Of a stretch of DNA of 64,000 nucleotides, positions 1 through 64,000 are shown piece by piece (position 1 is the stretch's first letter; each line of letters starts with the position of its first letter). The notes under the pieces are model-generated. The model searched no databases. It saw nothing but the letters and a program-made list of their open reading frames with translations, and was not told where the DNA came from. Both the position numbers and the translations under genes were made by a program. The DNA comes from Dehalococcoidia bacterium. Lineage in GTDB: Bacteria; Chloroflexota; Dehalococcoidia; Lucifugimonadales; JAGWBF01. The stretch spans positions 19,276-83,275 of the forward strand of contig JAGWBJ010000005.1 of the NCBI GenBank assembly GCA_021295955.1. Reading direction: 5' to 3'.

Positions 1-442
1 CCGGCGGCAGGGCCCCCGATTCCTTGAACTGGTCCAGGCGCATCTTGACCGCCTCAACGTCGTCTATCAGGGTAACGATGATGTCGGGTTGGAGGTCCCT
101 GACCTCCGGGAGCTCGAAGGCCCTGAACAGGCGGTTGTTCCAACGAAATACGGCGTGGGAGTTGACGAACACGTTCTGCGTGCCCGAGCCTTGGTTGCGG
201 CCCAACCCGTTGCGGATCAGGTTGAACGCGCCGAGGCGAAGGGCGCCTAGCTGGGCCAGGGGCAGGTCCAGAATCTTCCCTTCCTTCAGGGTGGTGCCGG
301 ACTTTTGGCTCTCCTCATACATCATGTCGCCGATATTGAACACCGCGTCGATGGTCCTGCCCCTTTGGGCGCAGTAGTCCCTGAGCCCGTGGAGCTGGGC
401 CTTCTTGTCTATGCCCGTCTGACCGGTGAACAGTATCCGCAT
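1..442 (-). CDS. hypothetical protein, N-terminal 147 aa only (gene continues past the window start)
   Basis: Uninterrupted reverse frame from ATG at 442 to position 1 (MRILFTGQTGIDKKAQLHGLRDYCAQRGRTIDAVFNIGDMMYEE...). It is missing from the ORF track only because it is truncated. GQTGIDKK resembles a degenerate P-loop. Family not recognised. Confidence 0.5.
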   Translation of the reverse strand, partial: MRILFTGQTGIDKKAQLHGLRDYCAQRGRTIDAVFNIGDMMYEESQKSGTTLKEGKILDLPLAQLGALRLGAFNLIRNGLGRNQGSGTQNVFVNSHAVFRWNNRLFRAFELPEVRDLQPDIIVTLIDDVEAVKMRLDQFKESGALPP

Positions 443-994
443 GTCGTGACCTCCGCGTCCCCTGAGGGGGTCCGCGTTGGCAGATTCATTCTGCGTGAGC
501 GGTTGGTTGCATCATACTTGACTCGCCTCGGCGAGGAGATCGTTTGAAGACATCCGACGCACTCCACTGCGCGACAGCTTTCCGCGCCGGTTGATAGCGC
601 CCCATCACCTCTGCACATGCCCAGTCGTCGATACGTTGCTGGGTCATATCCGGCGTCTCGCAACTTACGAATGTCCAATGGGGGCATGTCCGGGCGGTAT
701 CAGGCCTACCAACAGCCTATCAGCGCAAGGTATAGCATTCAAGCCGCTGCTCGGAGACACTCCCTCGTGGGACGGTCCCCGGGTGGACCTTTCATGCCTG
801 GAAGTGGGACCACCGGCGGCCAGAACCAGCAAGCCGCGGGGGTAACTCGGAAGCGGTGCTCCACAAAACGACCTGGTTGTTATACAATAGCCGCCGTGCA
901 GCCGACATGGTTCATCTTGATGTAGACTGACCCGAATGGAGTTGGGCCGCCAGTTCTCATGTAGCAGGGCAGCGACCCCTTCCTGCGTAGGAGT

Positions 995-2416
995 GTGCTT
1001 GTGACATATCTTGTACACTTTCTCTCTTACCGCCGGCCGGCAGCCATCCTTGCAGCTACGGGTATCGGGTTCCTCCTCCTCTTTCTGGCCAGACCGGCCA
1101 TAGCCCACGCGGCGGGTCCCGACGAAGAGACTGCCTTCGTCTTCAACACCTTCGCCTTTCTCGTCTGGGGCGCCCTGGTCATGTGGATGTGCGCCGGATT
1201 CACCATGCTGGAGTCCGGCTCCGTGCGCACCAAGAACGCGGCCATGATCTGCCTGAAGAACATCGGCCTCTACTCCATCGCCGGGCTGGCCTTCTTCATC
1301 ATCGGCTACAACCTGATGTACGGCGACAGCCTTGGGGGCATCATCGGCACGCCGGGGTTCATGTACGGGTCGACGGCGGCGGAGGTAGCCCTGGTCGAGG
1401 CCGAGGGCGCCGTGGCCGAGGGCGCCGTGGCCGCGGTCGTGGGGGAAGAAGGCGCCGGATACGCCACCATGTCCGACTGGTTCTTCCAGATGGTCTTCGT
1501 GGCGACCACCGCTTCCATCGTATCGGGGGCCCTGGCCGAACGGGTCAAGATGTGGTCCTTCTTCCTGTTCATACTGGTGCTGACCGCCGTCATATATCCC
1601 GTCGTGGGAGCATGGACGTGGGCGGACGGCGGCTGGCTGAACGAATTGGGTTTCAGCGACTTCGCCGGCTCGACCATAGTGCACAGCACCGGGGGTTGGG
1701 CGGCGCTGGCGGGCATACTGGTCGTCGGACCGCGGCTGGGTAAGTTCCGTCGCAACGGCACCGTAAGGCTCACGCCACCCTCCAACATCCTGGTGGTGAC
1801 CCTGGGTGTCTTCATCCTGTGGCTTGGCTGGTTCGGCTTCAACGGGGGGTCTCAGCTGGCCCTGTCCAGCGCCCTGGACGCCGTGGCGATGAGCATCGTG
1901 CTGGTCAACACGAACCTTGGCGCCGCCGCCGGAGTGATGGCGGCCCTCATCGTCTCCCGCCCCATCCTGGGACGCATCGACCTGTTCGCGGGACTTAACG
2001 GCGCCATCGCGGGGCTCGTCTCCATCACGGCCGCTCCAGATATAGTCGACCACCACTGGGCCGTGGTCATCGGCGCCGTGGGCGGAGTCCTGTGCGTGGG
2101 CGGGCTGAAATTCATGGAAATGGTCAAGCTGGACGACGTGGTGGGAGCGGTGCCCGCGCACATGTTCGCCGGAGTATGGGGGACCGTGGCCGTCTGCATC
2201 GCCGGTGGGGCCACCTTCCACGTCCAGCTCATCGGCGTGCTCTCGATAGGGGCCTTCGTGTTCCTGGTCTCGTACGGACTCTGGCAGCTTCTGGACAAGA
2301 CGCTGGGCGCCCGTGTTTCCACTTCGGTGGAGCGTCTGGGCCAGGACGCCGGGGAGCTGGGTATGGAGTCCTACCCCGAGTTCGTTCTCATGCCCGAGGT
2401 GGAAGATGACGACTAG
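995..2416 (+). CDS. amt: ammonium transporter (Amt/MEP family)
   Basis: 473-aa multi-TM ORF with Amt-type blocks (FTMLESGSVRTKNAAMICLKN, DFAGSTIVHSTGGWAALAG, PAHMFAGVWGT). GTG start at 995; the GTG at 1001 is better spaced from AGGAG at 988-992. Confidence 0.93.
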   Translation: MLVTYLVHFLSYRRPAAILAATGIGFLLLFLARPAIAHAAGPDEETAFVFNTFAFLVWGALVMWMCAGFTMLESGSVRTKNAAMICLKNIGLYSIAGLAFFIIGYNLMYGDSLGGIIGTPGFMYGSTAAEVALVEAEGAVAEGAVAAVVGEEGAGYATMSDWFFQMVFVATTASIVSGALAERVKMWSFFLFILVLTAVIYPVVGAWTWADGGWLNELGFSDFAGSTIVHSTGGWAALAGILVVGPRLGKFRRNGTVRLTPPSNILVVTLGVFILWLGWFGFNGGSQLALSSALDAVAMSIVLVNTNLGAAAGVMAALIVSRPILGRIDLFAGLNGAIAGLVSITAAPDIVDHHWAVVIGAVGGVLCVGGLKFMEMVKLDDVVGAVPAHMFAGVWGTVAVCIAGGATFHVQLIGVLSIGAFVFLVSYGLWQLLDKTLGARVSTSVERLGQDAGELGMESYPEFVLMPEVEDDD

Positions 2417-2449
2417 TTTCCGGCTGCCCTCCGGCAGTACCGCTGCAAG

Positions 2450-3388
2450 TTGACACCGCAGAGCGAGGGAGCGTCCTCCCCGGCCATCGCGGTGCGGGGG
2501 CTCCGGAAGTCCTACGGCGCCGTGGAGGCGGTGCGGGGCATAGACCTGGACGTGATGAGGGGAGAGGTCTTTGCCCTTTTGGGGCCCAATGGCGCCGGCA
2601 AGACGACCACGGTGGAGATCCTGGAGGGACACCGTGACCGGACCGCCGGCGAGGTGTCGGTCCTGGGCTACGATCCGGCGCGAAGCCAACGGGACCTGAA
2701 GGAGCGCATCGGCATCGTGCTCCAGTCCACGGGCGTGGAGCCGTACCTCAAGGTCGAGGAGACCATCGACCTGTTCCGGGGCTACTATCCCCATCCGCTG
2801 CCCCTGGATGAGATCCTGGACGTGATCGGGCTGGAGGAGCAGCGGCGCACCCCGGTGAAACGACTGTCCGGAGGCCAGCAGCGGCGGCTGGACGTGGCCA
2901 TCGGGCTGGCGGGGGACCCGGAGCTGCTGTTCCTGGACGAGCCCACCACCGGGTTCGACCCCTCGGCACGCCGCGGCGCCTGGGAGATGGTGCGCAACCT
3001 CCAGTCCCTGGGCAAGACCATTGTGCTTACCACCCACTACATGGACGAGGCGGAGCACCTGGCCGACCGCGTAGCCATCATGGTGCACGGGAGGATCGTC
3101 GCCCAAGGCACGCCCGGCGACCTGGTGCGGCGGGAGGACTCTACCACCATACGGTTCAGGCTGGCCACCTGGCCCGAGGACCTGCCTCCCGGCCTCGAAG
3201 CCCGGTCAACGGGCGGCGGTCAGTACACCATTGTCACCGACGCGCCGACCCACAGGCTGCACCTACTGACGGGTTGGGCCACGGACCGCGGCCTGGAGCT
3301 GGAGGACCTGACCGTGTCCCGCCCGTCGCTGGAGGACGTGTTCATGGAGCTCACCGCCCCGCCGGAGCTCGGCCAGGGACGGGAATGA
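2450..3388 (+). CDS. ABC transporter ATP-binding protein (ABC-2 / DrrA-like exporter)
   Basis: Walker A GPNGAGKTTT, signature LSGGQQRRL, Walker B LLFLDEPTTGFD. Its stop overlaps the start of the permease gene (ATGA). Confidence 0.92.
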   Translation: MTPQSEGASSPAIAVRGLRKSYGAVEAVRGIDLDVMRGEVFALLGPNGAGKTTTVEILEGHRDRTAGEVSVLGYDPARSQRDLKERIGIVLQSTGVEPYLKVEETIDLFRGYYPHPLPLDEILDVIGLEEQRRTPVKRLSGGQQRRLDVAIGLAGDPELLFLDEPTTGFDPSARRGAWEMVRNLQSLGKTIVLTTHYMDEAEHLADRVAIMVHGRIVAQGTPGDLVRREDSTTIRFRLATWPEDLPPGLEARSTGGGQYTIVTDAPTHRLHLLTGWATDRGLELEDLTVSRPSLEDVFMELTAPPELGQGRE

Positions 3389-4158
3389 ACTCCCTCGCCC
3401 TGGCGCTGAGGCAGGTCCGGTTCGAAAACAGGGCCTTCTGGCGCAACCCGATAGCCGCGTTCTTCGTGTTCGCATTCCCCCTGCTGTTCCTGGTCATCTT
3501 CAACCTGCTCTTCGGCAACAGGGACCTGGAGCTCCCCGGGGGCACGGTGAGCACGTCCACGTTCTACGTCCCCGCCATAGTCGCGCTTTCGGTCATCTAC
3601 GCCTGCTACAACAACGTGGCCGTCGGCATGTCCTTTGCCAGGGAGATGGGCCTGCTGAAACGGGTCCACGGCACGCCTCTGCCCGGCTGGTCGTACATGT
3701 TCGGCAGGATCGCTCACTCGGTGCTGGTGTCGGTCCTGCTGGTCGCCATCGTCACGGCGGCGGGGGTACTGTTCTACAACGTGGACGTGCCTACCAACAC
3801 GGCGCCGGCGTTCCTGGTGAGCCTGGTGGTCGGGGCGGCCACGTTCTGTGCTCTGGGCATGGCGGTCATGACAGTTATACCCAATGCCGACGCGTCTCCC
3901 GCCATTGTCAACGTATCCATACTGCCCCTTCTGTTCATATCCGACGTCTTCATCCCGCTGCAGGACGCGCCGGGCTGGCTCATTGCCTTTGCCGACATCT
4001 TCCCGGTGCGGCACTTCGCCATGGCGATGCACGCGGCCTTCGACCCCTTCGAGAAGGGGGCCGGTTTCGAGCCGGTGCATCTGCTGGTGATGGCGGCGTG
4101 GATGGTGGGCGGGGTGGCGGTGGCCGTGCGGTTCTTCTCCTGGGAGCCGCGGCGGTAG
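3385..4158 (+). CDS. ABC-2 type transporter permease
   Basis: ATG at 3385 overlaps the upstream stop by 4 nt. Starts MNSLALALRQVRFENRAFWRNP, followed by about six hydrophobic segments. The track ORF start at 3274 is an upstream extension overlapping the ATPase gene. Confidence 0.85.
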   Translation: MNSLALALRQVRFENRAFWRNPIAAFFVFAFPLLFLVIFNLLFGNRDLELPGGTVSTSTFYVPAIVALSVIYACYNNVAVGMSFAREMGLLKRVHGTPLPGWSYMFGRIAHSVLVSVLLVAIVTAAGVLFYNVDVPTNTAPAFLVSLVVGAATFCALGMAVMTVIPNADASPAIVNVSILPLLFISDVFIPLQDAPGWLIAFADIFPVRHFAMAMHAAFDPFEKGAGFEPVHLLVMAAWMVGGVAVAVRFFSWEPRR

Positions 4159-4283
4159 CGGGCGGTCGGGGCACGGAGGGGCCTCGAGGGCCTCGGGTAC
4201 TTCACGCCTGCCCCGGTGGTATAGTAGGATGTGCCTATGCCCGGCGGCGGGCAAGTTGGCGTTAGGATTGGAGGGCCCGGCCT

Positions 4284-7200
4284 ATGCTGCGAGTCGGCGT
4301 CGATATCGGGGGTACCTTTACCGACCTGATGACCTTCGACGAGGAGGCGGGGACCGTTGCTCGGAACAAGGTCTTGACGACGCCCAGGGCGCCGGAGGAG
4401 GGGCTGCTGGAAGCCTGCCGGTCGGCGGGTGTGGAAGTGGAGGGGGTGTCCCACTTCGTCCACGGCACCACGCTGGTCACCAACCTGGTGATCGAGCGCC
4501 AGGGGGCCACGGTCGGGCTGATAACCACCAGGGGGTTCCGAGATATCCTGCTCTTCCAAACGGGCATGCGCGAGGAGAGCTTCGACCTGCAGTGGGAGCG
4601 CCGCAAGGCCCTGGTGCCCCGGCACCTGATCGTCGAAGTGTCCGAGAGGATGGGCAAGGAGGGGAAGCCCGTAGCCTCCCTCGACGAGGCCGAGGTCGCC
4701 CGGGCCGTCCATTACCTGGTGGCAAAGGGTGTCGACTCCATCGCCGTGTGCCTGTTCAACTCCTACGCCAACGGCCGGCATGAGATCGAGGCAGGCCGGA
4801 TCATCGCCCGCGAGGCGCCGCAGCTATACGTGTCGCTGTCCTGCCAGGTGGACCCCCGGATAAGGGAGTATCCCAGGGCCAGCACCACGGTGCTGAACTC
4901 CTACGCCATGCCCAGGGTGTACGGCTACGTGGACCGGCTGGACAGGGCCCTGGAGATCCAGCGGGGAATCAAGTACATGCACTCCGGCGGGGGTCTCATC
5001 TCCTCCACGGCGGCCCAGGAGCGGCCCATCGCCCTGGTGGAATCAGGGCCTGCCGCGGGGGTGCTGGCCTGCCGATACTTGGGCGAGAAGCTGGGCATCG
5101 AGCAGATTATCACCGCGGACATGGGGGGCACCAGCTTCGACGTCTGCATGATCCGCGACGGGGTGCCAGAGATAAAGGACACCACCGACGTGGAGTTCGG
5201 CATCCCGGTCCGGAGCGACAGCATCGACGTGGTGTCCATCGGGGCTGGGGGCGGCAGCATCGCTTGGATCGACGAGGGTGGAAGCCTAAGGGTCGGTCCT
5301 CGCAGCGCCGGCGCGGACCCCGGACCGGCCTGCTACGACTTTGGCGGCACGGAGCCTACCACCACCGACGCCAACATGATCCTGGGGACCCTCAACCCGG
5401 AGAACTTCCTGGGCGGCGGCTCCATGAAGCTGGCCCCGGACAGGTCGTGGCGGGCGATGCAGCCCATAGCCGACCACTTCGGCCTCACGGTGCCCGAGGC
5501 GGCCCAGGGCGTGTACAAGGTCGTCAACGCCAGCATGGCCCAGGCGGTGCGGCAGGTCACGGTGAAAAAGGGCATCGACCCCCGGGAGTTCACCCTCATG
5601 CCCTTCGGCGGGGCCGGGGCCCAGCACGCCATAGACGTGGCGAAGGAGCTTGACATAACCTCCGTGCTGTTCCCCGTCAACGCCAGCACGCTGTCGGCCC
5701 TGGGCATGATGACCGCCGACATCAGCTACAACGAGTCCCGGACGGTGTCGTCGCCCCTGGCGGAGCTGTCCATGGACCAGGTGGAGGCGGACTTCCGGGA
5801 GCTGGAGGCCCGGGCCCTGGGATACCTGCAGGCCGACGAGAGCCATGTCGTCGGCACCGGCGTCCAGTGGAAGGCCGACGTCCGATACGTGGGCCAGTCC
5901 TTCGAGCTGCGGGTCCCCCTGGCCAGGGGCAAGGTGACCAGGGAGCAGGTCTACCAGGAGTTCGAAAGGGTGTACCGGGAGAGGTACGGCATGGTGCTGG
6001 GCGACCCCGCCGAGGTGGTCAACATCCACGCCACGGCCACCGGATACATACAGTCGCTGGAGCTTCCCAAGAGCGGCGGCTCCGGCCGCGGCGCGCCCTC
6101 CCCCAAGGGGCACCGGAAGATGGCTTTCTACGACTCGCCGGTGCCCGTATACGACCGGGAGACGCTGGGACACGGCATGGTGCTGGAGAGCCCCTGCATC
6201 GTCGAGGAGGTGGACAACACCATCTTCCTGCCCCAGGGCTGCGAGTCCCGGGTGGACGAGTACGGCAACATAAGGACCACGGTGAGCTCCACTCCCCAGC
6301 AGGAGGACGCGGAGCTGGATCCCTTCACCGCCGAGATCATTCGCAGCTACCTGCTGTCCACGGTCGAAGAGATGATGAAGAGCACGACGGCTGTTGCCTA
6401 CTCCAGCACCTTCGCCGAGCGGTTGGACTTCACCGGCGCCATCTTCGACAGCCGGGGCCGGATGGTCGCCCAGGCCCAGGGAGTGCCGATCCACGCGGGC
6501 ACCATGACCGACTCCCTGGAGGCGATCATAGAGGCCTTCGACGGCAAGTTCGACGAAGGCGACGTGATGATCCTCAACGACGTCTACGCCGGCGGCTCAC
6601 ACCAGCCCGACGTCATGGTGGCGCGGCCCATCTTCCATGGAGACAGGCTGGTGGGCTACACGGCCAACCGGGGCCACTGGACGGACATCGGCGGCATGGC
6701 CGCCGGCGGCTTCTCGGGTACGGCCCGGCACGTCGTACAGGAGGCCCTCACCATTCCTCCCGCCAAGCTGTACGAGGCGGGGGTCCTCAACGCTACCGTA
6801 AGGGAGTTCATCCTCCGAAACGTGCGAGTGTCCCGGCAGATATGGGGCGACATCCAGTCCCAGATCACCGCCAACCTCACCGGCGAGCGGCGGGTCAAGG
6901 CGCTGGTCGACAAGTACGGGGTGGACATGGTGCTGGCGGGCATGGACGCCACCCTGGAGTACGGCCGCAGACGGTTCAGGCAGAAGCTGTTGGAGATGCC
7001 CGATGGCAAGGGCGCCGACCACGACTTCGTCGACACCGACGGGTACACCGACCGCATGTACAAGATCAACGTGGCGGTGGAGAAGAAGGGCGACAGGCTG
7101 ATGGTGGACTGCTCGGGCAGCTCCGACCAGGACTTCTCCATGGTCAACTGCAGCAAGGTGGTGGCCAAGGGGGCCATCTTCGTGGCGGTAATCTCCATGG

Positions 7201-8087
7201 TCGACCCAGAGGGGGTGATGAACTCCGGCGTGCTGGAGCAGATCGACCTCTTCATCCCCGACGGGTCTATACTGAATCCCCACCATCCGGCCCCGGTAGC
7301 CGCGGGAATCTACCATATCCCGGCGCTCACCGACACGGTCATCAGGGCCTTTGGCGACTGGCTTCCCGAGCGGGTCATCGGCTCCAGCAACGGGGACCGG
7401 GACAACACCACCTACTGGGGGTTCCATCCCGAGACCGGCAACGAATGGGTCTGGTACCTGAGCCAGAGCGGAGGCTACGGGGCCCGGGCCACCAAGGACG
7501 GCGAGCCCGTGGCCCCCGACCCACGGAACAACTGCCGTTTCTCCTCCCTGGAGGTATGGGAACGGGAGTTTCCCGCCCTGTTCATACGGTGGGAGATGGC
7601 AACCGACTCGGGAGGGGACGGGAAGTTCCGCGGGGGCCTGGCCTCGCGCCAGGAGTTCGAGCTTCTGGGAGACGCCCTGTACTCGGCCGCGGCCACGCGG
7701 CACATCCTGCCTCCGAGGGGCATCTTCGGCGGCGGCGATGCCCACTGCCACTCCTTCCACCTGACCAGGAGCGGCAAGCGGACCACCCTCCAGGAGGCCT
7801 TCGGACTGCCGTCGCCCTCCAAGTTCGCCAACGTGTCGCTGCAGAAAGGCGACATCTTCGCCGTGGAATCCGGCGGAGGCGGCGGCTATGGCGACCCACT
7901 GGACCGGGACGTCGCCATGGTGGAGATGGACGTGCTGGAGGGCTACGTGTCCCCGGAGAAAGCCCGGAAGGTGTACGGCGTCGCCGTCGACCCGGCCACC
8001 CTCGAGGCCGACCCCAAGGAGACAGCGGACCTCAGACGAAAGCTGGCGGCCGCCCGCAGTGGACAGGCGCCGGCCGCCGGTGGCTGA
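4284..8087 (+). CDS. fused hydantoinase A / hydantoinase B family protein (OPLAH-type 5-oxoprolinase / N-methylhydantoinase-like)
   Basis: 1267 aa. The N-terminal half begins VGVDIGGTFTDL (HyuA-type ATPase fold). The second half begins around DPFTAEIIRSYLLSTVEEMM (HyuB-type). It is colinear with the split hyuA/hyuB pair at 44507-48570. Confidence 0.9.
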   Translation: MLRVGVDIGGTFTDLMTFDEEAGTVARNKVLTTPRAPEEGLLEACRSAGVEVEGVSHFVHGTTLVTNLVIERQGATVGLITTRGFRDILLFQTGMREESFDLQWERRKALVPRHLIVEVSERMGKEGKPVASLDEAEVARAVHYLVAKGVDSIAVCLFNSYANGRHEIEAGRIIAREAPQLYVSLSCQVDPRIREYPRASTTVLNSYAMPRVYGYVDRLDRALEIQRGIKYMHSGGGLISSTAAQERPIALVESGPAAGVLACRYLGEKLGIEQIITADMGGTSFDVCMIRDGVPEIKDTTDVEFGIPVRSDSIDVVSIGAGGGSIAWIDEGGSLRVGPRSAGADPGPACYDFGGTEPTTTDANMILGTLNPENFLGGGSMKLAPDRSWRAMQPIADHFGLTVPEAAQGVYKVVNASMAQAVRQVTVKKGIDPREFTLMPFGGAGAQHAIDVAKELDITSVLFPVNASTLSALGMMTADISYNESRTVSSPLAELSMDQVEADFRELEARALGYLQADESHVVGTGVQWKADVRYVGQSFELRVPLARGKVTREQVYQEFERVYRERYGMVLGDPAEVVNIHATATGYIQSLELPKSGGSGRGAPSPKGHRKMAFYDSPVPVYDRETLGHGMVLESPCIVEEVDNTIFLPQGCESRVDEYGNIRTTVSSTPQQEDAELDPFTAEIIRSYLLSTVEEMMKSTTAVAYSSTFAERLDFTGAIFDSRGRMVAQAQGVPIHAGTMTDSLEAIIEAFDGKFDEGDVMILNDVYAGGSHQPDVMVARPIFHGDRLVGYTANRGHWTDIGGMAAGGFSGTARHVVQEALTIPPAKLYEAGVLNATVREFILRNVRVSRQIWGDIQSQITANLTGERRVKALVDKYGVDMVLAGMDATLEYGRRRFRQKLLEMPDGKGADHDFVDTDGYTDRMYKINVAVEKKGDRLMVDCSGSSDQDFSMVNCSKVVAKGAIFVAVISMVDPEGVMNSGVLEQIDLFIPDGSILNPHHPAPVAAGIYHIPALTDTVIRAFGDWLPERVIGSSNGDRDNTTYWGFHPETGNEWVWYLSQSGGYGARATKDGEPVAPDPRNNCRFSSLEVWEREFPALFIRWEMATDSGGDGKFRGGLASRQEFELLGDALYSAAATRHILPPRGIFGGGDAHCHSFHLTRSGKRTTLQEAFGLPSPSKFANVSLQKGDIFAVESGGGGGYGDPLDRDVAMVEMDVLEGYVSPEKARKVYGVAVDPATLEADPKETADLRRKLAAARSGQAPAAGG

Positions 8088-8108
8088 TGGACGGGGCTGA
8101 GGGCTGAC

Positions 8109-9374
8109 ATGACGATCACCGACCGGGTGCTGGAGCGAGTCGACCGCGCCGCCGTAGTGGAGCTTGCGTCGGACCTGGTCCGCATACCCAGCTTCAAGCC
8201 AGACGAGACCCCCGTGGCTCGGTACCTGGCCGGCTTCTTCGGCAGCCGCGGATACCAGGTCGAACTGCAGGAGGTGGAGCCCGGGCGCTTCCAGACGGTG
8301 GCCACTCTGGAGGGCTCCGGCGGCGGGCCCAGCCTGATGCTCAACGGCCACATAGACATCAACTCCCTAGGGATGCGGTGGCGCCGGGACCCGTGGACCC
8401 CCACCGTCGAGGGAGACCGCCTCTATGGCCACGGCGTGCAGAACATGAAAGGCGGCCTGGCCAGCGTCGTCATGGCCGCCGAGGCCCTCCGGCTCTCCCG
8501 GACCCGGCTGAAGGGGGACCTCGTGGTGGCCTGCGTGGTGGGGGAGACCCAAGGCGGAGAGGGCACCAAGCACCTCGTGGATACGGGCTTGCGGACGGAT
8601 ATGGCGGTGGTTGCCGAGCCCTTCGGCCTTGGCAACCTGGTCACGGTACACGCCGGCATCGTGCACATGGCCATTCACGCCTACGGGGTCACAGGCCACA
8701 TGGCGCGCAGCGACCACACGGTGCACGCCGTACGGAACATGTCCCGGATCATGGACACCCTGGAGAGGGTGGAGTTCACCTGCACCCCCAGGTCCGACAT
8801 GCCGGCTCTGCCCAAGCTCAACGTCGGCAGCATCATCGGAGGCCGCGGGCGGGAGTACGTGCTGGTGGAGCCGCCCTACGTCCCCGACCTGTGCACCATC
8901 ATCGTCGACGTCCACTTCCTCCCGGGGCAAACGGTGGAGGGCATCGTCGCGGACATCCGCCGGGCGCTGGACCCGCTGGCGGACGCGGACCCGGACCTGC
9001 GATACGAGATCGAGATACCTCCCCCGGACTCCTTCAGGGGCCGCCGCAGGCTGGTGATGGACCCCCTGGACGTCCCTCAGGATGAGTACATAGTCCAAGC
9101 CGTCGCCCGCAGCCACGAAAGGGTGACGGGGCGGCCTCCCTCCTCCATCGGGGCCATCATCCCCGACTCCTACAGCGCCAACGACACGTGCCATCTGTGG
9201 AAGGCCGGTATTCCCTGCCTCATCTACGGGCCGACGGTCGGCAGAGGGACCAGGGACGAGGACGACTCCTACGTGGTCATCAGCGATATGGTAGAGTGCA
9301 CCAAGGTCCTGGCGATTACCGCCCTGGAAGTGTGCAGCTCGGACCGGGCACGTGACGGCGCCGGGACAACCTGA
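8109..9374 (+). CDS. M20 family metallopeptidase (ArgE/DapE/carbamoylase-like)
   Basis: 421 aa with blocks LMLNGHIDI, DRLYGHGVQNMKGGLA and GETQGGEG typical of M20 dinuclear-metal hydrolases. Confidence 0.85.
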   Translation: MTITDRVLERVDRAAVVELASDLVRIPSFKPDETPVARYLAGFFGSRGYQVELQEVEPGRFQTVATLEGSGGGPSLMLNGHIDINSLGMRWRRDPWTPTVEGDRLYGHGVQNMKGGLASVVMAAEALRLSRTRLKGDLVVACVVGETQGGEGTKHLVDTGLRTDMAVVAEPFGLGNLVTVHAGIVHMAIHAYGVTGHMARSDHTVHAVRNMSRIMDTLERVEFTCTPRSDMPALPKLNVGSIIGGRGREYVLVEPPYVPDLCTIIVDVHFLPGQTVEGIVADIRRALDPLADADPDLRYEIEIPPPDSFRGRRRLVMDPLDVPQDEYIVQAVARSHERVTGRPPSSIGAIIPDSYSANDTCHLWKAGIPCLIYGPTVGRGTRDEDDSYVVISDMVECTKVLAITALEVCSSDRARDGAGTT

Positions 9375-9396
9375 CGTCCGGCCTGCTGGTCAGCCC

Positions 9397-10809
9397 ATGA
9401 GAAGAACGAAGATAGTTTGCACCATAGGCCCGGCCTCCCGCTCCCCGGCGGTCCTGGAACGTCTCATAGAGGCCGGGATGGACGTTGCCCGGCTGAACTT
9501 CTCCCACGGGACCCATGCGGACCACCGCGATGTCGTCGAGGCTATCCGGCGCATCTCCACGGCCCATGGACGGCCCGTGGCCGTCCTCCAGGACCTGTCC
9601 GGTCCCAAGATCAGAATAGGGCCCATGGCCGAGGGAACAGTCGATATCGAGACCGGCTCCATGCTCACCCTGACCGCGCGACAGGTGCCCGGCGACGCCC
9701 GCGAGGTCTCGGTGAGCCACCCGGCCCTGCCCAGGGGCGTGTCCTCAGGCGACACGATTCTGCTGGCCGATGGGGCCCTGGAGCTGGAGGTGCTCGAGAC
9801 CACCGCCGAAGACATCAGATGCGACGTCCGGATCGGCGGGCCTCTTAGCTCCCACAAGGGCGTCAACATCCCCACCAGCTCCCTGGACGTCCCCTCCTTG
9901 ACGGACAAGGACATGACCGACCTGGCCTTCGGGATCCAGTGCGGCGTGGACTACATAGGCCTCTCCTTCGTAAGAACGGCGACGGACCTGCACGAGGCGA
10001 GAAGGATCGTAGAGGCGCACGGCCGCGCTGTCCCGCTGGTTGCCAAGATCGAGAAGCACGAAGCAGTGGCCAACATGGACGAGATCATCGACGCCGCAGA
10101 CGGGATAATGGTCGCCCGGGGCGACCTGGGGGTCGAGACTCCGCTGGAAAGGGGGCCCCTGGTCCAGAAGCGGCTGATCGAGAGGTCCAACCTGGCGGGA
10201 AAGCCGGTCATCACCGCCACCCAGATGCTGCGCTCCATGGTGGAAAACCCCCGTCCCACCCGCGCCGAGGTCACCGACGTCGCCAACGCCGTCCTGGACG
10301 GCACCGACGCGGTGATGCTGTCGGAGGAGACCGCCGTCGGGGCGTACCCTGTGGAGTCCGTCGCCATGATGGCCAGGATCGCTCAGGACGCAGAGTCAGC
10401 CCTGGCCTTCACGTCCCGGCCCTGGGACGCCGGTCCCCAGGTCGCGGCGTCGCTGGGCGAGTCGGTGGGCCGCGCCGCCTGCGATCTGGCCAGGCACATC
10501 GACGCGGCGGCCATCATAACGTTCACCCAGTCCGGCAGCACCCCGAAGCTGGTGGCCAAGCACCGTCCCCGCCAGCTCATCCTGGCCCCGACGCCCCTGG
10601 AGAGCAGCTACAGGCGGCTCTCCCTGGTCTGGGGGGTGGTGCCCATCCTTAGCGAGGCGGCCAAGGACACCGACGAGATGCTCAGGAAAGCCCTGGACGA
10701 GTCGCTGAAGTCGGGGCTGGTGCGGAAAGGCCAACGAGTGGTGATAACGTCGGGAGTGCCCATGGGGGTGCCAGGCTCGACCAACCTCATCGAGGTCCAC
10801 GTCCTATAG
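9397..10809 (+). CDS. pyk: pyruvate kinase
   Basis: Contains MRRTKIVCTIGPAS, ARLNFSHG, MVARGDLGVE and VMLSEETAVG. The ATG at 9397 gives a canonical N-terminus; the track start at 9352 overlaps the upstream gene. Confidence 0.95.
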   Translation: MRRTKIVCTIGPASRSPAVLERLIEAGMDVARLNFSHGTHADHRDVVEAIRRISTAHGRPVAVLQDLSGPKIRIGPMAEGTVDIETGSMLTLTARQVPGDAREVSVSHPALPRGVSSGDTILLADGALELEVLETTAEDIRCDVRIGGPLSSHKGVNIPTSSLDVPSLTDKDMTDLAFGIQCGVDYIGLSFVRTATDLHEARRIVEAHGRAVPLVAKIEKHEAVANMDEIIDAADGIMVARGDLGVETPLERGPLVQKRLIERSNLAGKPVITATQMLRSMVENPRPTRAEVTDVANAVLDGTDAVMLSEETAVGAYPVESVAMMARIAQDAESALAFTSRPWDAGPQVAASLGESVGRAACDLARHIDAAAIITFTQSGSTPKLVAKHRPRQLILAPTPLESSYRRLSLVWGVVPILSEAAKDTDEMLRKALDESLKSGLVRKGQRVVITSGVPMGVPGSTNLIEVHVL

Positions 10810-10942
10810 CACCGGAGGTGGGGGGCCTTGGCCCTTTCGTAGCCCGTTCGTAGCCCTTTCGTAGATGGGGGATGTCGGATAGAATGGGCCAGGGAACCCC
10901 CGGCCCCCTTTCCGCCCGGGCCCCTTTCGGGAGGACACGCAG

Positions 10943-11842
10943 ATGGCAATACGCACCCTTCTATACGCGCCCGGCAACGAGCCGAGGAAGGTGTCCAAGG
11001 TGGGCACCTGCGGAGCCGACGCGGCCATTCTGGACCTGGAGGACGCCGTCGCGGTCGACCAGAAGGTGGCGGCCAGGGACGCTGTCAGGCAGGCCATTCC
11101 CGCCGTCAGGGAAACGGGGACTCAGGTGTACGTCCGGATCAACCCCACCGCCGAGAAGACCGACTTCTCCCTGAACGTGGGCCTCGCCGACATCGAAGAA
11201 GTGCTCTGCGCCGAGCTCGGCGGCCTGGTGGTGCCCAAGGTGGAGTCGGCCGAGGAGATGGACGACGTCGAGCGGGTCCTGGCCGCCCGTGAGAGGGCGC
11301 TGGGGCTGGAGCCGGGCAGCGTGGAGGTCGTCCCCATAATAGAGACGGCCCTGGGACTGTGGCGGGCCTACGAGATCGCCCGCAGCAGCCCGCGCATCAA
11401 GTCCCTCCACTTTGGGGCGGGCGACTTCACCAGGGACGTGAGCATCGACTGGAGCAGGGACGAGGCGGAGCTGGCATACGCCCGCTCCCGCCTGGTGGTA
11501 ATCTCCCGCGCCGCCGGGATCGACCCCCCCACCGACTCGGTGTGGGTCCGCCTGGACGACGAGGATGGGTTCGTGGAGTCCGCCCAACGGGCCAGGCGCA
11601 TGGGGTTCCAGGGCAAGAGCTGCATCCACCCCAGGCAGGTGCCCCTGGCCAACCGGGTCTTCTCCTACGTGTCCCCGGAGGAGCTGGCCCAGGCGAGGAG
11701 AATCGTGGAGGCGTTCGCCCAGGCACAGGCCGGCGGGAGCGCGTCCATCCGGGTGGACGGCCAGTTCGTCGACTATCCACTGGTGGAGAACGCCAGACGC
11801 GTCATCGAGCTCCACGCCGGGGCCCAAGAGGGGGAGGGTTAG
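10943..11842 (+). CDS. HpcH/HpaI aldolase / citrate lyase beta (CitE)-like acyl-CoA lyase (malyl-CoA / citramalyl-CoA lyase type)
   Basis: 299 aa. RTLLYAPGNEPRKV...ADAAILDLEDAVA is the typical CitE-like N-terminus, and GFQGKSCIHPRQV is also present. Confidence 0.85.
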   Translation: MAIRTLLYAPGNEPRKVSKVGTCGADAAILDLEDAVAVDQKVAARDAVRQAIPAVRETGTQVYVRINPTAEKTDFSLNVGLADIEEVLCAELGGLVVPKVESAEEMDDVERVLAARERALGLEPGSVEVVPIIETALGLWRAYEIARSSPRIKSLHFGAGDFTRDVSIDWSRDEAELAYARSRLVVISRAAGIDPPTDSVWVRLDDEDGFVESAQRARRMGFQGKSCIHPRQVPLANRVFSYVSPEELAQARRIVEAFAQAQAGGSASIRVDGQFVDYPLVENARRVIELHAGAQEGEG

Positions 11843-11846
11843 ACAC

Positions 11847-13073
11847 ATGGTCTCGTCTGCCAGGGCTGACAATGTCGCTGACGGTGACGCCTTGAGCGGG
11901 ATTCGCGTGCTGGACCTGGCCACATTCATCGCCGCGCCCTTCTCGGCGACCATGATGGCAGAGTTCGGGGCCGACGTCATCAAGGTGGAGATGCCGGGGC
12001 GCGGCGACCCCTGCCGTCAACTGGGCGAAAAGTACAACGGCGTCGGGCTCATCTGGGCCCAGGAGAACCGGAACAAGCGGGGCATCACCTGCGACCTGAG
12101 ACAGGAGAAGGGACAGGAGATCATCAGGGAGCTGGTCATACGTTCCGACGTCCTGGTGGAGAACTTCAGGCCGGGCACCATGGAACGCTGGAACATGGGA
12201 TACGAGGTGCTCAAGGAGTTGAACCCGGGGCTGGTCATGGTCAGGGTGTCCGCCTACGGCCAGACGGGGCCGTACAGGGAGAAGGCCGGGTTCGGGCGGA
12301 TCGCCCAGGCCTTCGGGGGCCTGAGCTACCTGGCCGGTTATCCCGACCGCCCCCCCGTGAACCCGGGGTCGGCCACCATCGCCGACTATGCGGCGGGGCT
12401 CTTCGGCTCCTTCTCCATCATGGTTGCCCTGGAGCACCGGCGCCGGACGGGGGAGGGCCAGTGCATCGACATCTCCCTGTACGAGAGCATATTCCGGCTC
12501 CTGGACAACCTGGCCTCGGCCTACGACAAGCTCGGGTTCGTCCGTGAGCGGCAGGGCACCGCCACAGCCCACGCCGTGCCCCACAACCACTACCCCACCA
12601 GGGACGGGAAGTGGGTCGCAATCGCGTGCACCAGCGACCGGATCTTCCAACGGCTGACCAAGGCAATGAAACGGGACGACCTGGGCTCGGACCCCCGTTA
12701 CACCACCAGCGCGGGCCGGGTGGAGCACCGCGACGAGCTGGACGGCGTCGTATCGGCGTGGACCCAGACCTACGACATGACGGATCTGATACACCTCCTG
12801 GACTCGGAGGAGGTCCCCGTTGGTGCGATCAACAGCATAGCCGACATCTTCGGGGACCCCCAGTTCGCCGCCAGGGGGTCTATGGTCGAGGTCGACGACC
12901 CCATCGTGGGCAAGCTCAAGATGCCGGCCATCGTGCCAAGGATGAGCAGCGGCCTGGGCCGGGTGAAGCACCTTGCGCCTTCCCTGGGCCAGCACAACGA
13001 CGACATATACGCCGGTCTCCTGGGGTTTAGCCCCGAAAAGCTGGCCACCCTGAAAGGCGAAGGCGTCGTCTAG
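11847..13073 (+). CDS. family III CoA-transferase (CaiB/BaiF)
   Basis: From the ATG at 11847: ...LSGIRVLDLATFIAAPFSATMMAEFGADVIKVE..GRGDP; also ENFRPGTMERW. The upstream part of the track ORF (11565-11846) overlaps the CitE-like gene in another frame. Confidence 0.9.
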   Translation: MVSSARADNVADGDALSGIRVLDLATFIAAPFSATMMAEFGADVIKVEMPGRGDPCRQLGEKYNGVGLIWAQENRNKRGITCDLRQEKGQEIIRELVIRSDVLVENFRPGTMERWNMGYEVLKELNPGLVMVRVSAYGQTGPYREKAGFGRIAQAFGGLSYLAGYPDRPPVNPGSATIADYAAGLFGSFSIMVALEHRRRTGEGQCIDISLYESIFRLLDNLASAYDKLGFVRERQGTATAHAVPHNHYPTRDGKWVAIACTSDRIFQRLTKAMKRDDLGSDPRYTTSAGRVEHRDELDGVVSAWTQTYDMTDLIHLLDSEEVPVGAINSIADIFGDPQFAARGSMVEVDDPIVGKLKMPAIVPRMSSGLGRVKHLAPSLGQHNDDIYAGLLGFSPEKLATLKGEGVV

Positions 13074-13125
13074 GGGCCGATGCCGCCAGCCCACGCCCGG
13101 AGGTTAGGCCGGCCCGGAGGTTAGA

Positions 13126-13839
13126 ATGGAGACCCCTCTCGGAATCGAGTTCCACACCTTCTCCCTGGTCGGCCGGTGCGCCCGTACGGGAATGCTTGGC
13201 GTGGGCATCACCACCAGCGAGATCGCAGTCGGCTCCCGGTGCCCCTTCGTGCGGTCCAAGGTCGGGGCCGTCGCCACCCAGGCCATGACCAACCCCAGGC
13301 TCGGGACCGCGGCCCTGGATCTGCTGGCCGCGGGAGCGCAGGCGGTGGACGTGGTATCCAGGCTGGCGGAGGAGGACTCGCACATCGAGCGGCGGCAGAT
13401 CGGGGTCGTCGATGCCCTGGGCAGGTCCGCCGCCCGGACGGGGGCGCTGATCCACCCCTGGGCGGGCCACCTGACCGGCGACGGCTACGTCGCCATGGGC
13501 AACGGCCTGGTGGGAGAGGGCGTAGTCACCGCGATGGCCGAGGCCTTCCAGGGCTCTGCGGAAGAGGACCTGGAGGAGCGGCTAATGCGGGCGGTGGAGG
13601 CGGGTGAGGAGGCGGGAGGAGAGGCGGCGCCGTTCACCCCCTACCACTCGGCTGCCCTGGTCGTATTCGGCGACGACTCCTTCTCCCGGGTTGACCTGCG
13701 GGTCGACGACCACCCCGAGCCCCTGACGGAGCTCCGGCGGCTGCTGGAGCTTCTGAAGCCCAGGATCGATTACTACGCAATAAGGGCCAGGGACCCGGAC
13801 AGCGCCGTCAGGCCGGGACCGCCCCAGGACGCCAGGTGA
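13126..13839 (+). CDS. DUF1028 family protein (Ntn-hydrolase-like fold)
   Basis: TFSLVGRCARTGMLGVGITTSEIAVGSRCPFVRSKVGAVATQAMTNP matches the characteristic DUF1028 N-terminus. Confidence 0.8.
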   Translation: METPLGIEFHTFSLVGRCARTGMLGVGITTSEIAVGSRCPFVRSKVGAVATQAMTNPRLGTAALDLLAAGAQAVDVVSRLAEEDSHIERRQIGVVDALGRSAARTGALIHPWAGHLTGDGYVAMGNGLVGEGVVTAMAEAFQGSAEEDLEERLMRAVEAGEEAGGEAAPFTPYHSAALVVFGDDSFSRVDLRVDDHPEPLTELRRLLELLKPRIDYYAIRARDPDSAVRPGPPQDAR

Positions 13840-13901
13840 CGGGGCCGGAGAACACTGGGCCCGAAGGTCCAAGGCACGGAAAGCAAAAAGGAGGGACAAT
13901 C

Positions 13902-14804
13902 ATGGTCGAAGTCGGCTCGGGGCCATACAGGTACGACGTGATAGAGGGCTGGGGGGCGCTGCCCGAGGGGATCTCCTTCGGAGTCGTGACGGGAGTGGTC
14001 GTGGACTCCCAGGAGCGGGTCATCGTATGCCAGCAGCAGATGGAGCCCCCGGTGATCGTCTTCGACCGGGAGGGCAACTACCTCACATCCTGGGGCGCAG
14101 GTCTGCTTCCCGAGCCCCACACCCTGTTCATCGACTCCAATGACATCGTCTACGTTCCCGACAGAGCGGCCCACGTGGCGATGAAGTTCACCGTCGAGGG
14201 CGAGCCCCTGATGGAGCTGGGCAACCGGGGCCAAGCCTCGGACACGGGATGCGAGGAGCACGAAGGGCCGGTGCTGAGAGCCGGGGGTCCCTTCAACGTG
14301 CCGACGCGCATGTCCCCGTCTCCCTCGGGGGACATCTACGTCTCCGACGGCTACAGGAACTGCCGGGTCCACCGGTTCTCGCCCGACGGCCAGCTCATCT
14401 CGTCGTGGGGGAAACCGGGCGAGACCGCCCCGGGAGAGATCCGCTCCCCCCACTGCCTCTGGGTCATGCCCGATGGAAAGGTCTACGTCTGCGACCGGCT
14501 GAACAACCGGATACAGATCTTCTCGCAGACCGGGGAGTTCATCGACCAGTGGAAGGGCCTCGACTGGCCCACTGACCTGTTCGTGGACGCCAACGGGGAC
14601 TTCTTCGTGGCCGAGAGGCCCAACCACGAGGCCCAGACCAACTCGATGGTCGTGCGCGACGGCTCGGGGCGCGAGAAGGCCCGCTGGGACACGCCCCGGA
14701 ACCACCAGACGTGGCACGATTCCCACGGCAACATGTTCCTGGTCATGGGGCAGCTCGCCGAGCCCCGGGACAAGGCCATCTACAAGTACGTCAGGAAGAC
14801 GTAG
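13902..14804 (+). CDS. NHL-repeat six-bladed beta-propeller protein, peptidyl-alpha-hydroxyglycine lyase (PAL)-like
   Basis: ATG at 13902 follows AAGGAGGG. Repeated propeller blades are present. VSDGYRNCRVHRF and VCDRLNNRIQIF resemble PAL-type motifs. No signal peptide. Confidence 0.8.
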   Translation: MVEVGSGPYRYDVIEGWGALPEGISFGVVTGVVVDSQERVIVCQQQMEPPVIVFDREGNYLTSWGAGLLPEPHTLFIDSNDIVYVPDRAAHVAMKFTVEGEPLMELGNRGQASDTGCEEHEGPVLRAGGPFNVPTRMSPSPSGDIYVSDGYRNCRVHRFSPDGQLISSWGKPGETAPGEIRSPHCLWVMPDGKVYVCDRLNNRIQIFSQTGEFIDQWKGLDWPTDLFVDANGDFFVAERPNHEAQTNSMVVRDGSGREKARWDTPRNHQTWHDSHGNMFLVMGQLAEPRDKAIYKYVRKT

Positions 14805-14815
14805 ACCGGCGGGGC

Positions 14816-15670
14816 CTACAGTACGCCCAGCTCCTCCAGGAACCTGGTGACCTCGGCGGCGCACTCCTGGGACCGGGCGTAGCCCAGGTCGTAGCTGGGC
14901 CCCTCCAGGGTCACAGTCCGGACGTTGGGGGAGTTGACCAGGGCCTCCCGCTCGTCTTCGGGAAGCAGCGCGTCACGGGTCCCCTCCAGGTAGAGGGTGG
15001 GCACTCCGATGTCCTTCAGCTCGGGGACCATGTCGACCGGCCCCATCCCGCGGTAGAACTCGGCCGCCAGCAGCGGGTCGTTCTGGGCGATCTGGTCGAC
15101 GTACCAGTCGACGTAGCCGGCGGGGGCTTCGCGCATCCGGGGGCGCGCCCGGACCGACACCTGGGCCCATGCCCGCATTCCCCTGGCCAGCATCAGGTCG
15201 ATGCTCCCCTGACCCTGCACCGTCTCCCCAGGCTCGAGGTCTGCGGCGTTCCTGTCCAGCTGAGACCGGCCGGGCCTCAGGGGGATGCTCATTATCACCA
15301 GGGCGTGCAACGCCTGGGGGGCCCTGGTGGCCAGGCTCAGCCCCGTCAACGCTCCCGTGGCCTCACCGATCCAGACGACCTTTCCCGTCTTCAGGTGCTC
15401 GAACAGGGCAAGGGCGTCCAGCAGCCTGGACTCGATGGAGTTCTTGAAGGTCTCGACGGGCACCCTGGAGAGGCCCAGGCCCCGGAGGTCGACGCGGGCG
15501 ACCTTGAGCCGCCGGGAGAGAAGGGGCACCCACTCGTACCACAGGTTGGAGTTCCTGGGATGGCCATGGCAGAGCACCGCCGTGGGCGCGTCCACCCATG
15601 GGTCCGTGAAGTCGTCGTACCGGTAGTAGAGCTGGGCGCCGCCGGGACCTCGATAGCTCTCCACGCTCAT
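14816..15670 (-). CDS. alpha/beta-fold hydrolase family protein (atypical nucleophile elbow)
   Basis: 284 aa with LCHGHPRNSNLWYEWVPLL...DLRGLGLS, typical of the fold. The expected GxSxG position reads GEATG. Confidence 0.75.
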   Translation of the reverse strand: MSVESYRGPGGAQLYYRYDDFTDPWVDAPTAVLCHGHPRNSNLWYEWVPLLSRRLKVARVDLRGLGLSRVPVETFKNSIESRLLDALALFEHLKTGKVVWIGEATGALTGLSLATRAPQALHALVIMSIPLRPGRSQLDRNAADLEPGETVQGQGSIDLMLARGMRAWAQVSVRARPRMREAPAGYVDWYVDQIAQNDPLLAAEFYRGMGPVDMVPELKDIGVPTLYLEGTRDALLPEDEREALVNSPNVRTVTLEGPSYDLGYARSQECAAEVTRFLEELGVL

Positions 15671-15815
15671 GGCGCACCTCCCTTCGTTCGTCGCCCCATA
15701 CTCCCGTCGCGGGCGATACGGGGGTGCGAGAAGTGTAGCACTAGGTACGGATGGGGTTCAACTCATGTATTTGCCAATGCAACCATCCCGCGCCCCGTTC
15801 CATTTCCCCGGTTCT

Positions 15816-16035
15816 CCGGTATACAATTGCCGGGCCGCGGCTACGTGGAGCCCCGGTATACAATCGCCGGGCCGCGGCTACGTGGAGCCCCGGTATACAA
15901 TCGCCGGGCCGCGGCTACGCGGAGCCCCGGTATACGATTGCCGGGCCGCGGCTACGCGGAGCCCCGGTATACAATTGCCGGGCCGCGGCTACGCGGAGCC
16001 CCGGTATACAATCGCCCAGCCGCGGCTACGCGGAG
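15816..16035. repeat. tandem direct repeat, 37-bp unit x 5.9 copies (CCGGTATACAATYGCCGGGCCGCGGCTACGYGGAGCC)
   Basis: Unit starts at 15816, 15853, 15890, 15927, 15964 and 16001, with an exact 37-bp period and 0-3 substitutions per copy. It lies in the divergent intergenic region between 15670 (-) and 16050 (+). Confidence 0.97.
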
Positions 16036-16049
16036 AAGGAGGCAGCCCA

Positions 16050-16607
16050 ATGCCAGCGTCCCACCGGATCAAGATACAGCCCCTGACCGACGAGGCGTTT
16101 CGGCCCTTCGGCGAGGTCCTCAGCCGGAAGGAGTCTGAACCCTTCTTCCAGATGACCGACGGCAGGGTCCAGGGATGGAAAGCGGACTTCTCCTGCGAGG
16201 GTCCGACGGAGGTCGCCTATATGAAGGTGGACTTCCAGTCGTGGGTCGTGGAGGACATGGAGAGACACTTCCAGGTGACCCAGACTTTCATACCCCTGAA
16301 GGGGAAGCCGATGATCATGGTGGTTGCCCGGGCAACCGACCCCGACGACAGGGATGCCGTGCCGCCTCCCCAGGAGTACAGCGCCTTCTACATGGACGGC
16401 GCCCAGGGCGTGATGCTGGGGGTTGGGACGTGGCACGCCTCGGCCCGCCTGGCCCTCTACCCGCCCGACTGCGAGTTCGTCTACCTCTCCTCCAGCAACA
16501 CGACCCAGGACCTGAAGCGGGTCGCAGCGGAGGGAGGCGAGCCCAGGCTCAGCCAGGTGGTGAACTACCGGGAGCGGTTCGGCCAGGCCGTCGAGCCCGT
16601 GTGGTAG
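16050..16607 (+). CDS. ureidoglycolate lyase/hydrolase (AllA-like cupin) family protein
   Basis: ATG at 16050 follows GAAGGAGG. IKIQPLTDEAFRPFGEVL is the typical AllA-family N-terminus. The track ORF (from 15669) reads through the non-coding 37-bp array. Confidence 0.7.
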   Translation: MPASHRIKIQPLTDEAFRPFGEVLSRKESEPFFQMTDGRVQGWKADFSCEGPTEVAYMKVDFQSWVVEDMERHFQVTQTFIPLKGKPMIMVVARATDPDDRDAVPPPQEYSAFYMDGAQGVMLGVGTWHASARLALYPPDCEFVYLSSSNTTQDLKRVAAEGGEPRLSQVVNYRERFGQAVEPVW

Positions 16608-16619
16608 CGGGGCCCGGCG

Positions 16620-17114
16620 CTACTCGAATGCGGGCCTGGAACGGTCCGACAGGTTGACGACGGCGGCGCCCGTGGCCCGCACCACGTCCTCGGGGGCGAT
16701 CATGATCTCGTTGCCCCAGACCCCTGCGCCGACGCCCAGTACGTCCTCCTCCATCAGGATCGCGTCGATGAAGGTGCGGAAGCCCGGGGGCTGCCAGTGG
16801 AACGGTGGAATGGAGCCGATCTCATAGCCGGTGGTCTCCAGGACGGCCTCTGGGGCCGCCAGCCGGATGTTGCGGGAGCCTATGGCCCGTTTCAGATGGC
16901 CCGAGACGGCGTTGCTGCTTGCCCCCAGCATGACCAGCACGCGCTCTCCCGTGTCCGCCTCGAAGATCAGCGTCTTCACCATCTGGCCCTCCCGGCACCC
17001 CAGGGATCGTGCCACGGCGGCGGCGCCCTTCTCGGTGGTGGGTGGAAAAGAGAGCCTGGTGTAGGGGATGGACCGCTCGTCCAGGAATTTATGGGCCGGC
17101 AGGTCGGCGCTCAT
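16620..17114 (-). CDS. YbaK/EbsC-type aminoacyl-tRNA deacylase domain protein
   Basis: 164 aa from the ATG at 17114 (MSADLPAHKFLDERSIPYTRLSF...VKTLIFEAD...YEIGSIPPF). ATGA overlap with the upstream gene's stop. Confidence 0.8.
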   Translation of the reverse strand: MSADLPAHKFLDERSIPYTRLSFPPTTEKGAAAVARSLGCREGQMVKTLIFEADTGERVLVMLGASSNAVSGHLKRAIGSRNIRLAAPEAVLETTGYEIGSIPPFHWQPPGFRTFIDAILMEEDVLGVGAGVWGNEIMIAPEDVVRATGAAVVNLSDRSRPAFE

Positions 17115-18151
17115 CGCACCACGGCGTCCAGCAGACGCGCCAGGGCCTCGTTCTCCCACCTGAGCCGGTTTTCCTGCACCCGGTCGTTGGTCCAAAACCC
17201 GGGGTTGTGCACGACGACCATGTCCAGGCTGGGGCATACCCATATGTGCCTGGCGCCCCCTCCCCACGCGGCGAAGGAGTCCCGCGGCGCGTCGGGCCAC
17301 GCCTTGCCATGGTCGTTCACCCAGAACCCGTGGCCGTACATCCATTTCTCTTCGGACTCGTTGGCCAGGATGTCCGGGTTGGTCACGGTGGCCTGCTTCA
17401 GATAGTCTGACGGGACGACCTGGACCCCGTCCCAATCGCCCCCGCTGAGCCACAGATGGCCCAGGCGGGCCGAGTCGTGCGCGGTGGCCAGTATCTGCAG
17501 CGAGTGGCCAAACACGTTCCTCTTCCTGCCTTCGCCCGGGCCGTACTGGAAGTCGGTGTAGTCGTGGCCCCAAGAGCCCCCTATGGGGTCGCGGAGCTTC
17601 TCCTCCACCAGGCGGGCGCAGCCCGGAAGCCGCCCGGGGTCGCCGCTGTCGTATAGGCCGTAGATGGTCGCCAGCGAGTTGCTGACGATGTTCATGCCGA
17701 AGGTCTGGTAGTGGAACCGCTTGCCGGGCTGCTCTCCGGGTTTCATGTATCCCGAGGTGTTGCAGATTAGCTGGCGAAAGGTTATCTCCCGGTCTTTGCC
17801 GAGGGCCCACCTGCCGGCCTTGGGACCCTGCCCCTCGGCCACGTCCATCATCTCCGGGTAGTAGTCGACCACCGGCGCGTCCAGGCTTGGGACCATCCCC
17901 TCGGACACGGCGATGCCCAGCAGGCAGGAGTAGGCCGACTTGACGGCCGAGGCCTGGGCAAGCTGCCGGGCGGGCTCGACTCCCTCGCTCCACTCTACGG
18001 CAAGATAGCCGTGCCGCGCCACCACGACCCGGAAGGGCTCCCCGAAGGAGCGGGCCCACGCCCCCACGGACTCCAGCTTGGAGGGGTCCAGACCCACGTC
18101 TCCCGGGGAACGGACCTGCCACCGGGCGCCCGGAAACACCCTGTCCATCAC
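17111..18151 (-). CDS. serine hydrolase (class C beta-lactamase / DD-peptidase fold)
   Basis: 346 aa. SxxK motif present (SAVKSAYSCLLG). Beta-lactamase-family architecture. Confidence 0.8.
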   Translation of the reverse strand: MMDRVFPGARWQVRSPGDVGLDPSKLESVGAWARSFGEPFRVVVARHGYLAVEWSEGVEPARQLAQASAVKSAYSCLLGIAVSEGMVPSLDAPVVDYYPEMMDVAEGQGPKAGRWALGKDREITFRQLICNTSGYMKPGEQPGKRFHYQTFGMNIVSNSLATIYGLYDSGDPGRLPGCARLVEEKLRDPIGGSWGHDYTDFQYGPGEGRKRNVFGHSLQILATAHDSARLGHLWLSGGDWDGVQVVPSDYLKQATVTNPDILANESEEKWMYGHGFWVNDHGKAWPDAPRDSFAAWGGGARHIWVCPSLDMVVVHNPGFWTNDRVQENRLRWENEALARLLDAVVR

Positions 18152-18537
18152 AGCCCTTCAGACGGCCCTTGGGTGGAATGGGACCGCAGCTCCTCGCACG
18201 TCTCCTGGTCGGCCTCGGCCAGGTCCGGCTGGTCGTTGAACAGGTACACCACGGAGCGCCAGGCGTAGAACCGGTCGTCCTTGGGGTCTAGCTGGATAGC
18301 CTTGCTCAGGTCGGCTAGGGCCTCCTCGTACCATCCCACCTCGTAGTAGGAGCCGCCGCGGTTGAAGTAGGCCTCGACGAAGGTCGAGTCCAGCTCTATG
18401 GCGCTGGTATAGTCTGAGATGGCCTTGCCGTATATGCCGGTCCGGCTATAGCGGTTGCCCCGCTCGTTGTATCCCCGTGCGTCCTGGGGCTCGGGCTCGC
18501 TCGTGGGGCCCCGTCTCGTTACGCGTTGGTCGGCCAC
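18148..18537 (-). CDS. tetratricopeptide (TPR) repeat protein
   Basis: 129 aa with TPR-like repeats (YNERGNRYSRTGIYGKAISDYTSAIELD, AYFNRGGSYYEVGWYEEALADLSKAIQLDP). 4-nt overlap with the downstream gene. Confidence 0.75.
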   Translation of the reverse strand: MADQRVTRRGPTSEPEPQDARGYNERGNRYSRTGIYGKAISDYTSAIELDSTFVEAYFNRGGSYYEVGWYEEALADLSKAIQLDPKDDRFYAWRSVVYLFNDQPDLAEADQETCEELRSHSTQGPSEGL

Positions 18538-18548
18538 GATGCTACGCC

Positions 18549-18764
18549 CTAGGAGCTGCCGGCCGGAGGGAGGCTATCCACCTCTCTCTGGATGGACTCG
18601 ACGCGCCCGGCCAGCTCCCTGAGCTCCGGTGTGTTGTCCTGGCAGCTAGGACACCAGACCCGGGCCCTGGACGAGAGCATCATGTTCTCCTGTTTCACGG
18701 AGAAAGAGCCGACCTGTTCATTGCAGACGCCGCACTTCTGGACCACGTCGATCTCTCCAGCCAT
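18549..18764 (-). CDS. small zinc-ribbon protein (CxxC...CxxC)
   Basis: 71 aa with CGVC and CPSC pairs 24 residues apart. GGGAGG precedes the ATG. First gene of the minus-strand block 18764-16620. Confidence 0.55.
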   Translation of the reverse strand: MAGEIDVVQKCGVCNEQVGSFSVKQENMMLSSRARVWCPSCQDNTPELRELAGRVESIQREVDSLPPAGSS

Positions 18765-18979
18765 AGACCTCCCTCGTTCCGCCGGACTTCTATGCGCCCC
18801 TCAAGGAGGATTATAGCAACCGGCATCAAGGTTTGCACATGGTCTACCGTCAGACCGGGTGTCCGGCGGCGCCGTGAGAAAGAACGCTGGCGGCGGATGG
18901 CGGGCCGTTGCCGGTCACCGATAGCGGCGGCTTGTAATCTGTAACAGCCATGTACTACTATTGGTGCAGGAGGTGCCCT

Positions 18980-20122
18980 ATGGCAGAGAGCCCCCATCGT
19001 CAGGAGGCGGAGCATCACGACGATTCCGCCCATGATGATCCCTCAGGCCGCGCCCGTGCCGATCACGAAGGGCACGGCCACGACGAGCACGAGGGGCATG
19101 GCCATGCAGAGCACGAGGGGCACGGCCACGACGAGCACGAGGGCCACGGCCACGATGAGCACGAGGGCCACGACGAGCACGGTCACGCAGGGCACGACCA
19201 CGCCCACGACTTACGGGGCGCCAGCCGCCGCAGCCTGATCGTCGCCCTGGTGCTGATTAGCACCTACATGGTGGCGGAGGTGGTCGGCGGCGTCCTGTCA
19301 GGCAGCCTGGCGTTGCTGGCGGACGCCGGGCACATGCTCACCGACGCGGCGGCCATCACCATGGCCCTGGTGGCCATGTGGATTGCCCAGAAAGAGCCCT
19401 CGGTAGAGCGTACTTTCGGGTATCACCGCACCGAGATCCTCGCCGCGCTGGCCAACACCTTCGCCTTGTGGCTCATCGCCGGGTGGATCGTCTGGGAGGC
19501 CTACCACCGGGCCTTCAGGGAAGATGTCGAGGTGGTCGGCTTGCCGGTCCTCCTGGTAGGCATAGGCGGCTTCGTGATAAACGTGATCGCCGCATGGGTA
19601 CTGCACCGCTCCTCGGGGGAGAGCCTCAACGTGGAGGGCGCTTTCCAGCACGTGCTGGCGGACCTGCTGGGGTCCGTGGGCGTCATAATCTCTGCCGTAC
19701 TGATCATCGCATTCGAGTGGCACATAGCGGACCCGATTCTCAGCGTCGTCATCGCGGTCCTCATCGTGTACAACACCCGGAAGCTGATCGTCAACATACT
19801 TAATGTGCTGCTGGAGGGGAGCCCCGAGCGTATCGACGTTTACAAGCTGTGCCACGACATAGAGGAAATGGAAGGAGTTACCCTGATCCACGACGTTCAC
19901 GTCTGGACCATAACCTCAGGCAACGAGGCCTTCACCGCCCACGTGCTGTTGGACCCCGCCTACCAGGGCAACCTGGACGGGCTGATCAAAGGGATGCAAG
20001 ACCTGCTGCACAACGAGTATGGCATCGGCCACGCCACCATACAGGTGGAGCGGTCCGTGGAGGGTTGCACCGAGAACCACCACGTGGGCCACCTGCTGGC
20101 CTACGCCCGCTCTACGGGTTAA
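18980..20122 (+). CDS. cation diffusion facilitator (CDF) metal efflux transporter (CzcD/ZitB-like) with a His-rich N-terminal tail
   Basis: ATG at 18980 lies 6 nt after AGGAGG. CDF core motifs present (LLADAGHMLTDAAA, FGYHRTEILAALAN, HVLADLLGS, HDVHVWT). N-terminal HEGHGHDE octapeptide repeats. Confidence 0.92.
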   Translation: MAESPHRQEAEHHDDSAHDDPSGRARADHEGHGHDEHEGHGHAEHEGHGHDEHEGHGHDEHEGHDEHGHAGHDHAHDLRGASRRSLIVALVLISTYMVAEVVGGVLSGSLALLADAGHMLTDAAAITMALVAMWIAQKEPSVERTFGYHRTEILAALANTFALWLIAGWIVWEAYHRAFREDVEVVGLPVLLVGIGGFVINVIAAWVLHRSSGESLNVEGAFQHVLADLLGSVGVIISAVLIIAFEWHIADPILSVVIAVLIVYNTRKLIVNILNVLLEGSPERIDVYKLCHDIEEMEGVTLIHDVHVWTITSGNEAFTAHVLLDPAYQGNLDGLIKGMQDLLHNEYGIGHATIQVERSVEGCTENHHVGHLLAYARSTG

Positions 20123-20160
20123 GAGAGACCGCAGCGGGCCAGCCCGTTGCGGTCTGAGGC

Positions 20161-20207
20161 AAAAGCAAAAGCCCCGCCGGACTGCAAGTCCGGCGGGGCC
20201 TCTTTTC
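20161..20207. terminator. bidirectional intrinsic terminator between convergent genes
   Basis: A 13-bp perfect stem GCCCCGCCGGACT (20171-20183) / AGTCCGGCGGGGC (20187-20199) with a 3-nt loop, flanked by AAAAGCAAAA upstream and CTCTTTTC downstream. A second long hairpin lies at 20126-20155. Confidence 0.8.
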
Positions 20208-20224
20208 AGGTCGGAAGGCTTCGT

Positions 20225-20464
20225 CTAGTGGGCGTGGCCCGCGTGTTCGTGGACGTGGTGCTCGTGCTCGTCACACTCGTGAAGGTCGTGCACGTGCCCG
20301 GGCTCATCCCCGTGGTGCTCGTGGGTGTCGCACTCGTGGGAGAGATGGTCGTGGGACTCAGTATGATGCTCGTGGGCATCGCACTCGTGCTCGGCGTGCA
20401 TGTGGCCGGGTTCGTTACCGTGGTGTTCGTGGGTATCACACTCGTGGACGTCGTGTTTCTGCAA
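20225..20464 (-). CDS. histidine/cysteine-rich repeat protein, putative metal-binding (79 aa)
   Basis: TTG start at 20464 lies 10 nt after GGAGGT, and an in-frame stop sits just upstream. Four repeats begin HECD(T/A/E)HEHH. 27 His and 4 Cys in 79 residues. Confidence 0.65.
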   Translation of the reverse strand: MQKHDVHECDTHEHHGNEPGHMHAEHECDAHEHHTESHDHLSHECDTHEHHGDEPGHVHDLHECDEHEHHVHEHAGHAH

Positions 20465-20494
20465 CCTTGCTCATACCTCCTAAAGTGATACTCT

Positions 20495-20545
20495 ATTCTC
20501 AACTACGGATGGGTCGCATGTCAAGCACCTCGGGCCCATGCGACC
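20495..20545 (-). promoter_or_regulatory. candidate promoter with a flanking 9-bp inverted repeat (operator) for the His-rich gene
   Basis: On the minus strand: TTGACA (plus coordinates 20519-20524), an 18-nt spacer, GAGAAT (20495-20500). Inverted repeat GGTCGCATG (20512-20520) / CATGCGACC (20537-20545) brackets the -35. Confidence 0.4.
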
Positions 20546-20718
20546 GAAAATGTGTCAATATGTGTCACGCTACCGCCAAAGACCTCTTGGCCACGCGGTT
20601 GTACAGGTAGTGAGCAGCCCAGCCACTGACTGCCCAGGGCACAATCGCAACGGCAAGCGCGGCGGCCCAGCCAAGCGGCCGTCCAGGCTGCCAGGCACCG
20701 GGGACGTAACGACGGCGG

Positions 20719-21927
20719 CTATCCTCCGAGGGCGCCGTGACAGTCGAGGACTCGGGCCAGCTCGGCGATCCCGTCGTACACGGTCTCGGCCGACGGGTGG
20801 CCGAAGCAGAGGCGGGCGCAGTTGACCCCCTTGCCCTCGGGGGAGAACTGGCTCCCGTTGTAGTAGGCCACGCCCTCGGCCATGGCCTGGGCCTGCACCG
20901 CGGCCAGGTCGGCGCCCTCGGGGAGCCTCAGCCAGACGTACAGCCCCCCCTCGGGGGCGTTCCATCTGGCGGAGCTACCGAAGCTCTCCCCCAGGGACGC
21001 CAGCATGGCGTCCCGCTTCACCCTGAGCGCCTCGTTCTCCTCGGCTATGTGGGAGTACATGTTGTGCTTCAGGTACTCCTCGATGGCCAGCGCCGAGAAC
21101 TGGCTGGGGCCGCCGCCGGGCCTGCCGCTCAACGCCCTATGAAGCACCTCCGGGGGCGCCACCATGTAACCCATGCGCATGCCCGGGGCAAGTATCTTGG
21201 AGAAGGAGCCCACGTAGATGACCCGGCCCGCGCCATCCATGGAGTGGAAGGAGGCAACGTCCTCGCCCTCGAATCGGAGGTCCACGTAGCAGTCGTCCTC
21301 GAACACCGGCACGCCGTGGTCCCCGGTAATCTCCAAGACAGCCTTACGGCGCTCCAGGCTCATGGTCCAGCCCAGGGGGTTTTGGAACGTGGGTATCGTG
21401 TACAGGAACTTCACGACGCTGTCCCGCCCGCGCAAGTCGGCCAGCGTCTCTTCCAGCGCCTCGGGCACGATCCCCCCGTCGTCACAGGCCACGCCCACCA
21501 CGTTGACGCCGTATCGGCGGAGCTGGCGCAGGGTCCCCAGGTAGACGTACTCCTCGGTCAGAACGGTGTCTCCGGGGTCCGTCAGGGCCTGTATCAGCAT
21601 CCCGATGGCCTCCGAGGAGCCCGAGGTCATGACGACGTGGTCCGGGTCGACGGTCATGCCCCGGTCTCGGGCCAGCTTCTTTGCCACAAGCTGGCGAAGG
21701 GAGAGGAGGCCCGCCGCATCGGGGTAGTAGGCCAGGTCCCTGCCCTCCCGGTCCAGGGCCGTCCTAAGGGAGTCCACGAGCCCCTCCAGCGGGATGGTGT
21801 CCGGGTCGGGGTAGGCCACGGCAAAGTCGTACTTGGCCGTGGGAAAGGGGGATGGGGGGCTGGCGGGCATGTCCTTGGAGAACAGCTCGTCGTAGCTGAA
21901 CCGCCCGGTCGTCGCCATGGGATGCAC
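20719..21927 (-). CDS. PLP-dependent aminotransferase, class I/II
   Basis: 402 aa. PLP-lysine block SFSKILAPGMRMGY. Typical fold-type I architecture. Confidence 0.88.
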   Translation of the reverse strand: MHPMATTGRFSYDELFSKDMPASPPSPFPTAKYDFAVAYPDPDTIPLEGLVDSLRTALDREGRDLAYYPDAAGLLSLRQLVAKKLARDRGMTVDPDHVVMTSGSSEAIGMLIQALTDPGDTVLTEEYVYLGTLRQLRRYGVNVVGVACDDGGIVPEALEETLADLRGRDSVVKFLYTIPTFQNPLGWTMSLERRKAVLEITGDHGVPVFEDDCYVDLRFEGEDVASFHSMDGAGRVIYVGSFSKILAPGMRMGYMVAPPEVLHRALSGRPGGGPSQFSALAIEEYLKHNMYSHIAEENEALRVKRDAMLASLGESFGSSARWNAPEGGLYVWLRLPEGADLAAVQAQAMAEGVAYYNGSQFSPEGKGVNCARLCFGHPSAETVYDGIAELARVLDCHGALGG

Positions 21928-22027
21928 CTCCCTCGGATATCGGCAGGCGGCCTGGAGCGCCCACCGTGGGGCCCATTATAGCAGGCGTCCACGCTGCTCC
22001 GGCTCGGGCGCTGGCAACGGCGGGCGA

Positions 22028-22057
22028 TTGACACTCCACGGCGCCCGCAACTATACT
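22028..22057 (+). promoter_or_regulatory. candidate sigma-70-type promoter upstream of DUF1800 copy 1
   Basis: TTGACA (22028-22033), an 18-nt spacer, TATACT (22052-22057), about 98 nt before the ATG at 22156. Confidence 0.45.
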
Positions 22058-22155
22058 CCCTACAGCACCCACACGTGTGCCATAGTGTTACGCAGACCGC
22101 ATCCATGCGTCGATAGGGGGCATGGGCAGCGGGGGTCGATAGCGGGAGGTAGGAG

Positions 22156-23592
22156 ATGGCGCAGGAGCAGATCGCGTTGATGGCCCACCTTATGCGCCGG
22201 GCCGGTTTCGGGGCTAACAGGGACGAGCTGGAACGGTACGCGGCCCAGGGATACGAAGCGACGGTGGAGGACCTGCTCCATCCAGAGAAGGCCCCGCCTG
22301 CCCTGGAGGACGAGGACCTGATCAAGCGGTATCACGTCGACGAGAACGGCCTCCAGCCCCTGGATAGCTGCCAGACCTACTGGATATACCGCATGATCAA
22401 CACCAGGCGGCCCCTGGAGGAGAAGATGGCCCTCTTCTGGCACGGCATATTCGCCACGGGCTACACCAAGCTCAACCAGCCCAAGGCCATCCTCAACCAG
22501 CTTGGCATGTTTCGCCGGCACGGGCTGGGCAAGTTCAGCAACCTGCTGGTGGAGCTGTCCAAGGACCCGGCCATGATCTTCTGGCTGGACAACAAGGACA
22601 GCCACCGTTACGAGCCCAACGAGAACTACGGGCGCGAGCTGCTGGAGCTGTTCTCCATGGGTGTCGGCAACTACACCGAGCAGGACGTGTTCGAGGCGTC
22701 CAGGGCCTTCACCGGATGGACCATCCGGAACGCGGAGCTCCACACCTCCCGGGTGTCGCGGGACTCGGTCTGGCCCTACGGACGGCTGGACTGGCAGTTC
22801 GAGTACCGGGAAGACGACCACGACGACACAGAGAAGACGTTCCTGGGGCATACGGGGAACCTCAACGGCGAGGACGTGATTGACATAATCTGCCGCCAGG
22901 ACGCCGCCGCCCGGTTCATCTGCCGCCACCTGTACAACTTCTTCGTGGCCGACGAGCCGCAGGTGCCCGCTTGGGAGACGGTGCCTCCCCGGGACCCCGA
23001 AGCGGTACGGACGCTGACGGAGGCGTACTTCGAGCACGATTACGAGATACGGCCGGTGCTCCGGGTGTTGTTCAACTCGGACTTCTTCAAAGAGGCCGTC
23101 TTCCAAAAGATCAAGAGCCCGGCGGAGCTGGTGGCGGGCACCGCGCGGATGTCCGGCGGGTACGGCTTTCCGGCCCTCAAGGACATCGACCTCTCTCAGA
23201 AGGCGACCTTCATGGGCCAGAGCCTGCTGGACCCGCCCAGCGTGGAGGGATGGCACACGGGCACCGAGTGGATATACACCGGGGCCCTGGTCGACCGGGT
23301 GAACTTCGCCGTAGACGAGGTTGGCGACGCCACGCGGCCCGGAGTTCGCGCCATCCTCGACCGGGTACGGGGCCGTGGGGAGGACCTTTCGCCCGCCGAG
23401 CTGGTTGACGTGTGCCTGGACCTGCTGGGGCCGATGGACGTGTCGGACCGGACACGCCGCGAGCTGGTCGACCAGGCCTCCAGGCGGGGCGGCGCCCGGT
23501 TCGGCTCCGCCGACGGTGACGAAGATGCCACCAGGACGGTGCTGGAGGTCCTTCAGACCATCGTATCCACCCGCGAGTACCAGCTCGCCTAG
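22156..23592 (+). CDS. DUF1800 domain-containing protein (copy 1)
   Basis: Contains LMRRAGFG, LFWHGIFATGY, IFWLDN and NENYGRELLELFSMGVGNYTEQDV. No N-terminal signal sequence. Confidence 0.88.
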   Translation: MAQEQIALMAHLMRRAGFGANRDELERYAAQGYEATVEDLLHPEKAPPALEDEDLIKRYHVDENGLQPLDSCQTYWIYRMINTRRPLEEKMALFWHGIFATGYTKLNQPKAILNQLGMFRRHGLGKFSNLLVELSKDPAMIFWLDNKDSHRYEPNENYGRELLELFSMGVGNYTEQDVFEASRAFTGWTIRNAELHTSRVSRDSVWPYGRLDWQFEYREDDHDDTEKTFLGHTGNLNGEDVIDIICRQDAAARFICRHLYNFFVADEPQVPAWETVPPRDPEAVRTLTEAYFEHDYEIRPVLRVLFNSDFFKEAVFQKIKSPAELVAGTARMSGGYGFPALKDIDLSQKATFMGQSLLDPPSVEGWHTGTEWIYTGALVDRVNFAVDEVGDATRPGVRAILDRVRGRGEDLSPAELVDVCLDLLGPMDVSDRTRRELVDQASRRGGARFGSADGDEDATRTVLEVLQTIVSTREYQLA

Positions 23593-23671
23593 GGGCTGAC
23601 CGCCACGCCGGGGGGGACCTGTTGCAACCCGGCGCCACCGGGCGCCGTGGGGGTACGAGGAGGTGCGCAAG

Positions 23672-24685
23672 GTGCTATCCTTTCGCTACAGCCACACCGT
23701 TGGTTTCTATGCGCTGAACGGCCGCGGCTTCAACAACCCCGTGGACGTGGCCCTGGGACGGGACGGCAAGATGTTCGTCGCCAACCGGGCGGGGGCGGAC
23801 GTGGCCGCGAGGATGTTCTACAAGCGCATAACCGTATGCAATGTGGACGAGGAGTACTTCGGGGAGTTCAGCAGCGGCGGCACCGAGGACGGCCAGATTA
23901 TGTGGCCGGTCTCCATTGCCGTCGACCCGGATGAGAACATCTACGTGGCCGACGAGGCCCTGCAGCGCATCTCCGTCTTCGACAGGGACTGGAACTTCGT
24001 GCGAAAGTGGGGCTCCCAGGGGAGCGGAGACGGCGAGTTCGACCGGCCCGCGGGAATGGTGCTGCACCCGGACGGCAACCTGCTGGTGGCGGACGCCCTG
24101 AACCACCGGGTACAGCGGTACACGCCCGAGGGCCGCTTCCTGGGCGCCTTCGGCGGGCCGGGCGCCGGAGACGGCCAACTCCAGTTCCCGTGGGGAGTGG
24201 CCGTGGACCGGGCCGGGAACATCTACGTGTGCGACTGGCGCAACGACCGGGTCCAGAAGTTCGATGCCTCCGGGGAGCATCTCGCCACCTGGGGAGGCCC
24301 GGGAAGTGGCGACGGTGAATTCAACAGGCCCGCCGGCGTGGCGGTGGACGGGGACGGGCTGGTGTACGTGGCGGACTGGGGCAACGAGCGGGTCCAGGTG
24401 CTGACCCCGGACGGCGGCTTTCTGGCCAAGTTCCGGGGAGAGTCGGGGGTCTCCCAATGGGGGATGGACTACTTCATCGCCAACGAGGACGAGCTGGAGG
24501 AGCGGCACAGGGCCAACATGGAGCCCGGCCTGGACCCGTGGGCCCGGGACATACCCGCCGAGCAGTCGGCCAGTGTCGAGAAGCTGTTCTGGGGCCCGTC
24601 TTCCGTGAAAGTGGATGACCAGGGCAGGATCTACGTCGTAGAGGTCTGCCGCGCCCGCATCCAGGTGTACGTGAAGGAGCCCTAG
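23672..24685 (+). CDS. NHL-repeat beta-propeller protein (partner of DUF1800 copy 1)
   Basis: The GTG at 23672 (MLSFRYSHTVG, parallel to MLTYRYSHTIG of the paralogue) lies 9 nt after GAGGAGG; the track start at 23663 is an upstream in-frame GTG. Recurring GDGEF(D/N)RPAG and VAD..N.RVQ blades. Confidence 0.85.
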   Translation: MLSFRYSHTVGFYALNGRGFNNPVDVALGRDGKMFVANRAGADVAARMFYKRITVCNVDEEYFGEFSSGGTEDGQIMWPVSIAVDPDENIYVADEALQRISVFDRDWNFVRKWGSQGSGDGEFDRPAGMVLHPDGNLLVADALNHRVQRYTPEGRFLGAFGGPGAGDGQLQFPWGVAVDRAGNIYVCDWRNDRVQKFDASGEHLATWGGPGSGDGEFNRPAGVAVDGDGLVYVADWGNERVQVLTPDGGFLAKFRGESGVSQWGMDYFIANEDELEERHRANMEPGLDPWARDIPAEQSASVEKLFWGPSSVKVDDQGRIYVVEVCRARIQVYVKEP

Positions 24686-24753
24686 CCGCCGGCCTCCGCC
24701 AGGACCCACGCACCGCACCGCACCGCGGGGTCAGCCAGTCCAGGAGTGTGACC

Positions 24754-26157
24754 ATGGAGAAGAAGGACATCCCCTTCCTGTCTGCCGCCGAGCTCTCCAC
24801 CCGGATAAGCACCCGGGAGTTGTCTCCCATTGAGGCTACGGAGGCGTATCTCCAGCGCATCGACCTGCTGAATCCCACCCTTCACGCCTACCTGACGGTC
24901 TGCGCCGACGAGGCCATGGCCGCCGCCCGAGAGTCCGAGGCGGCCATGGCAAGGGGCGAGCACCGGGGACCGATGCACGGCATCCCCGTGACGATAAAGG
25001 ACCAGGTGAAGTCCAAGGGCATCCGGACCACTTGCGGGTCGCCCATCTTCTGGGACAACGTTCCCGACGAGGACGGCACCGTGCTGGCCAACCTGAAGAA
25101 GGCCGGCGCCATCCTGCTGGGCAAGGCCAACATGACCGAGTTCGGGACGACGGGCCTCTCCCATGCCATCGAGTTCCCCCGCAACCCCTGGGACCTGGAG
25201 CGGCATACGGGAGGGTCCAGCAGCGGGTCCGGGGCCGCCACCGCCGCCTTCATGTGCGCCACCTCTTTGGGCGAGGACACGGGCGGCTCGGTCAGGTTCC
25301 CGGCCGCGTGGTGCGGGCTGGTGGGCCTGCGGCCGTCCTACGGGAGGGTCAGCCGCTACGGCGTCATGCCCGGGGTGTGGTCCATGGACGCCATCGGCCC
25401 AATATCCCGCACGGTGCGGGACTGCGCCATGACCCTGGGCGCCATCGCCGGCCACGACCCCAGGGACGGCTACACGTGGGACGCGCCCGTGCCCGACTAT
25501 GTTGCGGCGTTGACCGGGGAGGTCCGCGGCCTGCGCGTCGGCGTCGTCACCGAGCAGATGGAGAGCCCTCTGGTCGACCCGGAGGTCCGTGACTCCGTGG
25601 CGGCCGCGGTCTCGAAGCTCACCGACCTGGGCCTTGAGGTGGAGGAGGTCTCCATACCTCTCTCCGTGCACCAGGGGACCATCTCCGGCGGGCTCCGTGT
25701 GGAGGCGCCGACCAACTACCGGCGGCTTCTGCTGGACCGACTCCAGGACATCCGCCACGACAACCGGATAGGCTACCTGGTGGGCAGCATCCTGCCGGCC
25801 CAAGCCTACTACAAGACTCAGAAGCTCCGCACTCTCCTGCGCCGGCAGGTGTTCGAAGCCTTGGAGAGGGTGGACCTGCTGGCGATGCCCACCAGCGGCG
25901 AGGCCGCCCAGCCCATCGTGCCCGACCCCGTGATCACCGGCAAGGACGGCACCAACCGTATCGGCCGCCTGCTCACGCCCCTCTTCAGCCTCGCCAACGT
26001 GACCGCCATCAGCGTGCCCTGCGGGTTCACCGCCGACGGTCTGCCCATAGCCCTGCAGCTCGCGGCGAAGCCTTTCCAGGAGGCCACGGTCCTCAACGCC
26101 GCCTACGCCTACGAGCAGGCCACCCCGTGGCACACCAGGCGGCCTCCGAACGTGTGA
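24754..26157 (+). CDS. amidase (amidase-signature family)
   Basis: Contains GIPVTIKDQV (Lys), GGSSSGSGAATAA (cis-Ser/Ser) and EDTGGSVRFPAAWCG. The ATG at 24754 lies 8 nt after AGGAG; the track start is the GTG at 24748. Confidence 0.92.
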   Translation: MEKKDIPFLSAAELSTRISTRELSPIEATEAYLQRIDLLNPTLHAYLTVCADEAMAAARESEAAMARGEHRGPMHGIPVTIKDQVKSKGIRTTCGSPIFWDNVPDEDGTVLANLKKAGAILLGKANMTEFGTTGLSHAIEFPRNPWDLERHTGGSSSGSGAATAAFMCATSLGEDTGGSVRFPAAWCGLVGLRPSYGRVSRYGVMPGVWSMDAIGPISRTVRDCAMTLGAIAGHDPRDGYTWDAPVPDYVAALTGEVRGLRVGVVTEQMESPLVDPEVRDSVAAAVSKLTDLGLEVEEVSIPLSVHQGTISGGLRVEAPTNYRRLLLDRLQDIRHDNRIGYLVGSILPAQAYYKTQKLRTLLRRQVFEALERVDLLAMPTSGEAAQPIVPDPVITGKDGTNRIGRLLTPLFSLANVTAISVPCGFTADGLPIALQLAAKPFQEATVLNAAYAYEQATPWHTRRPPNV

Positions 26158-26173
26158 CCGTATTCCCCCGGCC

Positions 26174-27076
26174 CTACACGGACCAGATCTGGAGCCGCAT
26201 CTGGCCCCGGGCGGGGTTACGGGACCCGGCGAACCGCCGATCCAGCAGCCCGTTGACCCGCTTCAGCTTGTGCATGATGCCCTCGACCCGGTCCTGGACA
26301 CGGCGGGGCGCGTACGCCCCGGGATACAGCCGGCCGTAGGAGCGGGCCAGGGCGGGGTACTCCGCATTCAGGAACTCCAGGAAGTGCTCCTTGGTGCCCT
26401 CCTTCAGGTAGAGGGTGCTGCCGCCCAGGAACCGGGCCCCGTGGTCCGAGGCCGCCTTTGCCACGGCGCTCAGATTGCTCAACCCGTCGGTCATGCCGGG
26501 GATGATGGGGGCCACCAGCACGCCCGCGTTTACCCCCGCCTTCACCAGCATCTCCACGGCCCGCAGTCGCTGCGCCGGAGGCGCCGTCCCGGGCTCCAGT
26601 CTCCGCCACAGGTCCAAGTCCAGAGTCGTGATGCTGATGCAAACGGTGCCGCCGCCCCAGGCCGACAGGTCCGCCAGGACGTCCCGGTCCCTGACCACCA
26701 TGGTGCCCTTGGTGACCACACCCACGGGGCTGCCCCTGTCGGCGAAGGCCTGGAGGCACCGCCTAGTCAGGCGCCGGGCCCCCTCGATGGGCTGGTAAGG
26801 GTCCGTGGACGTGCCCACGGCCACCGTTTCGTACTTCCAGGAGGGCCGGGACAGCTCCTTCACGAGCAGCTCCGGGATGTTGGTCTTGATCGATATGACC
26901 CCCGTGAAGTCGCCGCCCGCCGTCATGTCCCGCAGCAGGTGGTAGCGCCGGGCGAAGCAGTAGTGGCAACCGTGGACGCACCCCTGGTAGGGGTTCAGGG
27001 ACCACCGGAAGTCCATCCCGTGGACCCGGTTGAGGGCGCTTGCCGACTGTATCTCTTCATACCGGACCCTGGTCAC
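26174..27076 (-). CDS. radical SAM protein (Rv2578c / SPL-like DNA-repair-photolyase-type family)
   Basis: CVHGCHYC (CxxxCxxC) near the N-terminus, preceded by LNPYQGC. 300 aa. Confidence 0.85.
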   Translation of the reverse strand: MTRVRYEEIQSASALNRVHGMDFRWSLNPYQGCVHGCHYCFARRYHLLRDMTAGGDFTGVISIKTNIPELLVKELSRPSWKYETVAVGTSTDPYQPIEGARRLTRRCLQAFADRGSPVGVVTKGTMVVRDRDVLADLSAWGGGTVCISITTLDLDLWRRLEPGTAPPAQRLRAVEMLVKAGVNAGVLVAPIIPGMTDGLSNLSAVAKAASDHGARFLGGSTLYLKEGTKEHFLEFLNAEYPALARSYGRLYPGAYAPRRVQDRVEGIMHKLKRVNGLLDRRFAGSRNPARGQMRLQIWSV

Positions 27077-27207
27077 TTTGCCACCTCCTCGCTCCTCTGG
27101 CCGTTCGTTGGGCTTGTGATAGAACAGACGTTCCGATTAGGAGAACACGCAGGCCCCGCCGGCGTCAATGACCGGGTGTCAGCCCGGCCCTCCTGGAGCG
27201 GCTCAGC

Positions 27208-27236
27208 TTTACAGACAACAGGCGATATGGTAGTCT
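27208..27236 (+). promoter_or_regulatory. candidate extended -10 promoter for the NHL triplet
   Basis: TTTACA (27208-27213), a 17-nt spacer ending in TGG, then TAGTCT (27231-27236). AAGGAGG lies just before the ATG at 27286. Confidence 0.45.
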
Positions 27237-27285
27237 GACCACGCCCCGAAGCCCACAGAAAACCCGCCTAGCAAGGAGGCTCCCC

Positions 27286-28122
27286 ATGCCCACGATGGTC
27301 GGAATGGGCGACTACGTCTACGAGTACCATGGAGACTGGGCCCGCCTTCCTGACGGACAGAGCTTCCAGACTCCCAGCGCGGTGGCCGTGGACTCCAGGG
27401 ACCGGGTGTACGTGTTCCAGAGGCAGGGGCCTCCCATCCTCGTCTTCGACCGGGACGGGTACCTGCGGGAGTCGTGGCCCCGGCGGCCGGGAGAGCTGGA
27501 GGACGCCCACTTCGTCTACGTCAGCCCCGACGACCACTTGTTCCTTACCGACCGGGACTCCCACCAGGTGCTCAAGTACACCACCGACGGGAAGCTGGTG
27601 ATGGCCCTGGGCAAGAGGTACCAAGCGGCCCTCCAGGCCCCCTTCAACCACCCGGCCGACGTGGGCGTGGCCCCCAACGGCGACCTGTACATCGCCGACG
27701 GGTACGGCAACTCCTCCGTCCACCGGTTTTCCAGCGACGGGGTCTACATCTCCTCCTTCGGCAGCCCCGGCACCGGGCCGGGGCAGTTCATGGTCCCCCA
27801 CGGCGTACGCGTGTCGAATGACGGCCGAGTGTTCGTCACCGACCGCGAGAACAACCGGGTGCAGGTCTTCGACTCCCGCGGCGAGTTCCTGACCCAGTGG
27901 ACTGGCCTCTACCGGCCCGCGGGCATACACATAGACGCCGCCCAGAACGTCTACGTCACCGACCACATCCCAAGGTTCAGCGTCCTGAACCTGGAGGGCG
28001 AGCTGCTGGCCCGCGGGCGCACCTTCGAGATCGGGCACAACATCTACAGCGACTCCAGGGGCGATCTCTACGCCGTGGACGTCCAGCTCTCCCGGGTCCA
28101 GAAGTTCGTGAAGGTGTCCTGA
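27286..28122 (+). CDS. PAL-like NHL-repeat beta-propeller protein, tandem paralogue 1 of 3 (278 aa)
   Basis: Contains IADGYGNSSVHRF and VTDRENNRVQVF. No signal peptide. Same length as the next two genes. Confidence 0.88.
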   Translation: MPTMVGMGDYVYEYHGDWARLPDGQSFQTPSAVAVDSRDRVYVFQRQGPPILVFDRDGYLRESWPRRPGELEDAHFVYVSPDDHLFLTDRDSHQVLKYTTDGKLVMALGKRYQAALQAPFNHPADVGVAPNGDLYIADGYGNSSVHRFSSDGVYISSFGSPGTGPGQFMVPHGVRVSNDGRVFVTDRENNRVQVFDSRGEFLTQWTGLYRPAGIHIDAAQNVYVTDHIPRFSVLNLEGELLARGRTFEIGHNIYSDSRGDLYAVDVQLSRVQKFVKVS

Positions 28123-28133
28123 AGGAGGCGCCA

Positions 28134-28970
28134 ATGGCCGTAGTCACCGGCACCGGCAACTACATGTACGAGCACCACCCCAACTGGGCCAGGCTTCCCC
28201 GGGGCCAGGACTGGCAGGGCCCCAGCTCCATCGCCGTCGACTCCAAGGACAGGGTGTACGTCTTCCAGCGTGGCGGACCTCCCATCCTGATATTCGAGCG
28301 CGAGGGGGACTTCGTCGGAGGCTGGCCCCGCAGGCCGAATCAGCTCGAGGACGCCCATCACATTTACATCAGCCCCGACGACTTCGTCTACCTGGCCGAC
28401 CGGGACGCCCACCAGGTGCTCAAGTTCACCACCGACGGGGAGCTGGTCATGGCCCTGGGGACCAGGCACCGTGCCTCACTCCAGGCGCCCTTCAACCACC
28501 CGTCGGATACCTGCGTGGCGCCCAACGGGGAGATATACATATCGGATGGGTACGGCAACTCCAGCGTCCACCGCTTCACTCCCGACGGCGAGCACATCGC
28601 CTCCTTCGGAAGTCCAGGAAGGGGGCCAGGGCAGTTCTGCGTGCCCCACAGCATCCGCGTCTCCGGCGACGGCCGCGTCTACGTGGCCGACCGGGAGAAC
28701 GACCGGGTCCAGGTGTTCACCCCCGAGGGGGAGTTCATCTCCCAGTGGACGGACCTGAAGTCCCCCATGGGGGTGCAGATCACGCCGGACAACGCGGTCA
28801 TAGTCACCGACCAGGTGCCTCGGTTCACGGTATTCTCCCTGGACGGCGACCTGCTGGCCCGGGGCCGGACCTTCGAGAATTGTCATAACGTCTTCACCAA
28901 CTCCAGGGGAGACTTCTACGGCGTGGACGCCCAACGGCGCCAGATCCAGCGGTTCGTCAAGATAACGTAA
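28134..28970 (+). CDS. PAL-like NHL-repeat beta-propeller protein, tandem paralogue 2 of 3 (278 aa)
   Basis: The ATG at 28134 lies 5 nt after AAGGAGG. Contains ISDGYGNSSVHRF and VADRENDRVQVF. The upstream part of the track ORF (27897-28133) is an out-of-frame overlap with paralogue 1. Confidence 0.88.
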   Translation: MAVVTGTGNYMYEHHPNWARLPRGQDWQGPSSIAVDSKDRVYVFQRGGPPILIFEREGDFVGGWPRRPNQLEDAHHIYISPDDFVYLADRDAHQVLKFTTDGELVMALGTRHRASLQAPFNHPSDTCVAPNGEIYISDGYGNSSVHRFTPDGEHIASFGSPGRGPGQFCVPHSIRVSGDGRVYVADRENDRVQVFTPEGEFISQWTDLKSPMGVQITPDNAVIVTDQVPRFTVFSLDGDLLARGRTFENCHNVFTNSRGDFYGVDAQRRQIQRFVKIT

Positions 28971-29002
28971 GGGCCCGGACATTCAAAAATAGGAGCAAGC
29001 TC

Positions 29003-29839
29003 ATGCCCATCGTCACCGGCACCGGCAACTACATGTACGAGCACCATCCCAACTGGGCCAAGCTCCCGCGCGGGCAGGACTGGCAGGGCCCCAGCTCCAT
29101 CGCCGTCGACTCCAAGGACCGGGTGTACGTCTTCCAGCGGGGCGGCCCCCCCATCCTTATATTCGAGAAGGACGGCGAGTTCGTGGGCGGCTGGCGGCGG
29201 AAGCCGGGCCAGCTGGACGACGCTCACCACATCTACATCAGCCCCGACGACTTCGTCTACCTGGCCGACCGAGACGCCCACCAGGTGCTCAAGTTCACCA
29301 CCGACGGGGAGCTGGTCATGGCCCTGGGGACCAGGCACCGGGCGTCGTTGCAAGCGCCATTCAACCACCCTTCGGACGCCTGCGTTGGGCCCAACGGCGA
29401 CATCTTCGTTTCCGACGGCTACGCCAACTCCAGCGTGCACCGCTTCAGCCCCGACGGCAAGCACATCGCCTCCTTCGGAAGCCCGGGCAGCGGCCCCGGA
29501 GAGTTCCGTGTGCCCCACAGCGTGCGGGTCTCCAGCGACGGCCGCGTCTACGTGGCCGACCGGGAGAACAGCCGGGTCCAGGTGTTCACCTCCGAGGGGG
29601 AGTTCCTCAGCGAGTGGACGGACATGAAGTCGCCCATGGGAGTGCAGATCACCCCGGACAACGCCGTAATCGTCACGGACCAGGTGCCGCGGTTCAGCGT
29701 CTTCTCTCTGGACGGCGAACTGCTGGCCCGCGGCCGCACCTTCGAGCAGTGCCACAACGTCTTCACCAACTCCGTTGGCGACTTCTACGGCGTGGACACC
29801 TCGCGGCGGCAGATCCAGCGGTACGTGAAGATCACCTGA
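29003..29839 (+). CDS. PAL-like NHL-repeat beta-propeller protein, tandem paralogue 3 of 3 (278 aa)
   Basis: The ATG at 29003 lies 7 nt after AGGAG. Contains VSDGYANSSVHRF and VADRENSRVQVF. Very similar to paralogue 2. Confidence 0.88.
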   Translation: MPIVTGTGNYMYEHHPNWAKLPRGQDWQGPSSIAVDSKDRVYVFQRGGPPILIFEKDGEFVGGWRRKPGQLDDAHHIYISPDDFVYLADRDAHQVLKFTTDGELVMALGTRHRASLQAPFNHPSDACVGPNGDIFVSDGYANSSVHRFSPDGKHIASFGSPGSGPGEFRVPHSVRVSSDGRVYVADRENSRVQVFTSEGEFLSEWTDMKSPMGVQITPDNAVIVTDQVPRFSVFSLDGELLARGRTFEQCHNVFTNSVGDFYGVDTSRRQIQRYVKIT

Positions 29840-30836
29840 AGCTGGGCATCACCCGGCCGGCGAACAGCTCCAGGGAGCGGAGCCCGGCCTCGAGGTCCAT
29901 GCCCGGCCAGATCATCCTGACCAGGGCGGTGTCGACTCCCAGGGAGCGGTACCGCTCCAGCTCCGCCGCGCACTCCTCGGGAGTGCCCACCAGGAACCGG
30001 TCCCTGGCAAGCTCGTCGAAGGACTGGTGGAAGGACTCGGCCCCGGGCAGGGCCTTGTCCTGCCCCCAACTTGCGTAGGCCTGGTACTTGCCTCCCAGGT
30101 ACGGCGCGGCTTGGCGCAGCGCCTCCCCGCGGTCTTCGTGCAGGTACACCTCCCGGCCCATGGGGAGGCCCGAAGGCGCCGCCCGTCCGGCCTGGGCGGC
30201 GGCCTCGTTGTACGCGCCGATCTGCTCCTTTATAGTCGCGTAGGTAGCGTGGGGGTTAATGTACCAGGTGTAGCCGTGGGCCGCCGCCCGCCTGATGGCC
30301 GGCTCCGAGTTGGCGGCCACCCACACGGGAGGGTGGGGCTTCTGCAGCGGCTTCAGCATGGAGCGGGCGCCCTTCAGCCGGAAGTGGGCTCCCTCGTGGG
30401 TCACCTCACCATCGGTCCACAGACGGGTCATCACCTCCAGGCACTCCATGAACCTGGAGACCCGCCGCCTGCGGTCGACGCCGAATGCCTGGTACTCCTC
30501 GTCCCGGTAGCCCAGGGCGGCGCTGAGTATGAACCTGCCGCCGGTGATGACGTCCATGGTGGCCACGCGCTCCGCCAGGTCCACGGGATGGTGGACCGGG
30601 ACCAGCAACGTCGCCACCATCTCCATCCCCTCGGCCTCGGCCGACAGCCTGGCCAGGAGGGGCATGACCTGGAGCTGCTGGTAGGGGTGGGTGAGGTAGT
30701 GCTGGCCCTGGTAGACGAGCTGGAAGCCCATGTCCCGGGCGGCCCTCACGTACTCGACGATCTCCTGGAACCGCCGACGCATGTCCTGGCCCGCGGGTTG
30801 CTGTCCCATCCCCGACAGGGATATTCCGAACTTCAT
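29832..30836 (-). CDS. LLM-class (luciferase-like) flavin-dependent oxidoreductase
   Basis: From the ATG at 30836 (after GGGAGG): MKFGISLSGMGQQ...GFQLVYQGQHYL, the typical LLM N-terminus. The track ORF extension to 31070 overlaps the end of fhs. Confidence 0.85.
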   Translation of the reverse strand: MKFGISLSGMGQQPAGQDMRRRFQEIVEYVRAARDMGFQLVYQGQHYLTHPYQQLQVMPLLARLSAEAEGMEMVATLLVPVHHPVDLAERVATMDVITGGRFILSAALGYRDEEYQAFGVDRRRRVSRFMECLEVMTRLWTDGEVTHEGAHFRLKGARSMLKPLQKPHPPVWVAANSEPAIRRAAAHGYTWYINPHATYATIKEQIGAYNEAAAQAGRAAPSGLPMGREVYLHEDRGEALRQAAPYLGGKYQAYASWGQDKALPGAESFHQSFDELARDRFLVGTPEECAAELERYRSLGVDTALVRMIWPGMDLEAGLRSLELFAGRVMPSFR

Positions 30837-30882
30837 ACGGCGCGCCTCCCGGTCCTCTTTTGCCCGTTCTCTTCCGAAGGCG

Positions 30883-32580
30883 CTAGGACAGGCCCACCGT
30901 GTTGCCGTCGGCGTCGACGTCGATGCGATGGGCGGCCATGTCCCGGCCCAGCCCGGGCATGGTGCTGATGTCCCCCGCCAGCGGGTACAGGAACCCTGCG
31001 CCGATGGAGGCCCGCACGTCCCGGATGGGGAAGAGGTAGTCCTTGGGCACGCCCTTCCACGAGGCCTCATGGGACAGGGACAGGGCGGTCTTGGCGATGC
31101 ACAGGGGCAGGTTGCCCCAGCCCAGGGCCTCGTAGCGGCGGATCTGCCGCTCCGCGGCCGGGTCGTAAGATGCCCCGTCGGCGTTGTACACCCTGGTCAC
31201 CAGGGCGTGGACCTTCTCCTTGATGGACGCGTCGTCCTCGTAGAGGAAGCGGAACTGGGAGGGCTGGGAGGCGGCCTGCCGGACCAGCTCGGCAAGCTCG
31301 GCGGCGCCCCTGCCGCCGTCGGCGAAGGCGGTGCTGGGGGCGCATCCCGCGGCCCCGGCTTCCAGGGCCTTCTCCCTCAGCAGGTCCACCTCCGCGTCGG
31401 TGTCTCCCTCGAACCGGTTTACCGCCACCACCACCGGCACCCCGAACTGCCGCGCGATCCCCACGGCCCACATCATGTTGGCCGCGCCCTTCTCCAGCGC
31501 GGGCAGATTCTCCTTGCCCAGCTCCTCGGGCAGCGGCCGGCCTGCGACCACGCGTCCCAGGCCCCCGTGCATCTTCAGGGCCCTCACGGTGCAGGTGACC
31601 ACGACGCAGCTTGGGCGCAGCCCAGATTGGCGGGCCACTATGTCCATGAACTTCTCCAGGCCGCAGTCGGCCCCGAACCCCGACTCGGTAACCACGTAGT
31701 CGGCCAGGCTCAGGGCGATGCGGTCCGCCAGCACCGAGTTGTTGCCCTGGGCGATATTGGCGAAGGGTCCCGCGTGGACCAGGCACGGTTGGCCCTCCAG
31801 GGTCTGCACCAGGTTGGGCTTGATGGCGTCCTTGAGGATCACCGTCATGGCCCCCGCGGCCCTGAGCTGCTCCACGTTGACCGGCTTACGGTCCCGGGTA
31901 TACCCGACGACGATGCGGGCCAGGCGCTCCCGCAGGTCCTTCTGGTCGCTGGTGAGGCCGATGATGGCCATGACCTCGGACGCGGCGGTGATGTCGAACC
32001 CCGTCTCCCGGGTGATCCCGTTGGTCCTGCCGCCCAGACCGGTGACGACGTTGCGAAGCACCCGGTCGTTCACGTCGATGACCCGCCGCCAGGTGACCGA
32101 CGCCGGGTCCATCTCCAGCGGGTTGCCGTGCATCAGGCTGGCGTCGAGGATGGCCGCCAGCAGGTTATGGGCCGCGCCCACCGCGTGGATGTCCCCCGTG
32201 AAGTGCAGGTTGATGTCCTCCATCGGGACCACCTGGGACCATCCGCCGCCGGTGCCTCCCCCCTTTATGCCGAACACGGGGCCCATGGAGGGCTCCCGGA
32301 TACACTCGATGACCCGCTCTCCCAGCGCGCCCAGGCCCTGGCTCAGCCCCGTGGTCGTGACCGTCTTCCCTTCGCCCAGGGGCGTGGGGGTGATCCCGGT
32401 GACCACCACCAGCTTGCCCTGGGGCCTGTCCTTCAGGCGCTCCAGGGAGTCCAGGGAAACCTTCGCCTTGTGACGGCCGTAGAGCTCCACCTCCTCGGGG
32501 AGCAGGCCCGCCTCCTCGGCCACCTGTAGGATGGGCTTGAGCGGGACGGACCGGGCGATCTCCAGGTCACTCGTCGGCAT
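30883..32580 (-). CDS. fhs: formate--tetrahydrofolate ligase
   Basis: 565 aa containing VTGITPTPLGEGKTVTTTGL, full length and colinear with Fhs. Confidence 0.95.
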   Translation of the reverse strand: MPTSDLEIARSVPLKPILQVAEEAGLLPEEVELYGRHKAKVSLDSLERLKDRPQGKLVVVTGITPTPLGEGKTVTTTGLSQGLGALGERVIECIREPSMGPVFGIKGGGTGGGWSQVVPMEDINLHFTGDIHAVGAAHNLLAAILDASLMHGNPLEMDPASVTWRRVIDVNDRVLRNVVTGLGGRTNGITRETGFDITAASEVMAIIGLTSDQKDLRERLARIVVGYTRDRKPVNVEQLRAAGAMTVILKDAIKPNLVQTLEGQPCLVHAGPFANIAQGNNSVLADRIALSLADYVVTESGFGADCGLEKFMDIVARQSGLRPSCVVVTCTVRALKMHGGLGRVVAGRPLPEELGKENLPALEKGAANMMWAVGIARQFGVPVVVAVNRFEGDTDAEVDLLREKALEAGAAGCAPSTAFADGGRGAAELAELVRQAASQPSQFRFLYEDDASIKEKVHALVTRVYNADGASYDPAAERQIRRYEALGWGNLPLCIAKTALSLSHEASWKGVPKDYLFPIRDVRASIGAGFLYPLAGDISTMPGLGRDMAAHRIDVDADGNTVGLS

Positions 32581-32727
32581 GGTTCTTGACTCCCTCTAAG
32601 CTACGGCCCAAGTGTATTGGCGTCGGACTCCGCCCCATAGCCGGCAGGCGCGTTCCCGGTAGATACGCCGCCTATCGGTCAGGCGGATTGCACCTGACCA
32701 TGATATACCAAAGAGGCCGCCCCAACG

Positions 32728-33612
32728 TCAAACGGCGGGGGGAGTCGAGCCGGCCGGGACATCCCCGGGGGGGCGGGCCGTGCGGCGCCTTCGGGACGCC
32801 CCGAACTGGCGTCTCAGGCCCGAGTAAACCAGGGCGGCGACGAAGAGGGCCGCCGACAGGAGGACCACGCTGGCGCCCGAGGAGACGTCGATCCACCAGC
32901 TCACGTATATGCCCGTCAACCCGCAGAATGCCCCCACGCCCGTGGACAGGACCACCATCCGGCGGAAGCTGTTGGTCAGGAGCCGCGCCACGATGGGGGG
33001 GATCACGATGGCCGCCGCGATGAGGGTGGCCCCCAGCACCTGCAGCGAGACTACGATGGTGGCTGCCAGCACGAGGGAGAACATGGCGTCTATCCAGCCG
33101 GTGGGCACGCCGTAGAACCGGGCCACCTCCTGGTCGAAGGTGGCGAAGAGCAGCAGCTTGAAGCCCAGGAAGACGATCACCACCGCGGCCGCGCTGACGG
33201 CCGCGATGGCCGCCAGGTCCCCCGGGGAGACCCCCAGGATGTTGCCGAAGAGGGCCGCCTCGAAGTCCCTGGTGAAGGTCTTGTACCGGCTGATAACGGC
33301 CACGCCGATGGCGAAGCTCGAGGTGGTTATGATGCCTATGGCCGCGTCGGCTCCGATCTGCCTCTTCCGGGTCGTGAGGGTGATGAGCAGGGCCGTCAGG
33401 AACCCCCAGATGCTGGCCCCCACGAAGAACCCCATGAAGGGTATCACGTAGCTGACCACGGCCCCCCCGAAGACCGCGTGGGCCATGCCGTGGCCGATGT
33501 ACGACATGCGCCGGAGGACTATGTAGACCCCCATCAGGCCGCACAGTCCGCCGGCCAGGGTCGTGGCCGCTATTCCCAGGACGAAGAAGTCGTACCGGAA
33601 GGGATCAAACAC
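32728..33612 (-). CDS. metal ABC transporter permease (ABC-3, ZnuB/MntB/TroC-like)
   Basis: 294 aa, highly hydrophobic, containing MSYIGHGMAHAVFGG. 8-nt overlap with the upstream ATPase gene. Confidence 0.88.
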   Translation of the reverse strand: MFDPFRYDFFVLGIAATTLAGGLCGLMGVYIVLRRMSYIGHGMAHAVFGGAVVSYVIPFMGFFVGASIWGFLTALLITLTTRKRQIGADAAIGIITTSSFAIGVAVISRYKTFTRDFEAALFGNILGVSPGDLAAIAAVSAAAVVIVFLGFKLLLFATFDQEVARFYGVPTGWIDAMFSLVLAATIVVSLQVLGATLIAAAIVIPPIVARLLTNSFRRMVVLSTGVGAFCGLTGIYVSWWIDVSSGASVVLLSAALFVAALVYSGLRRQFGASRRRRTARPPGDVPAGSTPPAV

Positions 33613-34483
33613 CGTCGGGTCCCTCCCCTATTCCCTCCTCCTGCTGTAGAGGCTGGCCCTCTCCGTTGGAGCCCCCGTTGGACCCAAAATGATGGGGGCT
33701 CTCGGCCACCAGGGTCATGCCCTGGTACCGGATCACGGGCATCTCGGCGCCGTACGTCAGGCGGAAGGTCTCCTCGGTGAACACCTGGGAGGGCGGCCCC
33801 TGGTCCACCAGTCGTCCGTTGAGGCACACCACCCACGGCAGGTGGGCGGCCACGGAGTTGATCTCGTGGGTCGTCATCACTATGGTCACGCCCTGGTGGT
33901 TCAGGTCGTGGAGGAGGTGCATCATGTCGTCCCGGGTCTTGATGTCCACCCCAGAGGTGGGCTCGTCCAGGAGCAGCAGCGACGGGCTGCTGACCAGGGC
34001 CCTGGCGAGGAACGCCCTCTGCTGCTGCCCGCCGGACAGCTCCTGGATGTGGCGCCCGGTCAGGTGGGAGATGCCCAGGCGCTCCAGCATCTCCAGGGCC
34101 AGCTTGCGCTCCCGGCGCCCGTACCACGGGAACAGCAGGTTCTCCATGGTGCGCCCCATCATGACGACCTCTTCCACCGTGACGGGGAAGTTCCAGTCGA
34201 TGGTCTCAAGCTGGGGCACGTAGCCGGCCCTGGGCCTGCGCCGGTCGGTGGGCGTCCCATCGACCAGGACCCTGCCCTCGTAGACATCCACCGCCCCCAG
34301 TATGGACCGCAGCAGGGTGGTCTTTCCCGACCCGCTGGGCCCCAGCAGCCCTACGAACTCGCCCGGGGCCACCGACAGGCTGACGTCGGACAGGACGGGC
34401 TGGCCGTCGTAGCCGCAGGTGAGGCCCTGGACCTCGATGATGGGCTCGGCGGCGGGGTGCTGGTGTGGAAACGGGTGAAGCAT
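33605..34483 (-). CDS. metal ABC transporter ATP-binding protein (ZnuC/MntA/TroB-like)
   Basis: Walker A GPSGSGKTTLL, signature LSGGQQQRAFLARAL, Walker B LLLLDEPTSGVD. Confidence 0.9.
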   Translation of the reverse strand: MLHPFPHQHPAAEPIIEVQGLTCGYDGQPVLSDVSLSVAPGEFVGLLGPSGSGKTTLLRSILGAVDVYEGRVLVDGTPTDRRRPRAGYVPQLETIDWNFPVTVEEVVMMGRTMENLLFPWYGRRERKLALEMLERLGISHLTGRHIQELSGGQQQRAFLARALVSSPSLLLLDEPTSGVDIKTRDDMMHLLHDLNHQGVTIVMTTHEINSVAAHLPWVVCLNGRLVDQGPPSQVFTEETFRLTYGAEMPVIRYQGMTLVAESPHHFGSNGGSNGEGQPLQQEEGIGEGPDGV

Positions 34484-34505
34484 CTGTATCCCCCTGTGAC
34501 TCGGG

Positions 34506-35525
34506 CTACTGGGGGTACCTTGCCTTGCTGGCGCCCTCGAACACGGGCCCGGGGTCGAACCCGGCCAGGGCGTCGGCGCTTCCTCCCAGGGCCCCGATCA
34601 TTACCTCCATGTTCTGCAGCATGAGGCCCAGGTACGAGTGCCTGGGACCGCCAGGCTCTCCCGGCAGGTCGTCGTCGGCAAGGCCGTCCACGAAGGCCGC
34701 GCCGCCCTCTTTGGCGATCCGCTCCATCACATCACTGGGGAACACCTCGGAGCCGAACACCGCCGGCACCCCCAGCTCTCCCACCTGGTCGATGAGCCGT
34801 CCCACCTCCCTGGCCGAGGGCTCGGAGAAGTCCGAGGGTTGGACGGCGCCGACCACCTCCATGCCGTAGCGGCCGGCGAAATAGGCCCACGAGTCGTGGT
34901 AGGTGAGGAGACGGCGGTTGGCGGCGGGGACCGTCTCCACGGCGGCGGCGATGCGTCCGTCCAGATCCTCTATGCGTGCCTCGAAGGCGTCGTAGTTTTC
35001 GCTGTAGTAGGCCTCGTTCCGCGGGTCCAGCCGCACCAGCTCGTCCCGGACCAGCTCGGCGTACCGGAGGCCGAGAAGCGGGTCCGGCCACAGGTGGGGG
35101 TTGGGATGCCCGCCGGACTCGGGAAAGGAGAAGTCGAACCGCCACTCCTCACGGGTGACCGTCCGCTCCCCCAGGGACAGAATGACGGCGTCGCTTCGCT
35201 TGCCTGCCTTTGCCAGCTCCAGGGTGGGCTCCTCCAGGAAGAGGCCGTTGAGGACTATGAGGTCCGCTTCGGCCAGGAGCCGGGACACCGAGGGGGCGGG
35301 CTCGAAGGTGTGGGAGTTGACCCCCTCGGGCACGACACCCTCCAGGTCTATCCGGGCCCCGCCGATGTTCTCGACGATGCTGGTGATGGGTGACACGGTG
35401 GTTATCACCTTCAGGGGGGCGGCGTCCGCCCCATCGCCTGGGGGCGGCGCCGTCGACTCGGCCCCGCAGCCCAGCAACGCCAGGAGCAGGAAGGGGACGA
35501 CGAATAGGGCCGGCCGGCGGATCAC
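34506..35525 (-). CDS. metal ABC transporter substrate-binding lipoprotein (ZnuA/TroA family)
   Basis: The GTG at 35525 gives (M)IRRPALFVVPFLLLALLGCGAES, a lipoprotein signal with a lipobox Cys. The track start (TTG at 35624) lies upstream of a good promoter -10 and is therefore unlikely. Confidence 0.85.
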   Translation of the reverse strand: MIRRPALFVVPFLLLALLGCGAESTAPPPGDGADAAPLKVITTVSPITSIVENIGGARIDLEGVVPEGVNSHTFEPAPSVSRLLAEADLIVLNGLFLEEPTLELAKAGKRSDAVILSLGERTVTREEWRFDFSFPESGGHPNPHLWPDPLLGLRYAELVRDELVRLDPRNEAYYSENYDAFEARIEDLDGRIAAAVETVPAANRRLLTYHDSWAYFAGRYGMEVVGAVQPSDFSEPSAREVGRLIDQVGELGVPAVFGSEVFPSDVMERIAKEGGAAFVDGLADDDLPGEPGGPRHSYLGLMLQNMEVMIGALGGSADALAGFDPGPVFEGASKARYPQ

Positions 35526-35603
35526 GATACGGTACGGCTTGGCGCTAGTCCGCAAATATAGCCTAATGCGATTATTGGCATGTGCAACGCCTTTCGCCTG
35601 CCG

Positions 35604-35631
35604 AGTATAGCACATAGCCTGCAATTGTCAA
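35604..35631 (-). promoter_or_regulatory. candidate promoter of the metal ABC operon
   Basis: On the minus strand: TTGACA (35626-35631), a 16-nt spacer ending in TGC, TATACT (35604-35609). The AT-rich palindrome TAATGCGATTA (35564-35574) lies in the predicted leader. Confidence 0.4.
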
Positions 35632-35794
35632 ATGGGCGAGGCGCCCAAGGGCCCTATGCAAACGACTCACGTACGAGAGTGACGAAGAGGCGGGCTCGGA
35701 GCGACCTTCACGGCAAAGGGCAAGAAAGGGGGGCGGTTTTGGCGCCGAGCCAAAGTCGCCCCGGAACGGGCCCCGAGACGGACGTCGCCCGCGC

Positions 35795-36682
35795 CTAGGA
35801 CTTGGCCGGCCCGGCCTCTTCGGCCAGGAAACGGCGCAGTATCCGGGAAAGCTCGGCGGGCTTGTGGTAGCCGATGTCGTGGATGGTATCCGGGACCCAC
35901 TCCACGCGGCAGTCGGGGATGGCCGTACAGGCCGCCTCGGCCATCTCCTCCCTCATGCGGGCGAACTGGGACGCGGCGGACCGCTCTCCGGGTCCCGCGG
36001 GCACCACCAGGGCCGGACATTCGACCCTGTGGAACATGGTCGACGGGGGCTCGGTCCACAGGGCGTCCAACACCTGGGCGTGGTTGGCCGGGTCGAGTAT
36101 GTCCCGTACCTGGCCGTCCTCTCCAGTGTGGACCATACTCATGACGATGGGCTCGAGCTCCGGGGACCAGCAGTTGGCCAGATGGGCCTGTTGGGACGCC
36201 AGGTACTCCTCCGGGCCCCCCGTCACGCGCCGTGGCTTCAGCAGGTTCTCGAACCAATCCCGGTCGGCCCCCGGCCAGCGGGTCCAGTCCATGAACCCAC
36301 CGTCGATGAGCACGAGGCGGGAGAGACTCCGGGGGAACTTGGCCGCCAGCGCCAGGGCTACGTAGCCGCCCCACGAGTGGCCCAGCACCGCCGGCCTGTC
36401 CAGACCGACGGTCTCCATGAGCTCCACCACGTCGGCGGCCAGGCTCTGCCAATCGTACCCGGTGGAGGGATGCTCGCTGCGGCCATGGCCCCTCTGGTCG
36501 GGTGCGACGATGCGGTGTGTGTCCGTCAGCAGCGGGGCGACCAGGTCGTACCAGCGGGAGGAGGACGCCAGCCCGTGCAACGCGACGACGGGGATGCCCG
36601 CAGGCGAACCGGGGCCCCAGTCCCGGTAGTACATGCTCAGCCGGGAGGTCTGGACCCACCGCTCCCGGGGTGACTCAGCCAT
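35795..36682 (-). CDS. alpha/beta hydrolase
   Basis: 295 aa with VVALHGLASSSRWY and the nucleophile elbow LGHSWGG. Confidence 0.85.
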   Translation of the reverse strand: MAESPRERWVQTSRLSMYYRDWGPGSPAGIPVVALHGLASSSRWYDLVAPLLTDTHRIVAPDQRGHGRSEHPSTGYDWQSLAADVVELMETVGLDRPAVLGHSWGGYVALALAAKFPRSLSRLVLIDGGFMDWTRWPGADRDWFENLLKPRRVTGGPEEYLASQQAHLANCWSPELEPIVMSMVHTGEDGQVRDILDPANHAQVLDALWTEPPSTMFHRVECPALVVPAGPGERSAASQFARMREEMAEAACTAIPDCRVEWVPDTIHDIGYHKPAELSRILRRFLAEEAGPAKS

Positions 36683-36796
36683 CCTTACCCTCCCATCCAG
36701 GCCTCAGCCCCCGGCCATTGGCCCAGCCGGCCTTGCCGGGACCCGGCCAAGAGTATATCCTCCGCCGGCCCGGGTGTCTAACCCCCGCCGTCGCGG

Positions 36797-36825
36797 TTGA
36801 CGCCGGCTTACGGGATGGCTATATT
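36797..36825 (+). promoter_or_regulatory. candidate sigma-70-type promoter
   Basis: TTGACG (36797-36802), a 17-nt spacer, TATATT (36820-36825), 43 nt before the TTG start at 36868. Confidence 0.4.
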
Positions 36826-36867
36826 GGGGCCGCCTCAGACCGACCACGGACTCCCGCGAGGTGATGT

Positions 36868-37572
36868 TTGTACGCGCTGGTACTGGCCGGCGGCCGCGGA
36901 GAGCGGCTGCGCCCCCTGACCGACGACCTGCCCAAGCCTATGGTGCCCCTGCACGAGAGGCCCATCCTGTGGCACCAGGCACGGTGGCTTACGGCCGCGG
37001 GAGTCACCGATATCGTGTTCCTGGCCGGGTATCGCTGGGAGGCCATCCGGCGCTACTTTGGCGATGGAGCCGAGTTCGGCTTCCGCGCCCACTACAGCAT
37101 CGAGGAGACGCCTCTGGGCCGGGGTGGGGCCATACGGATGGGCATGGAGCGGGTGCCCGCGACCGAAACCGAGGTGGTCGTCACCAACGGAGACGTGGTC
37201 ACAAAAGAGGACCTGAGGAGCATCCACCGGCACTTCCTGGAGAGACGCAGGTCCGCGCCCGACCACCAGGCCACCATAATGGTGGTGCCCTTCGTCAGCC
37301 CCTACGGAGTGGTGGAGATGGACGGGAAGGGCGCCGTGACCGGGTTCGGCGAGAAGGCGGAGATGCCCTACTGGATCAACGGGGGAGTATACGTCCTGTC
37401 CCGGGACATCGAGGGCGCCCTTCCCGAGCTGGGCGACCACGAGGACACGACCTTCCCCTCTCTGGCGGCCAGGGGCCGGTTGACCGCGTTCAAGTCCCGG
37501 GCATTCTGGAGGAGCATAGACTCCTTCAAGGACCTGAGAGAGGCCGAAGAGGTGATGGGTGGCGGGGGATAG
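36868..37572 (+). CDS. nucleotidyltransferase (sugar-1-phosphate NTP-transferase family)
   Basis: YALVLAGGRGERLRPLTDDLPKPMVPL is the classic GxGxR NTP-transferase N-terminus. TTG start. The last 14 codons lie in the first copy of the 47-bp repeat. Confidence 0.85.
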   Translation: MYALVLAGGRGERLRPLTDDLPKPMVPLHERPILWHQARWLTAAGVTDIVFLAGYRWEAIRRYFGDGAEFGFRAHYSIEETPLGRGGAIRMGMERVPATETEVVVTNGDVVTKEDLRSIHRHFLERRRSAPDHQATIMVVPFVSPYGVVEMDGKGAVTGFGEKAEMPYWINGGVYVLSRDIEGALPELGDHEDTTFPSLAARGRLTAFKSRAFWRSIDSFKDLREAEEVMGGGG

Positions 37573-37666
37573 GCAAGGACCTGAGAGAGCCCGAGGAGGT
37601 GATGGGCGGCGGGGGATAGGCAAGGACCTGAGAGAGCCCGAAGAGGTGATGGGCGGCGGGGGATAG
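37527..37666. repeat. tandem direct repeat, 47-bp unit x 3 (CAAGGACCTGAGAGAGSCCGARGAGGTGATGGGYGGCGGGGGATAGG)
   Basis: Copies start at 37527, 37574 and 37621. Copy 1 contains the last 14 codons and the TAG stop (37570-37572) of the NTP-transferase gene. Copies 2 and 3 are intergenic. Confidence 0.95.
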
Positions 37667-37675
37667 ACGGCGGCT

Positions 37676-38362
37676 CTAGACGTGGCCGGGCAGGAGGTCT
37701 CTGTGGTGGAAGGCCCTCCACGACCCCCCTTCGTACAGGACCACCCTCCCCGGGCCGAGGACCGTCCACCGGCCCGGTGACCCGAAGCACCCGGACCCGG
37801 CGTCTATGCCCAGCACCTTCAGGCCGGCGGGGGCGTCCGAGACCAGCTCCGACGCCACTCGCTCCGGGTCCCTGGTCTCGTGATGGGGCAGTACGGCGAC
37901 GCCCCCGGCCAACCCCAGGGCCGGCGCCCAACGTCCGTCCGAGGGGACCCGCATCATCGAGCCCATGACCATCGCCCCCGCGCTGGACCCTCCCACCACG
38001 GCGCCGGCGGCCATACACTCCCGGAGCTGCTCCAGCAGCCGTGAGCCATCCAGGGTGGCCAGCAGATGGTCGGGGCTCCCTCCGGTGAAGTACACCAGCG
38101 AGGCCCCCGCAGCCCCGGCTACGAGGTGCGGGTCGTCCGCATCCTGCCGGTCCAGCACCATCAGCTCCGCCGCCGCCGCGCCCAGGCCTGAGAAGTAGGC
38201 GACGCCGTTGGCGGCCGCCTTGGCGGCCCCCCTGCGGGCGGCGGTGGGGACTATCAGCACACGGGGCGGATCCTGGCCAGTCGACTGCAGGACGGCGGCG
38301 TCCATGACCTCGCACCCCGCCCGGAACTCGTCGCCTCCGGCGAGGACTATCCCCCCCGTCAC
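37676..38362 (-). CDS. peptidase S51 / cyanophycinase-like (type 1 glutamine-amidotransferase-like fold)
   Basis: 228 aa with LVYFTGGSPDHLL and VVGGSSAGAMVMG (nucleophile Ser context of the S51 family). Confidence 0.75.
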   Translation of the reverse strand: MTGGIVLAGGDEFRAGCEVMDAAVLQSTGQDPPRVLIVPTAARRGAAKAAANGVAYFSGLGAAAAELMVLDRQDADDPHLVAGAAGASLVYFTGGSPDHLLATLDGSRLLEQLRECMAAGAVVGGSSAGAMVMGSMMRVPSDGRWAPALGLAGGVAVLPHHETRDPERVASELVSDAPAGLKVLGIDAGSGCFGSPGRWTVLGPGRVVLYEGGSWRAFHHRDLLPGHV

Positions 38363-38366
38363 GGGG

Positions 38367-39185
38367 TCATCCCCGGGGCTGCCAGCTCACCACCATGGGG
38401 GTGAGCTCAGGCGTGCCCCGTATCCGGAAGATGCCGTCCTCTTCCACCAGCAAGCCCGGCAGGCTCTCCTCCAGCAGTTTCTGCTTCTCGCCTCCGGGAG
38501 CCAGGTACAGACGCGCTGTAAGCTGCCCCACGGCGTCCTCTACGGAGTCGAAGCCCCTGGAGGGGTGGGGCGGGAGGGGGTCGAACCGGGCGTCCACGCC
38601 CATCTCCTGCAGGACCTCTCTGAGCTCCGGGACGGCGGGAAGCTGCAGCCGCTCTTCTCCGTGGACAAGCTCCCACAGGGGCGAGTTCTGGAACTGGGGC
38701 GATCGGTCGTACAGGACGACCTGCACCTTGCGGCGGGCATGGTCGTTCAGCTTCCTCACGAATACGTCGACGTCGTGGACCACGTACAGTACGTGACAGC
38801 ACAGGACCACGTCGGCCGGCTCCACCTCCGCGTCCTCCCACCGGGCCTCGACCAGGGACACGTTGCCGATGCCGTGGGTCCGGGCCTCGTCCAGGAGGAC
38901 CGAGCCCATGCTCTGGGAGGGTTCCACCGCTACTACCTGGCCGCAACTGAGGGCCAGGGCCAGGGCCAGCCTGCCCCCTCCGGCGCCCACGTCCATCACC
39001 CGGTCTTCGGGCCTGACATCCTCCAACAGCCGGTCCAAGAGCTCATCGTCGGTCCTGAGCGGGTCGGCCCGAAAGTTCTCGGCGTAGGGCTTCCAGTGAT
39101 CGGAGGGAGGGGCCTCCCACCGGGCCCTGTCCGATTGGGCGTGCTCGGCCTCGACCATCCGCTGCCAGCGTTCCGCAGCGTTCAC
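38367..39185 (-). CDS. class I SAM-dependent methyltransferase
   Basis: Motif [16 protein letters not shown]. The GTG at 39185 overlaps the upstream stop (GTGA). The track ORF extension to 39440 overlaps the MsrB domain region in another frame. Confidence 0.82.
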
Positions 39186-40399
39186 AGGGACCCCTCGCGC
39201 ACGAACCTCATGGAGATGGAGTTGACGCAATGACGGGTGTTGGTCCCGGTAAGCCCCTCTCCCACGAACACGTGACCCAGGTGCCCGCCACAGGCGGCGC
39301 ACTCGATCTCCGTCCGGAATCCGTCCGGATCGGGCAAACGGTTCACCGCTCCGGGCACCTCCCTGTCGAAGGCGGGCCAGCCGCAACGGGCGTCGAACTT
39401 GTCGGCCGACCTGTACAACTCGGCGTCGCACCTGCGACACACGTAGGTGCCCGGCTCGTAGAAGTCGTCGTACTCCCCCGTGAAGGGAGGTTCCGTGCCC
39501 TTGCGCTCGATTACGTACCGCTCCCGGTCGGACAGGGGGTTGTAGCTTGGCTTCCGCGTCTCCATCAGCCAGCCACGGACCGCCGCCAGGAAGCCTCCCG
39601 GGTTATCCTCGAACACCATGTGGGCCGCCTGCGGGACCTCGGCCAGCCGGCCGTCGGGCAGTACGTCCAGCATGCGCCGGGCAACCTCGGGAGCCAGCAG
39701 GTCCGTTTCCACGCCGCGGACTATCAGGGTGGGACACTCGACCGACGCCAGCAGGGGCCACATGTCGGGAGGCTGGGCTCCCGTGCCGTGCCGCACCTGC
39801 TCTCGGATGGCCAGGTCGTACAGCCAGCCGATCTTTCCGCCGTCCATCTTCCGCGTCGAGTGGGCGAGCCTGCGGCGCAGAAGGGGCTCCGGTGTAAGGG
39901 GGTTCTCGGCGCTCATGTACTCGACCACGTCCTCGAAGGAGTCGAACTCCTCGGGCACGGCCACCATCTCGGCGCGTATCCGGTCGATGCCCCGCTGGTC
40001 GGACTCGGCGCCGACGTCCACCATGACCAGCTTCTCCACTCTGTCGGGGAACCGCGCGGCGAAGTTGACCGCATTCTGGCCTCCCATGGAGTGCCCCACC
40101 AGCACGAAGGGCTCCAAAGCGAGTGCCTCGCTGAGGGCCTCCAGGTCGGCCACGTAGGCCTGGGTGCTGTAGTCGCCGTCCGAGGCCCAATCGCTGCCGC
40201 CTCGGCCCCGCTGGTCCACCGCCAGGACGTGGTAGTCGCCGCACATGGCCGAAGAGAAGTCGTCCCACGAGTGGCGATGGCCCCGCAGTCCGTGGAGCAG
40301 CACCATGGGGGTCTTCCCTTCAGTGCCCCAGTCCAGGTAGCTGAGCCTGATGCCATTGGCGGTGACGGTCCTCTCCCGGGCCTGCTTCAGGGTGGTCAT
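39182..40399 (-). CDS. msrB: alpha/beta hydrolase fused in frame to peptide-methionine (R)-S-oxide reductase MsrB
   Basis: From the ATG at 40399: [25 protein letters not shown]...VGHSMGG...FLAAVRGWL, followed directly by [11 protein letters not shown]...CRRC...[12 protein letters not shown]...RHCVNS (MsrB zinc CxxC pairs and catalytic Cys). No stop codon between the two domains. Confidence 0.8.
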
Positions 40400-40473
40400 G
40401 CCTAGCCTCCCGACATTCGATGGGGTGGTCCGAGGCCAGTATAACACGGGGGGGCCGGAGCCCCTCACCCCAA

Positions 40474-40496
40474 CCCCTCTCCCCCGGGGAGAGGGG
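40474..40496. repeat. 23-bp near-perfect palindrome CCCCTCTCCCC-C-GGGGAGAGGGG in a divergent intergenic region
   Basis: Arms at 40474-40484 and 40486-40496 are exact reverse complements. Preceded by CCCCTCACCCCAA. Confidence 0.9.
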
Positions 40497-40679
40497 CTAT
40501 GGACGGCGTTGACTGGCTGTCTCGGGCGCACTAGACTGGGAACAATCCCAGACGCCTGACTACGGCTGTCGCCGTCGCGCGGGAGCACGATTCCATGCAG
40601 CAAACAATCTCCCCTGCGGGAAGCCATGCACCACGGGGCCGTCGCCCGCGATGCCGCCCGCAGTCCCACTCCAAGACCG

Positions 40680-41204
40680 ATGAAGGGTAGGTGGGCTGTA
40701 GTCCTGCTGCTGGTGGCGGCCGCCTGCGGGGGTGGGGAGAGCGGGGAGCCGCTGCCGACGGCCGCGCCGCAGGAGGGCGTGCAGGTCACGGCAGTGGTGG
40801 AGGGCGACAGCTTCGACGTCCTCTTCCACGACGGCTCCACCGACCGGGTCAGGCTGCTCGGCATCGACGTCCCCGACACGTCCCCGGAGAGCAGCCTGGA
40901 CGAGTACGGGGACATTGCCGACCGGGACTGCCTGAAAGACTGGGGAGAGCTGGCAACGGAGTTTGCCACGGCCAGTATGGCCGGCAGGGATGTCACCCTG
41001 ATCGAGGACCCCGCAGCCGGGGGGCGGGACGACTCCGGGGCACTGCTGGCCTACGTGGAGGTCGACGGGCGCGATTTCGGCACAATACTGGTGGAGCAGG
41101 GTCTGGCCCGGGCCTACGTCGAGGGGACCGGCGGCCTCAAGAGGGACTACCTGGCCTCCGAGGCCCTGGTCCGCACCAGCGGAGTGGGCCTGTGGTCGTG
41201 TTAG
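40680..41204 (+). CDS. thermonuclease (staphylococcal nuclease, SNase-like) lipoprotein
   Basis: The ATG at 40680 gives [18 protein letters not shown] (lipobox). Contains DGDSFDV...[10 protein letters not shown] and [25 protein letters not shown]. Confidence 0.82.
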
Positions 41205-41260
41205 CTCGCTGGGGGTCACTCCCGGAGCTCCAGACGCGCGACGGCTTCGCCAGACGTCGC

Positions 41261-41698
41261 CTAGCCCAAATGGACGATCTCGACGTCGCCCCAGTGGCGC
41301 TGGAGATACTCGGCGACCAACCGGCGGTGACACCGGTCGGGTCTGTCCTCACTGCACAGCAGGCATCCGTTGGAGACCGTCCTCTTTATCGGCATCTTCC
41401 CAACTCGCCGCTGGTCCATGAGGGCGAGGAACCGGCGTTCGTAGGTGGCCCAGTCGCACTGGCCATTTCGATAGGCCCGCAGCAGCTCCTTGGTGGGGGC
41501 CAGCTCGGGCAAATGGACGTATCTCATCCGGCATATCTTATCTACCAGGTATTCGAGGTCGCCTTTCTTGGTGAATCCGGCCAGCTGGGAGAGGTTACTC
41601 ACCCGCACGTCCACCAGGCGCTTGGCCCCCGACCCGCGAATCAGCTCGAAGAAGTCGGAGGCGGACTTCTTCGTGAACCCGATGGTATACACTTTCAC
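41261..41698 (-). CDS. DUF488 domain-containing protein
   Basis: From the GTG at 41698: VKVYTIGFTKKSASDFFELI...LLCSEDRPDRCHRRLVAEYL, typical of DUF488. Confidence 0.8.
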   Translation of the reverse strand: MKVYTIGFTKKSASDFFELIRGSGAKRLVDVRVSNLSQLAGFTKKGDLEYLVDKICRMRYVHLPELAPTKELLRAYRNGQCDWATYERRFLALMDQRRVGKMPIKRTVSNGCLLCSEDRPDRCHRRLVAEYLQRHWGDVEIVHLG

Positions 41699-41811
41699 GG
41701 GGCGTTCTCCAACCGTCAACCACGGGGGATTGGTCCTGATGCGGACCTCCGAGGCTGATGGTAACACACGGGAGAAGGACACTCTCGCCGCCTGCGGGCA
41801 GCCCGGAACGC

Positions 41812-41841
41812 TTGACGAAACATCGATAGCTCGACTACAAT
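41812..41841 (+). promoter_or_regulatory. candidate sigma-70-type promoter upstream of DUF1800 copy 2
   Basis: TTGACG (41812-41817), an 18-nt spacer containing TCGATAG, TACAAT (41836-41841). A further TATAAT lies at 41867-41872. Confidence 0.45.
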
Positions 41842-41916
41842 CGGCCCCGATTCAGTAGATGCACTTTATAATGTGCTAGCATTTGCCGCGATTCGGCGGG
41901 AAGGCGGGTCTGTAAC

Positions 41917-43350
41917 ATGTCCCAGCAGGAAATAGAGCTCATGGCCCATCTGATGCGCCGTGCCGGCTTCGGGGCCACCAGGGACGAGTTGGAGAGCTAC
42001 GTTGCCCAGGGGTACGAAGCGGTGGTGGAGCAGCTCCTGGATCCCCAGCACGCCCCCGCCGAGCTGGACGACGAGGACCTCATCAGGCGCTACCACACCG
42101 ACGCCAACGACATGCCGGTGAAGGACAGCGGCCAGTCCTACTGGCTGTACCGCATGATCAACACCCGGCGGCCCCTGGAGGAGAAGCTGGCCCTCTTCTG
42201 GCACGGGCTGCTTCCGTCCGGATACACCAAGGTCTCCCGGACGATGGTCCTCCTGCGGCAGATCGAGATGTTCCGCCGCTTCGGGATGGGCAGTTTTCAC
42301 ACCCTGCTGATGGAGCTGTCCCAAGACCCGGCCATGCTGTTCTGGCTGGACAACAAGGACAACCACAAGGACGAGCCCAACGAGAACTACGGCCGGGAGC
42401 TGCTGGAGCTGTTCTCCATGGGAGTGGGCAACTACACCGAGCAGGACGTGTACGAGGCGTCCCGGGCGTTCACCGGATGGACCATATACAACGCCGACCT
42501 GCACACCGTCCGGACCAACATGATGACGAACCACCCCTATGGGAAGCTGGACTGGCAGTTCCAGTACCTGAACGAGGACCACGATGACGGCGAGAAGGCC
42601 TTCCTCGGCCAGCGGGGCGCCCTCAACGGAGAGGATGTCATTGACATAATATGCCGGCAACCCGCCACCGCCCGGTTCCTCTCCCGCCACCTGTACAACT
42701 TCTTCGTCGCCGACGAGCCCCAGGTGCCCGCCTGGCAAACCGTGCCCCCCAGGGACCCGGAGGCGATCCAGACCTTGGTCGACGCGTATTTCGAGAACGA
42801 CTACCACATCCGCCCCATCCTGCGGGTCCTGTTCAACTCCGACTTCTTCAAGAAGGCCGCCTTCGCCAAGGTCAAGAGCCCCACGGAGGTGGTCGTCGGC
42901 ACCGTCCGCCTCGTCGGCGGGCACCGGTTCCCGGCGTTGGAGGATATGAAGCTGGCGGGCCAGATAGGCCTGATGGGCCAGGAAATCCTCGACCCTCCCA
43001 GCGTCGAAGGGTGGCATACGGGGACCGAGTGGATCAACAGCGGTGCGCTGGTACAGCGGGTCAATTTCGCCGTGGAGCAGCTCGCAGACCCGGACAAGCC
43101 GGGGGTGAGGTCCATCATCGACCGGATCGCGTCCATGGGCGCGGTATCTCCCGAACGGTTGGTGGACACGTGCCTCGACCTGGTGGGCCCCATGCGGGTC
43201 TCCGACGACACCCGTCAACAGCTGGTGGGCCAGGCTGAGGCCGGCGGCGAGATAAGGTTCGACTCCGAGCCCGTGAGCCGCCGGGCGGCGGAGTCCGTCA
43301 AGAGGCTCCTCCAGCTCATCGTATCGACCCGGGAATACCAGCTTTGCTGA
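41917..43350 (+). CDS. DUF1800 domain-containing protein (copy 2)
   Basis: 477 aa, colinear with 22156-23592 (LMRRAGFG, LFWHGLLPSGY, LFWLDN, NENYGRELLELFSMGVGNYTEQDV). Confidence 0.88.
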   Translation: MSQQEIELMAHLMRRAGFGATRDELESYVAQGYEAVVEQLLDPQHAPAELDDEDLIRRYHTDANDMPVKDSGQSYWLYRMINTRRPLEEKLALFWHGLLPSGYTKVSRTMVLLRQIEMFRRFGMGSFHTLLMELSQDPAMLFWLDNKDNHKDEPNENYGRELLELFSMGVGNYTEQDVYEASRAFTGWTIYNADLHTVRTNMMTNHPYGKLDWQFQYLNEDHDDGEKAFLGQRGALNGEDVIDIICRQPATARFLSRHLYNFFVADEPQVPAWQTVPPRDPEAIQTLVDAYFENDYHIRPILRVLFNSDFFKKAAFAKVKSPTEVVVGTVRLVGGHRFPALEDMKLAGQIGLMGQEILDPPSVEGWHTGTEWINSGALVQRVNFAVEQLADPDKPGVRSIIDRIASMGAVSPERLVDTCLDLVGPMRVSDDTRQQLVGQAEAGGEIRFDSEPVSRRAAESVKRLLQLIVSTREYQLC

Positions 43351-44366
43351 CCTACAGGTACAGCCACACCATAGGCCTCTTCTCCAACATGGGAGGGCTG
43401 GGGTTCTGCCATCCCGTGGACCTGGCCCTGGGACGCGACGGAGTGATATACGTGGTGAGCCGGGGCAACTTCGACACCGAGGTCCAGTGGCCGGGCAAGC
43501 GGGTCACCATGTGCACGCTGGACGAGGAGTACCTGGGGGAGATGAGCGGCGGCGGCACCGGAGACGGGCAGATAATGTGGCCCGCGGGCGTCGCCCTGGA
43601 CGGAGATGGGAACGTCTACGTCTCCGACGAGGCCCTGAACCGGGTATCGGTGTTCGCACCCGACGGGGACCTCCTCTGTAGCTGGGGGAACGAGGGTTCC
43701 GGCAAAGGAGACTTCAACCGGCCTGCCGGCATCGCCTTCGACGGGGAGGATAACCTGCTGGTGGCCGACGGCCTCAACTGCCGTATCCAGAGATACACCA
43801 AGGACGGACGCTACCTGGGCGGTTGGGGCAGGCCGGGGCGCGCCGACGGGGAGCTCAACGTGCCTTGGGGCGTCCATGTGGACCGGGCCGGCAATGTCTA
43901 CGTCGCCGATTGGCGCAACGACCGCGTCCAGAAGTTCGACGCCGATGGACGCCATCTGGATACCTGGGGAGGACCCGGCCAGGGCGACGGCGAGTTCTCC
44001 CGGCCCGCAGGGGTCACCGTCGACGAGGACGGCGACATATACGTCGCCGACTGGGGGAACGAGCGAGTCCAGGTGCTGGGCCCGGAGGGAGAGTTCCGGG
44101 CCGTCCTCTACGGCGAGTCCGGGCTCTCCAAGTGGGCCAAGGAGTGGTTCGCCGCCAACCAGGACGAGTACAGGGCGAGGCTGACCGCGGATATGGAGCC
44201 ACCCCCGGACCGGCTGTCTCCAGGCTCCGTCAGGCACCGGTCGGCCAGCACGGAAAAGCTGTTCTGGGGACCCACCTCGGTCAGGGTGGACGGCCAGGGT
44301 AGGGTCTACGTAGTGGACAGCATGCGACATCGAATCCAGATATACCAGAAGGGCGCTGCCACGTGA
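43344..44366 (+). CDS. NHL-repeat beta-propeller protein (partner of DUF1800 copy 2)
   Basis: The TTG start at 43344 overlaps the DUF1800 stop by 7 nt. 340 aa, colinear with 23672-24685. Confidence 0.85.
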   Translation: MLTYRYSHTIGLFSNMGGLGFCHPVDLALGRDGVIYVVSRGNFDTEVQWPGKRVTMCTLDEEYLGEMSGGGTGDGQIMWPAGVALDGDGNVYVSDEALNRVSVFAPDGDLLCSWGNEGSGKGDFNRPAGIAFDGEDNLLVADGLNCRIQRYTKDGRYLGGWGRPGRADGELNVPWGVHVDRAGNVYVADWRNDRVQKFDADGRHLDTWGGPGQGDGEFSRPAGVTVDEDGDIYVADWGNERVQVLGPEGEFRAVLYGESGLSKWAKEWFAANQDEYRARLTADMEPPPDRLSPGSVRHRSASTEKLFWGPTSVRVDGQGRVYVVDSMRHRIQIYQKGAAT

Positions 44367-44506
44367 CGTCCACGCCTGGCGGCGAATGTGGGTGATTCCG
44401 CAGCCCCCCCGCCGGTCGTCTGCGATCTCACGACCCATGATATCGGTGAGCAGTGGTGGAGGACTCGACCCCAAGATAGCCGGAAGCTCCGGAAAGGAAC
44501 GTGTCG

Positions 44507-46549
44507 ATGCGTAGCGTCGGCGTAGATATCGGGGGCACCTTCACCGACATAGTCCTCTTCAACCAGGAAACGGGCGACATCCAGGTGGCCAAGGTCCCGT
44601 CTACGCCGCGGAACCAGGCCGTGGGCTTTGCCGAAGGGGTCGAGGCGGTGGGCACGCGGTTCTCCCAGGTCCAGAGGGTCGTACACGGGACCACCGTAGC
44701 CACCAATGCGGCCATCGAACGCAGGGGAGCCAAGACGGCGTTGGTAACCACGGCCGGCTATGGGGACCTGCTGGAGATAGGCCGCGGGCAACGGCTCACC
44801 GGAGGCCTCTTCGACCCCAAGTTCGTCCGTACCCCTCCCCTGGTGCCGCGCCCTCTGCGGTTCGAGGTCGAGGAGCGCATGGACGCCACCGGAGACGTGT
44901 ACGCCCCCCTGGACGAGGACGGCGTCCGCCAGATCGGACGCCGCCTGGCAGAGCTGGAGGTCGACGCCGTCGCCATCTGCTCCCTGCACTCCTACGCCAA
45001 CGGCTCACACGAACGGCGTATCGGGGAGCTGCTGGCGGAGCACCTCCCCGGGGCCTTCCTGTGCCTGTCCTCGGAGGTCTTGGCGGAGTACCGGGAATAC
45101 GAGCGGTTCTCAACCACCGTGTTCAACGCCTATCTGGGCCCGTTGATGCGCCGCTATCTCAACGGCATGCAGGAGTGGCTCCACGACCGCGGCTACGGAG
45201 GCGACCTGCAGATAATGACCTCCAACGCGGGGATGGTGTCGGCGGAGGTGGCCGCGGAGTTCCCCGTACTCACCATCCTCTCGGGGCCGGCCGCAGGCGT
45301 GAGCGGGGCGGTGGCCGTGGCGGAGGCGGCGGGACTCGAGAACGTAATCACCTATGACATGGGAGGCACCAGCACGGACGTCTGCCTGCTGAAGGACCTC
45401 AGGCCCACGGCGTCTCCGGCCAGGGTGGTCGGAGGGCTGCCCCTGAAGACATCCCAGTTGGATATCAACAGCATAGGCGCCGGAGGCGGCAGCATCGGAT
45501 GGCTGGATACCGACGGGAGCTTCCGCGTGGGGCCCCGGAGCGCTGGGGCGGAGCCGGGGCCGGCCTGTTACGGGAGGGGCGGCCGGGAAGCGACTGTAGC
45601 CGACGCGAACCTGGTGCTCCAGCGCCTGGGCCGTTCTACTCTCCTGGGCAACCGCATGAGGATGCACCCGGACCTGGCCCTGGCGGCGATGGAGAGCCTG
45701 GCGGCGCAGCTTGGCGTCCCCGACGTTCACCACGCCGCCGACGGCGTCATAAAGGTGGCCGTGGCCAACATGGTCAGCGCCATCCGCACGATCTCCATAG
45801 AGATCGGCGAGGACCCCCGGGACTTCGCACTCATTCCCTTCGGAGGGGCGGGGCCGTTGCACGCCTGCCTGGTGGCCGAGGAAACAGGCATCTCGACGGT
45901 CGTGGTGCCCCCGCACCCGGGCAACCTTTCCGCGTTGGGCCTCCTCACCTCCGACCTGAAACACGAGTTGGTGCGCACCTATCTGACCATCCTGCACGAG
46001 GGCGACGTGGACCGGGTCCACGCCCTGCTGGACAGCATGGAGCAGGAGGGGCGCGACATGCTCTCCCGGGAAGGCATGCCCGAGGACCGGATGGCGTTCC
46101 TGTACTCCGCAGACATGCGGTACGTTGGCCAGGGGCACGAGCTCAACGTCTGGCTGACCAGGGAGGAGTTCGACGTCCAGGTCATGGCGCAGAGGTTCCA
46201 CGACGCCCACCTGGACAGGTTCACCTACTCCCGCAACGAGCTGCCCATCCAGCTCGTGAACCTGCGCGCGACGGCCACCGGCAGGGTGAGCAAACTGCGT
46301 GTGCATCCGCTGGACTCCAGCGACACCCCCGATCCCCGCACGGCATTGAAGGAGACCCGAGACGTCCACCTCTGCGGGCAATGGATGAGCACCCGCGTCT
46401 ACCAACGGGAGGGCCTCCTGGCGGGGATGGAGCTGGGGGCGCCGGCCATCGTGGAGGAGATGGGCTCCACCACCCTGATACCGCCCGGCTGGACGGGGCG
46501 CTTGGACTCTAACGGCAACATCCTGCTGGTGGCCGGAGGTGAGGCGTGA
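44507..46549 (+). CDS. hyuA: hydantoinase/oxoprolinase family protein, A subunit
   Basis: Starts MRSVGVDIGGTFTDIV. The ATG at 44507 lies 8 nt after AAGGA (the track start is the GTG at 44501). Colinear with the N-terminal half of 4284-8087. Confidence 0.9.
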   Translation: MRSVGVDIGGTFTDIVLFNQETGDIQVAKVPSTPRNQAVGFAEGVEAVGTRFSQVQRVVHGTTVATNAAIERRGAKTALVTTAGYGDLLEIGRGQRLTGGLFDPKFVRTPPLVPRPLRFEVEERMDATGDVYAPLDEDGVRQIGRRLAELEVDAVAICSLHSYANGSHERRIGELLAEHLPGAFLCLSSEVLAEYREYERFSTTVFNAYLGPLMRRYLNGMQEWLHDRGYGGDLQIMTSNAGMVSAEVAAEFPVLTILSGPAAGVSGAVAVAEAAGLENVITYDMGGTSTDVCLLKDLRPTASPARVVGGLPLKTSQLDINSIGAGGGSIGWLDTDGSFRVGPRSAGAEPGPACYGRGGREATVADANLVLQRLGRSTLLGNRMRMHPDLALAAMESLAAQLGVPDVHHAADGVIKVAVANMVSAIRTISIEIGEDPRDFALIPFGGAGPLHACLVAEETGISTVVVPPHPGNLSALGLLTSDLKHELVRTYLTILHEGDVDRVHALLDSMEQEGRDMLSREGMPEDRMAFLYSADMRYVGQGHELNVWLTREEFDVQVMAQRFHDAHLDRFTYSRNELPIQLVNLRATATGRVSKLRVHPLDSSDTPDPRTALKETRDVHLCGQWMSTRVYQREGLLAGMELGAPAIVEEMGSTTLIPPGWTGRLDSNGNILLVAGGEA

Positions 46550-48570
46550 AAGGGGTCGATCCCATCACCGTCGAGGTGGTCCGCAACGCCTTCATCACCC
46601 TCATCCAGGAGATGCGTGCAAGCATCGGACGCGCCGCCTTTTCTCCCATAATCTACGAGTCCCACGACTTCTCCTGCGCCCTGCTGAACGCCCGGGGGGA
46701 GATAACGGCCATCTCCGACGACCTGCCGGCCCACATCCTGCCCACGGCCCTGGGCGTGACGGCCGCCCAGGAGAAGTTCGGAGACGACATCCACCCCGGG
46801 GATGTCATAATGATGAACGACCCCTACGTCCTGGGGTCCCACATGAACGACACAGCGACCCTGCATCCCTACTTCCTGGGAGACCGCCTCATGGCCTGGG
46901 TCGCAGTGCGCGTGCACTACCTGGACGTCGGCGGCATGACCCCCGGCAGCATCGCCATCCAGGCCACGGAGGTTCACCAGGAGGGCACGCGCATACCCCC
47001 CATCAAGCTGTACGACCGCGGGGAGCCCAACCGGGCGGCCATGGACCTGCTTCTGGCCAACGTGCGCCAGCATCGCGAGTTCGAGGGCGACCTGATGGCG
47101 GTGGTCGGAGCGGCCAACCTCGCCCACACGCGCCTGGCAGAGACCTACGACAAGTATAGCCCCGAGGTGGTGGAAAGGTGCTCCGAGCTCATCCTGGACC
47201 GGGGGGAGAGGCGGATGCGGGAGGCGATTTCTCGCGCCAAGCCCGGCGAGTACAGCCACGAGCCCTACATGGAGTCGCCCCAGGACCGCGAGCCGTTGCT
47301 CATCCGAGTGCGCCTCTCCGGCCGCGGGGACAACATCGTGGTGGACTTCTCCGAGTCCGCTCCCCAAACCTCCGGGGCCATCAATGGCGGGCTCGCCTCG
47401 GCGCGCAGCGGCGCTTTCGTGGCCATCAAGGCGGCCCTGGACCCCCACTCTCCGGTCAACGCGGGAGCGTTCAGGCCCATCACCGTCATCACGAGGCCCG
47501 GCTCGATGCTCCAGGCCGAGTACCCCGCCGCCTGCTGCGGCGCCATGAACGTGATCAACGCGACCACCGAGGCGGTGATGAAGAACCTGGCGTCTCCCTA
47601 CGCCGACGGTGTGATCGCCGGAGCGGTCCCCATCTACGCCATGCTCGTGCTGGCCGGATGGGATGACCAGCGGGGCAGGTCGTTCATCCACTTCGAGAGC
47701 AATATCGGGGGCACGGGAGCGGTCAAGGAGCACGATGGAAACAACGTAGTGGCGGGGTACGAGCGCAGCGATTTCCCGAGAATCTTCCCCGCCGAGGTCG
47801 CCGAGACCCAGTACCCCCTGAGACTGGAGACGACCGAGCTGGTCCCCGACAGCGGGGGCCCCGGCCAGCGGCGGGGCGGCCTGGGACTGCGCCGCGTCAT
47901 TCGCATAATGTGCGAGAGGGCGGTGCTCACGACCAACCTGGAGCCGTCGGTGTACCCCTCCACCGGCCTGTTCGGAGGAGCGGGCGCGGGGACGGTGTAC
48001 CAGGTTAACGTGACGCGAAACGGCCGGCGCCTGGACCTGCGGTCGGTGAACGGCAAGACCGTCGGTTTCCCCTTGGAACGGGGCGACCTGGTGGAGCAGA
48101 TCACCACCACGGGCGCGGGGTACGGCGACCCGCTGACCCGAGAAGTGGACCTGGTGCTCCACGACCTTTCCAACGGCTACATCACCGAGGACCACGCCCG
48201 GTCGGCCTACGGAGTGGTGATCCGGGACGGGTCCGTGGACCTGGAGGCCACCGACTTGCTAAGGGCCGATCTGGCCGGCCGCCGCAGGTATCTGAGGGGA
48301 AGGGACGACGAGGAAGGGGACTTCGCCTTCGGCCGGCGAGTGGCCAGGATGAAGAAAGAGCTTGCCGACGACCTGGACCTGCGGCAGGGAGACGTGGTGG
48401 AGCTGGTCACAACCAACGCGGCTGCTCTCCGGGCGTGGGTGGACATCGACGATGGGGCTCCCGCCGACTCGGTCCCCATGGGTCCCGCGGAGGGGCGGGA
48501 CCCAAGTGAGGCCCCCGAAGAGATGGTATGGGTGAGACCCCTGGCAGCAAGGGAATTCCCGGCGGAGTGA
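46546..48570 (+). CDS. hyuB: hydantoinase B/oxoprolinase family protein, B subunit, with a C-terminal extension
   Basis: The GTG start overlaps the hyuA stop (GTGA). DPITVEVVRNAFITLIQEM is the typical HyuB N-terminus. About 90 extra C-terminal residues. Confidence 0.9.
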   Translation: MKGVDPITVEVVRNAFITLIQEMRASIGRAAFSPIIYESHDFSCALLNARGEITAISDDLPAHILPTALGVTAAQEKFGDDIHPGDVIMMNDPYVLGSHMNDTATLHPYFLGDRLMAWVAVRVHYLDVGGMTPGSIAIQATEVHQEGTRIPPIKLYDRGEPNRAAMDLLLANVRQHREFEGDLMAVVGAANLAHTRLAETYDKYSPEVVERCSELILDRGERRMREAISRAKPGEYSHEPYMESPQDREPLLIRVRLSGRGDNIVVDFSESAPQTSGAINGGLASARSGAFVAIKAALDPHSPVNAGAFRPITVITRPGSMLQAEYPAACCGAMNVINATTEAVMKNLASPYADGVIAGAVPIYAMLVLAGWDDQRGRSFIHFESNIGGTGAVKEHDGNNVVAGYERSDFPRIFPAEVAETQYPLRLETTELVPDSGGPGQRRGGLGLRRVIRIMCERAVLTTNLEPSVYPSTGLFGGAGAGTVYQVNVTRNGRRLDLRSVNGKTVGFPLERGDLVEQITTTGAGYGDPLTREVDLVLHDLSNGYITEDHARSAYGVVIRDGSVDLEATDLLRADLAGRRRYLRGRDDEEGDFAFGRRVARMKKELADDLDLRQGDVVELVTTNAAALRAWVDIDDGAPADSVPMGPAEGRDPSEAPEEMVWVRPLAAREFPAE

Positions 48571-48590
48571 ATACGAGCGGGGGGCGAGTG

Positions 48591-49331
48591 ATGGTGGAAG
48601 AGCATAGGGAAAGGGAGGACGCCGTAGAGCCGCCGGCTTACACCACCATGATCCGTGACCTGCCCCAGGGCGAGCGGCCCCGGGAACGCCTGCGGGACTA
48701 CGGCGCGGCGGCGTTGAGCAACGCCGAGCTGATCGCCATACTCCTGCGCACCGGCTTGGTGGGAGAGAGCGTCTTGAACATGGCGACCCGGCTGCTCTCC
48801 AAGAAAGAGGGCCTGGACGGACTGGGGGGCCTGGGTCGGGCCACCTTCGCCGAGATATGCTCCATCAGGGGAATCAGCGAGGCCAAGGCATGCCAGCTCC
48901 TGGCGGCCCTGGAGCTGGGGCGGCGGCTGGTCTCCCTGCACCCCGAGGACCGCCCCGTCATAAACAGTCCCGAGGACGTGAACAACCTGGTTGGCGCCGA
49001 GATGTCCCTGCTGGACCAGGAGCACCTGAAAGTCCTGCGTCTCGACACCAAGAGTCGCGTGAACGGGGTCAACGACATATACATCGGGAACGTCAACGCG
49101 TCCATCGTCAGGCCGGCGGAGGTGCTGCGTCCCGCCGTTCGGGACAACTCGCCTCGCATCATCGTGGTCCACAACCACCCGTCCAGGGACCCCACGCCCA
49201 GCCCCGAGGACGTGGCCATCACCCGACAGATCAGGGAGTCGGGAGAGCTGCTGGGAATCGAGGTGCTGGACCACATCATCCTGGCAGGAGGGCGCTACGT
49301 CAGCTTGAAAGAGTGCTCCCTGGGGTTCTGA
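48591..49331 (+). CDS. radC: RadC-family JAB/MPN domain protein
   Basis: Contains ERPRERLRDYGAAALSNAELIAILLRTG and HNHPSRDPTPSPEDV (JAMM-like motif). Confidence 0.88.
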   Translation: MVEEHREREDAVEPPAYTTMIRDLPQGERPRERLRDYGAAALSNAELIAILLRTGLVGESVLNMATRLLSKKEGLDGLGGLGRATFAEICSIRGISEAKACQLLAALELGRRLVSLHPEDRPVINSPEDVNNLVGAEMSLLDQEHLKVLRLDTKSRVNGVNDIYIGNVNASIVRPAEVLRPAVRDNSPRIIVVHNHPSRDPTPSPEDVAITRQIRESGELLGIEVLDHIILAGGRYVSLKECSLGF

Positions 49332-49346
49332 CTCCCATCCCTCGCC

Positions 49347-50174
49347 ATGCCTACGCTGTACGTGGTGGCCACCCCCATAGGCAACCTGGAGGACGTGACG
49401 CTACGCGCCCTGCGGACCCTGAGTGAGGTGGCTCTCATCGCCGCCGAGGACACCAGGACCACGCGCAAGCTGCTGTCCCGCCACGGCATCAAGACCCCCA
49501 TGGTCAGCTACAACGAACACAACCGCACGTCGAGGATACCGGAGCTCCTGTCCGCGCTGGATACCGGAGACGTTGCGTTGGTCTCCGATGCCGGCACGCC
49601 CGCCGTAAGCGATCCCGGATGTGAGCTCGTCGGCGCCGTCATGGACTCGGGCGGAAGGGTCGTCCCGGTGCCCGGTCCCTCGGCCCTGACGGTGTGCATG
49701 GCCGTCGGATTGCAGGGGAAGGACGGAGTCCTCTTCCTGGGATTCCTACCGAGACGCAAGGGGGACAGGCGGCGCCTGCTGGACTCGGTGGCGGCCCTTC
49801 CTTACTCCCTCGTGGTGTTCGAGGCCCCCCATCGCTTGAGAGCGGCCCTCCAAGCGGTGGTGGAAGCCCTTGGAGACCGGCGGATCACGGCGTGCCGGGA
49901 GCTCACCAAGGTCCACGAAGAGGTCTTCAGGGGCACCGTCTCCGAGGCGCTGGAACACTTCGACCGGCCCCGCGGCGAGTTCACCATCATGATCGAGGGC
50001 GCGCGGACGCCGGAGGCCGGTCCGGACGACTCCTGGGCCTCCGCCGAGCTGGGCCGGTTGAAGGCAGAGGGGGCAAGGGCCAGGGACGCAGTGGATGCCG
50101 TGGCCGCCGCAACGGGCAGACGCAAGACGGAGCTGTACAAGCTGTGGCTAGACACGCCCCGCGGGTCGCGCTGA
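49347..50174 (+). CDS. rsmI: 16S rRNA (cytidine1402-2'-O)-methyltransferase
   Basis: LYVVATPIGNLEDVTLRALRTLSEVALIAAEDTR is the canonical RsmI N-terminus. Confidence 0.92.
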   Translation: MPTLYVVATPIGNLEDVTLRALRTLSEVALIAAEDTRTTRKLLSRHGIKTPMVSYNEHNRTSRIPELLSALDTGDVALVSDAGTPAVSDPGCELVGAVMDSGGRVVPVPGPSALTVCMAVGLQGKDGVLFLGFLPRRKGDRRRLLDSVAALPYSLVVFEAPHRLRAALQAVVEALGDRRITACRELTKVHEEVFRGTVSEALEHFDRPRGEFTIMIEGARTPEAGPDDSWASAELGRLKAEGARARDAVDAVAAATGRRKTELYKLWLDTPRGSR

Positions 50175-50231
50175 TCTGCCCAAGCCCGAACAGTCCACTG
50201 TGACAGCATCGTAGACCGTGAACGCGGCGCC

Positions 50232-50261
50232 TTGACAGTTTCGAAGCATGGGACGTACTCT
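50232..50261 (+). promoter_or_regulatory. candidate sigma-70-type promoter
   Basis: TTGACA (50232-50237), an 18-nt spacer, TACTCT (50256-50261), about 100 nt before the ATG at 50363. Confidence 0.4.
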
Positions 50262-50362
50262 ACCGTTAGGCCCAATGGGGCCAAGGTCCCGGAACGGTAT
50301 TCGATGTTCACCGTCGAGCGGGCCCTCGTTTCTCGAGGCGTCGGCGTCACGGGAGGGCAATC

Positions 50363-51022
50363 ATGGAGATGACCGAGGAGCGGTTCCTGAAGGGGATGAC
50401 CCCCACGGAGCACGTCGGCCGCATGAAGGTCAACCGGGGCCGTTTCGTCGAGGTGATGTCGGCGGTGGAGATACCACAGGAGGACCGGGAGTACTTCGCG
50501 GACCTCACCTCTCCGCTCAGGGTGGCGGTGGTGACCGAGGACTGGTGCGGGGACCACGTGAGCACGGTGCCGGTGCTCTATCGCCTTGCGGTGGAGTCGG
50601 GCAAGCTGGACGTGCGCGTGTTCATGCGGGACGAGAGCTGGGACCTGGCCGATGCCTTTCTGCCCCCGCATCGCCGGGACACAGTTCCGGTGTTCGCCTT
50701 CTTCACAGGGGGCGACATGCGGTGGATCGCCGTCTTCATCGAGACATCCAGGGGCTTGGTGCCCGTTCTGGACGGGATGGACGACGCCATCCGCGACTCC
50801 CTGGCCCATCTCCCGGACATCCGGGCCGACGTGAACGACATGAGCCAGGAGACCCGGACCGCGCTGCGAAGGGAGCGCGGACTGTACCGGGTGAACCACG
50901 CCGCGGAGTGGGGGCGCGTCATATCCGGCGATTTCAGGGACGTCGTGGCCGACGGCCTCTCCCGCGGACCCAACAGCCCTCCCGCCGAGGCGGGCACCGA
51001 GTGGCCCGTTCCCGTAGCTTAG
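50363..51022 (+). CDS. thioredoxin-fold family protein
   Basis: 219 aa. VAVVTEDWCGDHVSTVPVL, with a single-Cys WCGD in a thioredoxin-like context. GGGAGGG precedes the ATG. Confidence 0.6.
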   Translation: MEMTEERFLKGMTPTEHVGRMKVNRGRFVEVMSAVEIPQEDREYFADLTSPLRVAVVTEDWCGDHVSTVPVLYRLAVESGKLDVRVFMRDESWDLADAFLPPHRRDTVPVFAFFTGGDMRWIAVFIETSRGLVPVLDGMDDAIRDSLAHLPDIRADVNDMSQETRTALRRERGLYRVNHAAEWGRVISGDFRDVVADGLSRGPNSPPAEAGTEWPVPVA

Positions 51023-51026
51023 ACAC

Positions 51027-52709
51027 ATGCCCGATCGCATTCTCGTAGCCGTCGCCTGGCCGTACGCCAACGGTTCCCTACACTTGGGACACCTCGCCGG
51101 CTGTTATCTGCCCGCGGACATCTTCGCCCGCTATCACCGTCTCAAGGGCGACGACGTGCTGATGGTGTCGGGCAGCGACCAGCACGGCACGCCCGTGACC
51201 ATCCGGGCGGAGCAGGAGGGGACCAGCCCGCAAGAGGTCGTCTCCAAGTATCACGCCGAGTTCCTGGACTCCTGGGAACGGATGGGAATCAGCTTCGACC
51301 TGTTTACGACCACCGGCACAGAGAACCACCGCAAGGTCGTCCACGACCTGTTCCTCAGCCTGTACCACAAGGGGAACATCTACAAGGACACCATGCTGCT
51401 GCCCCACTGCGCCAGGTGCACCCGGTTCCTCCCGGACCGGTACGTGGAGGGCGTGTGCCCCCACTGCGACAATCCCAACGCACGGGGCGATCAGTGCGAC
51501 AACTGCGGCAAGACGTTGAACCCGGAGGACCTGGTCGCGCCCAGGTGCGGCATATGCGGCTCCGCCCCCGAGTTTCGAGACTCGGAGCACTTCTTCCTGC
51601 GCCTCAGCGCCTTTCAGGAGCCGCTCATCGAATGGGTGCGGCAACAGGACCACTGGCGGTCCAACGTACTCAACTTCACCCGCAGCTATCTCCACGACGG
51701 ATTGAAGGACCGGGCCATAACCCGCGACATCTCGTGGGGAGTCCCGGTGCCCCTGGACGGTTACGACGACAAACGCATCTACGTGTGGTTCGAGGCGGTC
51801 ACCGGGTACCTGTCGGCGTCCGCCGAGTGGGCCCAGCGGCAAGGACGGCCCGAGGGTTGGCAGGAATACTGGCAGGCCCCCGACGCCAAGGCCTACTACT
51901 TCATCGGCAAGGACAACATACCCTTCCACTCCATCATCTGGCCCGCCATGCTCATCGGCCGCGGGGGCCTGAATCTCCCCTACGACGTTCCCGCCAACGA
52001 GTTCCTCAGCCTCGAGAACCGGCAGTTCTCCACCAGCCGCCAGTGGGCCGTCTGGCTGCCCGACTATCTGGACAGGTACGAACCGGACCCGCTGCGCTAC
52101 TACCTGTCCATAAACATGCCCGAGTCCGGCGACTCGGACTTCTCATGGTCGGAGTACGTCCGCCGCAACAACGACGAGCTGGTCGCCACCTACGGCAACC
52201 TGGTAAACCGCGTCCTCACGTTCACATACCGGAACTTCGGCGGGGCCGTACCCGCTCCTTCCGAGCTGGACGCGGAGAGCGCGGCGCTCCTGTCCCGGGC
52301 ATCGGAAACGCTGGAGTCGGTGGGCGGAAGCCTGGAAAGGTGCCGGTTCAGATTGGCCATCGGCCAGGCCATGGGCCTTGCCCAGGACGCCAACCGGTAC
52401 CTGAACGACAAGGCGCCGTGGAAGACCCTGAAGGAAGACCGCGACTCCACGGCCACCGTCCTGTGGGTGGCGCTGAGCGTGATCGGCTGCCTGAAGACCA
52501 TCCTTTCCCCGTTTCTGCCCTTCTCGTCGGCGCGACTTCATGAGATGATGGGGTTCTCCGGAGATGTGAGAGACGGGGGATGGTCTTGGTCGGCGACCAC
52601 GGACTTCCTTCCCCCGGGGCAGCAGCTAGGCAAGCCCGAGCCCCTCTACGTCAAGCTGGACGAAGCCGTTGTGGAGCGGGAGACGGCGCGGTTGGGAGCC
52701 GAGGCGTAG
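51027..52709 (+). CDS. metG: methionine--tRNA ligase
   Basis: Contains AWPYANGSLHLGHLAG (HIGH motif) and the zinc knuckles CPHCDNP...CDNCG. 560 aa. Confidence 0.95.
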   Translation: MPDRILVAVAWPYANGSLHLGHLAGCYLPADIFARYHRLKGDDVLMVSGSDQHGTPVTIRAEQEGTSPQEVVSKYHAEFLDSWERMGISFDLFTTTGTENHRKVVHDLFLSLYHKGNIYKDTMLLPHCARCTRFLPDRYVEGVCPHCDNPNARGDQCDNCGKTLNPEDLVAPRCGICGSAPEFRDSEHFFLRLSAFQEPLIEWVRQQDHWRSNVLNFTRSYLHDGLKDRAITRDISWGVPVPLDGYDDKRIYVWFEAVTGYLSASAEWAQRQGRPEGWQEYWQAPDAKAYYFIGKDNIPFHSIIWPAMLIGRGGLNLPYDVPANEFLSLENRQFSTSRQWAVWLPDYLDRYEPDPLRYYLSINMPESGDSDFSWSEYVRRNNDELVATYGNLVNRVLTFTYRNFGGAVPAPSELDAESAALLSRASETLESVGGSLERCRFRLAIGQAMGLAQDANRYLNDKAPWKTLKEDRDSTATVLWVALSVIGCLKTILSPFLPFSSARLHEMMGFSGDVRDGGWSWSATTDFLPPGQQLGKPEPLYVKLDEAVVERETARLGAEA

Positions 52710-52732
52710 ACCATGCGGGTAGGAACGTAGTC

Positions 52733-53722
52733 TTGGTCGACGGTTTGGACTCGCGCACAGCCCAGATATACGGGCCCATCGTGGAGCGGTTGGAGCAGGT
52801 GGAGGAGCGCCTCCACGGCATATCCGACGTAAAGACGCCCTTTCTCCCGGACCTCCTGGACTACGTCTTCCGCACCCAGGGCAAGAGGGTCCGGCCGGCA
52901 ATCACCCTGCTGGCGTCCCAGTTCCATCCCCATGACCACGACCAGCCGGTGACCATGGCAACGGCGGTGGAGCTGCTGCACATGGCAACCCTCATCCACG
53001 ACGACACCGTGGACAACTCGCCCCTGAGGCGAGGAAAGGCCACCGTCAGCGACGTGTGGGGCAAGGACGTGGCCGTCCTCCTGGGCGACTACGTATTCGC
53101 CACCTCAGCCACCTTCGTCTGCGACACGGAGAACGTGCGGGTCATCCGACGGTTCTCCGAGACCATCATGCAGCTCTCCAGCGGCGAGCTGCTGGAGTTC
53201 TTCAATACCAACAACTGGCGGCAGAGCAGGGACGACTACAACAACCGGATCTATCGGAAGACCGCCTCCCTCTTTCACACAGCGGCGGAGTCCGGCGCCA
53301 TCCTGAGCGGGGCCCCCGAGGAGACAGTCCAGGCCCTGGAGGGGTATGGGTACAACATCGGCATGGCCTTTCAGATCGTCGACGACATCCTGGACGTTCA
53401 GGGAAGCGCCGAGGAGATCGGGAAGCCGGTGGGCAACGACCTGCTCCAGGGGGTGCTCACTCTGCCCACCATCATGCTGTTGGAGCGGTACCCTGACGGG
53501 AACCCGGTGAAAGAGCTGTTCGCCCGGGGCAGGAACGGCTCCGGCGACCAGCTCAAGACCGTGCTGGAGATGATCCAGAACTCGGAGATAATCGAGGACT
53601 GCTACGACGTCGTAGGTGACCACTGCCGGAAGGCCGCCCGGTCCCTGGAGTCCCTCGACGACATTCCGGCCCGGGCCTCGCTCCTGATGCTCAGCGAATA
53701 CATCATGGAGCGCACTCACTAG
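52733..53722 (+). CDS. polyprenyl diphosphate synthase (trans-IPPS, hepta/octaprenyl type)
   Basis: LIHDDTVDNSPLRRG (first Asp-rich motif) and FQIVDDILD (second). The start is uncertain (TTG at 52733 or 52745); the track start at 52580 lies inside metG. Confidence 0.85.
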   Translation: MVDGLDSRTAQIYGPIVERLEQVEERLHGISDVKTPFLPDLLDYVFRTQGKRVRPAITLLASQFHPHDHDQPVTMATAVELLHMATLIHDDTVDNSPLRRGKATVSDVWGKDVAVLLGDYVFATSATFVCDTENVRVIRRFSETIMQLSSGELLEFFNTNNWRQSRDDYNNRIYRKTASLFHTAAESGAILSGAPEETVQALEGYGYNIGMAFQIVDDILDVQGSAEEIGKPVGNDLLQGVLTLPTIMLLERYPDGNPVKELFARGRNGSGDQLKTVLEMIQNSEIIEDCYDVVGDHCRKAARSLESLDDIPARASLLMLSEYIMERTH

Positions 53723-55302
53723 GCCTCCCACACGGTCCTTCCTCCCACCAGCGTCATCGCCACGCGGACCTCCCTCAACGCTTCGGTCTCCAAGCGAGTC
53801 GGGTCCTGGTCCAATAGCACCAGGTCGGCAAGCTTCCCTGGAGCGATGGACCCGGTCACCCCTTCCTGAAACCCGGCATACGCGCCGCCTGAGGCGTGCA
53901 TCGCCAGCGCGGCGGCGGCGGTCATGCCTTGGGGCTCACCCACGTCGAAGGGCGCCCCGCGCCGGGTCACGCGGGACACGGCGGCATAGACACTCAGCAA
54001 CGGGTCGGGAGTCGCAACCGGCGCGTCGGAGCCCGCAGCCAGGGCCACCGAGGCCCGCCGGAGGGAGCCCAACGGATACAGGTGCGGACGCAGCCTTTCC
54101 GCCGTCAGGGACAGGTACCGGTCGCCGTACAGGTGGGTGAAGAGGGGCTGCGTCACCACCAGGGCGCCGCTTCGCCCCACCTTGTCCAATGTCGAGGGAA
54201 GACACTCACAGCAGTGCTCGATGCGATGACGGGCATCGCCCCGGGGCCACCGCTCCTGAAGGTACGTGATCGTATCCGCCGCCACCTCCACAGCCTCATG
54301 CTCGACGGCGTGGAACGCGAGCTGGTATCCGGCCCGGTGGGGGCCCTCCGTAAGGTGGCGCAGCTCTTCGGCGCCCGGAAGCAGGGCGCCGGTGGCCATG
54401 CTCAGCACCACCTTCACCGCCCCCAGACGCATGCCGTCGTCCCCGGACCCCGTCGCCATCCCGGCTTGCCGGAACGACTCCCAATAAGCGGCGCCGGCCA
54501 TCATCACGACGCGCGGGGCCAGGTACCCGCCGTCCCTCAGGTCCCTGACGGCCCGCCAGCGTTCCAGGTTGTTGGCGGGGCTGGCGTCGTGAACGGTGGT
54601 CACGCCCATGGACCGGAGCAGCCGGTCGGCCTCCCTGACCCCGTCCAGCAGGGCTTTGTCCCGGGAGACGCCGCCAGCCGGAGGAGCGGCGGCCCGGCGC
54701 AGGCGGTCGGCCATTTCGAACAGGACTCCCGTGGGCTCTCCCGTCTCGTCCCGCTCGATTATGCCGTGGGGCGGGTCGGGCGTGTCCCGCCGGATGCCCA
54801 CGGCTTCGAGCCCGCGGCTGTTCAGCACTGATGCGTGCCCGGTGCGGTGGTCCAGGCGCAGGGGATGCCCGGCCGTAGCCCGGTCCAGGTCCACCCGCGT
54901 CGGATGCCGCCCCTCGGCAAGGTAGAACTCGTCGTATCCGGACCCTCTGACCCATTCCCCCGGCGCGGTGGCCCCGGCCCGGACCCTCAACAGGTCCACG
55001 ATCCGGGAGACGGACCCGGCAGCCTCTGCCCGGCAGTCCACGGCGCGTAGGCTGGACGCCAACGCCAGCAGGTGGCAGTGGGCGTCCACGAACCCGGGCA
55101 TCAGGGTCATTCCCGCGCAGTCGACGGTCCCTGTGGCCGGACCCAGCAGGTCCTTCCACCCATCACCGCCGCCCAGGGCCAGGATGCGCCCTGCCCTCAC
55201 CGCGACCCAGCTTTCGGGGGGCCGCGCGTTCTCCATGGACAGCACCCGGGCATTCGTCAGGAGGATGTCGGCCCTGTCACTCCCGAATCCGTATCCGCGC
55301 AT
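53719..55302 (-). CDS. amidohydrolase-3 family metal-dependent hydrolase (YtcJ-like)
   Basis: Contains ADILLTNARVLSM...GFVDAHCHLL. The ATG at 55302 is preferred over 55341. Its 5' end overlaps the last 26 nt of the DUF5615 gene. Confidence 0.85.
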   Translation of the reverse strand: MRGYGFGSDRADILLTNARVLSMENARPPESWVAVRAGRILALGGGDGWKDLLGPATGTVDCAGMTLMPGFVDAHCHLLALASSLRAVDCRAEAAGSVSRIVDLLRVRAGATAPGEWVRGSGYDEFYLAEGRHPTRVDLDRATAGHPLRLDHRTGHASVLNSRGLEAVGIRRDTPDPPHGIIERDETGEPTGVLFEMADRLRRAAAPPAGGVSRDKALLDGVREADRLLRSMGVTTVHDASPANNLERWRAVRDLRDGGYLAPRVVMMAGAAYWESFRQAGMATGSGDDGMRLGAVKVVLSMATGALLPGAEELRHLTEGPHRAGYQLAFHAVEHEAVEVAADTITYLQERWPRGDARHRIEHCCECLPSTLDKVGRSGALVVTQPLFTHLYGDRYLSLTAERLRPHLYPLGSLRRASVALAAGSDAPVATPDPLLSVYAAVSRVTRRGAPFDVGEPQGMTAAAALAMHASGGAYAGFQEGVTGSIAPGKLADLVLLDQDPTRLETEALREVRVAMTLVGGRTVWEA

Positions 55303-55630
55303 CTTCCACAATCCACAGTTGCCCTTGTAGTGATGCCCCACCCAGCGAACCCAGAAGGCTTACGCTGATCTCCAACAGATGCCTCCGTGCGTGGGTGCTA
55401 ACGCGGAAGACCACCATCCCTGGGTAGCGCTGCGGCGGATAGGCCCTGATATCGGCAAAGTCCGCGTCCAGCGTCACGAGAATGCGGTCTTCGCTGAGAC
55501 AAATGGCCACTATCGCATCGTCATTCGCGCCGGCCATCCCCTCGTCCAGCACCGTGGTTGCATCGTGCCCTGACTCAGCAAAAAGCCGTGCCATTTCGCC
55601 GGGCAGGTTGCCGTCAAACTTGAACCACAC
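55277..55630 (-). CDS. DUF5615 family PIN-like (Mut7-C-like) putative toxin
   Basis: 117 aa. MWFKFDGNLP...GHDATTVLDEGMAGANDDAIVAICLSEDRILVTLDADF is typical of DUF5615. 8 nt downstream of a DUF433 gene. Confidence 0.7.
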   Translation of the reverse strand: MWFKFDGNLPGEMARLFAESGHDATTVLDEGMAGANDDAIVAICLSEDRILVTLDADFADIRAYPPQRYPGMVVFRVSTHARRHLLEISVSLLGSLGGASLQGQLWIVEDARIRIRE

Positions 55631-55638
55631 CGCGCCTT

Positions 55639-55875
55639 CTACTCGCCGAGCGGCAATACCCGCTCTTTGGCCAATTCGGCAGCGTAGAGCAAGGCGGCCT
55701 GCACAGCCTCCCGAGAGACGGTTGGATAGCTCTTCACGATCTCCTCGGCATCCAGCCCCGCTGCCAAGTTATCGAGAATCGTGGCGACCATGACCCGGGT
55801 GCCTGAGACACAAGCGGCGCCGTCGCATATTGCTGGATTACTGGAAATGTAGTCTTGCCAATTCATGGTCGGCAC
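55639..55875 (-). CDS. DUF433 domain protein (putative antitoxin)
   Basis: 78 aa. ICDGAACVSGTRVMVATILDNLAAGLDAEEIVKSYPTVSREAVQAAL is the DUF433 signature. Confidence 0.72.
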   Translation of the reverse strand: MPTMNWQDYISSNPAICDGAACVSGTRVMVATILDNLAAGLDAEEIVKSYPTVSREAVQAALLYAAELAKERVLPLGE

Positions 55876-55891
55876 CTATCCCAAACGTCAA

Positions 55892-56197
55892 CTAGCCTTT
55901 GGTCCCCACCTCTATGAAGACCTTGACCGCGTGCCAGACGAACATCTCGGGGGTCATGCCCAGCTCCGCGGAGTGTTCCTGGACCAGCTTGGCCATGGGC
56001 CCGGTGAAGTGAGCAACCACGGCGTCTTCCCGAACGGCCCAGGTCAGAAGATTGCGGAGGGTCTCCGGGTCCAGCCCCACGACCTGCTCGGCGCCGTCGA
56101 TTACGGACGTCCTGTGGATGAGGACCTCGCCGTTCTCGACCTCGGCCCAAGACCTGTGGCCCGGCGACGACTGGATCTGAAAGGTTCCCTTGGGCAT
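55892..56197 (-). CDS. hypothetical protein (101 aa)
   Basis: ORF 16 nt upstream of the DUF433 gene on the same strand. No family recognised. The C-terminal AKLVQEHSAELGMTPEMFVWHAVKVFIE is helix-rich, possibly DNA-binding. Confidence 0.45.
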   Translation of the reverse strand: MPKGTFQIQSSPGHRSWAEVENGEVLIHRTSVIDGAEQVVGLDPETLRNLLTWAVREDAVVAHFTGPMAKLVQEHSAELGMTPEMFVWHAVKVFIEVGTKG

Positions 56198-56286
56198 GGC
56201 TACTGTCCTCCTACCCGGCCCGGAGGTCCCTCGGAACTGGTTTACATAAGAACAGGCCGGTGCGCTCCGGGGAATGGCCCACGCCG

Positions 56287-57210
56287 CTAGAGCCCAGCGG
56301 CCGGGCTCGCGGCCGCCGCATCGTGCTGCTCGTCGGCGTGGTAGGAGGAGCGGACCAGGGGTCCCGAGGCCACGTGCTTGAACCCCAGCCCTTCGCCGAT
56401 GGCCCTGATGCGGTCGAACTCCTCGGGGCTATAGAACCGGTCTATGGGCAGGTGCTTCTGCGACGGGCGGAGATACTGGCCCACCGTGAGCAGGTCGCAG
56501 CCAACGCCCCGCAGGTCCTCCATGGTCTCTACCAGCTCGTCCCACTCCTCGCCCATTCCAACGATGATCCCCGACTTGGTGGGCATGTCGGGGTCCATCT
56601 CCTTGACCGCCGCCAGCAGGTCCAGGGAGCGGCGGTAGTCGCCCCTGGGCCGGACCCTGGGAAACACCCGCCGGACGGACTCGATGTTGTGGTTCAACAC
56701 GTTGGGACGGGCGCGGACGACGGTCTCCAGTGCGGGCGTCGAGCCGTCGAAGTCGGGTATCAGCACCTCGACCCTGCAACCGGGCGCCAGGTCGTTGACC
56801 CGCCGAATGCAGCGGGAGAAGATCAGCGCCCCGCCGTCGGCAAGGTCGTCCCGGTTCACCGACGTAATGACGCAGTAGCGAAGTCCCAGCTTCTGTACGG
56901 TCCGGGCCAGGCGTTCCGGCTCCATGACGTCGATGCCCATGGGAGTGCCGGTGGCCACGGCGCAGTAGTGGCACCGCCGCGTGCAGATGTCGCCGAGGAT
57001 CATGAACGTGGCGGCCCGGCGCTCCCAACACTCGCCTATGTTGGGGCAGCGGGCCTCCTCGCACACCGTGTGGAGGCTCGAGTCCCTGAGCAGGCGCTTC
57101 AGGTCGATGTAGTTGGGACCACCCGGCATGCGGACCTTCATCCAGCTTGGCAACCGGCGCGCCGCGTTCGGCCCTTGCACCCGTTCCTGCTTCACATCCC
57201 GCTTATCCAC
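56287..57210 (-). CDS. lipA: lipoyl synthase
   Basis: CEEARCPNIGEC (auxiliary cluster) and CTRRCHYC (radical SAM cluster). Confidence 0.95.
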   Translation of the reverse strand: MDKRDVKQERVQGPNAARRLPSWMKVRMPGGPNYIDLKRLLRDSSLHTVCEEARCPNIGECWERRAATFMILGDICTRRCHYCAVATGTPMGIDVMEPERLARTVQKLGLRYCVITSVNRDDLADGGALIFSRCIRRVNDLAPGCRVEVLIPDFDGSTPALETVVRARPNVLNHNIESVRRVFPRVRPRGDYRRSLDLLAAVKEMDPDMPTKSGIIVGMGEEWDELVETMEDLRGVGCDLLTVGQYLRPSQKHLPIDRFYSPEEFDRIRAIGEGLGFKHVASGPLVRSSYHADEQHDAAAASPAAGL

Positions 57211-57237
57211 AGGGACTCCCCGTACCCCTACGGTCGT

Positions 57238-57864
57238 TCACATCGACACCCGCCGGGGCGGTATACGGCACTTCTCGGCACGTATGATGGCCTCTATCGC
57301 CGCCACGGTCTCCTCCAGGCAGCCGTCGCGGTTCACCACCCGGTAGTCGAAGTCCGGCAGGCTCTCCATCTCCTGGAGGGCGATTTCCGTGCGAATCCTG
57401 AGGTCTCGTCTCGTCTCCGTGGCCCTTGCATGCAGCCGGCGCTCCAGCTCGGCCATCGAAGAGGAGACCAGAAAGATGGACACGGCGTCGGGAGCCAGGG
57501 CCTTGATGGACACCGCACCCTGCACATCCACCTTGAGGATGACGTCCCTGCCGGCGGCCATCGCCTCGCGGACCTGGCTCTTGGGAGAGCCATACCGGTT
57601 GCCGTATACCTCGGCGTGCTCCAGGAACTCGCCGCCCGCCACCATCCCCTCGAAGGTGTCCGCGTCGAGGAAGAGGTAGTCGACCCCGTCCGTTTCGCCG
57701 GGGCGTTTCGGGCGGGTGGTGGCGGTCACCACGATGCTCAACTGGCGGTCCAGGCGGCGGATCCAGTTGAGGGTGGCGTCCTTGCCCACACCCGAAGGAC
57801 CGGAGAGGACTATCAACAGGGGATACCGGGGCGGTTCGAGACATGGAGACGGGGGACCGCTCAC
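57238..57864 (-). CDS. gmk: guanylate kinase
   Basis: The GTG at 57864 overlaps the aroA stop (GTGA). Contains LSGPSGVGKD, TTRPKRPGE.DGVDY and VYGNRYG. The long track ORF (to 59022) is a spurious upstream extension. Confidence 0.9.
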   Translation of the reverse strand: MSGPPSPCLEPPRYPLLIVLSGPSGVGKDATLNWIRRLDRQLSIVVTATTRPKRPGETDGVDYLFLDADTFEGMVAGGEFLEHAEVYGNRYGSPKSQVREAMAAGRDVILKVDVQGAVSIKALAPDAVSIFLVSSSMAELERRLHARATETRRDLRIRTEIALQEMESLPDFDYRVVNRDGCLEETVAAIEAIIRAEKCRIPPRRVSM

Positions 57865-59183
57865 GTCGCCTTCTCCATTGCGGGAGCGGATACCTCCCCT
57901 TGGCCGCTCAGACCCCGCAGGTGCTCCCAGAACTGTGGGTAGGAAACGTCGGCAGCCTCGGCCCCCTCCACGACGGTGTGGCCTTGGCCCACGAGCCCGG
58001 CCACCGCCAGGGCCATGGCCAGGCGGTGGTCGCCATGACTCCGGCCGGCGTTCCCGGTGAGGCGGCCCGTGCCGTGCACCACCATACCGTCGGGCCGCTC
58101 CTCGATCCTGGCGCCCAGCGCCGAGAGCTCCCTCACCGTGGTGGCGATGCGGTCGGACTCCTTGACTCTCAGCTCCTGGGCGTCCCTGATGTTGGTGGTC
58201 CCGCCGGCGAAGCAGGCCGCCACGGCCAGCACCGGCAGCTCGTCGATGATCAGGGGGACCATATCGCCGTCCACGTCGATGGAGCTGAGCTCGCTGGACT
58301 CTACGAGGAGGTCGGCCACCGGCTCTCCCCCCTCGGTGCGGGAGTTCCTCTGAGTGATCCGGGCCCCCATGGCCTCCAGGGCCGTGAGTATGCCGGTGCG
58401 GGTCGGGTTGACCCCCACACCGGACACGGTCACGCGGGCGTTGGGGTGGCACAGGGCCGCCACTATCCAGAAGGCGGCGCTGCTGATGTCGCCGGGCACG
58501 TGGACGTCGACGGCCTCCAGCAACGCCGGCTCCATCTCCAGGGTCAGTCCGTCTACGCCTATACGGCCTCCCATGGCGGCTACCATGCGCTCGGTGTGGT
58601 CCCGGGAGTGGGCGGGCTGGTGGAGTACGGTCTTTCCCTCGGCGGCCAGGCCCGCCAGCAGTATCGAAGACTTCACCTGGGCGCTTGCCACGGGCATCGT
58701 GTACTCGACGCCCCTGAGAGAGCCGCCCCGGATGGCCAGAGGCGCCAGCGTGTCGTCGGCGCGACCCCGGATACGGGCGCCCATCCGCTTCAGAGGCTCG
58801 ATGACCCTCCCCATGGGCCTGGCACGGAGGGAGCCGTCCCCGGTCAACACGGAGAAGAAGGGCTGCCCGGACAGGAAACCGGACAAGAGCCGCATGGAGG
58901 TGCCGCTGTTGCCGGCGTCGAGGACGTCCTTGGGCTCCGTGAGCGCCCCGGAACGGCCCTGTACGACCCACGAGCCCTCCCCCTCGCCGGCCGTGATCTC
59001 CACGCCCAGGCACCTGAGGCAAGCCATGGTGGAGACTACGTCGGCGCCGCTGGACAGTCCGGCGACCCTGGCCCGGCCTCGGGCGATGGAGTTGAGCAGG
59101 AGCGCGCGGTGGGAAACGGACTTGTCTCCCGGGGGTGTGACGGCGCCCTCGAGGACCGGAGGGCTGCTGATTACCCGGCGCAC
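57861..59183 (-). CDS. aroA: 3-phosphoshikimate 1-carboxyvinyltransferase (EPSP synthase)
   Basis: Contains PPGDKSVSHRALLL, LDAGNSGTSMRLL and VKESDRI. 440 aa. Confidence 0.95.
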   Translation of the reverse strand: MRRVISSPPVLEGAVTPPGDKSVSHRALLLNSIARGRARVAGLSSGADVVSTMACLRCLGVEITAGEGEGSWVVQGRSGALTEPKDVLDAGNSGTSMRLLSGFLSGQPFFSVLTGDGSLRARPMGRVIEPLKRMGARIRGRADDTLAPLAIRGGSLRGVEYTMPVASAQVKSSILLAGLAAEGKTVLHQPAHSRDHTERMVAAMGGRIGVDGLTLEMEPALLEAVDVHVPGDISSAAFWIVAALCHPNARVTVSGVGVNPTRTGILTALEAMGARITQRNSRTEGGEPVADLLVESSELSSIDVDGDMVPLIIDELPVLAVAACFAGGTTNIRDAQELRVKESDRIATTVRELSALGARIEERPDGMVVHGTGRLTGNAGRSHGDHRLAMALAVAGLVGQGHTVVEGAEAADVSYPQFWEHLRGLSGQGEVSAPAMEKAT

Positions 59184-59201
59184 CTTTTACCCGTTCTCCG
59201 T

Positions 59202-60212
59202 CTAGTCCCTGGACCTTTTGTCTTTGCCAAAGTCCCTCAGCCGGCGGGCCTGGCGCTCTCCGATAAAGAGGGACATGAGACCCTCCGAGGCGGTGGGAAG
59301 ACGCTCCCGGTGGGCGTTGGCCTTGGCAACCGACTCGGGCGTGACCAGATCGTTGAGCCAGCTAATCCTCTTGTCCCAGGCGTCGCTCAAGAGCTGGTCC
59401 AGCTCCGCTCGGGATTCGTCACCCTCCTCGAGCGAGACCAGCCGCCGTATCGCGTAGAGCTCCTGGATGAAGGCGTCGATCCAGTAGACTATGGCGCCGT
59501 CGTTGGCGCCAAGGATCTCCTCCGCCTTGACCTCGGAGCCCGACGGGTCGGTGACGCTCCTGTAGCGGTCCGAGGCCAACTTGGCTATGTCGTCCCAGGA
59601 TGGACTGGTTGACGTGCACTGGAGCAGGGCCGCAGACAGCAGCACAGGCAGGTGGTTGACGGCTGCCACGAAGCTATCGTGCTCCGCCACGTCCATGTAG
59701 TAGGGTTTGGCGCCGATCAGGCGTATCATGTCGGTGAGGTCCTTGACGTCCTTCTCGTCCGCGGACTTGGCCGGCAGGATTGCGTAGGGACGGTCCTGGA
59801 AGAGCTTGGCCCGCGGTCCCCCGGCGCGGTCGGCGTTGCCCCCCAGCATCGGATGTCCGCCGATGAAGCTGACGTGCCGGGGAAGCAGCTCCTCGGCCCA
59901 TTCCAGCACCGGCCTCTTGGAGTCCCCCGTATCGGTGACCACGCACCCGTCTTTCAAGCGATAGGATATGGTCTCCATGACGTCCCGCACGGTCCTGGAG
60001 GGAGTGGTAATGATCACCAGGTCCGCGTCCCGGGCGGCATCGGCGAGGCGTCCCACGGTGCGGTCGATGGCCCCGGCCTTCTGGGCCTTCGTCGGGCGGT
60101 CCCTCTCCTTGTCGGTCCCCACGATCTCCAGGCCGGATATCCCGGCCTGTTTCAACGCCATCCCCAGGGAGGTGCCGATGAAACCGAGTCCGATTATGCC
60201 TACCTTGATCAC
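59202..60212 (-). CDS. tyrA: prephenate/arogenate dehydrogenase
   Basis: Rossmann N-terminus IKVGIIGLGFIGTSLG, and HPMLG. 336 aa. Confidence 0.88.
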   Translation of the reverse strand: MIKVGIIGLGFIGTSLGMALKQAGISGLEIVGTDKERDRPTKAQKAGAIDRTVGRLADAARDADLVIITTPSRTVRDVMETISYRLKDGCVVTDTGDSKRPVLEWAEELLPRHVSFIGGHPMLGGNADRAGGPRAKLFQDRPYAILPAKSADEKDVKDLTDMIRLIGAKPYYMDVAEHDSFVAAVNHLPVLLSAALLQCTSTSPSWDDIAKLASDRYRSVTDPSGSEVKAEEILGANDGAIVYWIDAFIQELYAIRRLVSLEEGDESRAELDQLLSDAWDKRISWLNDLVTPESVAKANAHRERLPTASEGLMSLFIGERQARRLRDFGKDKRSRD

Positions 60213-60273
60213 GGTTGCCCTCCTAAGTCCGCTGAGGACGGCCCCGGGTTACGCCGGGTGGCGCCTGACGCTT

Positions 60274-61056
60274 CTAGAAGTCCTCGTCGTCCTCTTCCGC
60301 ATGGGGGCTCGCCGGCGCCGCGTAGGAGTCCCGGGGCTGTATCGCGCCCGCCTTCCTGCCCCGATTTCGCTGGCGGCGAGAGAGGGACATCAGCCTGTCC
60401 TTCAGACCCCTCATCTCCTTGGCGGACGCCGTAGTGGCGTCCACCACCAGGCCGTCTACGCCCATCTCCTTCAACCCCTCCAGCTCGCCGCTGGTCAGCT
60501 CTGCCGGCACTTCCAGCAGGAAGTACTTGCTGAACGAACCCCTCACGGCCCCGATGGCCAGGAGGTGTTGGATGGTCAGAGGAGGCCCCAGCGAATCCAG
60601 AGCGAGGAGGACCGCGTCCACGGGCAGGTCCTCGATGGCCCTCAGTGCCTGCTCATCCATGTCCTGGGACACACAGAGAATGTACCCCGCGTCCTCGTCG
60701 CTGAGAGCCCCGACCTGGGCCCCCTCGGGCGCGAAGGCGAGGAAGTCGCAGCCCTTCTCCCGGAGACCGGTGACGGCGTCTCCCGTCAAGGCTGATGCGC
60801 GGACTCCCCAGGGCACGTCCCTCAGCGCCTCGGCCAGGTTCTTGGGGACCCCATCGGGGCCTTCTACCGGGACCAGGGCCCCATCTGCGCCTATCTTGGA
60901 GAGGGTCGCCGCCGCCTGGGCGGACCTCTTGCCCGAAGACAGGTCCCCCACCAGCAGCATGCCGGGGAGCTTCTCGGTCCTTCCTCCGGCTCCGAACCCC
61001 ATGGCCGTTGTTGGTCCACGGCTCAACCTGTCCAGTCTGTCCAAGAACTTGCTCAT
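60274..61056 (-). CDS. hypothetical protein (260 aa) heading the tyrA-aroA-gmk-lipA strand block
   Basis: ORF with good GC3 coding character and no recognisable family. Its tail combines a basic stretch (SRRQRNRGRK) and an acidic end (EEDDEDF). Confidence 0.6.
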   Translation of the reverse strand: MSKFLDRLDRLSRGPTTAMGFGAGGRTEKLPGMLLVGDLSSGKRSAQAAATLSKIGADGALVPVEGPDGVPKNLAEALRDVPWGVRASALTGDAVTGLREKGCDFLAFAPEGAQVGALSDEDAGYILCVSQDMDEQALRAIEDLPVDAVLLALDSLGPPLTIQHLLAIGAVRGSFSKYFLLEVPAELTSGELEGLKEMGVDGLVVDATTASAKEMRGLKDRLMSLSRRQRNRGRKAGAIQPRDSYAAPASPHAEEDDEDF

Positions 61057-61182
61057 CTACCCCTCTCGCGTCCGGTACCGGATTTCGTCGCCGGGTCCCA
61101 TACATGATATCACCGCCCGAAGGTCGAGGCCAGCGACGGCGCGGTCGATTTCAGCACCCCGTCGTCCTCAAGACACCTCGAT

Positions 61183-61211
61183 TTGACACCAGGTGGGCCC
61201 GAATCTACAAT
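61183..61211 (+). promoter_or_regulatory. near-consensus sigma-70-type promoter
   Basis: TTGACA (61183-61188), a 17-nt spacer, TACAAT (61206-61211), about 195 nt upstream of the ATG at 61407. Confidence 0.5.
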
Positions 61212-61406
61212 GGCCTCGCCGCGCCCATGGGACCGTCGCCGGCTCACACCGGAGCGGACCGCTCCCGGCGTCTGTCAACGGCGGACGGGCAGTTGACAAG
61301 CGGCAGCCCCATCACCGCTCCAGCACTCACACCGTCTGGGCACAGGAAAGGGTCCCGGCTTTTCTACGTGGAGTGGCCGGGATGGCGTATATAGGAGGAA
61401 ACCGGC

Positions 61407-61592
61407 ATGACTTTGTCCAGAGAAGACCGGGCCCTGGCGTTGGCCAAGCTCGCGGGAATCACCATCGCCCCGGATGAGGTCGAAGAGGTGGCCACCCGGT
61501 TCGAGAGCCTGATGCTGGAGCTGGAGCGCCTAAAGGAGCTGGACCTCAGCGACATTCAGGCGCCGGTAGTTTTCCCGGACGAGGGAGAGTAA
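61407..61592 (+). CDS. GatC-like small protein (61 aa), AtzG-like putative amidase partner
   Basis: LSREDRALALAKLAGITIAPDEVEEVATRFESLMLELERLKELDL resembles the GatC helix-loop-helix but is shorter than canonical GatC. AGGAGG lies 8 nt before the ATG. Stops 2 nt before the amidase start. Confidence 0.7.
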   Translation: MTLSREDRALALAKLAGITIAPDEVEEVATRFESLMLELERLKELDLSDIQAPVVFPDEGE

Positions 61593-61594
61593 GG

Positions 61595-63022
61595 ATGGCT
61601 GCTCAGGACATCGTCTTCTGGTCTGCTGCGGAGACAGCCGCGGCGGTGAGATCGCAACAGGTGTCGCCTGTGGAGGTGGTCCAGGCGTACCTGGACCGGA
61701 TAGACCGGCTGGACTCCAAGCTCAACTCCTACATCACGGTCTGCGGCGAGGAGGCCTTGGCGGCGGCCCGGGAGCTGGAGTCGTCGGTCCATCGCGGTGA
61801 CACCTCTGGTGCGCTTCTGGGGGTCCCCGTCGCGGTGAAGGACCAGTTCTGGACCAAGGGCATCCCCACCACCAACGGCTCCCGGGTGTACGAGGGCTTC
61901 GTCACCGAGGAGGACAGCACCGTAATCGAGAGGATCAAAGGCGCGGGCGCCGTCCTCATCGGCAAGCTGAACATGGCCGAGCTGGCCATGGGCGGCACCC
62001 AGAACCCTCCCTATGGCACCCCCCGGAACCCGTGGGACCTGGAGCGGACTCCCGGGGACTCCAGCAGCGGGTCCGGGGTGGCCCTTGCAGCCCACCTGTG
62101 CGCCGCCTCGGTGGGAGAGGACACGGGGGGCTCGGGCCGCGGCCCGGCGGCCTACTGCGGCGTAACCGGCTTGCGGCCCACCTACACCCGGGTCAGCAGG
62201 TACGGCATGACGGCCATGTGCTGGTACATGGACGCCGCGGCCCCCATGACCAAGCGGGTGGAGGACTGCGCCCTGGTCCTGGGAGCCATAGCCGGGCACG
62301 ACCCCAGAGACCCCTTCACGAGCAGGCGGCCCGTGCCGGACTACGCCGCGCGCCTGAGGGACGGCGTCAGGGGGCTTCGCTTCGGCCTCATAAAGGAGCT
62401 GCACGAGAGCCCGGACATGCATCCCGACGTCAAGTCGGCGATCGAGGCGTCGCTGGAGGTGTTCCGGGAGCAGGGCGCCGAAGTGAGGGAGATATCCATA
62501 CCCTTAACAGCGCTGGGCGGGCCTATCTTCGTCGGCATAGCCGACACCGAGGGGGCCGGCGCCCGTGACGAGATCCTGCGGACCCGGCCCATGGACCTGG
62601 ACCACGCCACCAGGACACGGCTTCAGTCGGCGGCCCTGGTGCCCAGCAAGGTGTTTAACCGGGCAACCAAGGCCAGAGTCCTGCTCCGGCGCCAGTTCGT
62701 GGACGCATTCAAAGAGGTGGACGTACTGGTATCGACGACCGCCCCCTTCCCGGCGCCAAAGCACACCACCCTTACGGCCTCCTTCGAGAGCGCCGACGCC
62801 GTCCGGGCGCGGTTCTTCTTCAGGCGTTCCTACCCGGGGTGCTATGCCCTGACGGGCATGCCCGCCATCTCCATTCCGGGGGGCTTCACGTCCCAGGAGA
62901 GGATGCCTATCGGCCTGCAGCTCGGGGCCGGCCCCTTCGCCGAGGAGACGGTCCTGCGAGCGGCCCAGGCCTACGAGTCGGCCACCGAGTGGCACCTGAG
63001 GCGCGCCCCCCACGCCGAGTAG
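61595..63022 (+). CDS. amidase-signature enzyme (GatA/AtzE-like)
   Basis: Contains GVPVAVKDQF (Lys), GDSSSGSGVALAA and EDTGGSGRGPAAYCG. 475 aa. No gatB follows it. Confidence 0.88.
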   Translation: MAAQDIVFWSAAETAAAVRSQQVSPVEVVQAYLDRIDRLDSKLNSYITVCGEEALAAARELESSVHRGDTSGALLGVPVAVKDQFWTKGIPTTNGSRVYEGFVTEEDSTVIERIKGAGAVLIGKLNMAELAMGGTQNPPYGTPRNPWDLERTPGDSSSGSGVALAAHLCAASVGEDTGGSGRGPAAYCGVTGLRPTYTRVSRYGMTAMCWYMDAAAPMTKRVEDCALVLGAIAGHDPRDPFTSRRPVPDYAARLRDGVRGLRFGLIKELHESPDMHPDVKSAIEASLEVFREQGAEVREISIPLTALGGPIFVGIADTEGAGARDEILRTRPMDLDHATRTRLQSAALVPSKVFNRATKARVLLRRQFVDAFKEVDVLVSTTAPFPAPKHTTLTASFESADAVRARFFFRRSYPGCYALTGMPAISIPGGFTSQERMPIGLQLGAGPFAEETVLRAAQAYESATEWHLRRAPHAE

Positions 63023-63072
63023 AGCGGCACGCCCTCGGGGCGTCCGGGCGGAGGGCGAAGCCCGGGCAGCCG

Positions 63073-63101
63073 TTTACGGATTTCGTCTGCTGGTTTATAA
63101 T
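63073..63101 (+). promoter_or_regulatory. candidate sigma-70-type promoter
   Basis: TTTACG (63073-63078), a 17-nt spacer, TATAAT (63096-63101), about 100 nt before the ATG at 63201. Two GC hairpins (63029-63043, 63044-63065) precede it, after the amidase stop. Confidence 0.45.
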
Positions 63102-63200
63102 ACGGCCAACGCATAGCCGGACCGGGGCCGGCAGGCCGTACGGGATACGCGCCCGTTTTGCGGCCTACGGGTACCCTCGTAGCTTGCGGGAAGGGGACAA

Positions 63201-64000
63201 ATGGCGAGGACCGGTGGGTCGGCGCCCGCCAGCGAGGGAGCACCGGCGAGACACGAGGCTCTCGCCCTCTCGGGCCAGGATGTGGTCGGCCTTTACAGGC
63301 AGATGGTGCTTGCCCGCACCCTCGACGAGCGTATCTGGACACTTAATCGCCAGGGCAAGGTCCCCATCGCCGCCTCCAGCCAGGGCCACGAGGCCGCAGA
63401 GCTGGGGAGCCTCCTGGCCGCGGTGAAGGACGGGGGCTGCTTCCTCTTTCCATACTACAGGTGCCTGGCCCTCAAGGTCTCCGCGGGCCTCACTCCCCTT
63501 CAGGCCATGCTTTCATTCATGGGCAAGGAGGGAGACCCCTACAGCGGCGGCAGGCAGTTTCCCCTGCAGGGAGCGAACATCCCCAACGGGCTGATTCAGC
63601 TCTCCAACGTGGTGGGAGCGGGCCTCACCCAGTCAGTGGGATACGCGCTGGCCTGCAGGCTGCGGGGAGAGGAAACGGTGGTCCTCTCCTACTTCGGCGA
63701 CGGCGCGTCCAGCCAGGGCGAGTGCCACGAGGCCATGAACTTCGCCGGAGTCCACCGGCTCCCGGTCGTGTTCATTTGTGAGAACAACCGGTACGCCATA
63801 TCCGTCCCCCTTCGGCTGCAGATGGCCGTGGATGACGTAGCGGACCGGGCCGCATCCTACGGCTTCCCGGGCCGCGTCGTCGACGGCATGGACCCCTTCG
63901 ACGTCTACGAGGCCACCCTGGACGCCATCTCCCACGCTCGAAGCACCGGGCCGGTGCTGCTGGAGATGAAGGTGGAGCGGTACATGCCCCACACCACCGA
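63201..64000 (+). CDS. thiamine-diphosphate-dependent 2-oxoacid dehydrogenase E1 alpha subunit (3' end outside the window)
   Basis: Open frame from the ATG at 63201 to the window end. Contains LYRQMVLARTLDERIW...SSQGHEA and the TPP motif YFGDGASSQGECHEAMNFAGVHRLPVVFICENNRYAIS. Confidence 0.9.
   Translation, partial: MARTGGSAPASEGAPARHEALALSGQDVVGLYRQMVLARTLDERIWTLNRQGKVPIAASSQGHEAAELGSLLAAVKDGGCFLFPYYRCLALKVSAGLTPLQAMLSFMGKEGDPYSGGRQFPLQGANIPNGLIQLSNVVGAGLTQSVGYALACRLRGEETVVLSYFGDGASSQGECHEAMNFAGVHRLPVVFICENNRYAISVPLRLQMAVDDVADRAASYGFPGRVVDGMDPFDVYEATLDAISHARSTGPVLLEMKVERYMPHTT

Follow-up and report, generated by a model that had tools for sequence, protein, structure and literature searches.

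The stretch of DNA under study (the window, 64,000 nucleotides of a Dehalococcoidia contig) holds three consecutive genes for six-bladed NHL propellers, and the question they raise is whether their products are enzymes that work like PAL or propellers that merely resemble it in fold. In animals and algae, PAL forms the second half of the enzyme that amidates peptides. The three genes, N1 (27286..28122), N2 (28134..28970) and N3 (29003..29839), lie co-directionally on the forward strand, each having 837 nt and encoding 278 aa, with gaps of 11 nt (N1-N2) and 32 nt (N2-N3). Each has a Shine-Dalgarno sequence of its own, which is AAGGAGG for N1 (27273-27279) and for N2 (28122-28128, overlapping the stop codon of N1) and AGGAG for N3 (28991-28995), as a sequence-only reading of the DNA had described. 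That reading had also listed two shared motifs. The first is present, as DGYGNSSVHRF in N1 and N2 and as DGYANSSVHRF in N3, but the second, given as (V/I)(A/T)DREN(N/D/S)RVQVF, has to be corrected in its first position, which is V in all three proteins and never I; the common form is V(T/A)DREN(N/D/S)RVQVF.

That the open reading frames are real genes is indicated by a third-position GC of 0.78-0.93, by low dN/dS against their orthologues in a syntenic relative (L001) and by the thousands of homologues of 277-278 aa found in a database search. For N2, the list of open reading frames held a longer, GTG-started version (27897-28970); the start is placed at ATG 28134 because this codon has its own Shine-Dalgarno sequence and the product matches a 278-aa gene called in L001. 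The three genes probably form one operon, and its presumed promoter region is the intergenic region (27077..27285, no strand) between N1 and the divergent radical SAM gene. The scan of this region found no sigma-70 consensus, the terminator scan found none above chance at the array, and the Rfam scan gave no match.

Pfam recognises only NHL (PF01436) and DUF5128 in the array genes, and the NHL repeats, at 89-100 bits against a gathering cutoff of 20, give a superfamily assignment that says nothing on function. NCBIfam models named neither the array genes nor the genes around them at scores above cutoff. Among PDB sequences, PAL was the sole match in one long collinear stretch, with E 2e-22 for N3 and 3e-31 for the family profile (single-stretch matches to 3fvz and 5wm0; phmmer, N3 75-204, and hmmsearch, profile 38-207). 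The highest summed scores belong to TRIM, Thin and Brat, where a single repeat (residues 148-203) is aligned with each blade of the target in turn. Animal PAM fragments were fetched from the protein database with a PAL fragment as bait, and hhalign aligned the family with them at a probability of 99.9% (E 1.5e-32, 223 columns, N3 50-276); the identity to animal PAL is about 23-29%. For the C-terminal 84 aa, the comparison with PDB sequences gave no PAL match at E values up to 10. The collinear PDB match and the hhalign result support the earlier proposal that the array proteins share ancestry with the catalytic core of PAL, over and above their NHL repeats.

The AlphaFold model of N3 (pLDDT 94.7, pTM 0.92) has 24-25 strands in six blades. 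In Foldseek comparisons PAL 3fvz is found with a TMq of 0.83 and a probability of 1.00, the TRIM-NHL, Thin, Brat and Pizza propellers with a TMq of 0.75-0.83, and the top ranks go to the NHL domains of TRIM, Thin and Brat. The fold search was set aside as a discriminator of function, as PAL and non-enzymatic NHL domains score equally. N1-N3 have no signal peptide and no hydrophobic N-terminal stretch, and residues 4-15 are propeller strands in the model. The absence of a signal peptide noted earlier is borne out, and the cytoplasmic location proposed along with it is supported.

The proposal that the array encodes PAL-like enzymes had come with a suggested check of the zinc histidines, the tyrosine and the arginine in an alignment, and this turned out in its favour. 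Between the bacterial proteins and the animal PAL fragments, H75, Y140, H172, R187 and H251 (N3 numbering) are invariant. The three histidines align with those of animal LPHG, VPHS and MPHD, and N3 residue 75 falls on residue 585 of the 976-residue chain 5wm0. We take H75, H172 and H251 to be the counterparts of the rat PAL zinc ligands His585, His690 and His786 (numbering after Chufan et al. 2009). Y140, in DGY(G/A)NSS, is the equivalent of PAL Tyr654 (DGYCNSR), and R187 that of PAL Arg706 (DRENGR). R46 (VFQRGG), kept in most relatives, is presumably the equivalent of Arg533, an assignment drawn from strand topology and the rat sequence; HMMER aligned this segment to another stretch of PAL, and the animal fragments do not include the region. 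The rat numbering used here agrees, at an offset of 3, with five human residues given in PMC10303134, which describes human Arg703 as a substrate-binding residue of the active site. The set R46-H75-Y140-H172-R187-H251, identical in N1, N2 and N3, is intact in 84 of 96 NHL open reading frames from about 80 genomes of many phyla, the conservation of Y140 and R187 in those loci being partly by construction, as both lie inside the locus scan patterns. In the model, the histidines sit where innermost strands begin, and Y140, R187 and R46 where second strands end, which places all six on one propeller face near the axis.

Two further PAL positions vary. Position 249, equivalent to Met784, is Ile in N1, Asn in N2 and Gln in N3, and G, A, S, Y, R or T in relatives, and position 252, equivalent to Asp787 of the calcium site, is Asn in the array and Gln, Gly, Ala or Cys in relatives. 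Met784 and Asp787 belong to the animal enzyme, and the family at large may not be defined by them.

Other NHL genes of the window help to delimit the set. The fourth relative named in the sequence-only reading, N4 (13902..14804, forward strand, 300 aa), does carry DGYRNCRVHRF and is a distant PAL-like paralogue, 39-42% identical to the array proteins, with the catalytic set intact save for Gln in the R46 column. It stands in a cluster with hydantoinase/oxoprolinase, M20 deacylase and DUF1028 genes and a PF04115 ureidoglycolate lyase gene, the latter 0.9 kb away. N5 (23663-24685), which that reading had missed, is a generic NHL gene, as is the paralogue at 43344-44366. The array proteins are set apart from such generic NHL proteins by the invariance of the PAL residues, while these two lack all six.

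The sequence-only reading took the array to be a recently amplified family with diversifying substrate pockets. The first part of this is not supported. The same triple array is found in L001 at 88% identity, and the dS between N2 and N3 (about 0.47) is close to that of the L001 orthologues (0.53-0.62). N2 and N3 are 87.4% identical to each other and 62-64% identical to N1, which nests in the mainstream family clade on a branch apart from them and shows no sign of homogenisation. To judge from these sequences, the N2/N3 duplication would be about as old as the split from L001, and N1 would be an older paralogue. All three copies are under purifying selection in all pairs: N1 is 90.6% identical to its L001 orthologue with an omega of 0.098, N2 is 88.8% identical to its own with 0.114, the dN/dS of the L001 orthologues is 0.10-0.13 and omega over all comparisons is 0.10-0.16. 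As to diversifying pockets, sixty-three positions are fixed differently between the paralogues and yet kept across both genomes; those adjoining catalytic residues include 47, 76, 141, 173, 249 and 250. Fixed changes adjoin five of the six catalytic residues and occupy the Met784-equivalent position. The pattern is suggestive, but paralogue-specific change affects 5 of 12 flanking positions against a background of 23%, which is not significant, and every pair is under purifying selection.

The amidase, radical SAM and LLM genes said to flank the array are confirmed by Pfam. The amidase-signature enzyme (24748..26157, forward strand; PF01425, E 5.5e-111), for which no NCBIfam model reached its cutoff, lies 1.1 kb upstream of the array, directly after N5, and an opposite-strand gene stands between it and the array; it is a possible downstream enzyme acting on an amide product. 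The radical SAM gene (26174..27076, reverse strand; PF04055) is Rv2578c/PA0069-like, its best NCBIfam match scores 258 bits, below the cutoff of 430, and outside the window it adjoins PAL-like genes only in L001; it is probably unrelated to the array. The LLM-class flavin or F420 oxidoreductase gene (29832..30836, reverse strand; PF00296, E 3.6e-55) is convergent with N3, the 3' ends overlapping by 8 nt, and its top NCBIfam matches are F420-dependent LLM families, all below cutoff. Across the family, the first kb beside a member holds amidase and LLM genes at 4-5 times the density found at 2-8 kb, most of them on the member's own strand, by counts that do not correct for relatedness among the genomes. 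Pairing with an amidase gene is seen in Dehalococcoidia, Reyranella, Hyphomicrobiaceae and Dormibacteraeota. Other recurrent neighbours are SDR, enolase superfamily, enoyl-CoA hydratase, GGT-like and copper amine oxidase-like genes. No PHM-type copper hydroxylase turned up among these recurrent genes or in the 10 kb around the array.

The family has at least 597 matches in species-representative genomes, with thousands of metagenomic clusters besides. It occurs as single dispersed copies in 78 of 83 loci, and the three-gene array was seen only in the window and L001. Relatives named PAL-like at NCBI and JGI have 277-278 aa, are 61-68% identical to N3 and come mostly from Chloroflexota, Dehalococcoidia and SAR202. 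A family-profile search of 1.84 billion representatives was rejected as a census, being swamped by giant multi-repeat NHL proteins; its 156,503 matches at E up to 1e-3 and 17,208 at E up to 1e-30 represent NHL repeats generally. The literature searched yielded no biochemically characterised bacterial member, in line with the earlier remark that such members are essentially uncharacterised. The family does already carry PAL-related, homology-based names at both NCBI and JGI, the JGI name referring to the wrong half of PAM. The annotation itself is therefore not new, and an advance would come from biochemistry.

Starting from the fold, the homology to PAL, the conserved residues, the purifying selection and the catabolic neighbourhood, we infer a metal, a reaction and a pathway by analogy to PAL. 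The preferred reading, to which we give a probability of roughly 0.55, is that N1-N3 are cytoplasmic zinc-dependent lyases of PAL-type N-C-alpha cleavage in an amidase pathway, with copies for different acyl groups. The three histidines would bind zinc in the middle of one face of the six-bladed propeller, the tyrosine would act as the base, and one or two arginines would anchor the carboxylate of the substrate. Cleavage of the N-C-alpha bond in an N-substituted alpha-hydroxyglycine (carbinolamide) would yield a primary amide or urea-type product and glyoxylate. The hydroxylated intermediate might come from an oxygenase that does not use copper, in some genomes perhaps a flavoenzyme of the LLM class; the amide might be turned into acid and ammonia by the amidase, and each of the three copies might serve a different acyl group. 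The position of N4 near hydantoinase and M20 deacylase genes and near a PF04115 ureidoglycolate lyase gene, whose product carries out the same type of reaction, speaks for this proposal. Against it, no PHM-type partner was found nearby; the window's LLM gene is convergent and not co-transcribed with the array, and resembles F420-dependent reductases; a gene on the opposite strand stands between amidase and array; and the Met784 contact is not kept, nor is Asp787 of the calcium site. A cytoplasmic enzyme also seems less necessary because hydroxyglycine adducts decay spontaneously above neutral pH (PMC6529398). In its favour, a dedicated bacterial lyase, MdgL, is known to speed hemiaminal decay (PMC12508155).

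The strongest competitor accepts a PAL-type metal site and supposes that it serves different chemistry, such as another hemiaminal, hemiacetal or ester elimination, or a hydrolysis. This is possible, if on balance unlikely. The wide variation at the Met784 position speaks for it, as do the missing PHM partner and the diversity of the neighbours, from SDR and enolase superfamily to copper amine oxidase-like genes, and the weakly similar propellers Vgb lyase and SGL lactonase (below-cutoff matches) do catalyse other reactions. However, the whole PAL set is conserved, metal ligands and base alike, the adjoining amidase fits an amide product, and N4 lies near ureidoglycolate lyase and ureide/hydantoin-type enzymes. 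It is very improbable that the array proteins are non-catalytic NHL scaffolds which bind protein, RNA or ligand as TRIM-NHL, Thin and Brat do. The summed PDB scores, the Foldseek ranks and the bare NHL and DUF5128 labels of Pfam point that way; yet the scores reflect one repeat matched to every blade, the His3/Tyr/Arg site is invariant across phyla and absent from the window's generic NHL paralogues, and the array proteins are single-domain and set among catabolic genes.

Two further explanations concern the partners and the number of the copies. With a radical SAM gene divergently adjacent, and PAL being a maker of peptide amides, the array might be thought to amidate the C-terminus of a RiPP; the use of other enzymes for C-terminal amidation in RiPP pathways (PMC12912966) was counted on the side of this explanation. 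It is nevertheless very improbable, as the radical SAM protein resembles the Rv2578c/PA0069 family more than a RiPP maturase, keeps company with the family elsewhere only in L001, no precursor peptide, protease or exporter was seen, and the recurrent neighbours are catabolic. A preprint in which 'NHL' stands for a nitrile-hydratase leader peptide is irrelevant to it. The copies could also be redundant and kept for gene dosage alone, as identical catalytic residues, equal lengths and an apparent single operon would allow. This is improbable in view of the 62-64% identity and separate branch of N1, which escaped visible homogenisation, and of the 63 paralogue-specific positions kept in both genomes.

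On a wider reading, which we hold to be unlikely, Dehalococcoidia/SAR202 and other oligotrophs would have a widespread cytoplasmic route of oxidative N-dealkylation that needs no copper, with stand-alone PAL-like lyases catalysing its second step. An oxygenase, flavin-dependent (LLM-class) or of another kind, would hydroxylate the alpha-carbon of N-acyl- or N-carbamoyl-glycine-type compounds, the PAL-like enzyme would split the carbinolamide into glyoxylate and an amide, and the adjacent amidase would free ammonia. Dehalococcoidia and SAR202 are regarded as degraders of recalcitrant organic matter. Sets of paralogues like N1-N3 would then widen the acyl range and give access to amide nitrogen from refractory dissolved organic matter. 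A prokaryotic family with the full PAL catalytic set and no copper hydroxylase partner would imply a bacterial use of PAL chemistry, and the link to amidase and LLM genes offers a hypothesis for the release of nitrogen and glyoxylate from N-substituted glycines. The triple array supplies three naturally diverged variants for comparing substrate range, and soluble stand-alone bacterial PAL enzymes might serve in peptide-amide synthesis.

Several known systems resemble the array proteins in part. In the methylguanidine pathway of bacteria, the cytoplasmic lyase MdgL speeds the breakdown of a hydroxylated N-C intermediate that an oxygenase has made (PMC12508155), the same two-step logic of oxygenase and lyase as proposed here; according to its authors it is not homologous to PAL in sequence, and it works together with a 2-oxoglutarate/Fe dioxygenase. 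Similarly, ureidoglycolate lyase of the AllA type (PF04115) is alike in reaction, converting an N-substituted alpha-hydroxyglycine to urea and glyoxylate, but has a cupin-type fold and no homology to the array proteins. The TRIM-NHL, Thin, Brat and designed Pizza proteins are alike in fold and repeat motif; they have no His3/Tyr/Arg site, and their ligands are RNA or protein. Vgb and ScyF/ScyE are beta-propellers with weak sequence matches to the array genes, and their active sites differ. An identity with Vgb was rejected at 21-24 bits against cutoffs of 50 (PF24684) and 600 (NF000022) and a Foldseek TMq of 0.63-0.68, and one with ScyF (NF035926) at 92-163 bits against 350, with partial coverage and the PEP-CTERM signal absent.

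Animal PAL has in common with the array proteins the six-bladed NHL propeller, collinear homology, the DGYxNS, VPH and DRENxR(V/I)Q blocks and the invariant equivalents of His585, His690, His786, Tyr654 and Arg706. The array proteins differ from it in being stand-alone, cytoplasmic and 278 aa long, with neither a PHM domain nor a membrane anchor. The PAL cysteines (FCQPT, DGYCNSR, LCVADRENGRIQCF) are absent from them, and they lack loop insertions that make up about 40 residues in PAL (278 residues in 317 alignment columns).

The array consists of three co-directional genes on the plus strand, N1 (27286-28122), N2 (28134-28970) and N3 (29003-29839), each an open reading frame of 837 nt encoding 278 amino acids, with spacers of 11 nt (N1/N2) and 32 nt (N2/N3) and a purine-rich Shine-Dalgarno site (AAGGAGG for N1 and N2, AGGAG for N3) 6-8 nt 5' of each start. 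These coordinates agree with the sequence-only reading, which had described three head-to-tail 837-nt genes with their own Shine-Dalgarno sites, and the motifs that it quoted are present in the sequences. The third-position GC of 0.78-0.93, in window DNA of 67% GC, indicates that N1-N3 are real genes, and because the spacers are tiny the three most simply form one operon. A scan of the array and its surroundings found no promoter consensus, no terminator above chance and no Rfam family. An antisense open reading frame (28916-29755, minus strand) lies opposite the PAL-like genes and has counterparts that cluster across 44 loci; it was rejected as a gene, and the cluster as a neighbour, being a shadow of the family's own conserved high-GC coding strand.

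Pfam finds NHL repeats in the array proteins at 89-100 bits (cutoff 20), plus DUF5128, and no NCBIfam model reaches its cutoff on them (the ScyF score does not exceed 163 bits, with a cutoff of 350, and Vgb reaches about 21-24 against 600). For N3, AlphaFold modelling on an alignment of 32 family sequences gave a confident all-beta structure (pLDDT 94.7, pTM 0.92) with 24-25 strands in six blades, in which residues 4-15 are strands of the propeller. This, together with N-termini that have no hydrophobic stretch, argues against a cleaved signal peptide, in agreement with the sequence-only reading, which saw none. In a Foldseek search of the PDB with the N3 model, rat PAL (peptidylamidoglycolate lyase, the lyase half of the animal peptide-amidating enzyme PAM; 3fvz) ranks third with a TMq of 0.83. 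As the NHL domains of Thin, TRIM2/3/71 and Brat reach an equal score, the fold cannot tell an enzyme from a scaffold.

Four results from sequence comparison separate the array proteins from generic NHL proteins and place them on the PAL side as predicted enzymes. In sequence searches of the PDB, PAL alone gave a single long collinear match (N3 75-204 with 3fvz 94-233, E 2e-22; family profile 38-207, E 3e-31), whereas the TRIM and Thin scores stem from one query repeat (residues 148-203) matching all six target blades. When animal PAM fragments taken from the protein database were aligned with the bacterial proteins, the columns of H75, Y140, H172, R187 and H251 (N3 numbering) were invariant between the two, and they sit in the PAL blocks LPHG, DGYCNSR, VPHS, DRENGR and MPHD. 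Phmmer alone did not reach the C-terminal histidine region in PAL; when the profile of the bacterial family was compared with one of nine animal PAL fragments (99.9% probability, E 1.5e-32, 223 collinear columns), the residue pairings of the fragment alignment came out again, including that histidine. Finally, the full R46-H75-Y140-H172-R187-H251 set is kept in 84 of the 96 NHL-type open reading frames of the window and 83 related loci, while the generic NHL genes of the window (23663-24685 and 43344-44366) lack the whole set, with E-A-W-A-W at the first five catalytic columns and the sixth also absent. The claim of a PAL-like protein that keeps the equivalents of the PAL zinc histidines and Tyr/Arg residues holds up in the profile searches and residue alignment, and the structure search bears out the propeller; the contrary outcome, with the PAL residues absent or scaffolds as the best homologues, is contradicted by the retained residues and the collinearity of PAL. 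A PAL-like annotation of the family already exists; the family is confirmed, well conserved and enzymatically plausible.

Chufan et al. are said to have described, in 2009, a rat PAL structure in which the catalytic zinc is held by His585, His690 and His786, with Tyr654 as the essential base and Arg706 and Arg533 as substrate-binding residues. This numbering is supported by the pairing of N3 residue 75 with position 585 in PAM chain 5wm0 (976 residues), and by the agreement, at a constant offset of 3, of the rat sequence with five human PAM residues in PMC10303134, among which Arg703 is an active-site, substrate-binding residue. In the N3 model each of the three histidines begins an innermost strand (blades 2, 4 and 6), and Y140, R187 and R46 end second strands; by propeller topology, all six residues would lie on one face near the axis. 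R46 is a candidate match to PAL Arg533, its region being missing from the animal PAM fragments and HMMER having put another PAL segment against the family there; N4, the distant fourth relative (13902-14804), has Gln in this column. Unlike animal PAL, the window proteins stand alone, are cytoplasmic and some 50 residues shorter, and have none of its cysteines. The equivalent of PAL Met784 is I in N1, N in N2 and Q in N3, and the position of the calcium ligand Asp787 is Asn in the window proteins and Gln, Gly or Ala in relatives.

The family is large, with 4,595 clusters at E <=1e-10 among candidates. The best matches are nearly all of 277-278 amino acids, 61-68% identical and mostly metagenomic, with Chloroflexi or SAR202 named where labelled. 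At least 597 matches occur in species-representative genomes; among those listed Dehalococcoidia predominate, and others are from Methylomirabilota, Reyranella and other Alphaproteobacteria, Poribacteria, Pirellulaceae, Acidobacteriota, Dormibacteraeota and Bathyarchaeia. Arrays are unusual, since 78 of 83 loci hold a single copy, one (L023) holds a tandem pair, and only the ENA metagenome contig L001 holds another triple array. In the second copy of L023 (8826-9674) the R46 column holds Met and the H251 column Leu, so this paralogue may have lost activity or taken on another role.

The whole neighbourhood is conserved between L001 and the window, with protein identities of about 85-91%, and the orthologue pairs of the array are 88-91% identical with dS of 0.53-0.62 and omega of 0.10-0.13. 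Purifying selection maintains all three genes in the two lineages. N2 and N3 are 87.4% identical in protein and 86.1% in DNA (dS 0.47, omega 0.16), and N1 is 62-64% identical to them (63.7% to N2 and 61.9% to N3; DNA 73.0% and 71.8%; dN about 0.28-0.29, dS of 0.65-0.73 near saturation, omega 0.38-0.45); N4 shares 39-42% protein identity with N1-N3. Neighbour joining (no bootstrap) groups N2 and N3 each with its own L001 orthologue on a separate long branch and puts N1 inside the mainstream clade; therefore, the array unites an old paralogue with a later duplicate. This history, and the presence of the same array in L001, speak against the 'recently amplified' family of the sequence-only reading. 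For its 'diversifying substrate pockets' the evidence is suggestive: 63 positions differ fixedly among the paralogues and are conserved between window and L001, including 47, 76, 141, 173, 249 and 250, which adjoin catalytic residues. Such changes are compatible with altered pockets, but they are statistically indistinguishable from the 23% background.

The context of the array is catabolic. The genes before the array run from a His-rich CDF transporter through an aminotransferase, a DUF1800 gene, N5 (the generic NHL gene) and an amidase to the radical SAM gene, which is Rv2578c-like and divergent; after N3 come the LLM oxidoreductase, in convergent orientation, a formate-tetrahydrofolate ligase and a transporter of ZnuABC type. 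This order bears out the flanking amidase, radical SAM and LLM genes noticed earlier. NCBIfam gave no hit at a specific cutoff on these neighbours, the LLM protein being closest to F420-dependent families. Among the related loci, only L001 also has the radical SAM gene beside the family. Unbiased clustering of open reading frames within 4 kb of family members in other loci gave as recurrent neighbours LLM (16 loci, and a second cluster of 5), amidase (15) and SDR (11), followed by peptide ABC transporter, GGT-like, MFS, enolase-superfamily and enoyl-CoA hydratase genes. With the outer parts (2-8 kb) of the same loci as control, and as raw counts with related genomes included, LLM genes number 15 within the first 1 kb (13 on the same strand; 9.3 per 100 kb against about 1.9) and amidase genes 7 (6 on the same strand; 4.4 against about 1.2). 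Amidase genes closely paired with a family member (gaps of 30-225 nt) are present in Dehalococcoidia, Reyranella, Hyphomicrobiaceae and Dormibacteraeota. No PHM-type copper monooxygenase (PHM being the hydroxylase half of PAM) was found around the array, nor did one turn up among the recurrent neighbours.

PAL is described as a six-bladed propeller enzyme that contains zinc and gives off glyoxylate (PMC6529398). By analogy, H75, H172 and H251 would hold zinc in each array protein, R187 and probably also R46 would hold an N-substituted alpha-hydroxyglycine, Y140 would deprotonate its alpha-hydroxyl, and the N-C-alpha bond would break to give an amide and glyoxylate. Adjoining amidases would hydrolyse the amide, and the LLM flavoenzymes are candidate upstream hydroxylases in loci where they are co-directional neighbours. 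The spontaneous decay of alpha-hydroxyglycine adducts above neutral pH (PMC6529398) is a caveat on the need for a lyase, but bacteria do encode a dedicated lyase, MdgL, for an analogous hemiaminal (PMC12508155). A literature search found no characterised bacterial PAL-like protein and no link of the family to SAR202. The three-gene arrangement is uncommon, and the pathway hypothesis is testable.

Ureidoglycolate lyase splits an N-substituted alpha-hydroxyglycine into urea and glyoxylate. A PF04115 ureidoglycolate lyase-like gene (15669-16607), its fold unrelated to PAL and its reaction type the same, lies 0.9 kb from N4 in a cluster of C-N bond enzymes (4284-16607). The cluster also holds a fused hydantoinase/oxoprolinase (4284-8087), an ArgE/DapE-type M20 deacylase (8109-9374), an interposed pyruvate kinase (9352-10809), CoA-transferase III (11565-13073), DUF1028 (13126-13839) and an alpha/beta hydrolase (14816-15670, minus strand).

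Several other features were noticed in the window and the related loci. In L010, L011, L013 and L015 (about 4400-7850 of each locus), of one Dehalococcoidia clade, the PAL-like gene adjoins a 659-residue putative copper amine oxidase; a 432-residue open reading frame judged by eye to resemble a sulfite-oxidase-type molybdoenzyme is present in L011, L013, L015 and L074 (not L010), and MFS transporter and LLM genes, also identified by eye, occur in some of these loci. The CDF gene of the window (18950-20122) has a long His/Asp/Glu-rich N-terminus, and the ZnuA/ABC-3 type metal uptake system (32728-35624) accompanies the family only in L001; a role of the two in supplying zinc to the PAL-like enzymes is purely speculative. 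The window has two copies of a gene pair in which DUF1800 (477-478 aa) precedes a 340-residue canonical NHL propeller (22156-24685 and 41917-44366), both propellers having none of the PAL catalytic residues, and the pairs precede amide-bond enzymes, namely the amidase (24748-26157) after the first and hydantoinase A/B (44501-48570) after the second. DUF1800 is also near the family in L001, L027 and L033. A second amidase-signature gene (61595-63022, 475 aa) is most like AtzE-family and generic amidases, all below the NCBIfam cutoff. A 604-residue protein with a predicted start (39182-40996, minus strand) is an apparent fusion of an alpha/beta hydrolase with SelR (methionine sulfoxide reductase B) at the C-terminus, an unusual combination.

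Follow-up and report, generated by a model that had tools for sequence, protein, structure and literature searches.

DUF1800 and NHL-repeat genes form a two-gene module that is inherited, duplicated and transcribed as a unit in SAR202-type Chloroflexota

DUF1800 (PF08811) and DUF1501 (PF07394) are large, long-standing protein families of unknown function. Canonical DUF1501 proteins carry TAT signals, the export signal being a defining feature, and they are similar to alkaline-phosphatase and sulfatase enzymes; DUF1501 also partners the PSCyt/PSD proteins (DUF1549/DUF1553/DUF1585) of planctomycetes. In Proteobacteria and PVC bacteria, DUF1800 and DUF1501 constitute a known operon pair, and those pairs that are linked to chitin synthase are reported to be inherited and transferred as a unit (PMC5122149). 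The literature we searched yielded no functional data on DUF1800, no paper on this family that treats SAR202 or an NHL partner, and none that links SAR202 with the NHL repeat.

Here, we were interested in two DUF1800 loci on a 64,000-nt stretch of DNA from a Dehalococcoidia bacterium (hereafter, the window). In both, a DUF1800 gene is followed on the forward strand by a gene for an NHL-repeat protein. Copy 1 comprises a 478-aa DUF1800 protein (22156-23592; PF08811, E=1.6e-104) and its NHL partner (23663-24685), while copy 2 comprises a 477-aa DUF1800 protein (41917-43350; E=3e-106) and a 340-aa partner with a TTG start, predicted to be a six-bladed beta-propeller (43344-44366; NHL, E=3.5e-39). 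All four open reading frames of the original prediction are present at these coordinates, and its estimate that the pairs are colinear over their full lengths with about two-thirds identity agrees with our protein alignments, each with a single gap: 322 of 478 positions (67%) are identical between the DUF1800 copies and 199 of 336 (59%) between the NHL copies. The DNA sequences are 72.5% (DUF1800) and 67% (NHL) identical, with 61% and 53% identity, respectively, at third codon positions.

Like the DUF1800 of the described operon pair, both DUF1800 copies are full-length members of PF08811 (356.5 and 350.9 bits versus a cut-off of 26.1; profile positions 1 to 419 of 419), and both systems travel as a unit. 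The window module differs in having a dedicated NHL propeller, and no DUF1501, as its constant partner. In addition, more remote DUF1800 homologs are extended at the N terminus by ∼20 to 130 residues, whereas the window-type proteins have no signal peptide, and their subfamily is unusually conserved (65 to 90% identity across hundreds of clusters) and multi-copy per genome. A further described relative may be the PSCyt/PSD group: DUF1800 residues ∼245 to 305 weakly match PSD1 and PSD2 (E 0.003 to 0.2, below every cut-off), hinting at distant relatedness, but unlike the window module those proteins are large and secreted, contain a cytochrome-like domain and lack an NHL partner. Neither signal nor TAT peptides were found in module proteins of Chloroflexota or Alphaproteobacteria, whose N-termini, judged by eye, are hydrophilic and begin straight with the conserved domain; module proteins also lack transmembrane segments. 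From these features, the module is most likely cytoplasmic.

As originally predicted, the pair is kept and duplicated as a unit, and its two genes are also co-inherited and co-transcribed. Across related loci, 84 of 103 DUF1800 genes have an NHL partner in the same-strand gene cluster; the other 19 are without an adjacent NHL gene, some of them located at contig edges or beside transposases. The distance matrices of the two proteins correlate with r=0.74, the best of 2000 permutations reaching 0.12, and for within-genome paralogs the correlation is 0.90 (44 comparisons). Neighbor-joining trees of DUF1800 and NHL recover the same clades, and in either tree both window copies group within one clade, next to the same neighbours. 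As for transcription, contigs assembled from a sponge metatranscriptome, representing related strains at 97 to 99% identity, cross the DUF1800/NHL junction in copy 1 (23231-23768) as well as in copy 2 (43182-43426). Fusions of DUF1800 to NHL or DUF1501 of the Rosetta-stone type were absent from the long DUF1800 homologs we checked, which instead have an EF-hand or dockerin domain or a plain extension.

Given that these genomes are rich in paralogs and that the window alone contains six NHL genes, two abundant families might have come to lie side by side twice by chance. However, the linkage holds across several phyla and is accompanied by the co-divergence described above, and the module NHL proteins share just ∼30% identity with the window's four remaining NHL proteins, so that incidental adjacency is effectively refuted. 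By sequence, the module NHL is a distinct class, which appears to be found only as a partner of DUF1800.

The two window loci are best described as old paralogs with no recent duplication between them, because homologs in other metagenome-assembled genomes resemble copy 1 more closely (71%) than copy 2 does (68%) and because a sister genome retains orthologs of both. In that genome, a single contig carries both P0032, the 88%-identical ortholog of DUF1800 copy 1, and P0003, the ortholog of copy 2. The 7-nt overlap proposed for copy 2 is real, with the DUF1800 stop codon TGA at 43348-43350 and the NHL start at 43344, this TTG being the sole ATG, GTG or TTG between an in-frame stop at 43236 and the conserved NHL N-terminus. 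Yet the overlap is lineage-specific: in the ortholog of 85% identity, 70 nt separate the two genes and the start codon is ATG. For NHL copy 1, a small correction is in order, as GTG at 23672 is the likelier start compared to 23663, given the Shine-Dalgarno sequence GAGGAGG upstream and the resulting N-terminus MLSFRYSHT, which parallels MLTYRYSHT of copy 2.

Upstream of both copies, we recovered the promoter-like elements of the original prediction, namely TTGACA-N18-TATACT at 22028-22057 (forward strand, 11/12 consensus match) for copy 1 and TTGACG-N18-TACAAT at 41812-41841 (forward strand, 10/12) for copy 2. These sigma-70-like candidates are probably real promoters. The window holds eight sites with at least 10 of 12 matches versus 0.58 expected, located within the gaps that separate called genes or bordering them, and the RNA contigs, which cannot map a transcription start, have zero depth at 41534-41800, with the first RNA piece beginning at 41864. 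A different picture emerged for the heptamer TCGATAG, which had been put forward as a motif shared by the modules, a background-level occurrence being named at the time as grounds to abandon the idea. The heptamer is present at 41823-41829, 22110-22116 and 22136-22142, but its frequency is that of background (six copies in the window versus 3.7 expected, with 21 of 100 shuffles reaching six), and its placement differs, being in the promoter spacer of copy 2 and in the 5′ leader of copy 1. Upstream of other modules, it occurs in 3 of 103 regions scanned, on the opposite strand and at other positions. By the grounds named beforehand, the shared-motif idea is refuted. The upstream regions of the two copies share five heptamers versus 3.3 in shuffles and show no similarity by local alignment (score 10, with shuffles averaging 10.5). 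We likewise rejected the idea of a riboswitch or structured leader: Rfam gave no match in the whole window, and the leader folds have z scores of -1.05 and -1.25.

Turning to the proteins themselves, the NHL partners score 131 and 138 bits (E ∼1e-39 to 1e-41), with four to five repeats called (PF01436), and possess a conserved 50-residue insert of their own before the last blade (residues ∼250 to 305). They share fold class and repeat with the NHL-propeller enzymes (the peptidyl-alpha-hydroxyglycine alpha-amidating lyase PAL, SGL/SMP-30 lactonases, virginiamycin B lyase and ScyF), and we observed matches to PAL (PDB 3fvz, E=1e-15), to Pfam SGL (58 bits) and to NCBIfam ScyF (180 bits, under the 350-bit cut-off). 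Their best sequence matches, though, are the non-enzymatic NHL domains of TRIM71 (E=4e-64 in the comparison with solved propellers) and Thin. PAL-type enzymes have three conserved histidines on the propeller face that act as zinc ligands. Among the 84 partners, no histidine is conserved at ≥95%, which argues against conservation of this site, and we dropped a PAL-like zinc lyase role; the invariant residues are the structural G, D, N, R, P and W positions of the repeat. In a search with the PADLOC defence-system models, the NHL protein gave a weak repeat-level match only (PD-T4-6, E=3.6e-6).

The DUF1800 protein is conserved in another manner. Across sub-clades that are just 50% identical, ∼75 residues are invariant, rich in His, Asp, Glu, Arg and Asn and including H96, H150, H222 and many Asp/Glu positions; invariant loops lie at residues 145-151, 190-213 and 360-372. 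An AF2 model of copy 2 is confident (pLDDT 84.7, pTM 0.87), but Foldseek comparison of two DUF1800 models (pLDDT 72 and 85) with the PDB gave a best hit of E=0.58 at a TM score of ∼0.12, and no fold could be assigned; sequence and profile searches of PDB sequences returned no DUF1800 match either. Invariants resembling an H...DHD...D pattern, together with very weak Foldseek rows for PDE and dGTPase proteins, had suggested a metal site of the HD-domain/phosphodiesterase type, an idea we discarded when even a permissive Pfam scan (E≤10) returned neither HD nor PDE families, only the weak PSD1 and PSD2 matches. No catalytic motif was recognised in Pfam, structure or sequence searches, no NCBIfam model matches DUF1800 or DUF1501, and neither is matched by a PADLOC model.

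As predicted, copy 1 is followed by an amidase-signature-family amidase (24748-26157, forward strand; full-length PF01425, E=5.5e-111, 372 bits) that reaches no NCBIfam equivalog cut-off. Behind copy 2, also on the forward strand, lie genes for a HyuA-type subunit of the hydantoinase/oxoprolinase/caprolactamase alpha family (44501-46549; Pfam Hydantoinase_A, Hydant_A_N and Hydant_A_C) and a HyuB-type subunit (46546-48570; Hydantoinase_B, E=5e-144), the start of the latter overlapping the HyuA stop by 4 nt. Their best NCBIfam models are CapA (571 bits) and CapB (285 bits), respectively, each under a cut-off of 1000.

One reading of this arrangement, which we consider unlikely, is that DUF1800 and NHL form a two-protein enzyme for amide or N-heterocycle catabolism that feeds or follows the amidase or HyuAB. 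Locally, the link holds up. The C-N hydrolase genes behind both copies share strand and RNA contigs with the module, contig 24400-24960 joining NHL copy 1 to the amidase and contig 44429-44619 joining NHL copy 2 to HyuA. The arrangement of copy 2 and HyuAB is syntenic in relatives (L001-L003), with a TRZ/ATZ-type amidohydrolase directly upstream, and in the window's clade an amidase lies within two genes of 5 of ∼22 modules (copy 1, L006, L008, L010 and L012), where control gene frequency predicts ∼7%, a post hoc comparison. Family-wide, in contrast, we saw no enrichment of any hydrolase class, in counts that are approximate since a simple gene caller missed some genes (e.g., 28131-28970): amidases number 5/150 within two genes of a module versus 2/111 at ≥5 kb away (Fisher p=0.70), and C-N hydrolases altogether ∼12/150 versus 5/111 (p=0.32). 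The copy 1 ortholog locus L090 is devoid of an amidase, and other modules adjoin P450 or luciferase-like monooxygenases, CoA-transferases, MFS transporters or ferredoxins, the commonest neighbours being Bac_luciferase (7/150) and CoA_transf_3 (5/150). While the modules are linked to such hydrolase genes at these two loci, the proposed connection to amide or heterocycle catabolism is not supported as a property of the family.

Inspection of related modules revealed a third gene that had been overlooked in the original prediction. That is, DUF1501 is present in 39 of the 84 modules, L039 and L092 among them, in three different gene orders. It is missing from the 64-kb window (tblastn with two DUF1501 queries, E≤1e-5) and from the 7 to 10 kb around ∼20 modules of the window's clade, which is two-gene throughout both trees and, to judge from these distributions, has shed DUF1501. 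One might accordingly suppose that the window pairs are an incomplete DUF1800-DUF1501-NHL machine to which a catalytic DUF1501 is supplied in trans, and several observations would fit: the operon pair is known from other bacteria, modules of two and of three genes intermingle across much of the tree, no fixed sequence differences separate the DUF1800 proteins of the two types, and some genomes hold both, as with L019 and L046 on one contig. We nevertheless find this doubtful, in view of the missing gene and of DUF1501-free tandem arrays such as L019, whose three DUF1800-NHL pairs do not fit easily with a fixed 1:1:1 complex.

The family is broad. Each DUF1800 query retrieved >8000 homologs in three sub-clades, and for DUF1800 alone we found 13,698 cluster representatives. 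No fewer than 598 genomic stretches contain modules, and one 2.27-Mb contig has eight copies or more; modules are multi-copy in SAR202-type Dehalococcoidia (Chloroflexota), sponge symbionts included, and are also found in Entotheonellia, Rokubacteria and Proteobacteria. Paralog expansions are a feature of SAR202, involving flavin/luciferase-like monooxygenases, family III CoA-transferases and others. The module shows the same pattern of many diverged copies in the same lineage, and those families are its commonest neighbours, but it expands as a two-gene unit and they as single enzymes. As for expression, >1000 RNA contigs stack on conserved stretches of the module genes, and the 15 top-ranking bacterial proteins in a vesicle fraction of Entotheonella include two from the DUF1800 family (PMC12981691).

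Such abundance could indicate that the pair is no enzyme at all but a complex for binding, scaffolding or storage, for instance one that is associated with intracellular vesicles or membranes or that sequesters a ligand or metal. This reading would explain the heterogeneous neighbours, the very high RNA contig depth on conserved stretches, the lack of a recognisable catalytic motif or fold and the purely structural conservation of NHL. We think it quite improbable, since the invariant polar residues of DUF1800 look more like an active site, at least eight diverged copies per genome resemble the substrate diversification of catabolic enzyme families, and the proteins have no transmembrane or signal segments.

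On balance, we favour the reading that the window encodes an old-paralog, cytoplasmic complex of two proteins that has been placed in different catabolic operons. The module would be self-contained, consisting of an all-alpha DUF1800 protein and its dedicated NHL beta-propeller, and the two probably assemble into a heteromeric complex. DUF1800 would serve as the functional core, probably catalytic or ligand-binding, because the dense invariant polar residues reside there while the invariants of NHL are structural only; the propeller may be a structural or substrate-presenting partner. Paralogs would have been drawn into distinct catabolic operons, in this case an amidase operon and an ATP-dependent lactamase/hydantoinase operon, and with operons that differ in this way, we tentatively suggest that the two copies could act on different nitrogen-containing substrates in this organism.

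A soluble, signal-free subfamily of two proteins should be the easiest version of these families to express, assay and solve, and a confident DUF1800 model without a PDB analog marks the protein as a structural-genomics target. The role of SAR202 and sponge Chloroflexota in the degradation of refractory organic matter is much discussed, and it is in these bacteria that the module is multi-copy; its transcripts also feature strongly in sponge metatranscriptomes. It is conceivable, if speculative, that DUF1800 and NHL, with or without DUF1501, represent an unrecognised cytoplasmic enzyme complex, with a fold that has no solved relative, which ranks among the most expanded and most highly expressed gene units in SAR202-type Chloroflexota as well as in other bacteria from sponges and soil, and which performs an as yet unassigned step in the degradation of dissolved organic compounds that are host-derived or recalcitrant, its paralogs being tuned to different substrates. 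An activity assigned to this module would provide annotation for thousands of genes and could close a gap in how carbon and nitrogen turnover is modelled for symbionts and for the deep ocean.

The DUF1800-NHL module proved to be a conserved, co-evolving and co-transcribed two-gene unit, present in the window as two anciently diverged copies. All four open reading frames were confirmed: copy 1 comprises a DUF1800 gene (22156-23592, +, 478 aa) and an NHL gene (23663-24685, +, listed at 340 aa), and copy 2 their counterparts at 41917-43350 (+, 477 aa) and 43344-44366 (+, also listed at 340 aa). Pfam recovers full-length DUF1800 (PF08811) and NHL repeats in both copies, as well as the amidase 3′ of copy 1 and the HyuA and HyuB genes 3′ of copy 2. 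Pairwise protein alignment bears out the by-eye impression of colinear copies about two-thirds identical, with 67% identity end to end for DUF1800 and 59% for NHL, each with one gap. At the DNA level the figures are 72.5% and 67%, and third codon positions agree at 61% and 53%, respectively, which is near saturation at the ~90% GC3 of this genome. The upstream noncoding regions of the two copies do not align with each other.

The pair had been proposed to be maintained and duplicated as a unit. Across 84 modules, the pairwise DUF1800 distances track those of the NHL partner (r = 0.74, against a largest value of 0.12 among 2,000 label permutations); within same-genome paralogous modules only (44 comparisons), r is 0.90, a figure for which the species tree cannot account. 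When incongruence between the two trees was looked for, each window copy had identical nearest-neighbor loci for DUF1800 and NHL, and in both neighbor-joining trees the copies fell into a clade of ~20 modules that is two-gene throughout, two- and three-gene modules being interleaved outside it. While maintenance as a unit stands, a recent duplication does not: copy 1 resembles modules of other MAGs (71%) more closely than it does copy 2 (68%). Three related loci (L001-L003) hold an ortholog of copy 2 at 85%, and in a sister genome DUF1800 orthologs of both copies share a single contig of 256 kb (P0003, 86% to copy 2; P0032, 88% to copy 1). Shared neighbors and the existence of both orthologs thus indicate an ancient duplication, or two acquisitions, of the pair as one unit, with both copies retained since.

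The 7-nt overlap with a TTG start noted for copy 2 is real, and the TTG at 43344 is the sole ATG, GTG or TTG between the in-frame stop at 43236 and the family-conserved NHL N-terminus. It is nonetheless lineage-specific, given that the copy-2 ortholog in L001 has a 70-nt spacer, an ATG start and the N-terminus MGTQPIYRYSH. For the NHL gene of copy 1, the GTG at 23672, behind GAGGAGG, is the likelier start; from there the protein begins MLSFRYSHT, its copy-2 counterpart reading MLTYRYSHT.

Promoter-like elements were found upstream of both copies as predicted, with 11/12 and 10/12 matches and 18-nt spacers in each case. Sigma-70-like sites of at least 10/12 number eight in the window against 0.58 expected from Markov resampling, the other six being at 20495-20524 (−), 35604-35631 (−), 36752-36780 (−), 36797-36825 (+), 61183-61211 (+) and 63073-63101 (+), and all eight fall within the gaps separating called genes or border on them. 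This excess suggests that this 67%-GC Chloroflexota-like genome uses near-consensus promoters, and judged by sequence the sites of the two copies are credible promoters without homology to each other. The heptamer TCGATAG, on the other hand, lost its standing as a shared motif: it occurs six times in the window against 3.7 expected, a count reached in 21 of 100 shuffles, and two 200-nt regions of such composition have at least one heptamer in common 90% of the time. Within 200 nt upstream of 103 family genes, it is found on the coding strand only at the two window copies, and at three other loci on the opposite strand at unrelated positions. Moreover, it sits inside the promoter spacer in copy 2 and in the 5′ leader in copy 1. 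The leaders of both copies show no unusual structure, and Rfam gave no family match anywhere in the window.

At L001, among 85%-identical relatives, a TRZ/ATZ-type amidohydrolase gene (6407-7957) precedes the copy-2 DUF1800 gene by 43 nt. Its place in the window (40626-41782) is taken by two genes, one SNase-like (+) and one encoding DUF488 (−), which marks the copy-2 promoter region as a lineage-specific rearrangement. Nearby, a single 604-aa ORF (39182-40996, −) extends across what in L001 are separate MsrB/SelR (123 aa) and alpha/beta hydrolase (278 aa) genes 284 nt apart; it probably represents two same-frame genes with no intervening stop.

RNA contigs from two sponge metatranscriptomes, at 97-99% identity, span several junctions, namely DUF1800/NHL in copy 1 (23231-23768) and copy 2 (43182-43426), the NHL/amidase gap (24400-24960) and the NHL/HyuA gap (44429-44619). 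In the same metatranscriptomes no contig covers 41534-41800, and the first copy-2 piece begins at 41864, just past the candidate promoter (41812-41841). Each copy stands behind its own candidate promoter and heads a different hydrolase operon.

The joining of NHL to amidase and HyuA in RNA contigs makes the proposed amide link real locally, and relatives share the copy-2 gene order, with the upstream amidohydrolase in addition. Such data would fit a main rival reading, in which DUF1800 and NHL form a dedicated amide or heterocycle enzyme. Family-wide, this link dissolves. The 150 genes lying no more than two positions from one of 41 two-gene modules have as their commonest families luciferase-like monooxygenases (seven), family III CoA-transferases (five), amidases (five), MFS transporters (five) and Amidohydro_2 (four); the 111 genes at least 5 kb away at the same loci include five luciferase-like proteins, two amidases and three amidohydrolases. 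None of the differences is significant (p = 0.70 for amidase, 0.32 for all C-N hydrolases, and 1.0). At L090, the locus orthologous to copy 1, the aminotransferase, the module, the radical-SAM gene and three 278-aa NHL genes are all retained, and there is no amidase. The link to amide catabolism thus does not characterize the module as such. In the clade to which the window copies belong, an amidase lies within two genes in 5 of ~22 modules, which is suggestive, though the comparison was made post hoc. HyuA and HyuB are nearest to caprolactamase subunits, with scores far below equivalog cut-offs. A second hydantoinase-family system is, by its sequence, the fused HyuA-HyuB at 4284-8087 (+, 1,267 aa, oxoprolinase-like architecture), followed 3′ by an M20 peptidase gene (8109-9374, +).

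The DUF1800 query has >8,000 homologs, and its 120 best hits range from 470 to 494 aa with none below 65% identity. With one genome scanned per species, at least 598 stretches matched; of the 80 best, nearly all belong to MAGs of Dehalococcoidia, SAR202 or other Chloroflexota and a few to Alphaproteobacteria. Searching 1.84 billion cluster representatives returned 13,698 relatives; from the window type there is a gradual transition to proteins at 37-46% identity, many of them extended at the N-terminus, and no fusion with NHL or DUF1501 was seen among the long relatives checked. Two further sub-clades, a 468-aa soil type (>80% identity over 120 clusters) and a 484-aa type including Entotheonella factor, are both hugely populated and conserved. 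Tandem arrays occur on some contigs of Dehalococcoidia, with three DUF1800-NHL pairs in L019 (9058-16915) and three DUF1800-DUF1501-NHL units in L051. One 2.27-Mb contig (L026, L037, L058, L061) has at least eight DUF1800 genes.

Placing the genes on related loci by tblastn, we found a module-type NHL in the same-strand cluster of 84 of 103 DUF1800 genes. Plain DUF1800-NHL accounts for 45 of these clusters; the other 39 include DUF1501, in the orders DUF1800-DUF1501-NHL, DUF1800-NHL-DUF1501 and DUF1501-DUF1800-NHL. Soil Rokubacteria have a unit of DUF1800, DUF1501 and NHL, and Entotheonellia one of a luciferase-like gene, a P450, DUF1800 and NHL. A second main rival is a three-part machine with DUF1501 required in trans: the three-gene clusters would suit it, and the absence of DUF1501 from the 64-kb window by tblastn speaks against it. 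In our reading, DUF1501 would be a third component that is dispensable or replaceable.

The 98 DUF1800 sequences, in three sub-clades ~52% identical to each other, share ~75 invariant positions, among them R14-R15, E89-K90, W95-H96, D145-N146, H150, N155-E156-N157, R160-E161, E164, D221-H222-D223, R257, D266-E267 and E364-W366. AlphaFold2 with this alignment gives a confident, mainly helical model (pLDDT 84.7, pTM 0.87), for which Foldseek finds no match in the PDB (best E = 0.58, TM 0.12), nor do PDB sequence and profile searches. The only Pfam echoes, both weak, are PSD1 and PSD2 of planctomycete DUF1553/DUF1585 proteins. Invariants of the 84 NHL partners are structural G, D, N, R, P and W positions of the repeat, and a family-specific insert of ~50 residues precedes the last blade. 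At only ~30% identity to the other four NHL proteins of the window, the module NHL forms a separate class by sequence. A PAL-type zinc site was ruled out, no His being conserved among the 84 partners. Judged by eye, DUF1800, NHL and DUF1501 carry no signal or TAT peptide, Proteobacteria included.

Three tandem 278-aa NHL paralogs adjoin copy 1 (27286-28122, 28131-28970 and 29003-29839, all +) and are kept in L090; the first is 64% and 62% identical to the second and third, these are 87% identical to each other, and all are ~30% identical to the module NHL. RNA contigs cover 27261-27855 and 27971-28361. Another enzyme-plus-propeller unit may be the DUF1028 gene (13126-13839, +, 237 aa) and NHL gene (13836-14804, +, 322 aa), which overlap by 4 nt and are also adjacent in the sister genome (L090, 2220-3918). 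Elsewhere in the window, a 390-aa protein (18950-20122, +) with a long His-rich N-terminal repeat (HDEHEGHGH...) looks by eye like a cation-diffusion-facilitator metal exporter, and the stretch 32728-35624 (−) encodes a ZnuABC-type uptake system.

With 91% of its sampled words present in one sponge metagenome run, the window is of sponge metagenome origin. More than 1,000 RNA contigs pile on the best-conserved DUF1800/NHL stretches, where word depth runs into the thousands; this depth is not quantitative and sums many paralogs and species, but it shows that many family members are transcribed in sponges. In a sponge DNA run, the conserved DUF1800 and NHL stretches (42068-43135, 43670-44203 and 22335-23135) reach 50-100x the depth of strain-specific flanks, which points to dozens of copies of the family for each genome equivalent of the community. 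The RNA runs contain many chimeric joints between paralogs in these conserved stretches, and assemblers collapse the paralogs. In an Entotheonella vesicle-fraction proteome, two DUF1800 proteins are among the 15 most abundant bacterial proteins (PMC12981691). A third main rival, an abundant complex without an enzymatic role, would agree with such levels; the many invariant DUF1800 positions, which resemble an active site rather than a scaffold, speak against it.

The closest known system is the DUF1800/DUF1501 operon pair, itself function-unknown (PMC5122149); in contrast to it, the window modules have a dedicated NHL partner and lack export signals, and their clade lacks DUF1501. Our literature search found no description of a DUF1800-NHL unit. 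We infer that the two proteins would form a cytoplasmic complex, with DUF1800 as the functional core and the propeller as its obligate partner, whose paralogs may have been recruited to different catabolic operons. Given the size of the family, a second copy in the window is ordinary; it is the family itself that is the point of interest.
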